The notes beneath the pieces were generated by a model. That model was not told the origin of the DNA. It worked only from the letters and a program-made list of their open reading frames with translations, and made no database searches. A DNA stretch of 57,281 bases, counting the filler, from Platydemus manokwari (taxonomy: Eukaryota): NCBI GenBank assembly GCA_037951405.1. It is 5 parts of 5 records of this genome, joined end to end, with 100 filler letters (N's around TTAATTAATTAA, not from the genome) between each part and the next. Parts side by side here need not be neighbours in the genome. Positions count along the whole stretch, not along the records: positions 31,255 to 48,142 come from JBBMOY011136994.1; 4 more parts are not named here. One strand, given 5' to 3'. The position numbers were made by a program, and so were the translations under genes. Positions 1 through 57,281 of the stretch are shown here, one piece after another; position 1 is the first letter of the stretch, and each line of letters opens with the position of its first letter.

Positions 1-140
1 ATATTACGTCATTTCTCGATAATAGGACTTTTCATAAAATCATATTCATATTTCTATTGATACAAAATAATATACCCAATAAAATTAACATGAAATACAA
101 TACAATACAAATTCATAATAAAATGCTAGATTCCATATTC

Positions 141-245
141 CAGAGGTGGCCAATCGGTCGATCTTGAAGCCAATTTTAGTCGATCGCGTGAGATGTTATT
201 CAAATGAAAAGTCTTTCTTACGTACACAAAAGTTGGCCACCTCTG
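141..245. mobile_element. hAT-family MITE (105 bp)
   Basis: Perfect 13-bp TIRs CAGAGGTGGCCAA ... TTGGCCACCTCTG, flanked by a perfect 8-bp TSD CCATATTC (133-140 and 246-253). Confidence 0.9.
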
Positions 246-3200
246 CCATATTCCAATACTGGTCGATATACATTGAAAATAATGAAAATACTTAAGCACA
301 AAATTGAATTACATTTGCTATATCTAAATGCTATATATAAATTTGTCACTGGTTATGATTGATAAAACAAAATCCTTTATCCCAAATCCCAAAAGAATAA
401 AATGTTGTTTCACATCGATTTCGTTGACTTATATATTGATGGAATTTGATGATGACTATGATTTATTATCTTTTGGGATTGAGATATGGATTAACAATCC
501 TACCAATATCCAACTCTTAGTAGCGCCGAAAGGTAGGTCGTGTGTACTAATAAATTTAATGTATAGATAACAATAACTGAAGACTAGTAAAGTTTATTTG
601 CAAATTTATAATCACAATAAAATTAATATCAATACAATACAGTGTGTGATGTGATAATGTTTTTACTTGGCCCTGTAATACCCTGAAGATATGAAGTAAC
701 TAGTAATAGGAAATAATGCAACCTAACTCTGGTGGAAGAGTTCAGTGGAAAAGTATTTTAGAAAGAAGCCAAATTTTCTTTAAGAACTTTGACTAGGTTA
801 GTCAATTAACAATTCCCCTTAATTAAAAATAAAGAAATTATTCATGATCTGGAAATGTCTTATGGAGCTTTTTTTCATTCTGAAACTTTTATCAATTATC
901 TCGTACTATTTAATACTCCTTTTAAACTATTTTTGTGCTTAGATTCTCCGTGTTTGTTTATGATTGATTGTTGTTGTTTTTATTTACAGTCTTTTTATAT
1001 GGCACCATAATAACTGTGTAAGTTGTCATGGAAACTTGCAATTCACCATGGCTTATTATTAATATTTTTTGGATTTGTGTTAACGTGTTCTTGGTTTATA
1101 TACTGAAAATTTCCATTGATTACAATTAGTCTGCTTTACATGAATTACAATTTATGATTTACTAATTTTAATTTTTTTCAAATGATTTGAAATTTTATAA
1201 TTTACAATTTCAATTGTTTTACATTTGTGAAGTTGTTGGAAGCATTTTGTGAAGAATATTATTAATGAAAAGTTTATAATGCAAATTTTTAATAATATTT
1301 TATCTTTTGAAAAACATCGATTACGCTTCATGAGATTTAATTGCATGAAGCTTTTTAGAATTGATTTCTCAAATTTATTTTTAAGGTTGATATAGCTTCT
1401 TAAAGTTAGAAGTCGAAAATGGTTGTGCAACGTGTAATGTGAGATTATACTTGAAAAACAATGTGTGAGATTTTTATTGAGAACTGAATGAAAGTATTTG
1501 AAATAGTATTTGAAATGAGATCGACTTGAGAATTGATTGAGATTTTTATTATTGATTGATTAAAGATTTATAAGAATTACTCTAGCTGATTTCTTATAAA
1601 TTTATCTCCTTAATTTGAATGATTTTACATAATTAGCTTAAATGATATTGATATGTGATATGATTTCTTATTTATAATTCTTACAACATTGGATAAATTT
1701 TCTTCATATCTTCTGAATTAATTTATTTTTTTAATTTATATTTTTATTATTTAAATAATGTTTCAATAACGCGACATTGAAAATTAATTATTGAATTACC
1801 TAATAAAATAACCAACATTGTTACCCTAAAACTCTTATTTTTGCCGACTGCAAGCATACACACCTATATTATTGTTCAAACACGTCCTTTTGATTAGTCT
1901 ACTCACACTGGACAGCAAGCAAATTCGTTAGGCATCATTAATTTTTACTGATTGTCAGCTCTATGTCCAGATGGTGCGGTGGAAATTTGTATATGGAGCC
2001 TTTTAGAGTGTTTGGAGTGCCTCATAAACCTGCGATAAATTACATTTCAAAACTATATTATGAGTGAAAAAGACACTAAGCTTAATGTTTTCTTTTCCAA
2101 CTCAAAGATGGCTAGGGTTTTGTTCTCAGAGTCACACTGTTTAAGAATGTCATTATTCAATACATTTATTTAGGTGTCAAGAAAATTTTTACTGCAAATC
2201 TTAGATATTCGATTTGTTTACTTGGTTAAGTTTTTCAACACAATTGTGAAGTCTAAATTCAAAGTAATAGGTAAGTGCAGAGCAGTAATCATGGCAACTA
2301 GATTAAATATCAATCTTAAGCAACACATTTGTAATCGAACAATAAATAGTTTTTGAATCGAGTTTCCCACAAGATAGTTTTCAGAAGAATATCAGCTGAA
2401 AGTTTGTCTCAGTCATTGAAGAGCTTTATTCAATTCCGAAGTGCGAAAGGTGTCATGACGATAATTGTTATAGTGAAACATTTCAAGTATGTGCAATATG
2501 TATTCACCAATATTACTTTGTTTTAACACTCTCGTAATTCTGCCATAATTTGAAAACCACCACATAGTTTATTTGGAAGGTAAAGGAACGAGTTAATGAT
2601 GCTATTAACGACCTAGTAATATAGAATTTCAAATAATCATAAAAAAATAATCATGGGAAAATCAAAACTTAAAACAAGCTATTGAAATCAGAAAAAAGAA
2701 GTCATTAAATCCTGTATATTCTAGCTGAAAGGAAGCCAGATGTGACAAGAGACTGATGCCGCAATCTGAATCATCGATTATGGACTTGGTTTTATCAAAC
2801 GATATTAATTAATGACTCAGTGTGGTTAATGATTTTTAAATTACGCAATATGGTACCAAAAGTAAACAATCTGGGATGTAGAAGTTTTAGCCCATAACAG
2901 AATTAAGTTGGTCATACATCATATAAGCATGTACATCGATATGAATGAATCTTGAAATCTGGATCGATTGATAGGAAAGCTAAAGGATCACCATATTATT
3001 TCTTTAAATGTTATATCCCGATCATAAAATTCATTTTAAAAGAAATAAACTGACTAGTCATGATGATAAGCGTATCATTAATAATTGACAGAAAGCAAAA
3101 GAGCAGAATAATAATTTTATTTATAAAAATTATAATTTGAAATTATAATTCAAAATCTATTGTTGTATATTAAAAAATAATTTTTCAATTACCTTTATCA

Positions 3201-3386
3201 TCGAATTTTAATTATCTTTATCAAATTATAAATATCCGAGATAATAATATTTTGATGAAAAAATAAGATGACCAACAAGCCAATAAAATTTCAAGATATA
3301 ATCTTTAATAATTACACATTAAAATAACAAATAAAATTGTCTCAGCACAAAAATATTTAAAACCAATTTATTACTATAAATTAAAT

Positions 3387-6300
3387 TCATATATAATGAG
3401 GAGTTTCTTGGCCAGTAAGAAGACGAAAAATAGAGGTTGGCATGGTACGAATATGAATCTGAATAAATGAATTAAAAATCTAAAATCCAATGTTTTCTGA
3501 TTTACTTCTCCCACAGCTGTGGCAAGCATATTTACAATTTTTTCATGTGACACAGCAACAACACTGACACCATTGATTTCAATAATATGATGTCCAACTC
3601 GAACCCCGCCTCGTTCCGCAATACCACCTCTCAACAAACTACATATCACACCATTTTGAACACTAAATCCTAATTGATATTTGGAATCTGGCCTCCGGAT
3701 ATGAACTTCAACTACCGGTGGACAATTTACGACAGTTACTTTGACTGCAGTTTGAAGTTTGCATCTCTAGGGTGATTTAATAATGACAAAATCGGAAAAA
3801 ATAAAATATGAATTATTAAAAATTCATGTAATTATTAAGATCAATTTATATCAAAATATTTAATCAAGTGACAAACAAAAAAATATACGAATTCTTTAAG
3901 CTATGAAATATTTGATTGTGGTTGTCTAATTTATTAATAAAAGATTTTTTGTGTGCAGAAATTTCACAATAAAATAATAAATCGAGAATAAATAATAGAT
4001 CATTTTTAATAAGAATATTATAATCTCCATATAGCTTCAAGCGTGTAACCGAGACGTCCTTATGAAACTTGATTCAATTCCTTTATTTTTATTGATTTAA
4101 TTTACAATTGGTATTGTAGAGTGCCTATTTTGAATTTGGTTAGAAATTCCATCACCATGAAATCATTTGCATATTATGGATTTTTTTTATCAATCGAATT
4201 TGATTGGTTGTAAATATTCTTGAAATATTATTAGCATTTTTTCATTGGTGCTCCAAAAATATCAAATATATATACACACATGTACATCAACATTCATGAA
4301 AATAATAAAAATATTTCATTTATTACTATTTTAATTTTTTTGAAATGAATAAAATCTGTTATTTTCAATTGGCTTGATTCGATGACTTCTTTAATGTTAT
4401 CAATCAATTCCCATATTTTAATGGACTTATCTGGAAGATGAATTTGAAAATATTTTTCAAGTTTTTTGCACATTGAAAATCTTTGTATACTATCAGAATT
4501 ATATCTTCAAACTTTGCAACATGACCAAATCCTTTGGTTCTAATTCTTCGGAAATTTCTACTAGATCTAATTAAAGCTATTCATTTAAGATTAATTTCAA
4601 AACATAAAAATAGTGGTAATAAATGAAATTATTTTTATTATTTTAATGACCGTTGATGTATATATGTGTGCATATATTTGCTATTTTAGAAGCACCAATA
4701 AAAAATGTTAAATATATTTCAAGAATATTTACAACCAATCAAATTCAACCAATGTTAGACAGCGTTTATTTCAAAGTCCTTTGGATGAATGGGTGCGTTA
4801 TCTAACAATAATAGGATTTTACGTCTCTCTGTTTTATTCTGACGTTTAATTTTGTTTAATCTTCATTCAAGACTTTGAAATTCAGTATTAACAAACAGAT
4901 GACTTTTCTATGTCAAAATGTTTAAAGCAACGATATTTCTTTGACTTTCTTATCACTAAAGGTTCAATTTTTCTCCTACCATATTAATTTCCAATAGCAT
5001 TTTGATGCGATATTTAGAAAATTTGTTAGTTTAAAATTATGATTTCCAAAGCACTCTTCCAATTTCAATGCTTTTTATAGCAATATACTATTTCTTGTTC
5101 TACGAGTCTAGACCATTTACACAACATAGCAAACACTTCACAACCACCGCGTACATGTGATTATCTTTTCTGTTTGATATTAAAATTTCATTTCCAAATA
5201 GAATCGCTATATTTTATAAGATCATTTATAAAACGTAATAAGAAAATAGCATTTAAATGAAAGATAGTTTTGAGAAAAATCTTTATCTTTACCGAATAAT
5301 TTGAACAACTTTTGTTTTTTTCAAAGATTAAATCCTTTCCCTTATGTTTTAGATTTATAATAGAGAACAATAAATCAATATTTAACCAATAAAAATGTAG
5401 GAAATATATTTATTTTACACCAATTAATACTCACTTTTCCAAATTAACAACGTCCATATTGTAAGACTAATTTTTAAGAGTTTTTAGTACATTTTGACTT
5501 TAAAAATCATATTAAGCTGTTCGTATTGAACAGGTTTGAGTGTATTTATAATAATTTCAACAAAAATAGAAAAAATAACAGCTAAAAAAGAACAATTTTT
5601 ACAAAAACCAAATAAAAAACCCAATTAACGAAAACCACTTATTTCAATTGAAAGTGAAGCCATTTAAACTTACTTTTATAAGTTGTTGACAATCTGATAA
5701 TGGCAAACCAACAAGACTGTGATTATTAACAGCAATCAATTGGTTTCCAATATTTAATGATCCACATCTCGCAGCAGGTCCATTGGGATTCATGTTGGCC
5801 AAAACAACAGTAGGTAACATGCTACCCCAACCACTTTCAACAATCACCACACCCAATGATTCACCACGTTGTTTTGGAATTATAACCTTGTAAAAATTGA
5901 AAATTAATAACATATATTTCTTCAAATGAAATACTTCTTTGTGTTGATCCTTGTTAGCAAACATTCTTAATTCGTCACCACTAATTTCTTGATCATTCAA
6001 CACATCTTGATAATCCACTTCTTTAAAGATTTTGGGATCATCAATCCCATTAGCTTTCAAAAACTCAATATAAGCAACCTGAAAAGCATTTCCAATAGAC
6101 TGAGCTATTAATTGAGCCTGGAAATAAATATTTTCAATGAAAATAATTCTTGATCAATCTCTATAGATAATATCAAGATATTTGTATATATATCATTGGA
6201 ACCTTTCATACAGGTGGCTCAAAAGTAGATTTACATTTATAGCGTAGATTATTTATTTGAAATTTCGACACTAGAACAATGGGAAATTTGTTATACCTGT

Positions 6301-6951
6301 TAGCATAAACAATTTAATCTTTCAGATGCTCAAAATATCTTCCTTCAACATTTATTTATATTGGTATTACTAAACAAATAGCTTCAACTATATAAAAGGT
6401 AGTTTAATAACTGTAAACCTACTTTTGGGTCATCCTATATATTGTTGAATTAGAGATTAAATAATATTACACATTGACAGTTTATAAATATACAACAACA
6501 ATCCAATGAAATTTATTCATTCGATATAAAAATAAGAATGATTGTGATCGATAAATTCTTTAAAAGATAGATTCCTTCAAAACGAGAATTAATCATCAAA
6601 TGACTATAATTTATTGAATCGAAAAAATTCTGTCTAGATCTTGATCATTTTTATTTCAGATTATTCAACTTGATATGATATCATCACTTCATTTAATTTT
6701 ATGTTGGAGGATAGCATATTGAACATTTCACCCTCGACAATAGGAAGAAAAATAAACAATTGTAAATTATTATTTTAACACACAACAGAAATACACATCA
6801 GAGAGAATGTAAAACTTTTATTCTATTTCTCTTGGTTCAGATTATTTATGAATTGCAAATTCAAAACATAAAAAATTGATTCAAAAATAAAATTTTCAAT
6901 GTAGCTGTATTTTTATTTTTAATGATGAATTTTCTCAATAATTCATTTTTC

Positions 6952-7000
<49 letters not shown>

Positions 7001-7992
7001 TAAGAAATTGATTCTTACTTCATCACTTTCAAAAACGTGACATATGATTCTGTTTAGACATTGATTATTGATTTCGCGATTTTCTGAATGAATTTGTGTT
7101 GAATGAGAAATTCTTCGAGCCATTAAAACAAGAATATTTCCAATATCCGCAATATAAGATATAGTTTTCAAATTATGATCCATCATAATTTCCTTGAATT
7201 AATGTTTCAAAACTATTTCAAAATTATATAAATATCGATTATACCGATAAATTGGTATTAAGGATTAATATTTTTTCTGTTGATACGAAAAGATCAACGG
7301 CAACACTCGGTTGTGATTCAGAATCGGGAGCCTAAATAAAACTGTTATCGAAGAATGTGTTAATTATTGTTAAACATATCAATTACATTTTTGAAAAATC
7401 TGATGACAATTTATGAACAATATTATCATTTCCAATAGGCCTTGAAATATTTCAAAAGAACAAAATGTTCCTCTCACTAATTTACTATTGTTGTTAAATA
7501 TGAAAATTTTTATTCACAAATTTCTTATTTATTTCCTTAAATGATCTTTAATTTTATTTTTATAAACTCTAAAAAGTAGTCATTTAGTTTTTCACAAAAA
7601 ATGAACCAAAATTTTCAAATTCATCTTGTTTATAAAAGATCCCGCTCACATTGAATCAAGAATTACATTATTCAAAAATGGAGACTGATGAAAAATATGT
7701 TATTCTCTATAAATACTGAATAAAGTTAATCTTTTTGTTACAATTTGATCTGACTAGAAGAAGTCCAATTTGAAAACACACTTAGATCTTATAATTCACA
7801 AAATATATTTTAATCCAATCTAAAAAAAGTTAACCATTACTTTAACCCTACCAACAGCCTCTTGTGCCTGAATCATCCTGGTATCTTTTGAAGGTCTATT
7901 GTCGGAAATTAGCTGAGTACTTCCTAAATAATTGGCTCGAAATAATAATCCTTCAATTAGAGTTGTGGGGTAATCAGGATGGCGAACCTTAA
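3387..7992 (-). CDS. lin-10: Mint/X11/LIN-10 (APBA family) adaptor, PTB + 2 PDZ domains; 5' part missing
   Basis: GT-AG exons ~7992-7841, 7331-7245, 7192-7019, 6117-5935, 5886-5674, 3766-3506, 3458-3387. They give [53 protein letters not shown] (PTB), [22 protein letters not shown] (PDZ1), [30 protein letters not shown] (PDZ2) and the C-terminus [20 protein letters not shown]. Confidence 0.96.
4196..4746. mobile_element. Fold-back/MITE-like element with ~150-bp imperfect inverted arms (in a Mint intron)
   Basis: GAATTTGATTGGTTGTAAATATTCTTGAAATAT at 4196 is the reverse complement of ATATTTCAAGAATATTTACAACCAATCAAATTC ending at 4746. Similarity continues inward to about 4350/4590. No clear TSD. 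Confidence 0.75.
4751..5000 (-). pseudogene. pogo/Tigger-type DDE transposase fragment
   Basis: Minus strand gives [19 protein letters not shown] and [15 protein letters not shown]...LSNI, typical Tigger/CENP-B DDE motifs, with frameshifts. Confidence 0.75.
6211..6437. mobile_element. Tc1/mariner-type MITE
   Basis: TA-flanked imperfect TIRs CAGGTGGCTCAAAAGTAGATTTACA ... TGTAAACCTACTTTTGGGTCATCCTA. Confidence 0.65.
6952..7000. repeat. (AAT)n microsatellite in an intron
   Basis: About 16 perfect AAT units; they explain the poly-Tyr tail of ORF 6950..7186. Confidence 0.95.
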
Positions 7993-8469
7993 CTGAAAAA
8001 GTAATTTCTAAATGTTCATCATTTAAGTGTATTGAGCTTAAATAAAATATAATTTTAACCATCAATATATGTCTGTATTTTTTTATTTAGCATTTGATGT
8101 TTATATATCAACAATAGTAACAATATTTTATATCTTGAGATAAATCTAATAATATTAAAAAAATACGAAAAAATTGAATTATATTATAGGATTGATGAAA
8201 TAAAAAGAAATAATGTATTGCATATGTTAGCCGCTACTATTTAAAAAAACCACACATTAAAATCGAACTAAAAAGTCAAGACACAATCAATCTATTTTAA
8301 ATCCAAATATTTCTAATTTTACATTAATTTAATTTTTTATAAAATTGGAAATTCATCTGAATAAAATTGAATAAAATTTGAATAAAATTGTTTTGAATTA
8401 AATTGAAATTCAATTCATATAAAATATCTCACATCTCCAATATTCAAACAAATTATTAAAAGATATTTT

Positions 8470-8720
8470 GCCTAAAGTTAAGAAAATCTATATAGTTTAT
8501 TTCTTTATGGTTTATTCTTTAAAAACATGTTGGATTTTTTATTAAAGTATTTAAGAAGAATTTTATTTGTTTGAAATCAAATATTAAATATAACAGAGTT
8601 TCAAAATATCCTAAAATTTTATTATTTGAACAAGGGATCAAAGTAGGCCAAATTGCAATTTATTGAAAATAGGCGAGAACCCTTTTAACATTTGAAGCAA
8701 CTTGAGCGATCCTCTAAAAT
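8470..8720 (+). repeat. Dispersed repeat, copy A (probable LINE 3' fragment)
   Basis: Reverse-complement similarity to 38340-38600 and part of 23855-24170, e.g. AAAGTAGGCCAAATTGCAATTTATTGAAAATAGGCGAGAACCC. Confidence 0.7.
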
Positions 8721-8931
8721 TTACAATTGTTTGATAGAATAAGTGATACTGGATTATTAAACAAGTCTTTAATTAATTAACTCAAGATATAATTAAAAAA
8801 TTTAAATTTAAAAACTCAAAAAATCATAAAGAAGAACTGAAAAGAGAATAGGAACTTGGCTTGGTGCCTACTCGACATCATTTAATGCGAGATATCAATA
8901 AATAAATCAACTTTCACAAAATAATGAAAAA

Positions 8932-9031
8932 NNNNNNNNNNNNNNNNNNNNNNNNNNNNNNNNNNNNNNNNNNNNTTAATTAATTAANNNNNNNNNNNNN
9001 NNNNNNNNNNNNNNNNNNNNNNNNNNNNNNN
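8932..9031. other. Artificial contig linker N44-TTAATTAATTAA-N44
   Basis: The same 100-bp construct occurs four times; its core has stop codons in all six frames. Confidence 0.97.
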
Positions 9032-9889
9032 GTGTGTCAATGCTTAAATTGCTAAAACAAGGGTTTCAAGGTACGAAATCGTTTTTCTTTTTCAGGATTT
9101 TGTCTTCATTCAACAGTTGGATAGTCACATATTTTACGTACATATTGTCCAATTTCTTATTGGTGGATTTTTTTTATCATCTAAAATTTATTACATTTAT
9201 ACATCAAGATCAAGTTATCAAAACAATTCTGAGATTATAACAAAGGATTTGAATTAATTATTTATTTATGCACAGAGCTTTATAATTGCGCACTACATAA
9301 TATGCGTTAGACTATAGAATTGAATCACATAGCCCTATTAATTTTCTGAGATTGTCACATATGTTAAAAGGTACATCCAGAAGGAACTAGTAATTATTAT
9401 TCTATTTTTTCTGTAATTAAATTATTTTCGTGCAGACTAGCGCGTCAAATGAATTCGTTTGTCAAGTGCTTCATGCTCACCAGAATTATGTTCTTACTAT
9501 TATAATGAAAGAACCTTTGAGTTATCAAAACAAGTTCAATATCATCAGGAAATTTATCTGTCACTGGGATTTACAAATAATAATTTTGATAATCGAATTG
9601 TTCAGTATGCATATAGTTTTTATGAATAGTTTTGCCTTCCGAAGAAAATTTGTGTTTCTCCAAACCAAGCTGATCAGAAATCTTGATTTAATTTAACAAA
9701 TAATTTCATGCTTTCAAGAAAATGTGTTGATTTGAGAAATAGTGAAAGTGAATAAGAGATGAAATTAAATTTTTGGATCACATAGTAAGAAATGATGGAG
9801 AGAAAATAAACACTAATTAAATTGTTGAAATCTTAAATGCTTAAGATCCAAATACATCAGAATAAAGATCAATTGTTGATCTTACAAAA

Positions 9890-12800
9890 TATTACAGGTT
9901 TCGAACTTTCATTTATGGTCACGAGATACACGTACTCGCCGACCACCGAATCTTACAGTGGTTGCTACAGCATTGATACACCTCGTTTATGCTCATCCGC
10001 TGGGTGCTCAAACTACAGAAATACAATATCAAGATATATTACCGCAAGGAAAAAGCTAATGGAAATGCTGATGCTCTCTCGCGCCGACCCGGACACATGA
10101 AATAAATACAGAGAAAGTTTTCGAGGTAATCCACACATTGACTCAAGATGCCGAGGTGAGCAAGTTACAAAAGGAAGATGAAGAAATTCAGGGCTATTTA
10201 TTACAACTAGATAACATTCCCCGGAGTGGGAAACTAATGGGATTATTCATTTGCCTACAGAGCCATCGTGTACGAAGTTTATAAAAAACACCAAGGGAAA
10301 ATTGTGTTTGATAAATATCTGTTGAAGATCGAAGAGGGTGAGAAGAAGCTTATCATAGTACCAAAGGCATTCCAAGAAACGCTTGTCCTACAGAACCACG
10401 ATGAAACAGTAGGTGGACATCTTCCCATCAAAAAGACTTTGTTCAGTTTTCAACAAAAATATATATGGAGAAGTATGAAGAATGATGTCAGACAGTGGTA
10501 CATATCCTGCAAGATATGCCAGAACCGCAGGAATACAGGCAACAAATATCGAATCCCTTTAAGACCTATGCCGATTCCCACTGCTCCCATGGAGATTGTC
10601 GCAATGGATCTCGTTGGTCCCTTGCCACTCACCAACCCGGGCAATGGCTATATATTAGTTTTTTGTGATCATATGACCCGGTGGCCACAGGCCTATGCAA
10701 TACTGGACAAGCAAGCAAGTACGGTTGCCAAAGTCTTTGTGGAAGAAATTGCCTACCGGTACGAGTTACAAAAAAAATCTATTAACAGATTGCGGAACGC
10801 AATTTCTCAACAATACCCTCTATTGCATCAACAGAATGTTTAAAATAACTAATTGAACACTACACCTTACCACCCACAAACTGATGGGTAAGTTGAAAGG
10901 TTCAATGTGATACTGACGAACATGCTGGCATACTACACGAGCACCGCTCAGACCGATAGGGATGTCCACATAGCCTCCTGTTTATTTGTTTATCGAAACG
11001 CTGCTCAGGCCAGCACAGGGTACTCACCTTTCTATTTGATGTATCTGAGACATAGCCACATGCCAATAGATTGGAGATAGAACCAAAGATCTCACAATAC
11101 ATGGAAAAAGAAGATTAAGTGACCGTTATGAAAGAAGGGCTAACTGACGCATGGCAACGGGCACGATTCTCACTGAAATATCAACAGGTTTATGAAAGAT
11201 AATTATTAAAAAAAACAAGCAGGACCACACTTTACAGTTTGGAGACAAGATTATGTTGGAAACTAAAGCCTGTATAAAAAGAATATCTCTCAAATTAAGT
11301 AGACCTTTTAAGGGTCCTTACATTATCGAGAAAGTAACGGAAACAAATTTCGTCATACCCCCATGGGGAAGAGTAATGCGGAACCTATATGGGTACACGT
11401 AAACCGTTGCGAACGGTATGAAGACGTCGTTCAGATTAAAGCAAAAACAACTCAATTGACAAAAATCCAACACGAACCAGATAAAGAAAAAGAAACGACT
11501 ACTACGACAAGTCCGATGACAACATAGGGGCACAGATATCCCCTGCAATCAAAACACATAACGCTACTGATGTTCATGAGTATCATTGTATGTTGCCTGT
11601 AATACGACCAATGTGGACATTCAATTGGAAGGCATATTTGTTAACTATCAATGCTCACCGAGTGCCATCTTAATTCGGCAGAACCAAACTAATAAAAAAG
11701 TAGAGTTTACTCATCAACAATTGTTCGAAACGAGTCTGTGAGAATAATTATCCAACAATGCACCATCAATCCATATTCGGCAAAAGTCATCGACTCTGAG
11801 GATATCCAGATACAACTAAACTCGTTCAACCCAATTGCAACTGTGAAATATAATGCTACCGACATCACTATATCAAAGGAACCAGGTGCTTACTATCATG
11901 TAACAGGGTTCATACGGGACGACGACTTGAATCTGGATGTATTCTCCCTAAGCGACTGAGAGGAACGACAGTACAAGCATTATAGAGACCTGTAATGGAA
12001 ATAAATCAATGCAATACACGTATCGCTTTTGGACAAATCGAATTTCCACAAGTCCTTACTACTCTAATATTGGAAATAGTATTCGACAATGTTTTAAACA
12101 TCATCGGTACTCCTGTTCATGAATATTGTTATAATGTAACAGAGGAATTTATAAACCGATATCTCTCCTTCACTCTGCAAGCGCTCGAGAAGGACAAAGT
12201 GAGAAAGAGGACATTATTTATAGCCACAGGATGGTGGGAACCTCAAGAAACCTAACAAGCAGCGTGGTTACGCCAGCCATTGCTCTCCTTACTATTCTCG
12301 ATTATCAAGGAAAATAAATTTCCGAGTCTCACCTCGCCACTACGTAAAACATTTACGAAACGATTACATCTATAAAGTAAAGGAAACTGATATACTTAAT
12401 CAATGAGATGAAATTTCTTGTATCAAGCAAGTGAACAGGATCGTGGACCAACACATCGTCGTAGAATACAAAGTAACCGAGGTTCTGGAAGTGCTACGAA
12501 TACCGCCCGATCGCCTTTTAGGCATGAGAGACCTAGCAAGAGCGAAATGTATGGCTGCACATGGGCTTGTCAATCTCAACCAATTAAAGATTTATAAAAT
12601 CTTGAAAAAGATTGTACCAGAATAAGAAATAACAAAGCTCCATGAACTAAGGACCACGAATGCTGCGGAAGAAATCAGGTAGATATACCTCAAACTGGAA
12701 AAAGAGTGGGAAGATCACTTTAACCCACAAAAAGTGGCACCGACCATATACGAAGAAACAATGATAGACGAACTCCAGTGCGATATAGATGAAGATGTCA

Positions 12801-13363
12801 CGGCAATATCACCGAATCAATTTATGAATAGCGAGGACATTACTGATGTAACAGAAATCGAGATAGAAGACATCTCCATCGAATAAGCAGAATCTAATCT
12901 CAGGGAAAATGAAATAAATCTCACACAACTAAATCAACAGAAAAGAGGAAGACGACCAAGAAACCCTTCATTCCAAAGCAAATTCATAAATCCATAGTTT
13001 TCGAAAAGAAACGCTGGCATATCACAGCCATCCAATATACAAGTGAAGAAATGGGAGAGGAGATGAATCTCAAATTCAGAAACAAAGCCTTGGAAGAATG
13101 CCAGAAAAAGAAGGCCACCTAGGAAAGGACTCGGATAACAATGATTCTGAACGAGAAGCCGGCAGAACAATCAGGTTTAGTTCAAAGAAAACATTAATCA
13201 TTGATTTTATTCTAGACATTGAGATTATTCCTAAATTGAAAATATAGTGATCACCTTGAACTCTTTCCTTCAATCGTTGTACAATCTCTAATATATGTGT
13301 ATTTATGATTTATTTTTGATGAATGGATTTTTTAGGAACGATAAAACTTGAAAGATGGGGAGA
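9890..13363 (+). mobile_element. Degenerate Ty3/Gypsy internal region: RNase H end, integrase, GPY/F motif, extra ORF, polypurine tract
   Basis: RWVLKLQKYNIKIYYRK..ANGNADALSR (RNase H end); HDETVGGHL...CKICQ (HHCC); MEIVAMDLVGPLP, YHPQTDG*VERFN (integrase core); PFKGPY; PPT AAAGATGGGGAGA directly before TGTAGT. Many stops and frameshifts. Confidence 0.93.
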
Positions 13364-14043
13364 TGTAGTAAGGAACTAACCAGGCCATTTTGACCCAACC
13401 AAAGTATAAAATAAATAGAAATAATAATATAAATTTTTTTCAAAAAATTACAAAATATTCATAAATTTTTTAATTTTGTTTTACTGCATCAATTGTATGC
13501 CAATTTTGATCCGCAGAAGAATTTTATTTTATTATGCATCCCACGAGTAATTTTATTGTCTGTTTAACTAAAGTTCGACTCCCGGCTAGTCTTAGCTTTA
13601 TGGTCTATTAAAATTTATAAGCTCTACTTAAAAATTCTTCACCTTCATTTTTGTCACGAGAGGCACCTAAGCGGTATGCCCTTTTCTGTTTACTTGACTA
13701 ACACTGTTTGCTCCCACAATAGCGAACACCGCCTTGAGAATTTTAAATGGATAGTATTCAGATTATTAATTGTCGATTAATATATTTTATTTTGTTCTAT
13801 TTTCGCATTTTTTCACTATATTTTATCTTACCATTCTATATATTTGAATATTATTTTTTATAAACGAGCGATTAAGCGACAATAAACTCTTATGTGTTTG
13901 GAGTTCAGATAAGTTGAAGAACTAGGGTAACTATATTTGGGAATCTATTTAACGTTATTTAAAACCCTTCTGATAAAATTACAATATTAATTTATACCTT
14001 TTTACAAATTGCACATTTGTAGTTTGAGCTTATTATTACTATA
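13364..14043 (+). mobile_element. Putative 3' LTR of the Gypsy element
   Basis: Starts TGTAGTAA right after the PPT, has AATAAA at 13881, and a candidate end TTACTATA (one mismatch to TTACTACA). The right boundary is uncertain. Confidence 0.55.
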
Positions 14044-14639
14044 ATACAACCCAGCAATCTTTAACAAGATAATGTAACAACAACATGTCTGAAATGAAGT
14101 AAACAACTAAATTAAGTATTTAGAAAAGATAATACTGTCTTGTAACAAGAACCGTAAATAAAAAGAATACTAAATTTCTGTTCCACAGCAGAACATTTAG
14201 AGTTTTATAGCTACCTAAGATCCAAGAAAATTCAACCATAAATATTGCTTACCAGCGCCTTTAATAGTTTAGATTTAATAATGAATTATGTTAAGATAAA
14301 GTTTTCGTTATTGTTAATAATTAAATTAAGGAAATCGGTCTGGAAAATCGTTTTATCTTAAATATGCGTTAATAAGTAATTTGGATCTATGTAAATTCAT
14401 GAAAACAACTAGAAAATTTATTACATGCACCATAATTTAAAATCCGCTTTTAAATTAACAGTTCAATTTTTAAAATTTTGACTGAATTATGAAAATAAAA
14501 ATAAATAAATAATTTAAATTAGAAATCTTGAAAATTTTGTTAAATTAAATCAATTAAGTTCTATTTAATATTTATGTAAATTTGTTGTTACTTGAAATAT
14601 TTTGTTAACACTTTTGATAAAATATAATTTTCCCATAAG

Positions 14640-17375
<2,736 letters not shown>

Positions 17376-18512
17376 TAATAATACTTCGAGATTAACTACA
17401 TGTACAACAGGAAATCTGTTTGCTGTCATAATTACTAATTTTAACTACACTGCGAGATAATGTTTAAGTCTTTCGATGCAGAAACAATTTTGCGGTAATG
17501 TAATATATCCCACATATGTACATCCAAATAGAATGGTTTATTTTCAGATAAAACACTGTAGATAAAAAATGAATTACGATTCGAAAGTCCGAAATATATA
17601 AGTAACTTTGATATGGCCTCCTATATGTTGCATTAATTTCATTATTACATCTGATCGAAAATCAAATAATTTTATTATTTCAAAGTTTAGGGATGTAGTT
17701 TTTGAAAAATCGATGTGATATATTTAATGATGATAAAGTTAGATTTTTGAAATCTTTTGTTTTGAGCGTATGTGATAATTTTTATGATTTTCACATTTTT
17801 TGTAGTATTCCTAGAAATCTTTTTTCAAGATAAATATTGGAAAAATTTGATCACCTTAATTATGTTTATGGAAAGCTTCTATTGTACGATTATCTTACGT
17901 GAATGTAAAATGCATTTATGCAGTTAAAATAAATTTAACAATGTTTTAAGATGTTTGTTGATGAACTACTGACAATAATTTCTCAATACAAATCGCGATT
18001 AATATTTTTCAGTGGTAACTCATTTCTTATTATCATCCAGTCATTATCTATTGTACTTGTTCTCGGAATCTAATGGATATCGGTGTCATCATTAAATGTA
18101 AATCATTTTTCTTATAAATACTTGTTCAACTCAATCACTTGATATTGTTAAATAACTTGTGACATTTCTAAAAATGTTTCTTAGTTTTAAAATTTTCAAA
18201 AAGTTCTTTAATTAATTTTATCTATGGGATTTTTTATGATGTTTCTGCATTTCTTAATATTAAATACATAAATTTCTTGATGATTTATTAGAAATCTTAA
18301 TTATTTAGTTACTTTCATTATAATTTTAAGTATTTCTTAAGTATTGAGAAATCATTGTACGTTCATTTGATTTCATCATTTAATTTCTGAGTATTCTACT
18401 TTTTAAAAACTTACTTTATAAGTGGTAAAATTTTTTTATATTGATATGAAGCTTTTAATTTAATTCAATACACAATGATTATTCCTTTTATGATAACTAA
18501 TTACCAAACAAT

Positions 18513-18612
18513 NNNNNNNNNNNNNNNNNNNNNNNNNNNNNNNNNNNNNNNNNNNNTTAATTAATTAANNNNNNNNNNNNNNNNNNNNNNNNNNNNNNNN
18601 NNNNNNNNNNNN
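18513..18612. other. Artificial contig linker
   Basis: N44-TTAATTAATTAA-N44. Confidence 0.97.
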
Positions 18613-20200
18613 AATTTATATAGAAAAAAGAATAATAAAAAATCTATAATGAAATTACAATCGGGTTAAATATCTTGTCGACCAGTATAGTTTCCATGTC
18701 GATGAATAGTTCATCATTTGTATTATGTAACTTCAAAGAGAAGTTCATTTCTAGAGAACGATAGTGCTCTTCTAGAATGATTGTAGGAATTTTCTTCTTG
18801 CAGATTATGAGTTTCTCTTGATTAGTACTTGCTCTTAGATTCTGGAATTACTCGTATTTTAAGGGTTTCAACTTGAAACCAAGTTGGAATTTGATAACCA
18901 ATGCTTCGTTGATCATCGTTTGGAGTCCATTTTTGTTTATTGGAATAATTGCCATGTCATCAGCATATAAAAGGCTTGAAACTCGATTATTTAAAATTAT
19001 CAGGCCACCAGAAAGACAGCTGTTCATTTGTGCCAATATTGGATTGATAGCTATGTTGAATGAAAGCATGGAGATTGGGCAGACCTATTCGACTTCCTTC
19101 TCAATTTCGATTGGTTTGGTTTTATAATTTCCACATTTGAGAGAAGTTAGAGATATATTATGATTCTGATGGTAGTTTCAGTCAGGCTCATATATTCAAG
19201 AATTGTGAACATCGCTTCAAGATTTAATGAAGAGAAAGCTTCTTCGATGTCTAATAATTTAATGTGAACGTTACAGTTATTTTTCTTGGTGCTACTTCTA
19301 TAATTGCTCGAATTGAAAGATTGTGTTCAGAACATCCGTTATTTGAACCTGGTCTCTCCTGGAGTTAATGTATTAAATTGTTTTCATCAATCTAATTTTT
19401 CAGTTGTTTGCACAGAATAGTTCTGAAAACCTTATAACTGCAGTCGAGCAGAGCAATAGGGTGCCAAGAGCTGACTTGGTGATAGTGGTTCTCTTTCATA
19501 GGTTTAGGTATAATCATTTATGTTGTACATGTTTTCCATTCCTCTGATATTTCTTGATTATCTAAGTATTTTCTGAAAATCTTGTGCATAATCTTTGTCT
19601 CTGGTTCTGCATATAAAATTCTTTTAGAGTTGATCTTCTTTTTTCTAGATGTTGGAAGTTATGGCCGATGTTTATCATATGTCCAAATACCAGTGGCTCT
19701 CTTTCCAACATATTGCATTATAATAATCTGATCTTCATTGTGGGCTCGATTTCTTTAAGTTCTTCTTTGTTCCATATTATTATGAAAATATTTTTACTTT
19801 GATTATTGAAGACATTTGTTTATTCATCATCTATATCATCAGATCTAGGGTCCAGCAAAAGAATTGATTTTTCGTTAAAAATATTACCACTAGGATTTTT
19901 CCAACTAGGATTTCATAGAAGGTGAACAAAAGAGAATTTATCTGTTTTTGAAGTACCGGAACGACAGGAATTCAAGAATATCTTCTACCTCGTTGAGTCC
20001 GAGGGCTCTACCATTAAAAGAAGTGAGTACTAGAAACTCTCGACATTCCAATTCTTTTTTACATATGATGTGTCTTTCCGTGAAGAGGCTATAGTCGTCC
20101 TGATTTTCTGAGGTGGTTGGTTCCATCCCAGTTAAGTGGTTAATCGAATCTTGTGAAATGTTTTGGTTACATTTTCTTCTGATGATTATAACGTCTACAC
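18613..20200 (-). mobile_element. Degenerate non-LTR retrotransposon RT (R2/NeSL-like)
   Basis: Minus-strand motifs SSWHPIALLDCSYKVF, PISMLSFNIAINPIL (a QG-PLSP-LFN equivalent) and SLLYADDMAII; many disablements. The clade call is tentative. Confidence 0.8.
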
Positions 20201-20458
20201 GAATGCAAGATTAGTTTATCAAATTTAGTCGTTAGTAGTTGTCGTTATTTCTTGTCAAGAAGTTTTTTTAACTTTGCGTTTTTCCAAAGTACGTTTTCGT
20301 ATTTGAGTGTGTCGCATATCCTCTCGCATTGGTTTCAGCTTCATTTAAGAATTGGCCACTATTCAGCGGATCAAGTATGCCTCCCTCGAATGAGTAGTCC
20401 ACCAGCATCTCCCCAAGTTGATTTCGTACATTAATTGGAGTAGGAACCGTTTTACATG

Positions 20459-20867
20459 TGTTGGGTTTTGGTCTTATTAGTTCGTATTCCAAAAACAACG
20501 GTGAGTTCTTTAAAGTTGATCTGATTTAAATTCAAATCAACCCTCTGGCTTATCAGTCTTTATTTAATAACTATTTGCTTATGATAACAACTATTGATTA
20601 CTGAAAATCAATTATTTAAAAATAAATCAAAACAAAGTCGGTTCAATGAAAATAATCCTCTATTGAAATCAACACAAGTTACAAATTTTATATAATGAAT
20701 TAAAATTGACAATTAAATTATTAATAAATCGGATCAACAATCAAAGTTATTTACTCTACAACAAACTCTAATTTAACTCAATCAATTTATGGTTTGGGAG
20801 TGGCCAATTCGAATTTAACGAAACGACCTATGGATAATGATTTTAGAAAATATAGATTTTAAAATAT
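20459..20867 (-). repeat. Truncated copy of an LTR-like repeat (same family as 45279-46158)
   Basis: Shares TGTTGGGTTTTGGTCTTATTAGTT, TCAATCAATTTATGGT and AAACGACCTAT...TATAGATTTTAAAATAT with 45279-45720. Confidence 0.75.
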
Positions 20868-23854
20868 GTTGGTTTCAGTTTGCTTTCTTTATTCGCACCT
20901 TGATGTTTACGCCTTGTTTATGCAATATCCAGAATTCCCACAGATGTTCGATTTTCTTTCCATGAAGTCTTCTTAATTTATTAACTCGTCTCCTTGAAAA
21001 TAATATCGCAGGCAGTTTGTGGTCAAGTTTTTAGCTTTTCCAGTCAAGATTTTTGTGTTTATTCATAGGGCTTGATATTATTTTTGACTCGAAATGATCT
21101 TTTGGTTTAATCAATATGTCCGGTATTTTTTCCTAGATCTGCATGGTTTTGCTGAGTTTTCGTTCTTGTACATTCTGCCATAAGGTCGTCCTTCATCTTT
21201 TGATTTTAGAATTTAAATCTTTTGATGAATTAGAGAACGTCGGACCTATTATTTGCTGTAGAAGAACCGTAGAACTTATCAGATACTTTCGCATTATTAC
21301 GATAGAGGAGATGTTACCGTATTGATTTAAGTGGCATTTCAGTGAAATGTGAGCGGGTTCACTAATCAAACTGTCCCAAACTATGGTATACATCTCTATG
21401 GTTAAACTCTTAGCGTTCTGATGTCGATGTTAAGAATTTGTTGGAGTCAATAGCATCATAAATAAGTGGTATCCCTTTTTTCTTGAAATGCATATCATTT
21501 CTTTCTTCCATTTTTCTCGTAGAGTCAGTAGTTAATTATTTTATATTGATTTTTGGATTTTACAACTTAAATCGTGATATAAAACCCCGCATGAGTGATT
21601 CCCTTCTAGAATTTTGTTGTGTCTTCGTATTTATCATTTGTAAACTTACATCATCTAATGTAATGGGATTTGGATCCTTGTTTGAAGTCAAGTTCTGTTT
21701 GATCTGCGAATGCTTTGGGTCTCTTTGCTATGACTCTTCTTCCATTTCACAAATTTCACAACATTTGCATAGGCCAGTCTATCATTGATGTGGTATTGTC
21801 TGTTCTCTATGCGAGTATCCATGGATATTTTTAATTGGGTAATTCGATAAATTTTTCATCAAAACTCTGGCCCACCGATTTAATTGTTTGAAACCGTTCA
21901 GCGTCTACTTTGTTTGGCTTTGGCATTATTACAGTAAGGTGGTTGTGATCTCCTGTTAGCATTTCTTTTTGGACTGGGGATATTATAAGGCTAGTCAACG
22001 TTTTGGGAGTACTCGTTGAAATTGTCTAACCATTTGGGTTGTTTTCTTTGACGAAGAAGTTCGGTTTTTCTCTGGTGATTTGTTTAGAAGTTTCCCCTGA
22101 AACTGAGTTAATAATTAGACTTGTCATCTTTATAGAAATACTTATCAAAGTCATTTTTATTGGTAGATGAAAAAAGTTTTTTTTAAACATTGACCAATAG
22201 ATTTAAATTTAATTAGCTTCTCTAAAGATCGCAATCGAAACGGTTTCGCAGTCTATTTTTTCTTGATTTTTAGTAATTTCCATGTATTACTGAATTCAGT
22301 TAGATTACGCAATATTTAGTAGCTTGAAATATTTCAAAGTTCCACGTGACGTATTCGATTCAAACATCAATCCTTATACATATGTCTATATGTATGTATG
22401 TATTTTAACGAATTGAATTGCTAGTTCTAAAAGGTTTTTAATTCGTTGGTCATCATGCCTTCATGACAGTGTAGATATGTATTTATGTAAAATATAGGGT
22501 TCCAAGGTTGTAATTTATATTCTTTATACGCGACTTATGCAACTAAACTACAGCACAGAAGTGTCGTTTCCTCATTGAAGTATATCTTGGATGTTTTTGA
22601 AAAATATTTTAAAGCATTTTGGAAGACTGTGAGATCTAGAAAAGTAAATCATAACAAGAAATTGGTTTAATCTATTAGCTTTGCTTACGATTCTTTGTTC
22701 TTGTTTCTTTCTGAACTTAGTTTAGAATAAGAATTATTAGAGTTGAGACTGACATCAATTTTACAGAATCAATGTACTCGCTCAAATTAATGATAGTATA
22801 ATTATGTTCGATGGTTTTAGATGTTGTTACACTTCACTGAACGATCGAAAAATAAGATTATATTATGCAATACAATGTCATTAACAAAATTTTATCCATG
22901 TTATTGCAAAGGTAAAGATATAATGCAATTTAAGGGGAGAATTTCTATAAAGGACAAGGTTGAAGTTACAAAAACAACGTTTAAAATTATTTTGAATTTT
23001 AAGAAAATCTCGACTTGAAACTCAAAATCTCAAGAAATGCGCCGAAACTTTGATAGAGGCACTTAAGATTGAAGGATGTTTCATTACTTATTTTATTGAT
23101 GTTTTATTAATTGCAACGTTATTTCTACTTGAACGTTACCTAGTTCATTCAACATAGACGTTCTATTGAACCTTAAAGATCAACTGAGGGTTACAAATAC
23201 CCTGGATATTTTCCTTGTAGAAGTTACAACTTAATTAGGAGGCTAGGGTAATCGTTTTTATCCTTTGTTCCTGAGAAGATCTGAATGAAAATATTTTTGA
23301 AATGGTAAATTCTTGTATTTAATCTGCAGGTTCGGAAAGATTTTAGAGAAAGTTTCATTTAAAGAAGTTTTGATTACTTAGATTTTACAGGTTTGTAAAG
23401 TATATAGTAGTTCATTATATTATTGTTTACGACGATAAATAATATCCTCAAATATAAATTAGTAAAACCAATTGGGTGGAAATGCTATCGGGATAAATTG
23501 TTAGAATGATTTGCTTCTTTATTTGGAAAACATGACTTAAATTAAGAAAAGAAGCCTTTGATCTAATTTTAATGTGATGATTTTTCGTGAGTAATTTAAT
23601 TTAAAATTTTATTTATAATATTATTTTTATTTTATTTCGAATTAAAATTCAATTTTAGATAAAAAAGAATAAAAACAGCGAAATTCTGTCAATAAAAACA
23701 ATCACAATTTGATGTCGATTCAATGTTTTAAATATAAAGTAAGACATTGGTTTTTTATCTATATCTTACAAATCCTTGACTTTGAAATAGAAAGAAGAAG
23801 ATATCGAGAAATCATTAAGTTTTATGTAATAATAAATTTTTAAATATTAGGCTT

Positions 23855-24170
23855 TTTTAAGTTCTTAAATTTAAATTTTTATAATTATAAATCGAGTTAG
23901 TTAACTACAGACAAGTTTAATAATATAATATCACTTGTTTTTATAAAATAATCGTAAAACTTCGGAGTTTTTTCAAATAATCAAATTTCATGAGATTTTG
24001 AAGATTTTAGTCTATTTAATATTTGATTTCAAACAGCTAGAACCCTTCTTAAGTACTTAAATAAAAAATTCAAAATGTTTTTGAAGAGTATAATTAAATA
24101 AACTATATAGATTTTATCAATACTCTCAATAAATTTAAGATTTTATTCTAGGACTTCCTTTTTCAACTTT
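23855..24170 (-). repeat. Dispersed repeat, copy B
   Basis: Direct similarity to 38235-38625, e.g. TTTTTATAATTATAAATCGAGTTAGTTAA and TATAATTAAATAAACTATATAGA. Confidence 0.75.
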
Positions 24171-25173
24171 TGCCGAAAATATATTATTAAAAATCTATAC
24201 AAAATTCAAATAAAATTCACAACAAAAACCGAAATAATACGATGAAATTTTACAAGTAAGCAAGGGAAATCGGTTTCAGCTTTAAATAATTTCAATGAAG
24301 AGACTCAGATAAAAGTTTGAGAAATAATCAAGAGGAAATAACAGTTTAGATAGGTTTTTTGAGCTCAATTTGTTCTATTTTAATGCTTAAGATTTAAATC
24401 CAAGAAGATCCTTTTGGAAAATAAATGAAATAGAACCATGATCATTATATAATCGCGTAGAATGGATGGTCATGTCTTGGAAAAGTATTTTTGAAGCCAA
24501 TTATATGTTTTCACGATAAATTCGAATTCCACACTGGTAGTACACTTATTTAGATTCAATTGAATAATTTCTCAAGGATCATTTAAGATATAGAGTTCAG
24601 ATGATCTCCATTTGATAAACAATGGATTTCTCAGACGAAAATTCAAAAGATTCAGAAAACTTGATCTTTCGAAAATGTTATACTTGTAGACAATTTATCA
24701 AAACAGATAAGATTTGAAGCCATATATGAGATGGGCATTTAAACCAAAATCTACTCTAATAGTTGGAATTTACTCATAAAGTCAATTGTTTCAATAAAAT
24801 TGATAAAAATTATTTTAATCGCACTTTGCCAAAACAAACTGAATAAATTTATTGATTAACATTGAGGATGACATTTTCACTGATAAATTTTGGTCTCGAC
24901 ATTGACAAAATATGTTGCAGTAAACAAAGGATGCCATTGAGATCTGTGATGCCATCAAGAACAGTGAATAGAATGTGTTCAAATGTTGAAGTAGTTGACG
25001 TTACGACCAGTTGTTTCAGATTTCGTTGATAATATCTAGTATGATTGATGAAGTCAGAATATTTTGAGGAAACATTTGGAAGATGATATTTGATCAATGC
25101 TAGGATTTTGTAATATTCCTGAAAAAGACCCATTTGTAAAGATGAATAGTTTTAGCTGGATATTGACGAAAGC

Positions 25174-25888
25174 TTATTGGATACGCTCTAGTATATCCAT
25201 GCTCAGCTTTATCATGAGGCTGAATTGTTTTGATGCTAGGTTATAGAAACCAATTTGTGTTTTCTGTGATAAATGTTTTAGTTTCGTGTAGATGTTCTCA
25301 TCAACTGATAATCGACTTTCGTTGGAATGATCTTCATTTGAAAGATATTTGTTTAGAAGCTTGTCTGTTTGATCCCGAACAAGATTTGTGCCAGTGACAG
25401 ATATATCAAAAATAGTTGAAATTCCAGATTTGACCACATTCAATGATGTAGAAACTTTATCTGTGGTCTTTATAATGATAGTACTGATAATTGGTTGAAG
25501 ATTGCTACGATGTACTTTTGACGGGATATCAATAATGACGCTAGATGGTTCGAGAATTATTGGGTATGTTTTCTCTAAGCGTTCTAGCTGGCTGTTAACG
25601 ACTTCATCAACGAACATTACTGATGGAATGAAAATTACAAACTGTAACGTTATTATAATATCACCGAAACTTACATTTATTTCCAACAATAAATTGGGTA
25701 TTATCCTTGATTGTTTTGACTGTATTTTCAGCTATTGACAGACTATTATCGATGATTAAAGTTTTCGCTTTCAACCAATCATAATATTCAAGTATAGCGG
25801 TAACAGAAACGTTGTCTAGCTGGTAGTTTTGAATTCGTTCGAAATATTTGAAAGAAGTTACATTTCTTGAATCAATGAGACAGGTCAT
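25174..25888 (-). CDS. Perilipin (PAT-domain)-like lipid droplet protein; 3' end unresolved
   Basis: Exon 25888-25675 (YFERIQNYQL...YYDWLKAKTLIIDNSLSIAENTVKTI), a 55-nt GT-AG intron, then the exon from 25619 (VDEVVNSQLERLEKTYPIILEP...LLNKYL). This resembles the PAT consensus RV..LP...Y...K......AE..VK / GLD.LE.K.P.L..P / VD.YLP. Confidence 0.65.
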
Positions 25889-26449
25889 TAACAAATCAAA
25901 ATGTATGAGCCAAGATAATAAATGATGTACAAATAAGAACCGCGTTAGCTCTATACTTGACGATGATCAAAGATCGATGTTGATGGAAGAATTTAAGCAT
26001 GATCTGGTAAAATCAAATCAAATGAATGATTGGCATAATATGTATCACTGTTGCCAAATATAATTTTAACTTATATCCTACAAATTAAATATAAAAATAG
26101 TTGTTTGTGTAAATTCATGAATTAAATGTTCGGCTAAAGTTAAAAATAGGCATCCTAAAATGAAATTTTTAATATGTTGAGTGTAATGCAAAAATATATA
26201 TAGTTTATTTAATTATATTCTTTAAAAAACATTTCCAATTTATTATTTGAGCACCAAAATTTCGTCATTTTTAATATTCCAATCAAAAGTCATGTTTAAA
26301 ACACAACAAAAAATCTATTCGTCAACGCATCATTTTCCAAACAAATTTTAATTATTTGAGTCCATACTATTAATATTCGTTTTATTGTCTCTGCCTACAT
26401 CATTGTTTGCGACATTATCTCTTTTTCCGATTTTCGTTGTTTAATTATA

Positions 26450-28474
26450 GTTTCTTTATATAATCTTTCTTAACTTTTTCATATATAGAGATTATAAGTC
26501 GATGCTTAAATTTTCTCTAAAATATTGAATGGACCTACAAATCTGTTACCTGATTGGTTTGTAAAACGAATTGTCAACCATTACTACATCACCAACTGAT
26601 AATTTATGGGAATATTTCCCTCGGTAATAGTATTCTGCTTGCTTCATTATCTGAGTCCATATTATCATATTTATAACTTGAAAATTTTCCTATGATTATT
26701 CATAAACTATTCCATGATTTTTTTATATGGCCTTGCCTCATATTTGAATAGTTGTGGTTTTCTTCCGGAAAGAATTTCGAATGACGATTACTTCACTCAT
26801 TTGTAAGGTGACATCATTAATCTAGATTCAACATGAATGATAACATCATCCCACATTTAGTGACTCTTCAATGATGATGTAATGATGCATTTCATTGTCT
26901 TAAAAGTTCTCTCAATTAGCCCCTTTGACTGTGGATAACATAGGAAGAAAATTTTTATCTTTATTTCCACACTAATGCCTTGGCAAAATTTTCTGCAATA
27001 ATACGCTTTAATGGAATTTGAGATACATATTTGAAAAAATAATCTGATATCTAGTATAAACCGTTTTCCTTGCTTCATTTCAGGATTAAGCTCTGCAATA
27101 TCGATTCCTACAATTCTGAACTGTTTATTTGTAATTATTGATAAAAATTTAGCTCTATTTCATTTATTAATGTTCTTAGTTGATCAGCACTGAATACATA
27201 ACATCTTTCGTCCAACATAGCCAATAAAATGCGTTTTCATAAACACCGATTGTTTCTTTATCGCGACATGTACTAATTTGTCATGAATCATTCGAACACA
27301 AGTTGAAATACTATATATCGATAAATTCCATTTTTCTTATGGTATAATGCATCACCTCTAATTCTTAAGTATTCTTTATTGTGGAATTTTTGATAAATAT
27401 ATGACATTTCTCCTGACAATTGTATTTATCCTGTATTTATTTTTTTTTATCCTATGCTTGTCTTTATCTGTTTGGATACCGTTTTCGTCAATCATATTTC
27501 CAAATGCTTAATTTACTTTTTTTAAAAAAACACTTAGTTGAAGCCATTTTCAGCGCAGACTGATTGTTTCGATTAAAAACTCTTAGAATTTTATCCAAAT
27601 GCTGAACATAATTGGATTAAATTGAAACTACCTATATCTAGTGCCGAATGCTGTTTTTCGTTTACTTCTTTCCCCAACTCCACTAGATGAAATCCATTTA
27701 CCAAATCTATTGAGGAAAAATATCTAGCTCCTAGTACAGCATCAAATATTTCTTCGGAACTCGGTATAAGAAAATTTTACTGGGCATAGCTGTATTTAGC
27801 TTATTATAATCTACACACATCAAAGTCGCTCCATTCTTTTCCTTACATGCACTATTGGGAAATTTTACGTTGCAGTACTTGGACTTATAACTTTTGATTT
27901 CAACATTCCATCCATCAGATGTTTAACTTTGTCTTCTTACACTAATCGAAATCTACGGGGTTTCATAACTATTGGTTGATCAGTGTTTATTTTCATCTAG
28001 GTTTTTTTCGATGTTTTTTTGAATATCTCATCTAGTCGACCATACAACCAAATTAAATTCTCATTGTCGTCGTAGTTTATTTCATTTATCGCTTCTACCA
28101 AACCTAAATTCATTACTTTAAGAATCTTCTTGCTACCATTCTCAATTTGCTTCAACCTAACCAAAACATATCCGTTATTTGCTTTAAACAATCCAACGTA
28201 TATTATCAAATCCCTCTCTATTTTGTTTATCATATCTGCTACAAAATATACTCTAAAAAACTATCCACTTTTCTGCTATTTCCGTCAATAGCCATAACTT
28301 TTACAAAGAGTTCACAATCTTCCAGCGGCACAGTTTATTATTCTGGATTTCCACTTCTAATTTCGTAGTATTCCGACTTTCAAACCTGACATTTGGCTGT
28401 TTAAAGATTCTATCTGGGTGTTAGAAACAAAAGACATCGCAATCTCTTTTATCTTAATGTAACCGTATTTCTTC
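26450..28474 (-). mobile_element. Degenerate Gypsy pol (protease-RT-integrase remnants), interrupted by a hAT; resumes at 30891-30990
   Basis: RT motifs LMCVDYNKLN and FDAVLGARYFSSIDLVNGFH; integrase YPQSKGLIERTFKTMK; protease end PKCFIGLRYMKKYG is restored across the hAT TSD. Confidence 0.8.
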
Positions 28475-28482
28475 ATATAACG

Positions 28483-30882
28483 CAGTTATTCCCAAACTCT
28501 TTGGGCCTACCGCCCGCTTTTCAGAATAAATATTACTTATCGTCCACAAACTAACCCACACAAATTTTTTTAAACTTTTAGTAGCAATTTATAAAAAAAT
28601 CTTTTTCATTAAATAAATTAAAATGATTTATAAATTAGGTAGAAACAATGCTTTTTGAAAGTAAGAACATATTTATTGCAATTAAAGTAGATTTCAATAC
28701 AAAAACATAAAATTATGTTAATGAGAAGGATAAACCTGGTGTGCTGCTACCAATTTTGTAACATTGGGCTATATGCAAGCGTTTTCTGTTTTTGGTTAAC
28801 AAATTGGCTAACGCACTGAAACCACGCTCTACCAGATATGAAGCAGGAAATGCAATGAGGAACTTTTGAACTACAGCCCATACTTCAGGATAAGCTGTAG
28901 AGATTTCCTTTTGTAACCAAAATTTTTGGTAACCGCTTTTGAATTTAAATTTCAACTCATCATTGGTACTTGTTTCTATCAATTCTTCTTGTAATTGTGG
29001 AGATTCTGCTGCATTTCCACTTAAAAATCCAATCTGGCACATTCATTTTCTAAATATCATCAAATCGTTGACTAAATGTTGAGCATCCAAGTGATCACAA
29101 TAGGATAGCATGTTTTCAATTTTACTTTTTGCTCCTGCTAAATTTGGGAACTGTCTGATTTTCCCTCGTCCAAGGTTTTACTTGTACAAGAATAGCTTTG
29201 CCACAAATGCAGATATTACCGATTTTGTTCTTATTAAATTCACATGATCACCTTGAAGCTGAAGATTGGTTTCATTAAATTTTTGGGAATAAGTCTGTCA
29301 AGTAAGCGATGTCACTTTTGGATTGAATTAAATTGGATCGTAATACATCATCTTTATCTTTCAAGAACTGTAGCACCGAGTTAAACATTTTGTAAAACCT
29401 ATCTAAAAAGACTCCTTTTGACAACCATCGAGCTTCTGTATAAAGCAGCAAACTATTAAACTCTTTATCATTTTCAATACAAATCTGTTTAAATAATTTG
29501 TCATTCAATGATTTACTCCGAATTGTGTAGACAGCTTTAATTACATATTGCAATGCATTATTTAGGCGAGCACTTATATTTTTGGCAACTAGATGTTGAC
29601 AATGGATGACACAGGGAACTGTGAATACATTCGGTACCTCCTTTTTCAAATATGCAAGAAAGCCTTTGTAGCGTCCAATCATCGCTGGAGCACCATCGGT
29701 GGCCAATGATAAAAAATTACTCAGAGGGATTTCTTTTGCTTAAAAAAATTCGTCCATTGTATGGAATACTGAAGTTCCTTTGGTATCGGTTTGCAAATAT
29801 TTTGCAAAAACAATTCTTGACAAATTTATTCTTCCTTTATGAATAGCATTTATGCTAAAAGCAAAGCTTCATTACCTGGCAAAGTTGACTCATCTAGTTG
29901 AAGAGAAAATCGATATGTTTTTAAATATCCACATAATGAGTCTTCAACATCTTCTGCCATTTCATCAATTCTTCTTTGCACTGTGTTATTACTCAAAGAA
30001 ATTTTCTTGATAATATCAAATACTGGCTTATGTAGAACAGTACGTATTACTTCACTCATGGCTGGTATTATTAGTTCTTCGGCAATGGTTTTCCTGATTT
30101 CGCATTCATAAATGAAATGTTGTAACTAGCCAGTCGGTTGTTTAACAAGTTTTTCTTTTAGTGTTTGAAAAAAAGATAAATCTTTATTCTTTTTGTCGCC
30201 ATGGATTTTATTCAAATGTTCTTGTAATCTCGAAGGCTTCATCTCTTCGTTTGATAACACCTTTTGACAAATAAGGCACATTGGTAATGTAATATTTACG
30301 GGCGATTCGATAAATCCGTATTTCAAATATTCAATATTATATTGTCGACGCTTTTTCTTTGCTTAAACCATTATTATCTATGGAGAAATGAAATTTATAT
30401 AGAGGTATTTTCAAAAATATTTTTGTAAAAATCAAATTAAAATTCTGATGTAATTCATAAACATTACATTATTAATTGTAAAGGGCTAATTATTATTACA
30501 AAATATTTAATACTTACCAATTCCAGTTGCACTGTTTGTTATTTAATTTTAACTTCTCGTAATATCACAACAAACTAACCTTTATTTTAGTTTTATTTCA
30601 GTTAATCATTACGGGGAATCCCACTCTACTACCAGACTTCGGTATTGCAAGCGACAAAGCGCACAAGCAGTAGCATTGAGTGCGCCATTATACATACTTC
30701 AATAAAAATTAGTGAGAACGTACAGTACGTTATTTAAAGAGAAATTAAGCGTTTTGAGCAAACGAGATACATCAAAATTTTTAATCATTTTCTTACATTC
30801 TTATAGTATTATCGCCCCCAAATGAGCTTTTATTCACCACCGACTCCCTGGATCCTTGCAGCGCCCAGTTTAGAAATCCATG
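28483..30882 (-). mobile_element. Full-length Buster/Charlie/SPIN-type hAT DNA transposon with a pseudogenised transposase
   Basis: Perfect 8-bp TSD ATATAACG (28475-82 and 30883-90, central TA); imperfect TIRs CAGTTATTCCCAAACT / AGTTTAGAAATCCATG. Fragments: PMCLICQKVLSNEEMKPSRLQEHL (BED finger), FSLQLDEST, ATDGAPAMIG, CVIHCQHL, EARWLSKG, FPASYLVERGFS. Confidence 0.95.
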
Positions 30883-31154
30883 ATATAACGTAATCCAATA
30901 AAACATTTTGGGAATAATTCTGATATTACATAAAAATATGGAAATAATTCTTCTGAGCCAATAACAACTCTTAAATAAACCTGTTCTAAATTATGGATCC
31001 ATTTGCACATCTAATCACGTTAAGAGATCTTCTCATATATATATATATATATATATACATATATACCAGGTTGAGTAAAAAGTTATTCATGTTTTTATGC
31101 AGGTATTTTATTAACACAAATTGTTATAACGCTGAACATATTATTCCTCGAAGT

Positions 31155-31254
31155 NNNNNNNNNNNNNNNNNNNNNNNNNNNNNNNNNNNNNNNNNNNNTT
31201 AATTAATTAANNNNNNNNNNNNNNNNNNNNNNNNNNNNNNNNNNNNNNNNNNNN
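31155..31254. other. Artificial contig linker
   Basis: N44-TTAATTAATTAA-N44. Confidence 0.97.
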
Positions 31255-31299
31255 ATATTTTGACAATTAATTAGCGCCGGTAAATCAGCATTTAATATG

Positions 31300-32600
31300 A
31301 TTGTGAAATTTATTACCATTTTTAAATGGAATTTTGGTTTTGAAAGGTTGAAATGACTTATACCACTTTCGTAATCAAGGGGTCATATAGTTTCTTCTCA
31401 AATTTATTTTACTTTATGCGATTAGCATTGAGAACTAATGAAATTGAAAATATTGAAATATCAAGTTTAATTAAATAACATATTAGTAGATAAAACAGAT
31501 GAAAAAAAATAGACTAGATACATGACAAAACTAAATAAGATCCATATAAAGACAATGAAGGTTTTTAAAGAATGAAAGCCTTTTATAATTAAAAAAAATA
31601 AATTTCCGTTAAAACAATTATTTGGATATTTGGAAAGTTAAAAGAGATTGTTTTATCTAATAATTATTAGGTTCACTTTAAACAGCAATATAGAAGACAA
31701 GAAAATATTTTATGGAACAAAAAGTGAAGGAAAATTAACTATGAAGTCATTAGAGTTTTATATGCCAGAGTTAACTTTAAATCCAGAAAATGAATTAAGT
31801 TTATTAGAAGGACTAAATGCTGATGATATTCCTGTTTTGCTAAATAAATAGATATTCAGATTTTATTAGTATTCCAAAAGGGATTAATATTAATTGTGTT
31901 AGCAGCATAACCAAAATAATAGCAGATTTAGGTGGAGCTGCAGGAGTAACTAGCGGTTTCGCAACTGCAGTAAATCAAGCAAAACAAGCTAATGAAACAG
32001 ACTTAGAAATTGATGAAATAAAACAGGAAAACACCGGAGCTAAATGAGTTGGCACGCATTGAAATCCTTGTGAATTTGTATGATTTCATAAAAAATAGGT
32101 ATGAAAAATTACCATTTCTAAAACAGATTAAAGGTGAAGGAATTTATTTATCACCACATGGAAAATAAATTCTTGAATAAAAATGGAAGAATAATTAAAT
32201 AAAATAGTGATAACATCTACCAGTAATAAATCAGAATGGAGATTTGGTTTCCCAATACTTTTGAAATTAGGCGAAAGCCTTTATTACAAAATTGGCTTAA
32301 TGTCGATAAGTATTTTTAATTCTGTGTATAGTATTAATCTCAATAATAATTCTTTTGAATACGAGAATACAATATATAAAACTTCACCAAGTGCTCGAGA
32401 AATTCCTGATATAAATGAAAGGATACAAAAAAGTGTTGGGGTTTATAAAATATATAATATTCCTCAATTTGGTGGTAATATAAGCCAATGTATAATATAA
32501 AAATAGAACCTGAGAAAACTACATTAAAATGCTTACAGATTACAAAAGGAAATATAAAATGGATTTCTGGCCAAGTTGACGCGTTAGACACTTAAATAGT
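31300..32600 (+). mobile_element. Polinton/Maverick (adintovirus-like) remnant: major capsid, core protein and penton fragments
   Basis: MCP-like PLKQLFGYLES...KLTMKSLEFYMPELTLNPENELSLL; core-like LGGAAGVTSGFATAVNQAKQ...KGEGIYLSPHGK*; penton-like ITSTSNKSEW.F..P...Y.IGL.S...FNSVYSIN.NNNSF. Disabled by stops and deletions. Confidence 0.7.
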
Positions 32601-34967
32601 TTAACAGTAATGTTGAACCATTTCGTTTTAAAAACACCAAGTAGATTTGGAGATTAGAGCAATCAATTACTTTAAGATTAATCACTGGATTGGAGTTTGA
32701 ATTTGACGGGGATGTCGTTCGTCTTCTTATAAACGATTTTGTTTGGGATACGCAAATAATTGAAGAGAAACGTAAGCGCCAAGCGACGCGTATTCTTCAC
32801 CAAGCACTTGTAGACTCTTATTGGCTTGAAGTTATAATTCAGGTTTTCTTAGAAGCAAAATTTGCAAACTTTTGAGATTAAATATAAATGTGTAGAGCGG
32901 TCAGATTACTGGCTATGTGTGGCGCTTTAAACACCACGGTAAGCTTTACATGCTCCCTTTGAACGTTAGTGTCTTCGAGAAAGACCCTCTTAAATTAAGA
33001 TGCCTTCGATGCTTTGTCGGGGAAGAGTCTCTGACACTTGTGTTAAAGTCATCTGTGCATTGCATGGTTTTTATTGTTCAAAGACATGATTATTAAATGA
33101 GATTGGTTAACCAATTTCTTAATTCACCGGATCTTATGGTCAATATAAAAGAAAGAGTATTAAACCTCAAACGGTGTGACACTGTTTCTAGACTTAAGAT
33201 GGATCTCTTTATGGAAAATAGCTTGAATTATCGGATGTTCTAGGTGAATAACAAATACTCGCTCGACAAGAACCGGCTGATGGAATAAGCTGATAAAGGA
33301 AATTTAGGTAATTATACATCACTGCGGGATATGATAAAGCAGTACAAGCCTAATTTTACTGTAAATATTCAGAGTTTCGTGGTGGGGTCTTTAGGTTTGA
33401 TTCCTTAGAAGGCTCTCAATTTCCTCAAAGAAATATCGGGGAGAGGAATGTCAACAAACTCACAAAATTATTGTCCACCTCGAATACCCGATCTGGAAAC
33501 ACCATCAAATGGAGGTTGCTCTTAAAGTAAGTTCCTACAAGTTAAAGGGGATTCTCAACTTCACGGACATTAGTTATTACTTTCGAGTTCCGGCTAAACA
33601 CTCGGCAGTGACTAAACTCAATTTCCAAGCTTTAGTTTAAATCAAGGGGTAATACACTGCTCTTCGAGTCCTTGCCAAAAATAGAAGACTGTGAGCAAGA
33701 TCTGATAATCCAAGCTGTAGTCTCGGCAGATGATCAATGATGCCCTTCCATGGTCTCAATGGAGAGTTTCTTCCAGAATGTCATATTCGGATAAACAGTT
33801 GTGATTTAGTTTTGAGGTTTTATGTTCTTTAGGTATAATCTTTTCAGATAATTCACAACGTATGGAATAAGCATCACGGAAGATACCACCGAATCGAGCT
33901 TTAAAGTTGCAGATCCGTCAGCGTTAATGCTCTCACTGATGATTTGTGGGAAAAACAGTACTTGAGACTCAAGGTAAAACAGAGTACAATTACCAGAATT
34001 CCCGAAAAATCTGACTTTGTCAAAATAGTTATTGATAATTATTCAGATCATCAACACTGAATCAAAGCGGATGATCCTAATTCAGCGCTCAGAAGAATTC
34101 ACGATTCAACTTCTAAGAAGCAGGTAGACTATCTATCTTGTTTTGTGATTTTTTTATATCCTTAGGGTAGTCTGAGATTAGTACTTTTCTTGATTCCATG
34201 ATCAAACCTTCTTATTGTCCTATATTGATTCTCGTTGAGTGTGCTGCCTTGTGGTCATGCAGCCCTCAACCTCATAACTAGTCGAACATCCCAAACATTA
34301 CATGTAATATGTTATATAATAAATCTTATAAGGAGTTGAAATGATTTTTGCGGTTCAAATTCAAGCTAAAGTTCATTTCCTATGAAATAAAGATTTAATA
34401 GAAATTCATTTTATCTGACAGAGAAAACATGGTCTATCATGAATCTGTTATTAAAATTGAAATCAGAATAATTTTCGAGAATTAAGCATTAAAAATATAA
34501 TAAAATATATTATCCATGTATATTAATGAGTAGTTTAATTATCAACTAATAATGAAATAATAAAAACGGTATATTTATTGTATCCCCATCTCACTGGATT
34601 TTATTTATTTATTTATTATTATTATTATTTATTGATGCGACCACAATCCATTTTGGTTTTCCTTTACTTTCGAAACTAAGTGACTATTTAATGTATTATA
34701 TTAGGAACATATTTTTACTGACATTTCAAAATATTAACCGATCTGGTGTCCCAAATCATTTTGCTCCGACAATTTTAATTTATGAATTTTCTCCCAGCTT
34801 TAAACTCATGTATATTTACGAATATTTATTCGATTTTAATTTCGATAACAAATTGGAACCACACATTCTATTTCCTATCAAGATGTTACAAAATATTAAT
34901 ATAAATATATTTTTAAAAAAATGTGGAGATTATGGCAACCAATGCAGAGAAGAAAATTCTTTTGAAT

Positions 34968-35499
34968 TGTGAAAATTCGTCACAATAAAGAATAAAAGCA
35001 ACTCGCATATTTTTATTCAACCCGAATAAAACCCCATTGTCACCACAACCATATATAAGGCAGTTAAAACATCATATGCCTTCGACATCCGCCTGTTACA
35101 AAAAGAAGCCCTTGTTTTGTAAGAAACCACTACAATAGTGTGTAGTGAAGATTCGTGAAGATAGAAGACTCGAAGTTAATTATCGCCACCAAAGCCGTCA
35201 ATTTCTCTGCAGCCGTTGTTCCAGCATATGCCCTATATTGCTTATAGGAAGAGTATCGAATAATACTAGCGATTTCCGAAGTGAAGATCACGTAAGAGTA
35301 ATAGTTTGTAAAATCATCATATTTTGCACATCAAATTATTCCAACGTTAATTGTATATTCGTAGTAATTCATAATCATAATTGTATAACAGTATTGTATA
35401 AGTAGTAATTTATAACCCCATAAGTGTATAATTATAGTCACAATATAAATTCAAAACACAATTTGAGTTGACTTAATGAATTCTTATAAGGTATCACAA
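34968..35499 (+). repeat. Possible solo LTR
   Basis: TGTGA...TCACA termini with an internal TATATAAGG; no TSD found. Confidence 0.35.
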
Positions 35500-38234
35500 T
35501 TTCATAGTAGTGATCGTCATTGTCATATACCACCTTTAACTTTTATTGGGAATAATTTTGGTTAATTAAAAAGAGACTGATTTAAAAACGAGTGAAAGTA
35601 AATAGTATCAAAATTAGTAGGATAAAGTTAAAGTTAAAATACCAAAATCGATTACTACGCCGATCCACTTATCGTCATATAAGAAGTGATCGTCGAGGCG
35701 AAAGAACATCAATAATCATAAGGTTTCACTGCTGCCTGAGGGTCAATAACGGACTCAGAGCACTGATTAAGTCGTAGAATCGATTCAGTCAATTAAAACA
35801 AACAAATAATAATAACAAGAAAAGAGAGTGACCCCAAAACGAAAAATCTGTCATAATTTTATTCAGTTTCCTATAAGTTTTGAATTGAAATATTTTTATT
35901 AATTATTCATCTCTAGTGCAATTTAGTCGAACCCATCAATCATCATCGTAAGAATGATAAATGCAATAATAATAATATATCAAAGATTATAATCTGGTAT
36001 TTATCAAAATTGTATGTGTGCTATTCAATGCCAAATCTGGGTTATCATAATTACAAACTTTGAAAGCTATTGTTGATAAATATCGTGTCATTATCATGAG
36101 ACATTCATTACGAATATCATTTTGTACATTGTATCATACATGAATGGTATTATTAAAATAATATATCAAAGTTTATTTGATATAATTCTCAATTTATGAC
36201 CAAATCAAATGATTTATGAGTACCCCTCGATAACACTAATAAACTATATTAATATCGATTAAACTGTCGATTTTATCACTCACTATTCGATAGATCTGTT
36301 TATGGAGGGGTTTAAGTTGTTCATCATTTAAAACTGGACATTAAAAATGAATATTTTTGATAGAAATTCATTGAAAAGAAAATTACGAAACGAAAATGTG
36401 AGACAAAATCTTATACAGCATAAAATCAAAAAAATTTCCGATTAATAAAATTCAAAAATATAAGGATTAGTTAACAAAATTAAAATCAATTTGAGCTTAA
36501 AAGCTTAAAATGAGTAGATAATATCCGTAATAAGAAACTCTTAACGAAAGTTGGACTCAAATATTGGTATGAAATAGCAGATGTTTCCTAAGTAGGGAAA
36601 GCCAAATCCTATTACAAATAATTAGTTACAAGAAATACAATAACCAACTTGGATGTAACTAGAGGAATGTTATATAAAGACGGAATTAAAACCTGACAAA
36701 GAAAGAAAAGCAAAGATAAACCTTGACAACAAAGAATTAAGCATAAACAAATTCTAACCAATTACAAGTAAGCTAAAAGAGTAACACTTAATTACAAATA
36801 TATGCTAAATTACAGGGAAACTTGCACAGAAATGACTGTCGAGGACAATGGTCAATGAATAATTAATTATCGAGAATCTTAAGATCCGTTTCACTGGAAT
36901 AATGCAAGATTCAATGGCTTTGTTAATTCTTCATCTAATTTGCATTCAATCGACAGTTTTTACTTAGTTTGAATAATGATTCCCGGGAGAGTAATATTTA
37001 TTTCGATGTAAGAAGAGCATTTAGTAACTTTCTAAGATAAAGATCCCTTTACACCTTTTTGACTGGGCCTGGATCTCATTAGTTCTTGTCTCGAGTTGAA
37101 TTGTTTTGCTGCTTATAATTCTATTATTAAACACACTGATATTTATACCAGGAAATCATTAACCTGTAATCTACTTTCTCCCAGGAGTCAGAAATCAGTT
37201 CTCAATCATTATCATAATAAGTACAAGTATCATCGGATATACATAAATATTGATACACTGTTATTATATTCGCCAATTAAATCTTATCAAGCGAATGGAA
37301 TAATTTTTACAAATGTTCGTCAATTAATCAAACTGACGAGTACTCAATATTGTTTGATATCAAACCTTTATTATTAACCTTTAAAATTGTGTCATTGTTC
37401 ATGTTACTAAATTAAGATTCTCATGCCATGATAAATGATGGAATATTACTGATTAGTTGACTCATGGGCGCCAAGACATTTTGTTCAAAACATTGACAGA
37501 ACAATATTAATAAAATGTCGTGGACAACAGTAATATTATTGTTTAGATCTTGTGTTTGACCTTACATTGTCATTGATTGGTGATCATGTTTTCAGAATGA
37601 TTCAATAATATTGAAATCATCTATTTCTGATAAAAACCATTAAAGCAAACACCCACCTAGATATGTTCATGCACAGAACATCTATGCCATTCATTTACAC
37701 GACATATATTGATTGTTGTCAATTTCAAGTTTAATCAGTGGCATTTAATAGCACCACTCATGTCGATGTTGTTTATTTGCCATTGATCGATATGCTGATT
37801 TTCATATCAAAAATATGAATTCATTGAAATGTGTGACACCAATTATCTCTAATTTTAAAATCTAATCATATTCAGCCTTATGGTAAAAATCAAAGGTAAA
37901 TCTCAGCCTTAATAATAAAATATTCAAACCAAGCCAATTTTCAATTACTCTCAATAGTTATATAACCGAGTTTGAAATTTTTTTTCTTTTTTAAAATTTG
38001 TTTTTAAATATTTTAAAATGGCCTAAGTTAAGAAAAAGGTCCTTTGACCTTCTTTTGTTATAATGAATTTTCGCGCATCAGATATTTTTATAACTTAATT
38101 TTATATATAACTGCTATGTTTGATTTATTCGTCTAATTCAGTTAATATCTCACTTTTTAAGATGTCTAATAGTGACAAAACATAGTTTTAAAGCCAAGTT
38201 CCCATTCTAATCACGACATTTCTATATGATTATT

Positions 38235-38625
38235 TGAGGTTTTAAATTTACATTTTTATAATTATAAATCGAGTTAGTTAATTACAGCCATGTTTAATAA
38301 TATCATTGGTTATTTTTATAAAATAATTGTAAATATTGAGAATATCTCTCAGCTTGCTTCTAATGTTAAAAAAGGGGTCCTCGCTAATTTCCAATAAATT
38401 GCAATTCGACCTACTTTTATCCGTTTTTCAAATAATCCAATTTTAGGAGATTTTAGAGCTCTGGTGTATTTAATATTTGATGTCAAACAACTAAAATTCT
38501 TCTTAAGTGTTTGAATAAAAAATTCAAAATCTTTTTAAAGAATATAATTAAATAAACTATATAGAATTTAGCAATGCACTCAACAAATTTAAAATTTCAT
38601 TTTAGAACCCTTTTTAATTTTAGCC
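38235..38625 (-). repeat. Dispersed repeat, copy C (probable LINE 3' fragment)
   Basis: Matches copies A and B. The minus strand reads IGLFEK/TDKSRSNCNLLEISEDPF across a frameshift, reminiscent of the Cys-rich C-terminus of LINE ORF2. Confidence 0.65.
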
Positions 38626-38794
38626 CAAATTTTTCTTTTCTCATTTAACATATCATGTCATCACACGATGTTCACATATAAAGTGCAATAGTGACTGTCA
38701 TAAAGCCATTATGATTTCTCAATATTTTCTCATTAAATTATATTTTTATAGAAGCGAATAAAAATAAAAATTCACAAATGAAAAATATTGAAAC

Positions 38795-39719
38795 CTCCGA
38801 TAATTCATTCTCATTGGGTGAATTCATAACGTTTTGTAATTGCCCATCTTTCAGTTCCCATAGAGAATGGTTGATATGGAAACCATTAGCCGATTGTTGC
38901 GTCAATGGCACACTCATGTAGCTGGCTATCATTCCCATTTCATCAGCTGCATATTTCGACATCTCTCTAAAAAACCACTCATTGTCTACCGATTGCAATC
39001 CAAAATAAGGTTTCAAAGAAATTTCAATTTGTCCTTGCCCGTCTTCAAGATTCCAGCTATCTATTTCGATGTCTGGAATGATTCAACAACAATTCATATG
39101 CAAAAAGACTTATATAAGCTATACCTAGCTTATTCATCTGCCTTTGTAGGTTTCTAATATAGGGCAAGATTAGTGTTTTTTGCATGAATTGATCATAAGA
39201 ATAAATCTTGTCAGGATATGGCCGTAGAGAAACTTTATCAAACAACCGGAATTCATTTTCAACTCCAACAAAAAGTGAATAACCCGACGTTTCAAGCTCC
39301 TTCGTGAAAGAAAATAGTGAAAAAAAATTGATGAGTAAAGTAATAAACTTTAATCTTGGTTTTAGCAAGCAGGCGAGGATTGAACGGCCAAGGTTGATTA
39401 GTGTCGATATCATACGTATCGAAAAATGCCATTGCCAGTGTGTTGTCATGACACCAAGGACATACACGGATACTTTCTTTGTCCAATACGATATTTTTGT
39501 TGCAATAATGAGCATCTAAATTATTTTAATCTGCATGGAATTGACAAGAACAAATGTTCCCATACCTGTCAACTCCTTAATGGTCACTGGTACTTCACTA
39601 CGATTACCCAACACTTCTATCACTCCTATCATTTCTTCTTTCCCACTCAATAAGTCTTTGAATTTCTTGATTGGGAACATTTTTCCTCTGGCAATTCCAT
39701 TAATGTCCACACTGATAGG
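38795..39719 (-). CDS. Type-I glutamine synthetase-like / lengsin-like protein (internal exons)
   Basis: Phase-consistent exons 39719-39566 (SVDINGIARGK), 39515-39349 (IRVCPW...PFNPRLL), 39299-39125 (GVENEFRLF), 39072-38795 (EDGQGQIEISL...SANGFHINHSLW). First and last exons were not located. Confidence 0.85.
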
Positions 39720-40818
39720 CTGAGAATGAAATGATTTAATAAATGGAATCACCCAATATACCGTTATAATTCATGATTATCACACTGTCATTACAATGCC
39801 CACAATCAATTGTTAATCAGTACTTCATTCTGCTCTCACACATATTTAGCATAGCTCAATAAAAATAGAAACGAAATCGATAACATCACAACGATGAAAT
39901 ATAATTTGACAAAATTGTCACAATTTTTAGAGATCAAGAACATCTGACCCTTTTATTCGATTGGGCCTCCTACTCATTGAATTAATTTTAACTTGATACT
40001 GCTCTTCAAAGCAATTTTTCAACTCAATTTCTATCTCAATCTTTCTCTTAATATGATCACAGACTGGCCCATAGATACCAGTGACCATTAATTAATTAAC
40101 CATGCTTGATTAATCGTGTTAATTAACCTCCATTTTTTTTAAAATTATTTGACGAATCGAGACATTATTTCCAGCTTTTCCTATTTTCTTGATGTCGAAC
40201 ACGAGTTATTTATATGCATATCAATACTTATGACTTCAAATATCCATTTATTCCTTCATATTATTCAGTCGCTCTATAATGACGTCAGCATGCACATTCC
40301 TAGCTAACGTAGGTCATTTATGTGTCCAACTAATTAAATCGTAGCCATCACTGATGGCGAATCATTTAATAATCAAATTATCTCTACGAAATCAGCTAGC
40401 AATGGCACCGATTTTCTGTTCAGAGAATATATAAATTTAAATAATCGAATCGAAACTTTTGGAAAAAATATTCCTTTAATGCCTCGAATTACATTTATAA
40501 GGGGATTAGAATAATTCCATTTCAAGGGGATTATTTATCATTGATTTGTGGAAATTTTATTTTATGGAAATAAAAGGAAATATGATATTGATATTAATGG
40601 AATATCGATTTCATATTGGTTTGTGTCAATATACAACATAAATGCTGTTTCAATATTTACAGAATATCTCCAAAAATGTTTTATGCATATGTACAATTAG
40701 CCCACATGTTAACTAAATACGACCACATGAATGAAAGGAAAAGGAATTTTTCTGTAAATCTTCCCATATGAACATTTTTCATCACTAACTCATGAATAAG
40801 CAATCATTTGGTTTTATT

Positions 40819-41080
40819 TATCGGTTTGTTTATGGTCTCTTTCGAGGGCTTTTCTTGTCTATAGCATTATCTATCGATTTGTTTATGGTCTCTTTCGAGA
40901 GCTTTTCTTGTCTATAGCATTATCTATCGGTTTGTTTATGGTCTCTTTCGAGAGCTTTTCTTGTCTATAGCATTATCTATCGGTTTGTTTATGGTCTCTT
41001 TCGAGGGCTTTTCTTGTCTATAGCATTATCTATCGGTTTGTTTATGGTCTCTTTCGAGGGCTTTTCTTGTCTATAGCATT
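40819..41080. repeat. 53-bp minisatellite, about 4.9 copies
   Basis: Unit TATCGGTTTGTTTATGGTCTCTTTCGAG(G/A)GCTTTTCTTGTCTATAGCATTATC starts at 40819, 40872, 40925, 40978 and 41031. Confidence 0.95.
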
Positions 41081-44000
41081 TCCAAAAGTTCTTCAATGAA
41101 ATTGGTATAAATTCACTCCATAATAAATTTCCTAAAATGAAAAATCCTTATCTGGTCTCGTCTCATACACTTTGAGATGGGTTAATCATTTTAATGCATG
41201 ACACCATTCCCCGACATTACTCGATGACATTTGTTTTCCTATCTCTAGACATCAGACACTTCACCTTAAAACCAATGAAGAGCATTTACATAACAGACAT
41301 CATTCTGACATCACAAATATTGCCAACAACTATAGCGACAATTTTACTCTCCTAATTGCTCATATCAATCACCAGCAGTAGCAGATAAAAATTATTTGTT
41401 CTACAAATCAGCATTTACAACCAGCTTTCATTCCACAATGCGTGCATCAATGAACTACTGAATTATTCTACATGCATTTTTATCAGATCGTTAACGAAAT
41501 ATTGAGCCAATTTTCGAAGAAATTGAGTGTGGATAATTATTGGAACCATTCATGGCACCATACGTCATCATTAGTACGAGCATCTAAATCATTTTAATTC
41601 GACGATATTCGTGGTTAATGTCGAAGTATTTGTCGATAATCGTGAAGAATCTTTACATGCAAAGCAATAAATGAAATCTCACTTGGATAAAATCGACTTC
41701 CTTTGGTAGATCCATCATTTGAATAAGTTCAACAATATTCGTGGAGAAATTGAAATTCGATAGCCTGACATCCAATTGGTTTCTGTTGCAGTTATTTGTA
41801 CATGTGTTGGCATGTGTGGTGTTTTGATGTGTGTTTCGATGAAATGTGTGTGTCGATGAAATGTGTGTGTGTATATGACATTGAAGGTATTCGGGATAAA
41901 AAATCCATAACTTCTGGTGAACACAAGCGAGTACTAATCTGTGTAGAATGTCAAATAGCAGAATTGAAATTAAAATTTTTCGAGATGATCAATAAACAGA
42001 AGGAATTTTAACGGGTCAAATGAGTTAATGGAAAGTTTCATCAATTAATGTGGAAAAGAAAGATTCTTGGAGGTGGAAAATGCTATTAATTATAACCAAA
42101 ATTGGTCTATAATGCTTGTTATGTAGGATATAATTATAATTGCGATACCCGATAGGTTTTCTACATCTGGTGTAATGTGCATGTAAATATTTGTCATGTA
42201 ATTCAATGGAAAGGCAAAATAATTAATAATGCTTACAATTGAAAAGTCAAATCTTTGACAAATGAAGTTCCTCTGCTCTAGCTATCGACCAATTTCACTC
42301 TTCCATCATCGAAACGCATGTGGCTAATTCATAGTTTATAGATTATTATAAATTTAACATGAATATTGGGCTTGTATCAGTCTATCAATGGTGGCATTAA
42401 TTTTACTGAAGGGATAATAACGTGGAATTTCCGATGTTTCCCCCTGTTACACTTCAAATATTAAAGATAAATAAAAGAAAAAGAAATCAAGCAATGCTAA
42501 TAATTATAAAAACCAAATTTTCTGTACATCAATAATTTTATCAATAAGAATCAATTAATTTGTGCTTCTGAACGTTTTCATACTCTTAGTCTTACAGCTT
42601 GAATAATGACCAAATACCATTACGTAAGTGTAGCCACAAATCAGAAAGATTTTCTTTGTCTTTTTCCATTGGAATGCAATATCTAGATTTTCTAAATATT
42701 TCCAACTGTAATCTCCATTTAATGATTTATCAATATCAATCGATAATAATCATTATTAATATTATATCGTCACAATAATATCGTTGAAAATCACTCAGAA
42801 ATCATCAAATATTTCATAAAATTCGTAAAACGAACTTTTTAAATACTGTGTTTTACAATGGCAACCATTGTTCCAAGATCATTATTATTTCATTCCATAG
42901 AATTATTTTTCTATCATCATAATTCCATTGATCCGGAAACATTGTAATTCTATATTTTAAATAAAACGATATAGCATGAAAAATAATCGAAACAATGAGG
43001 TCATTTGGTTCACTTTATCCCAATAATAACAACTAATGAATTAATTCAATTTTCCGTGACGACAAAAGAAGATGTATCTTGTAGTCACACACATACACCT
43101 CGTCATGGAAACCATATATTAAGCTGTGTGTTTCTTCCTACACCAATCAATTGAATTTCAACAAATAATTGTTCGATAGCAACATAATTGATGTTATTGA
43201 AAACGCGGAGCCAAAACTCAGGTTAAAAAACATCTTTCCAATAATTTTATCATCAATACAAGTTGTGATTAAATCAATTGTATATCGATTTTGAATAATT
43301 ATTCGACAACCTCCTAAATAGGATCAGAAATAAAGTGAATAATTATTGTTTATAAATACTAGATAGGTACACTACTTATATAAACGCTACTCACTATGAC
43401 TAGATGCCATCTATACTCTTATCATTCCTGTTTATCCACCATCTGAAAAAATGTATAAATTGCTGAAGGAATTCAGCACAATCACTTAACAAACCAAATA
43501 GAAATACGATATTTATTAAGATTTGTAATGGCGAGGATTCAATGTAATCCAGTGATTTCAGTCAACATTTGCAATGGGAAAATAAGAAGTCTTTTACAAT
43601 GGAATCTACAATGCAGGCGGAATTGTAAACAAGAAACTAAATCCACCATTAACCACGTGGTTAAAATACACAGTCATTACTATTGGATATAGTTTATTTT
43701 ACAGCCCAATCCATAACATTTCATTTACTAGAAATGTTTAATTCATTCCACCTTCCATTGATATTCTTAATTTTGCCCGTATTGACCATCTTCTCTCAAC
43801 TACATTTTCTAAATGCTTCTCGATATTCTTTCAAATTCCATTGTCAGTTTAATTTTCAAAACGATTTTTATATACAGTGCAGGAAATGTGTTGTAGAAAT
43901 GTATGGTCCCAAGGACGAAGGTCTTCAAGATGCCATCCATTATTTTTGGTAGGCTAGTTAATATTATTATGGATATTATTATTATTTACTATAACTACAT

Positions 44001-45278
44001 GTACATGTTTCAGTAATCGTGCAAGATAATCTGACAATATCTCAATATGGACACATATCTCCATCATGACTGTGGATATGGATTATTTATTTTTGTCGAT
44101 TTGTCTCATATAATAGATGTCAGCAGACTCATTATATTATATTATATTGTATATACATGTCCAGGTGATAATATTGATTGGGTTCTAGCTTATTTAAACT
44201 AATGATTATGTTGAAACCTTTCCAACGTTACGCATCATTTGATCTGAAGCACCTTTGTTCATGGAAATCGATAGAGATGATGCGATATTATAGAGATTGC
44301 GGGTATCGACATAATAAACGCAACAACAAAATGTAAATGTTGAAAAAATTTTTAAAAAATGACATAAAGGTTAAAATTAAAATTAAATCACACCGTTTGA
44401 AGAAATTCTAGGAAAAGGAAATAATGAGAAATGGAGATATTATTAAGGGTCTTTCAATAGATGATTCTGGTGTTATCAAAGTGGTTAAATAACCATTAAC
44501 ATTGAGATGAGTTTCTCTCATTGCGTAATAGGTGTTCTATGAAGAGATCAAGGCATTGTTTAAAATATGAAAATCAATTTCATATTGTTATTATATCGAA
44601 TTGGGGATAAAACAAATAAAATCGAATATTTTGGACCATTTATCAGCTAATATTTTGACAAGTATGTCATAAGTGAGACATATTTGTGAGGAATCCTGAT
44701 GAGCTGATGATTGTTGGTCAAATATTTGTACCATGTAATTGATTATAATATCGCGTTCCCAGTATTAATAGATTTATTCTCTCCATCATCTATGAACATT
44801 ATCAGGAAATATTTTCGATATCATTATCGATTTGGCTCTGTTATAAATAAGAATTAAATGCGTATGAAGTGCTGATGTCAAATGTGTCAAAATAATATCG
44901 ATTTATTTTCAAGAATATTGATTCGAGTTTAATGTCAAAATCAATTCTATGAGATAAAGAACGATATAGCAACCAGACCGGAATAAATATTTCATCTCAA
45001 TACATTGATCCTTTTCTCAAATTTTAATATTCATAAAATTATCTCGAGACAGTTTATTTGCTAATTTCGATTTTGATTTAATTTTAAAATTTATCGATTT
45101 CATTGTCACGTATTTCAATGTTTCAATTTTTTATTTACAATTTCTCATCACGCATATATTGTGACCGATTTCGATATTTCATCATTTCTGTGATAACATT
45201 GGATCAGGACAACACATTATGGGCCATTTCATAACAATCTATCAGTTACAAATCACATCTATGCTTTATTATAGATAT

Positions 45279-46158
45279 TGTTGGGTTTTGGTCTTATTAG
45301 TTAATATGCCCAACACGGGTGACTTTTTCAAGCTGGTCTGATTTCAACTCAAATCAACTCTCTCGATTATCAGTCTATAATTAAATATCCACTTATTATG
45401 TAAAAGCTATTCTATTGACTAGAATAACAACCTTTTATTACTTATATTCAAAAACAATTATTAAAATAATAAATCAAAACTGAGGACACTTTTATAAGAA
45501 AAAGTCCGCTATTGAAAATCAAAACAAATTACAAAGTTTTCAGAATATTTTACAATTAACGATTATTGATTTATTAATAAATCGGACCAACAAACAAAAT
45601 TATTTAACCTACAACAAACTCCATTTTGGCTCAATCAATTTATGGTGCGTGAGTGGTCGATTCGAATTTGACAAAACGACCTATAAGTAATGATTTTAAA
45701 TAATATAGATTTTAAAATATATTTTTATTTTCGTTCTGGCAACCTCCGCACCTTTGAGTTAATTCCGTTTAAGCAAAGTATCCAATATTACCAAGTGCGT
45801 TGTAGTTGATGCTTGTGGATCTTTCGAAGTCTATGGATTCTTCGTCCGGAAACAAGTATCGTCGTCAGCAGTTTTTCTGTTTTAAAGTTTTTGCTTTCTA
45901 AGAGTTTTCTTTCTCAGTTCAGACTTTTAAATTTTCTTGTTAAGATTTTATGTCTAATTTTATGTGAGCTAAAGATAATGATTTTTGGTGCCTATTTATA
46001 GCATTTTAGAAGTGGAAAATTCGCTTTAGAAATTTAAAGTATTTTTATTTTTTCACTTCGAAATTAAAATTATTTTATTTTTCCAAAAATTTAATACTAA
46101 TATTTTATTAATTCTATTAAATAAATTCTATTAATTTTAGACTTTTAGAAATTCCAAC
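45279..46158 (-). mobile_element. Putative solo LTR
   Basis: Termini TGTTGG...TCCAACG, a minus-strand TATAAATAGG near 45930-45940, and a second copy at 20459-20867. No TSD confirmed. Confidence 0.55.
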
Positions 46159-46513
46159 GAATTAATTTTGGAATTTCTATATATATATAAACACAACTTG
46201 GAAATTTATATAAGTTCATTTTATTTTTGCCTTTATTATTATTTTTAGGTGAGCTATTTATTATTTTTGTCATCCGATTTATTTTTAAGTTTGTTTTTCA
46301 TTAAAAATTTCCATTAATTTTAAAATATAATTTTTAACAAAATACGTTATACACTGAATACAAATATTTGAGTACAAATATTCCAGTATTCAATTTCTTC
46401 CTCTTGTTCTTTAATTTGTTTTAGTTTTTCCGTTCTTCCTTTCGGATTGCTGCATCTCTTTTATCTCGGAATTCATTATTAATTTTTTCTGATCCGTGGA
46501 TATCTTGTGCGGA

Positions 46514-47092
46514 TTACCTCAGCGGTTGATGGACTATTGGGTCTGTGGGTATCATTTTGTAATGTCGTGTGTTGGGATCTACCTTACAGATATCACTTGT
46601 TTCCTCATCGTCATCGAAGACTAGCGCATCTTGGTTCGAGATGGCCAAAGCCTTTTTTATTATTGGGGGCAGGAAGATGGGCGCTTCTGGATTAAGGGGT
46701 GGTTGAGCCCCGATGCTTTGAACCCATCGTAGATATTGCTTGGAGTCTTGGCTGTTGTTCTGCCGTGTAGATGGCGTGGTCTGTCCATTCTGGCTCCAAT
46801 TTTTTGTAGATGGCAATAATTGAGTCTAGCGAACTTAAGAGCCCTCCGAATGGCATGCTGTTATAGACTGGGCCTGCTATGTATGAATGGTCTTTCCAGC
46901 TCTTTTGGACATGATGAGTGCAATGGAGCACATTTTCTGGTACTGATCCCATAATAAATTCGTTTCGTTAATCCCCATGTGCCTGAGAGTATTGCGCGTA
47001 TGATACTGAAGATCCCCATTAAGTACAAAACTGTTATTGTCAACAAAACTAAGAAAGAAATGCTCAAGACGGTTTTCAACATATGTATTCAT
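46514..47092 (-). CDS. Cassette of overlapping ORFs downstream of the capsid-like gene (unknown function, one TM helix)
   Basis: Four overlapping minus-strand ORFs in GC-enriched sequence; 46861..47082 starts with hydrophobic MLKTVLSISFLVLLTITVLYLMGIFSII. Confidence 0.4.
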
Positions 47093-47147
47093 AACAAATG
47101 ATAACTGATTAAATAATACTGTTTAAATATATTAGTTTATCCAATCA

Positions 47148-48142
47148 TTATGGAGCTTTAGTAGTAGTGGTAGTTGGAGCCTGAGTAGTTGTTGGGTCTA
47201 TTGACATGTCTCTTTCGTCGCAATCAACCTCTCTATCTTTGTCGGGAGCAACAGCATTATCAGCGTACCTAGTTAGCATATTAATTTATAAATAAATAAA
47301 CAAATGTGCTAACCTTGCTGGCATAACTAATTTGAGATTGTCTTTCATGCTTGGAAATAATATACTATTTTCAATTTTTGTGTTGGTAAAATCAAAATCA
47401 GATACATAATAAAAAAAGGAACTAGATAAGGTTGTTTCATCACTTTCCATGTTCTAGTCGGTCCATGATTTTGTAATGGTTGTAAACCATCATATGCTAC
47501 ATGAGTAGGAAATTTATTATTGACAGTGATTTGAGCAAAGTAAGGCTGTACAGCTTTACCGTAAACTTTAAATCGATATTCTACTTTCCATTTAAAAGTA
47601 CAAGTAAGTTTTGCCTTGTTACCATTAGGTCCCATGCAAGACTTGAGTTTAACAAATAACATATTCATTGGAGCATGTTCAGAAGCATCTTCCATGTCTG
47701 CAATTTCTCTGTATTGATTCTTTGCAGCTTGTGTTTTATTGTGTTCCGTTGTAGGATTTTGCAATGTTCCTGTATCATCAATCAAATCTAATTTAATTCT
47801 TTTTAGTTCCAAATTGGTTTTGTAATCTTTCAAATACGGACATGGAAATTCCATTCGTCGAGGTTCATGAAACATGTTACCCTCTTTATCGAAACATCTT
47901 CGACCATATCGTCCAGCGAAGAGGTTACGTAATGGTCTAACAATTTTACAATTGAATTTATCAAAACGATATAGTTTGCTAGCGCATTTATCCTTTTGAA
48001 CAGTTGATCATTTTTGAGAATAAAATTCCGAAGTTAAACGAGGTAATTTTTGAGATGCACCATAGTTTTTTTGTTCTTCTAACCAGTATTTGTGTTTCTT
48101 TGGACCGATGAAATCGAAATGATGTAACAATCCATATAATTC
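47148..48142 (-). pseudogene. Endogenous parvovirus-like capsid (VP) gene, C-terminal portion
   Basis: The frame runs from the contig edge (48142) through one TGA (48008-48010) into ORF 47345..47875. EHAPMNMLFVKLKSCMGPNGNKAKLTCTFKWKVEYRFKVYG resembles the P-x-x-F-I-K / last beta-strand segment of parvoviral jelly-roll capsids. There is a frameshift in the T7 run near 47411-47417 and a putative 45-nt intron. Confidence 0.55.
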
Positions 48143-48242
48143 NNNNNNNNNNNNNNNNNNNNNNNNNNNNNNNNNNNNNNNNNNNNTTAATTAATTAANN
48201 NNNNNNNNNNNNNNNNNNNNNNNNNNNNNNNNNNNNNNNNNN
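48143..48242. other. Artificial contig linker
   Basis: N44-TTAATTAATTAA-N44. Confidence 0.97.
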
Positions 48243-48248
48243 ATAGAA

Positions 48249-48250
<2 letters not shown>

Positions 48251-48299
<49 letters not shown>
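48251..48299. repeat. (AAT)n microsatellite
   Basis: About 16 AAT units in a FANCD2 intron at the contig edge. Confidence 0.95.
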
Positions 48300-48314
48300 T
48301 TGTTATAAACATAC

Positions 48315-51300
48315 CATCACTGTCACAGATTTCAATGCATTTATTTAATATTAATTTAAATAAACCACTCATCTCGACGATCTTCTTGATAATTGTTTCT
48401 TCGTCCATTGCATCAATATTTCGGAACAAAACTTGATTTTTTTGGCTAATGAATATTATAAATCAATAAATTGTCCCAATGAAGATATTGTATAATAATA
48501 GAGGTTCCAAAAAATAATAAATATTATATAATATTCATATTAATCCAAATAATTTCATTTAATAGTGAACAGATCATTGATGGATATCGAATAGTTTACA
48601 TAATCATCCAACGAAAAGATTCGTCATAATTAAACAATTCTGTACACAGTGTCAAAACATCTCACCTCGTGTATAAAAGAACTTATATTGGCATTATATT
48701 AAAACCGTATGATTTGCAAGTCTGTGGAAAGTGAAAACATCAATTTTCGAATTCAATACACAAAGTTCCACAATTACATGAACATGAATTATCATAAAAC
48801 AAGATTTCTCTAAATTACCATTTCTCTAATCTCTAATATGAGGTGCGTTATTGTCGAATAAGACGAGGAGCCTAATTGGAAAATAAATATAATGAAGAAA
48901 TCAGCAGCACTATTTATCGAAACTTTTAATTTGATATTCTATCAATATTAAACAAAAATTATGAGGCATACCGTGCATGAAATGTCTTTATCAGGTTGAA
49001 TCATAGGCACATGTATTTACCTAATATGATGCATTGAATTCTTTCATATTATAGACTCACGACCGAATAATGCAAATACCGGTCAGAGATATAAAAACCC
49101 ACAAAGTACATCGTTCATTTAGAAAAGAAATTATGGTACGTCAAATCAAAATCAAGGATGAACATGGAGATTGAAAACGTAAAGTAAGTATTAAATGTCC
49201 GATAACTGAACCAAGACTTCTTGTAAACACTTATAAAAGCATGAACTACTTCGAAAAGTAGTCCAGAAATGAAGACCCTACTGAACAGTCGAGCTACACT
49301 TTCATCGCAAGAGTACCTAGATGAGGGACCCCACAAAATATCACAATCCTAAATAAGCTTGGATTTAATGCGAAAAGGACGAAGGAAATTGTGATAGAAT
49401 ACATAAAAGCGAACACAGAATCAAGTTGGTACGACAATACTACCAAAATCAAGCAAGCTTCAAAAGGAAGTTGGGCGAAGAAAAAGAATTGAAATGAATG
49501 AAGACAAAGAAAGCTCTAAATATTAAATGATAAATGATTGCTCCACAGATCACTAAAGCATTGAAATCACGATGACCTTTAAAAGAAAAAGAAGTTGAAT
49601 AGGAAAACACTAAGTATAGCAATCTGTGATAAGGGAATAGTTTGAAATAAATAGTTGTTAAGCTTATAATAATGAAAACATAACAAGAAAATTAACATTT
49701 TTCATAGCTGAATTACATAATTTTCATTAAATGTCTAAGAAAATCAATATATAATTTGATGTAGTGCCTGTTTGTATTAATAAAAGCATATTATTATAAT
49801 ATTATTATTATTATTAATTACTTCATTAAAATCAATAAATGATCGTATATTATGTTTTCCAAAACAACAGAACATCTTCACCAGTGCTTTCAATCAATTA
49901 AATCAATAATTTTAGTGCTAAAGTTATAAATTAATTCCAAAACGTCGGATTAAATATTTTCAGAATGATATACACATTTAATTAATAATACCAAAATCAT
50001 CACCCACCTGATGGCTCCAAGAAATCCCGTCTTATCTCGCAAACAATGTTTGATCTTCAATAATAAATCGGATAGAAAAAACACCAACTCATTCCATGAC
50101 AAACAATCATCGATCGAATCGGCAGCCAATATCATATTCGCTCGAGCCAGAACAGCCAACATGGAATGAACGGATAAATCGATTTCTCGGAAACACACAC
50201 ACAAACAATCGTGTAATATTTTGCATTTTAAATTTTTATCGTCGACCGCTACCGTCGATCTGTTGTCATCTTCAATCAACTCGTTATCCAAATCAATAAT
50301 CGATTGGCATTTATCGATTTCCATTTCATCCAATTTCGCTTTCTTCGATTTAAATGCTCGTTTGACTGGTTTTCGACGAACAAGTGGTTTCTTCACTTCG
50401 GTCACCGAAATCCAATTTCTTCCGACAGCGGTATCGATTGTGGGCAATTTTATCGGTTTGGAAGACGAACTCAAAACGGTTTCCAGATTATTGATTTGAC
50501 TGACGACCAATTTCATCCGTTTCAACATTGTCTCGTGGAAATTGTCCACTCCACCTTCCAGTGGGTCTTGTGAGAATGCATTGACCACTTCAATCAACCA
50601 ATTAATGAACGTTAACAATTCCATTGGACATGCTTCATCCAATGAATCGCGGAACACAATCGGACAACCCAATAAAGCATTGATTTCCGTCAAATTCTGT
50701 TTGATTCTCAACTCGAAAAATGCCAACAACCGAAGATGGACCGGTAAATTGATGTGGACGATTTTTTCGGATCGATTTAAAGAATGTTTCGTTCGGGAAA
50801 CCATGATAGCCACATCACAATAATCCATTCCAACCAATCCAAACAACGGTTTCATTCCATCGTTATCTGTGTTGATATTACAAATGAAAATGTCCTGAAA
50901 CGAATTGGCAATCATTTTACTGATTTCTTTTTCCATCAATTTCATTTCGCCCAACGAAACCAATCGATACAATTCGTCAAAAACGACAATTATCAATTCT
51001 GGAGATGTTTCAGAATACGATAATAATAATTTCAAGATCGTCGATACTATTCGCTGAGAAATGCCGTTATCACTATCGTTACTGCTATTGGAGAAATCAA
51101 TTTCAGAATCGGGCTGATTGGCTATCATATTAAAGATATTATTGATCGATTGTGACGTATTGCAATCCTGATTGGCTAAATATTTCATCAATGTCACGGC
51201 ACCGATTCCACCATTTCTTCGAGTTATAAAATCGGAATTTTCTAATTGCTCTTTTATCAACAAAATGACATTGTTTCTCATATTTTCCCGTCCATCACTG

Positions 51301-52782
51301 ACGAAAACGTCATCGTTCACCGTTTCTTGGAAGGCCATTGCTCCTAAAATGCAATAAATCGTATAAATATGATTGCATTGCAAATCAATCGATTTCGACA
51401 GCAAATTAGAAATATGCAATTGAAACGGTTGGATTTTGTATTTGCAATTTTCCACCAAATATTTCAGAATTTCCAAAATGCCATCGACAACATTTTTCTG
51501 TTTCACACAGACATTCATTATCAAACAATCGAAAATCGTTTCTTCCGGAAATTCCGTCGTCGGATTCATAAAGCAATGAAAGTAAGCAATTTTCCCAAAG
51601 TTTACGAAAACTTTCCCATTCGATGCCAACATGGAATTGATAATTTTTAAGAAACTCCCATAGTAGGGTTGTAATAAATCCAAATGATATCTAATCAGAG
51701 TCTCAATGGTGTTGTCGGTAAATTGTTTTTTGGCGATTTTCGATTTGATTAAATTCAAAACTGGAACGTTTTCATTTTTATAGTCATGGAAGATTATCAG
51801 TAGCATGAAGAAATCGAAATTTTCCGATCGAACCTGACTGGATTTGTCGGAAATTGATTTCAACCATGATTTTCGAAGAGATGGATTAAATTGCAAATTG
51901 TTTCTTATCGAATTAATCAATTGAACAGCAGAATTGGAAGAGCTCGGAATGTAATTGAGGGGAGTCGAACTGAAAGCAGTACAAAACATGCTTTGTAAAT
52001 TGTCAAATTCAACATTCAGGCGAACTTTGTCGATGAGGTTGATTTGGTCTGGTCTATTTGTACATTTCAATAGGAAGGTTATGATCGCTGGCAGCGCACT
52101 CATTGCAGCTGTATCCAGCATTTCTGTCACAATCAATTCGACTCTGTTCAAGAAGTTTGCTCCCAAATCAAGTTTACTGATCGTATCTAACGAAGAACAA
52201 ATCAAATGATTATTACTCGACATCCAATCCAATAATTTTTCGGCTAAAATTGCATTGCATTGTCCTTGACAAATGTCGGGAAAAATTCTAATCAAATAAT
52301 TTTGTACGGAATTATTCGAAATATAACCTAAATCGAGTAATTTTTCCACAATTTGGCTCATGTTTTTGTTATAGATATTCCATTTGAATTGATTCAGACA
52401 AAGGATTGCCAATTGATTATCATCTTCAATGTTATTTAATGTCAATTCACAAACCTTTTCAATTAATAATTCCACCAAAAAACTACTCAATTCAGTTATC
52501 ATCAATATAATTTGACACAGTGACTTTGGTGTGGTAAATAGATGTATATCAAAATTTGAATTTACGGGTTGTAGAATCTTATATAATTCATCTCGATCAT
52601 TTATAATATGGGAAATTATTTCTTTAAATTTTTCAAATGTAGAAATATTTCCTTTTGTTAGTAGTTCTTTAAGATTTGCAATAACCATTTCAGTTGGAAA
52701 TCTTTGAACAAAACTATAACCATCAGGTTCGATACCACATTTTGAAAATATTTGGTTTAAGTTTCGAACGTAATCTGTCTTG
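48315..52782 (-). CDS. FANCD2: Fanconi anemia group D2 protein (partial)
   Basis: A large exon ~52782-50008 has LIKEQL...GGIGAVTL, LRLL, LTEINALLGCPI, FINWLIEVVNAFSQ, FREIDLSV and ELVFFLSDL..KI, all matching FANCD2 blocks. A phase-compatible next exon 48445-48315 reads QKNQVLFRNID...ETIIKKIV. The start exon and 3' exons are not visible. Confidence 0.9.
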
Positions 52783-53989
52783 CTAAAATTGCAATATAAC
52801 ACATCAATTGAATATTATTAAATAATAATTTATACTTCATATGAAATTTAAAATATGTTTGAGAAATATTATTTAAACAGTCGTCGTACTTAATTTTTAA
52901 ATTATAATTTTCAATTTATTAATATATAATATCAGGATGACTCTGATATAAGTTAAAGAATTAAAAATTAAAGACTTCGTTAATTGCATTTATCTAAATT
53001 TTTAGTCATTATATATTTTGCAAAAATTTTATCCGAATTTTTAAAGATCGCATAGGATCTGGCTGCCTTTTTGTATATTTAATCTGATGAAATAAGAAAA
53101 ACATAGGCAATTATATCAATGAAAATATAAATCTAGTTTATAAATAGACTATAGAATAATTTAGGTCTTATAAATTTAATTATAAACATAAAATTTCTCA
53201 TCATAATTGTTTCACAATTGAATGTCTATCGTAATATATCGATTTCAATAAAATAGAAACTTCTGGATTGTTAAAAATACTACCCTGATAACCGAGATTT
53301 GGGATTCAGTTGTAAGATTTCCAAAAGTGTGTATAAATAATTATTACAGCCTTACCCATCGTCAATTAAATATTAAGCAATGCATCAATTTTAATTATAT
53401 TTTTACCATTCGATTATCGACTATAGATTGATCAAACTTTGGTTTTGGTTTTAAAATAATAAATCGTAATATCGACAAATTTTATATTATAATAAACAAT
53501 ATAAAATCTTTAATTTAACTTTTATAAATCTTTTTAGAAAGTTTTTTAATTTAAAAATAAAGTTCATTTTATGCCACAAAATATTTAGAGTGTGTAATTT
53601 GACGTTTTGTCAGTTGATAGTCAATTTATTTAGATAATACTTAATGCTTTTAGTATCGATTCAGTGTCATTTGTTATTTTGAAAAATCATATTTTCTGAC
53701 TTATCCCTATTATCATAAATTAAATTTATCGATTAATTGGAGTGTGACAGAAAGTGCTTTTAAATTTTTCAAAAATCATTTTAGGTTGAGTAACGATATC
53801 ATTTATTCAGAGTTACATCATTGTAAAAGTCCCTGATGATGATATGCTTATAAGATCCACCTAGACGGATAATCTAAAAATAATTGATGATATTCGAAAT
53901 AAATTATTTAATATCGTTTATTTTTGAAAGCATCCTGAGTTATTTTACAATTCATTTAATCATAGTAAACTTCAATATATTTTAAATAT

Positions 53990-54900
53990 CACTTGAAAGA
54001 TGGGATTATAGTAAATCAAGGGATTGTATATCAATTAAAGGGTCTAAAAGCTGACCAATGATAAAATTAGGGCATAATTGACTTTAAATTAACTATATCG
54101 GTTACCGAAATTTTATCTTCTCGGAATATTTTTCAGATGATAACTTCTCGAGAAAAGATGTGATGGCTACCGGAATATTTATTTAATATAAATCAACCTA
54201 AACATGAAATCAATCAGTTCTCATGATGAGTAATTTAAATGGATAATTTCCAAGCTAAGCATCATGACAACTAAAATCGGACCTAATTTTGATGTAATTG
54301 GAGCCATACTAATTCAAGTCATCGAATATCGTAATAAAATTGTTATAGCTTACGTCTCTTGCCATCTGAGGAATAACAAGAAGAGTTATTATGTATGCTT
54401 AATATCTTTTAACAGACAATATCTTTATTGAAAGAGGTTCAATTCTATAACGAATCACGAGGTATGGAATGCCTCGAAAAAGTCCATTGTTCAAAATGTA
54501 GATGGGTAGAAGTACGATTTAGAACTGCGCTGTAGAAAAGGAGAATAGCAATGCATATGCTATGTTATGAATTGGTGAAAATTATGTTAGCAGTATCGGA
54601 CTAAGCAGGAGAATGCCAAAATAAATAAACCGAAGACAAGATAACAGGCACAAATTCAATATGAACCAGATTTTATCCGAAACATAATGAAAGAACAACA
54701 GAAGGGATAAAATAAGGTTTAAGAATTCAAATTACCGGATAATGTAGAATTTTGGAAAACAATTCTCTGCAAGAAGTTAAAGATGGAATATTTGTAGTGG
54801 ACAGAAACGACAATATTGATTTTGTTGAACCAAGCAAATATACAAAGGAAATTGGTCAAACATATGCCATTTTAGAAGCAAAAAAAATTCTGAATTTTTA
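53990..54900 (+). pseudogene. Highly degenerate Gypsy RT/RNase H remnant
   Basis: IGAILIQ...IVIAYVSCHL...KSY and YLY.KRF..ITNH RNase H-like motifs. Confidence 0.6.
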
Positions 54901-55395
54901 GAATATAGCTTTCATTTACACCATACACTTACACGACCATCAGGCTATCATAAAACCATGTTTGGTTTCGCTAAAGTACAGATCAATATTCAACAAATAA
55001 ATAATACTGGATTAAATTTGGTAACTTTAAAAAATATAAAAATAATCAATACCATTGTACAACCTGATTATCAAAAAGGTTCAAATTGGAAATTTCTTAA
55101 GACTTCTAACAATAATTTATTTACGCGAGTAAAACAAAATGCATTAACAAATATCATTTCGAACCAAGTAAAGCTCGGTTATTGATCATATAAATATTAG
55201 AAATGCAAACTTTTTAAAATCATTTACTAATATCCAAATCCATGTTCGCAAATTGGAAGAATTATTCTAAAATAAATTGTTATCAAAACCTTAAGATAAA
55301 CTAAATTTATTGACAAAATCGACAACTAAAGTGAGCAAATTCGGAAATTAAATCTATGATCAGAACATTATTCAGACTTAAAATACATAGCATAT

Positions 55396-55914
55396 TTAAA
55401 ATCCTTTTGCCTTTTCTTTAAAATATTGAACACCTTGTTGTGCATATTCCGGTGATTTAACAATTTGATCAAAAGTATACTTGACTCCTATAATACAAAT
55501 ATGTAGATTTTTAATTATTAAATAAATGTTTATAAAAATTATAAAACATGAAACAAAAACTGAAATTCAAAGTATTTTTATTTCGGTTATAATATGGAAT
55601 AACCTTCATTCCAGCGATGTTTGGCAAGTTCTTTAATTTCACCAGCTTTGGTGGGAATCTAAATCATTCATTTTAAAATAAGCTATTAAACATAATGTAA
55701 AATCTACAATTTCATAAGATTTTGCCATTACAGAGTGGCGTAATTTATTTAATGGATCTTTACTAACATTGTTATCGGACCAGACTCCGGCTTTTACTGT
55801 GAAATATAACACACCTGCAGCGACGGAAACTTTTGTGGATAAACTAAATATATCAAAACAATATTTCACAACAAATAAACGAATCTACCTTATTAATTTT
55901 GCAAATTTATGCAT
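55396..55914 (-). CDS. MICOS13: MICOS complex subunit MIC13/QIL1, complete
   Basis: Four GT-AG exons 55914-55889, 55843-55708, 55658-55604, 55487-55396 give MHKFAKLISLSTKVSVAAGVLYFTVKAGVWSD...KHRWNEGVKYTF...SPEYAQQGVQYFKEKAKGF*. The K..VA.G..Y / GVW and WN.G motifs are characteristic of QIL1. Confidence 0.88.
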
Positions 55915-57281
55915 AATTTAAAAATATTATTCAAATTGATAGTAATTTTAAAAGATTCAAACAATGTTTTACTACAAATTTCTCAAAATTGCTTAATTCT
56001 TTGGAGATCTAATTAATACAATCAAAACAACCATATGAAATAATTCAATGTTCAATATGTTCAAATTAGAGTCCTTTAATTTATTAAATTCATCATAAAT
56101 TAATATTTATATAAAAAAATGATGTTAAAAAAATTTGGACTTAAATATTTTAATTTCATATGAAATATAAAAATAAAAAAAATATATTTTAATTAAAAAC
56201 ATTAATTTTGAAATGTTCTATCTTAAATTTATTTTAGAAAATGTAATTCATAATCGTTAATTATTTTGCTAGTGTATGTGTTTAAAAGCATTAACAATTT
56301 AATTTATTTTCAAAATTGTTTTCAAATGGATATAAAAATATTTGGATATTTATACTACTTTAATAAAGGTATTTACAATACATTTTTATAGATATATATT
56401 TTTAATAATATATCTTATTAATGATAATTTCATCACATGACGAAATTGTTATATTTTAAAAATGAATTAATTCGTCAAAAAAATACAAAAAATACATTTT
56501 AATAAAATCATTATCTTTCAATCGCAAAATGACACTAAATCTTTATGGTGAGATTTAAGATTAAACAGATGTTTTATTATTGTGGATTTTGAAATATGCT
56601 AATCAGAGATTTGTTCACAAAGTATATCTGATGTCAGGAGATTGTTGTAGGTTCATAGAGAACGTCTATACTTTCAAATGTGCCATATTTAAGAAATTTC
56701 GACTTATTTAATTTCTCCAAAGAGTATTTCGTAATATAAATAAAAATGATAAGCAAGTTTATACTGATGAGGTCTTGCTAAAATGGAAGGCGAGTTGTTT
56801 GTCAAATTCATCTTGAGTGTTCCAGTTTCTAATCGAGACATTTTCTCATTTCAAGTCTTAATATATGTCTTGTCTTTCATATGAGCCTATTGAAAACTTT
56901 TTCGTTTAATTTTTATTCGTAATTATTAAAAATTAAACTTCGAATAGAACTTTTGACTCTAAGGTTACCGATTTATGGATTATATTATATAATAGTTAGG
57001 TAATGACTTCAGATATCATCGATTGATATTGAAATAAGATTTTATGAATTTAAAATGTGACAGAAATCAATAATTAGCAAAATATAGCAAAATGTATAAA
57101 GGAACCGCGAATAACTTTGAACATAGTATAACTAAAGATTTAAACAAGAAGTTGTTATCAATTCCATCATTCAGAATAACCAATCATATCAGGTTCATCT
57201 TATTTGCACTTCAATGAGTATCATTGTATTTGTGTCTACAGTAAACTTATAAAGTAGTCTTTCATAAAAGACATTATCTAG

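Follow-up and report, generated by a model that had tools for sequence, protein, structure and literature searches.

A real protein-coding gene, now broken, lies on the minus strand at the edge of one contig of the Platydemus manokwari genome (assembly GCA_037951405.1). Its Lys-rich product has no relative in the databases searched. Our preferred, still tentative, explanation is that the frame may be the fossil of a capsid gene that came from a small ssDNA virus of an unsampled lineage, either parvovirus-like or with a single jelly roll of the CRESS-like kind. Judged from its sequence, it is not a member of any virus genus tested. The window, i.e. the whole stretch of DNA that was analysed (57,281 nt), is AT-rich and carries animal genes (a Mint-like PDZ gene, FANCD2). 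The features discussed below are listed in Table 1.

Table 1. Coordinates of the features discussed, counted along the window
Feature	Position	Strand	Remarks
Main reading frame, orphan Lys-rich protein	47348..48142	-	265 codons; 5' end cut by contig edge
Single in-frame TGA	48008..48010	-	seen in window sequence; outside the X1 contig pieces listed (8 of 1403)
Residues 155-196: P-x4-FVK, turn, alternating strand	47555..47680	-	ungapped to conserved chaphamaparvovirus VP block; weak statistics
Downstream frame	47151..47453	-	one internal stop (47288), Thr/Pro/Asp-rich end, double stop 47150-47145
A7 run near the probable coding-frame switch	47411..47417	+	inside X1 contig matching the window with 0 differences
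GT..AG intron-like stretch	47269..47313	-	45 nt, 80% AT, holds internal stop 47288; weak-to-moderate candidate
High-copy repeat, likely transposable-element remnant	45279..47000		LTR-like end at 45279; inner boundary approximate
Host glutamine-synthetase-like gene	38741..39770	-	introns of about 50 nt; same contig as the frame
Contig carrying the frame	31255-48142		bounded by linker at 48143
N44-TTAATTAATTAA-N44 linker	48143..48242		4 copies in window; most likely joins separate contigs

The main frame extends from the edge of the contig down to a stop (47347-47345); downstream of its single internal TGA, 220 codons are free of stops. None of the 1000 sequences generated under each of three null models contained 220 codons without a stop, or 265 interrupted by a single one, and none of 60 window-sized simulations reached 220. 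The long frame with one TGA that had been described in an earlier, sequence-only reading of this DNA was thus confirmed. The GC content per codon position (0.43/0.33/0.22) is coding-like. One stop per about 240 codons corresponds, if equal rates are assumed, to a neutral divergence of about 2% (95% range 0.06-12%).

Two properties of the frame had been taken as signs of foreign origin. The region is indeed GC-richer than the window (0.334 versus 0.295), but this is no foreign mark, the host FANCD2 frame being at 0.346 and the neighbouring repeat at 0.422; neither base nor codon composition separated viral, host and transposon frames. The argument from a lack of exon fragmentation does not hold: the host FANCD2-like frame is unbroken for 954 codons, so a long frame is no mark of a foreign gene here, and the frame downstream of ours contains a 45-nt intron-like stretch. 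The FANCD2-like gene itself (window positions 52814-49953, minus strand; Pfam PF14631, E 1.5e-55) could be a retrocopy or consist of a single, very large exon, in a genome with introns of about 50 nt elsewhere.

The downstream frame overlaps the 3' part of the main frame. A homopolymer frameshift had been proposed here, and an A7 run was found near the point where the second frame takes over; the frameshift at or near this run can only be inferred, as there is no homologue from which the site of the switch could be read. One contig of a public run (X1) covers 47164-47928 without a single difference to the window, so that neither the A7 run nor the intron-like stretch is an assembly error there. 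The assembly may itself derive from X1, and the match is not independent support.

The structure of the downstream frame bears on the first alternative, a lineage-specific host gene that is now a pseudogene or null allele, with short introns of host type interrupting its 3' part. We consider this somewhat unlikely. The overall and codon-position GC of the frame falls within the host exon range, its depth is near single copy and its composition is unlike that of known capsids. The intron-like stretch is close in length to host introns (47-55 nt in six located by eye), which suits a host gene just as well as a viral one, and its AT content was reached by none of 99 false candidates in FANCD2. 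Its splice score, however, was 7.9 (fifth of 47 candidates), lower than the best false candidate (9.0) and than host introns, which score 15.5-19.7 when self-scored and hence inflated. Splice candidates across the TGA scored 1.1 and -2.0, none of them good, and candidates overlapping the TGA or the frame switch remained within background. A host gene must also be reconciled with the lack of a homologue in any protein collection searched.

The position at 48143, which had been put forward as a gap to be spanned with long reads, is a linker. Identical N44 linkers are found at 8932, 18513, 31155 and 48143, and the window is most likely five contigs artificially joined, so the DNA past 48143 is most likely no true neighbour of the frame. 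On the inner side the frame adjoins a high-copy repeat. The LTR-like repeat at 45279 reported earlier proved real: 45279-45723 is 75% identical to 20459-20870 over 448 columns, and its depth is high. X1 was mapped on 41200-48142; its summed depth, which does not equal copy number, was 170-12,500 over the repeat (45144-46999) and 13-30 over the frame, compared with 12.8 for a unique host contig. Other copies of the repeat seem to diverge near 46874. Three degenerate overlapping frames (81, 91 and 103 codons; window positions 47122-46514, minus strand) lie in or beside the GC-richer repeat; they had 0 matches in Pfam and 0 credible matches in NCBIfam.

That the frame belongs to a transposable element, whether the neighbouring repeat or a rare element of the Maverick/Polinton or DIRS type, and was captured as a fragment now in decay, is in our view unlikely. 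It does stand next to a high-copy repeat with degenerate frames on the same strand, and a basic, Lys-rich protein would suit a nucleic-acid-binding transposon product. Against this, a lightly decayed transposon would be expected in many copies of more than 80% identity, whereas the depth falls to near single copy over the frame, and Pfam reported no transposon domain in it, though integrase domains elsewhere in the window were found by hmmscan. A decayed LTR-retrotransposon integrase region lies at window positions 10238-12252 (plus strand), and a DNA-transposase-like remnant, hAT-like by eye only, at 30125-28713 (minus strand).

The frame is likely integrated in host chromosomal DNA. The presence of a host gene on the same contig, the single-copy-like depth and the in-frame stop agree with the integration argued for in the sequence-only reading; among the 8 of 1403 X1 pieces listed, none bridges the repeat (45378-46388) or the stretch 47096-47164, which makes integration likely rather than proven. 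The near single-copy depth next to a high-copy repeat and the intron-bearing host gene on the contig fit a chromosomal, recently disabled gene. The suggestion that the insertion is young and resides in the host genome is reasonably supported by the divergence estimate, the depth and the glutamine synthetase gene. Further features of the window are a tandem array at 40814-41080 (about five 53-nt units, ~97% identity), a Mint/X11-like gene with PTB and PDZ domains and introns of 47-48 nt (6153-3377, minus strand), and coding exons at 25966-24852 (minus strand) that look perilipin-like by eye, Pfam giving no such match.

Relatives of the orphan protein were sought at several levels. Pfam returned chance rows only (E 0.14-0.27), with no capsid family at E<=1, and there was no match in PHROGs (best E 0.26), NCBIfam or PDB sequences. 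A 5.8-billion-cluster search gave no match at 121-385 or 386-2000 residues, and 1.84 billion cluster representatives gave 0 matches at E<=0.001. No match was found in the ESM Atlas for the whole protein or for residues 95-195, the recognition value being below the reliable range, nor in IMG/VR loci and phage records, nor among 151 and 176 metagenome candidates, nor by exact look-up of four sequences. The window holds no second copy of the frame, and 144 VP queries against the window gave no row on the frame among the best 20. Searching IMG/VR with one chaphamaparvovirus VP motif gave no match; with one NS1 motif, 43 loci were retrieved, of which none could be recognised as parvoviral. The outcome named beforehand as evidence against a capsid, namely that a cellular or transposon protein would be the best match, did not occur. 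Orphan status despite slight decay counts in favour of a virus, since relatives would be more expected for a conserved host gene or an active transposon family.

For the capsid test, natural genomes were gathered using motifs as search patterns, and 120 of 166 chaphamaparvovirus VP matches were used. The final VP set (n = 144) comprised these 120, 14 Parvovirinae-like, 6 densovirus-like and 3 brevihamaparvovirus-like proteins, and one of a small PLA2-bearing type (L063); group labels are our own assignment, except for the named chaphamaparvovirus rows and three loci checked with Pfam. The motif region of the query aligns without gaps with a conserved chaphamaparvovirus block that we take to be betaH-betaI, but with weak significance, as 2-25% of shuffles score as well. 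All anchors were picked after the query had been seen.

The motif P-x-x-x-F-I-K, on which the sequence-only reading had relied, is not present. Its strict form, P-x3-F-[IV]-K, found in 72 of the 120 chaphamaparvovirus and 5 of the 14 Parvovirinae VPs, is absent from the query, which has P-x4-F-V-K; the pattern P-x4-F-[IV]-K occurs in 35/120 and 4/14 of the same VPs and in 10 of 1000 shuffles. On whole-VP profiles, shuffles scored at least as high as the query in 225 (chaphamaparvovirus) and 214 (Parvovirinae) cases per 1000, and the densovirus profile reported no domain on it; on the Parvovirinae, densovirus and brevihamaparvovirus-like profiles the query was at background. On the chaphamaparvovirus profile the query scores -2.2, against about 700 bits for chaphamaparvovirus VPs themselves. 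True VPs of other genera, too, score at most 5.6 bits on whole-VP profiles outside the PLA2 region, and a three-sequence chaphamaparvovirus profile run against PDB yielded one non-chaphamaparvovirus entry only, at E 0.1.

Block profiles were built on anchors located in 84 of 120 chaphamaparvovirus and 11 of 14 Parvovirinae VPs. Shuffles equalled or exceeded the query 207, 67, 23 and 125 times per 1000 on the four profiles. The best of the four, combining chaphamaparvoviruses and Parvovirinae, matched residues 163-193 in the expected register, with 23/1000 shuffles and 7/866 window frames as high. An ungapped 42-column block (from 73 of 120 chaphamaparvovirus VPs) peaked at residue 155, the register that had been picked by eye; 424 of 5000 shuffles scored as high with BLOSUM62 and 905 of 5000 with BLOSUM45; six true Parvovirinae VPs left 0-58 of 200 shuffles as high. 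A two-segment test placed its second segment at residue 155 in three of five profile sets. Shuffles as high numbered 122-212 of 500 in four sets and 11 of 500 in one. For 12 true VPs that had been held out, z ranged from -1.4 to 1.9, no better than for the query, so this test has little power. The profile tests as a group were weak in outcome and underpowered. The spacing between an upstream anchor, chosen by eye, and the motif is about 115 residues, compared with 105-106 in densoviruses and 124-149 in chaphamaparvoviruses.

Composition sets the protein apart from the VP set. Residues 1-240 contain 12.1% Lys with a net charge of +7.5%; in none of the 144 VPs does a stretch of 240 residues reach this Lys level (the highest values were 9.6% Lys and a charge of +5.8%). 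The proposal of a parvovirus-like, possibly Hamaparvovirinae-like, capsid stands neither established nor overturned: a weak register match to the chaphamaparvovirus block speaks for it, and the lack of a significant match and a Lys content outside all 144 VPs speak against it.

Parvoviral capsid proteins have an eight-stranded single jelly-roll fold. Structure prediction followed by a fold search had been recommended as a check. AlphaFold run without an alignment gave two models with pLDDT of 39.3 and 35.7, and four fold searches with these low-pLDDT models returned background-level rows only, with no capsid jelly roll listed. Since the models failed, the fold searches carry no weight either way. 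VIA fold matches (Z up to 6.4) of a ferredoxin-like type over the last 70 residues were dismissed as meaningless, because these residues include the stretch past the probable frame switch.

With 13 queries, no NS1/Rep partner was found in the window (best E 0.26), nor were other copies of the frame; the sequence-only reading had suggested looking for both. The gene is cut off by the contig end, however, so the DNA upstream of it is missing. There were no convincing inverted repeats in 44800-48142, and predicted folding 3' of the stop was weak (-7.2 and -10.4 kcal/mol). Endogenous elements often lose their ends. The VP1 of most, though not all, parvoviral genera carries a PLA2 motif, and the N-terminal part of our protein, where it would lie, is cut off by the contig edge. 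An endogenous viral element derived from a non-capsid gene or from another virus group (an RNA virus or a large DNA virus) is quite improbable: orphan status, low copy number and slight decay would fit any endogenous viral element and the high Lys content is unlike parvoviral capsids, but the only positive hints, themselves weak, point to a capsid strand pair in the expected register, and the 13 NS1/Rep queries were without a match.

If the frame is a fossil capsid gene, DNA of a small ssDNA virus would have entered a germline or stem-cell chromosome beside a transposon remnant, by end-joining or with the help of a mobile element. Released from selection, the capsid gene would then have gained the stop and, probably, the frameshift, as a consequence of which the full protein is presumably no longer made. 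Residues 155-196 might form the two final strands of the jelly roll; the GH loop before them would be short and the C-terminal tail after them long, as seen in small chapparvovirus capsids. Two layouts, both drawn by eye, are conceivable: in one, the frame would be the C-terminal half of a VP of parvoviral type whose GH loop is short, in the other a nearly whole compact jelly roll of the CRESS type. It is doubtful, though conceivable, that the gene represents an undescribed parvovirus-like group that recently infected this animal lineage and has no relative among the 1.84 billion protein clusters, its capsid being unusually basic, with a spliced C-terminal tail and a GH loop of small size.

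The difficulty of recognising such a capsid has precedents. According to PMC13426907, assignment to the Parvoviridae rests on NS1 (HUH endonuclease plus SF3 helicase), parvoviral VPs are highly divergent without family-wide sequence homology, the VP of one real parvovirus resisted both clustering and modelling, and the Hamaparvovirinae are now the Hamavirinae, with four vertebrate genera. In a solved chapparvovirus capsid, the GH loop is described as short and the C-terminal segment as long (PMC12115719). Of the known VPs compared here, those of chaphamaparvoviruses (Hamavirinae, e.g. the SsChPV capsid 9NEK) share with the query an ungapped 42-residue block ending in the last conserved strand, a similar anchor spacing and a long tail. 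They differ in the absence of any significant sequence match, in conserved G-[IV]-P-L-F-D and K-K-R residues that the query lacks and in Lys content, which is higher in the query than in all 120, and the query has no NS1 in the window. Brevihamaparvovirus-like and densovirus VPs have a short two-anchor spacing (83-106 residues); on their profiles the query scores no higher than shuffles do, and these VPs lack the F-[IV]-K motif.

Parvovirus-like endogenous elements are already known from invertebrates. Published reports describe 26 densovirus loci in tapeworms that carry terminal repeats and a VP of 321 aa (PMC6880638), the PIVE and PEVE elements in planarians (PMC3198968), chaphamaparvovirus-derived elements in invertebrate genomes (PMC6631224) and NS1 integrations in flatworm genomes (PMC13055364). 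EmuDNV of Echinococcus and PIVE/PEVE resemble our frame in being chromosomal, parvovirus-like and present as frameshifted or truncated copies, EmuDNV also having a small VP (PMC6880638; PMC3198968). In a comparison by description rather than by VP sequence, they differ in that their NS1 is recognisable, that they bear inverted terminal repeats and that they occur in many copies, features not seen for the query. Should the fossil-capsid reading be true, the frame would mark, with its host assigned, an unsampled lineage of viruses with a capsid that evades the sequence searches run here, and could serve as bait for a living virus in this host; a host orphan or a transposon fragment would be ordinary.

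Small single-jelly-roll capsids of the CRESS-like kind, represented by the L063 VP, show by eye strand-like motifs in the same order within about 190 residues. The L063 VP scored no domain against the query, and the query matches no Pfam capsid family at E<=1. A search for relatives of the L063 VP returned only itself. The locus (L063:819-3387) lies in a viral record of 3.75 kb, whose Rep is weakly NS1-like and whose capsid frame of 448 codons bears PLA2 and matches no Pfam coat family.

What the first reader, a model, noticed from the sequence alone, without database searches (positions are those of the whole stretch)
51237..51270. FANCD2 monoubiquitination lysine appears replaced (RKQL to KEQL)
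Seen: the codons read V-I-L-L-I-K-E-Q-L-E, with GAG at minus 51251-51249. Established: human FANCD2 has HLVIRKQL, where K561 is ubiquitinated by FANCL/UBE2T to lock the FANCI-FANCD2 clamp on DNA. Here the K561-equivalent position is Glu and a Lys sits one residue upstream, while the downstream G-IGAVT block is conserved. Inference: either the acceptor is shifted or the clamp is ubiquitin-independent in a lineage with a reduced FA core complex.
Basis: partly seen in the sequence, partly recalled or inferred. Interest (0 to 1): 0.7.

Follow-up and report, generated by a model that had tools for sequence, protein, structure and literature searches.

The report
FANCD2 with displaced ubiquitin-acceptor lysine
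This is a real, intact-looking FANCD2 DNA-repair gene from an unidentified AT-rich eukaryote in which the almost universally conserved lysine that receives ubiquitin is a glutamate and a lysine sits one residue earlier, a rare natural variant of the key switch of the Fanconi anaemia pathway.

Summary
A 950-codon open frame on the minus strand (49953-52802) is FANCD2 (Pfam PF14631, E 1.5e-55; predicted fold matches FANCD2 chains at E 3e-23, FANCI chains only at 1e-6). It reads L-L-I-K-E-Q-L with AAA at 51254-51252 and GAG at 51251-51249.

Pairwise HMMER, MAFFT and a profile alignment of 140 homologues all put the Glu in the human K561 column. There is no gap before the conserved G-x-x-G-A block. 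That column is the most conserved in the family (K in 139 of 140). The only other exception is Hydra vulgaris, with Arg.

The protein is otherwise ordinarily divergent, keeping 81% of the 53 columns with at least 80% consensus. Lys at -1 occurs in only 10 of 140 homologues. A separate contig build of the only public run holding the locus gives identical sequence at word depth 17.6.

My preferred reading, at about 45%, is that the acceptor moved by one residue through a K-K intermediate. True loss of ubiquitination is about 30%. A divergent second copy, decaying gene or error is about 20%.

The organism, its FANCI, FANCL and UBE2T, and the C-terminal third of the gene could not be examined. No relative above 29% identity exists in the libraries searched.

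The parts
50008..52782 (-). Large FANCD2 exon of about 925 codons inside the open frame 49953-52802. Putative acceptor ttttag ends at 52783. Putative donor is CAG|GTGGGT, with GT at 50007-50006.
   Evidence: Open frame. Pfam PF14631 at E 1.5e-55, profile positions 103-981 of 1418. Human FANCD2 chains at E 1.5e-34. Family profile columns 53-951 at E 5e-123. Splice-like motifs read; no RNA data confirms the boundaries.
51249..51251 (-). GAG, Glu518 in open-frame numbering, in the column of human K561, the ubiquitin-acceptor lysine.
   Evidence: The column is K in 139 of 140 homologues.
51252..51254 (-). AAA, Lys517, in the column of human R560. This is the candidate displaced acceptor.
   Evidence: The column is R 99, Q 12, K 10 of 140. 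At other Arg-consensus columns the query has Lys in 1 of 11.
51270..51275 (-). AAC AAT, Asn-Asn at positions -8 and -7. Position -7 is Asp or Glu in 126 of 140 homologues.
51192..51212 (-). The G-G-I-G-A-V-T block at the start of the next helix, conserved and in register with human G-I-I-G-A-V-T.
   Evidence: G 136/138 and G 113/138.
48253..48462 (-). Tentative next FANCD2 exon (…FRNIDAMDEETIIKKIVEMSGLFKLILNKCIEIC…), after an intron of about 1.55 kb. The rest of the C-terminal ~450 residues lies beyond the edge of the piece.
   Evidence: Best secondary match of the family profile: columns 961-999, colinear, same strand, but E about 1. Not significant on its own.

Best explanation
The piece carries a functional but fast-evolving FANCD2 orthologue in which the ubiquitin-acceptor lysine has moved one residue towards the N-terminus. 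The usual R-K-Q-L has become K-E-Q-L. The likely route is R-K to K-K to K-E. K-K is a state seen in about 7% of living FANCD2 sequences, so a lysine would have been available at every step. On this reading, Lys517 near the C-terminal end of the helix equivalent to human alpha31 is modified by the organism's FANCL/UBE2T-type enzymes, and the ubiquitin locks the FANCI-FANCD2 clamp on DNA as in other eukaryotes.

Shown here:
- The gene is FANCD2.
- Glu occupies the K561 column and Lys the R560 column.
- The rest of the protein keeps most family-conserved residues.
- Both residues lie in a confidently modelled helix end.

Inferred, not shown:
- That Lys517 is actually ubiquitinated.
- That the enzymes exist in this genome.
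For: - Family and fold: Pfam FancD2 at E 1.5e-55. The AlphaFold model (pLDDT 81.9, pTM 0.79) matches FANCD2 chains at E 3e-23 and TM up to 0.64, against 1e-6 for FANCI chains.
- Register: three kinds of alignment agree without gaps.
- Constraint kept elsewhere: the 950-codon frame is open in DNA of about 35% G+C. The query matches consensus at 81% of the 53 columns with at least 80% consensus, ranking 20th lowest of 110, and at 9 of the 11 columns with at least 95% consensus where it has a residue.
- Lys at -1 is uncommon: 10 of 140 homologues. The query turns conserved Arg into Lys at only 1 of 11 other columns. Finding a Lys next to the lost acceptor is therefore about ten times likelier under compensation than by chance.
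- K-K intermediates exist, for example P0090, P0127, P0141 and P0149.
- K and E lie in the last 1.5 turns of helix 497-516 in model numbering, where block pLDDT is 94. Human K561 is on helix alpha31, 'where ubiquitin is conjugated' (PMC9890228).
- From general knowledge, not tested here: several E2/E3 pairs accept a lysine moved by one position, for example H2A K118/K119.
Against: - K561 is kept in 139 of 140 homologues even where -1 is also Lys. This argues that the exact position matters.
- UBE2T-FANCL is described as strictly site-specific, and K561R abolishes modification (bioRxiv 10.1101/429076).
- One residue along a helix turns the side chain by about 100 degrees.
- The local signature is also eroded. 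The acidic -7 residue (D/E in 126 of 140) is Asn, and the K/R-Y pair at +8/+9 is I-T. The local score of 4 out of 9 is among the three lowest of 136. This fits a site that is no longer recognised.
- Hydra vulgaris shows that the lysine can be lost with no neighbouring lysine.
- There is no RNA evidence and no sister species. FANCI, FANCL and UBE2T were not seen, and the C-terminal third of the gene was not seen either.
Confidence: 0.45

Rival explanations
1. The acceptor site has truly been lost. This FANCD2 is not monoubiquitinated and works, if at all, in a ubiquitin-independent way. It might bind DNA or close the clamp through other means such as FANCI phosphorylation, or it might keep only the non-crosslink roles of FANCD2. 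The Lys at -1 would then be incidental.
For: - Glu sits in the family's most conserved column.
- The neighbouring recognition-like features are lost together: Asn for the acidic -7 residue, Asn at -8, I-T for K/R-Y at +8/+9. The local score is in the bottom three of 136.
- The terminal branch is very long, 2.38 against a median of 0.74.
- Hydra vulgaris FANCD2 has Arg at the site and Phe at -1 in protein clusters from two separate genome records. Natural lysine-less FANCD2 therefore seems to exist.
- Phosphomimetic FANCI can close the clamp without the core complex (cited in PMC9890228).
Against: - The Lys at -1 is improbable by chance, about 7-9%.
- The rest of the protein is conserved at a level normal for the family.
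- Other homologues with equally eroded flanks still keep the lysine, for example Paulinella P0003 with score 3 and P0042 with score 4. Flank erosion therefore does not predict loss.
- In human cells K561R is as bad as a null for crosslink repair (PMC9890228 discussion).
Confidence: 0.3
2. The locus is not the organism's working FANCD2. It could be a divergent second copy or a young pseudogene, with a canonical copy elsewhere, so the substitution has no consequence for the pathway.
For: - Only a 9-kb piece is available.
- No start-codon exon was found upstream.
- The C-terminal ~450 residues are not in the piece, and the only candidate next exon scores E about 1.
- The branch is very long and no relative exceeds 29% identity.
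- No RNA run holds the locus.
Against: - A 950-codon frame free of stops in DNA of about 35% G+C would not stay open by chance. At about 7% stop codons per random codon the chance is about 1e-31 (my own arithmetic).
- 81% of strongly conserved columns are kept.
- The fold is predicted with confidence.
- The exon contig has about twice the word depth of its flanks (17.6 against 9-13) and no variant. That would fit a conserved exon between diverged haplotypes, though this is weak.
Confidence: 0.15
3. A sequencing or assembly error produced GAG in place of AAG.
For: A single run holds the sequence, so there is no independent sample.
Against: Logan's separate contig build of that run is identical over 49829-53035 at word depth 17.6, with no alternative letters. 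The Lys at -1 needs a second, separate base difference from the usual Arg codon.
Confidence: 0.03

Closest known systems
Canonical FANCD2 (human K561, within H-L-V-I-R-K-Q-L; solved in 6VAA/6VAE/7KZV and others)
   Same: Same Pfam family and fold. The helix-loop-helix around the site is the same. Q-L after the site and the G-x-x-G-A block are in register. The model's best TM scores (0.60-0.64) are to FANCD2 in closed or ubiquitinated complexes (7KZV, 7ZF1, 6VAE), but I do not read a conformational state from this.
   Different: Glu instead of the acceptor Lys, and Lys instead of the preceding Arg. Asn instead of the conserved acidic residue at -7. I-T instead of K/R-Y at +8/+9. Overall identity is only 21-29%.
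Hydra vulgaris FANCD2 (XP_065673752.1 and the isoform X2 cluster)
   Same: The only other homologue of 140 without Lys in the K561 column. It is seen in protein clusters from two separate genome records.
   Different: Hydra has Arg at the site and Phe at -1, so no nearby replacement lysine. It keeps D-D at -8/-7. It is not specifically related to the query (27% identity, E 3e-14).
FANCD2 orthologues with K-K at the R560/K561 positions (for example P0090, P0127, P0141, P0149)
   Same: They carry a Lys at -1, like the query. They are the plausible intermediate state.
   Different: They all keep the canonical Lys as well.
Engineered non-ubiquitinatable FANCD2 (human K561R, Drosophila K595R)
   Same: No lysine in the canonical position.
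   Different: These are laboratory alleles with no compensating lysine, and they behave like nulls for crosslink repair (PMC9890228; PMC9339327 listed but not read). The query is a natural allele in an otherwise conserved protein.
FANCI (paralogue, acceptor K523)
   Same: Same superhelical architecture and a distant structural match (E about 1e-6, TM 0.45).
   Different: The query matches FANCD2 far better, by 17 orders of magnitude in Foldseek E-value, and Pfam reports only FancD2.

Membership tests
FANCD2 (Pfam PF14631, homology family) | Significant match to the family profile above the curated cut-off | tested here: met
   188.9 bits against a cut-off of 27, E 1.5e-55, profile 103-981 of 1418. 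A family profile built here gives E 5e-123.
FANCD2 (Pfam PF14631, homology family) | FANCD2 fold rather than that of the paralogue FANCI | tested here: met
   Foldseek gives FANCD2 chains E 3e-23 to 1e-16 and FANCI chains about 1e-6. The model has pLDDT 81.9.
FANCD2 (Pfam PF14631, homology family) | C-terminal third (profile columns about 1000-1415), which closes the clamp with the FANCI C-terminus | not testable with these tools
   The piece ends at 48243. Only a tentative exon for columns 961-999 was found.
Monoubiquitinated FANCD2 (functional class) | Lysine in the K561 column | tested here: not met
   Glu (GAG 51251-51249). The column is K in 139 of 140 homologues.
Monoubiquitinated FANCD2 (functional class) | An alternative lysine within reach of the acceptor position | tested here: met
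   Lys517 at -1 on the same helix end. Whether an E2 can use it was not tested.
Monoubiquitinated FANCD2 (functional class) | Conserved acidic or polar residues near the target lysine | tested here: inconclusive
   Position -7 is Asn, where 126 of 140 have D or E. Position -8 is Asn. However, Glu518 now lies next to Lys517. The role of these residues is a proposal in 10.1101/429076.
Monoubiquitinated FANCD2 (functional class) | FANCI partner, FANCL-type E3, UBE2T-type E2 and USP1 in the same genome | not testable with these tools
   Only the 9-kb piece is available.
Monoubiquitinated FANCD2 (functional class) | Ubiquitin actually attached after DNA damage | not testable with these tools
   Needs proteomics or immunoblotting.

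The most novel reading that the evidence does not exclude
FANCD2 monoubiquitination, treated as the invariant switch of the Fanconi anaemia pathway from plants to humans, has been given up independently in at least two eukaryotic lineages: this one (K to E) and Hydra vulgaris (K to R). The protein itself stays under constraint. That would imply an ancestral, ubiquitin-independent core function of the FANCD2 clamp.
Probability: 0.25. Interest if true: 0.75.

Novelty: new variant of a known kind. Interest (0 to 1): 0.5.

Why it matters
K561 monoubiquitination is the central event of the Fanconi anaemia pathway. Here it proved to be the most conserved position of the whole family.

If the acceptor has moved, this allele is a ready-made probe of how strictly UBE2T/FANCL read the position of their target. 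It also suggests a simple test on the human protein, R560K/K561E.

If the site has been lost, FANCD2 has a conserved function that does not need ubiquitin. The Hydra sequence noticed here would be a second, experimentally tractable case.

The practical weight is limited for now. The organism is unidentified, the evidence comes from one sample, and the partner genes could not be examined.

Tried and rejected
- **Word-based protein search.** The whole frame found nothing. Residues 380-760 found one distant FANCD2. The protein itself is not in that collection, so I did not try looking it up by exact sequence.
- **Exhaustive representative search.** It returned 279 homologues, none above 29% identity, so no sister-species comparison or dN/dS was possible.
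- **JGI metagenome scan.** No relative found.
- **Taxonomic placement.** This failed. The top hits mix scallop, Paulinella, a glomeromycete, a tubeworm, a green alga and chelicerates. FastTree groups the query with unnamed metagenome proteins on long branches. One of these lies on a G+C-rich contig (50-67% G+C), so it is not close kin. The first tree attempt timed out in MAFFT.
- **Other features in the piece.** Rfam and tRNA scans were empty. From memory I guessed that the open frame at 55642-55884 (minus strand) resembles MIC13/QIL1. Pfam did not support this, so I dropped it.
- **Missing exons.** The search for the C-terminal exons gave only one weak colinear candidate. No start-codon exon was recognisable upstream.
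- **A one-residue alignment slip as the explanation.** Rejected. No alignment method introduced a gap, and Q-L and G-x-x-G stay in register.
- **RNA editing as a rescue.** Rejected on first principles: A-to-I editing cannot turn GAG into a lysine codon.
- **FANCI instead of FANCD2.** Rejected.

Full report
**What is there**

The piece (48243-57281) is AT-rich: 20-30% G+C outside genes and 34-41% in the gene. Its only long open frame runs on the minus strand from 52802 to 49953, 950 codons.

Pfam assigns it to FancD2 (PF14631, E 1.5e-55, 188.9 bits against a cut-off of 27, profile positions 103-981 of 1418). The best solved relatives are human, mouse and chicken FANCD2 (E 1.5e-34 and below). 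An AlphaFold model built on a 69-sequence alignment (pLDDT 81.9, pTM 0.79) matches FANCD2 chains at Foldseek E 3e-23 (TM up to 0.64). It matches FANCI chains only at about 1e-6. It is FANCD2, not its paralogue.

**Gene model**

- Homology to a family profile built here covers columns 53-951 in one uninterrupted frame (E 5e-123).
- The frame is flanked by an acceptor-like ttttag ending at 52783 and a donor-like CAG|GTGGGT with GT at 50007-50006, exactly where homology stops.
- The only colinear candidate for the next exon is 48462-48253. It matches profile columns 961-999 but with E about 1, so it is tentative.
- The piece then ends in a (TAT)n run. The C-terminal ~450 residues and the first exon with the start codon were therefore not seen.

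**The observation**

HMMER aligns this stretch to human H-L-V-I-R-K-Q-L…G-I-I-G-A-V-T without a gap. MAFFT on 45 sequences, a profile alignment of 140 homologues, and MAFFT on 69 sequences all give the same register. In all of them Q-L after the site and G-x-x-G-A sixteen residues later stay aligned. Glu518 therefore corresponds to K561 and Lys517 to R560.

**How unusual it is**

An exhaustive HMMER search of 1.84 billion cluster representatives gave 279 homologues. In the 140 that cover the site:

- The K561 column is K in 139 and R in 1. It is the single most conserved column of the family.
- The one exception is Hydra vulgaris.
- The -1 column is R 99, Q 12, K 10.

The query is not generally degenerate. 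It matches the consensus at 81% of the 53 columns with at least 80% consensus, ranking 20th lowest of 110. It also matches at 9 of the 11 columns with at least 95% consensus where it has a residue.

Locally, however, several polar features are also gone:

| Position | Family | Query |
|---|---|---|
| -7 | D/E in 126 of 140 | Asn |
| -8 | D in 70, N in 24 of 140 | Asn |
| +8/+9 | K/R then Y | I-T |

The local signature score is 4 of 9, among the three lowest of 136. Two other low scorers (Paulinella, and P0042) still keep the lysine.

**Is the base call sound?**

Only one public run holds the locus. Its Logan contig, built independently of the window's assembly, spans 49829-53035 with no difference at word depth 17.6. 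No alternative letters are reported. It is probably the same sample, so this excludes an assembler artefact but is not independent biological support. Reaching K-E from the usual R-K needs two separate substitutions. No RNA run was found.

**Structure**

In the model the site lies in the last one and a half turns of a long helix. In model numbering this is helix 497-516, with K at 512 and E at 513 and block pLDDT 94. A three-residue loop follows, then the helix that starts with G-G-I-G-A. This agrees with the literature: human K561 sits on helix alpha31, 'where ubiquitin is conjugated', and becomes exposed when the clamp closes (PMC9890228). I had no coordinates, so the reach of Lys517 towards an E2 active site could not be measured.

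**Mechanism: my reading**

I favour a one-residue displacement of the acceptor, at about 45%.

- A Lys at -1 is uncommon: 7% of homologues. The query converts conserved Arg to Lys at only 1 of 11 other columns.
- Extant K-K sequences provide a route, R-K to K-K to K-E, on which a lysine is always present.
- The protein is otherwise conserved.
- The new Glu next to Lys517 might supply the acidic neighbour that UBE2T's basic residues are proposed to contact (10.1101/429076). This last point is speculation.

Against this reading:

- The canonical position is kept even in K-K lineages.
- UBE2T-FANCL is described as strictly site-specific.
- The side chain rotates by about 100 degrees.
- The flanking signature is eroded.

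**Rivals**

- True loss of ubiquitination, about 30%. This is supported by the eroded flanks, the long branch (2.38 against a median of 0.74) and the Hydra precedent. In Hydra, Arg replaces the lysine and Phe precedes it, in protein clusters from two separate genome records.
- A non-principal copy or a decaying gene, about 15%. This cannot be excluded from 9 kb. The long open frame, the kept conserved residues and the confident fold argue against decay.
- Sequencing error, about 3%.

**What could not be done**

- The organism is unknown. The top hits span animals, a rhizarian, a fungus and green algae with no taxonomic signal. The tree neighbours are unnamed long-branch metagenome proteins.
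- The genome could not be searched for FANCI, FANCL, UBE2T or USP1.
- No sister-species sequence exists in the libraries.

**Verdict**

The interpretation stays open between a shifted and a lost acceptor, with the shift somewhat favoured. This is a new natural variant of a well-known protein. It is of moderate interest and easily testable once the organism is known.

Noticed in passing
P0108 and P0175 (Hydra vulgaris FANCD2, residues about 470-510): Hydra vulgaris FANCD2 reads D-D-L-Q-E-M-I-F-R-N-L-S-S-S…R-I-G-I-I-G-A. Arg is in the K561 column and Phe is at -1, so no lysine is at or beside the acceptor position. This holds in protein clusters from two separate genome records that are 98% identical. 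It is the only other exception among 140 homologues.
   Followed up: partly
window 54234-54428 (+), perhaps extending to about 55180: Weak match to the RNase H domain of reverse transcriptases (RT_RNaseH, E 0.02, below the cut-off), followed by a 118-codon open stretch. This is probably a decayed LTR retroelement upstream of FANCD2.
   Followed up: partly
window 48243-48309: A (TAT)n/(ATA)n microsatellite at the edge of the piece. The assembly, and Logan's contigs, break there.
   Followed up: no
window 49829-53035 against its flanks: The Logan contig over the FANCD2 exon has about twice the word depth of the flanking contigs (17.6 against 9-13). This would fit two diverged haplotypes that collapse only over the conserved exon. 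Total Logan contigs for the run are 543 Mb, which suggests a large genome.
   Followed up: no
window, open-frame residue about 106 (family profile column 131): The second most conserved column where the query departs from the family is Q in 99% of 129 homologues (human G-I-D-I-L-Q-P). The query has Ser. The function of this residue is unknown to me.
   Followed up: no
window 55642-55884 (-): An 81-codon open stretch containing …KVSVAAGVLYFTVKAGVW… reminded me of MIC13/QIL1. Pfam gave no support, so it is probably not a gene.
   Followed up: partly
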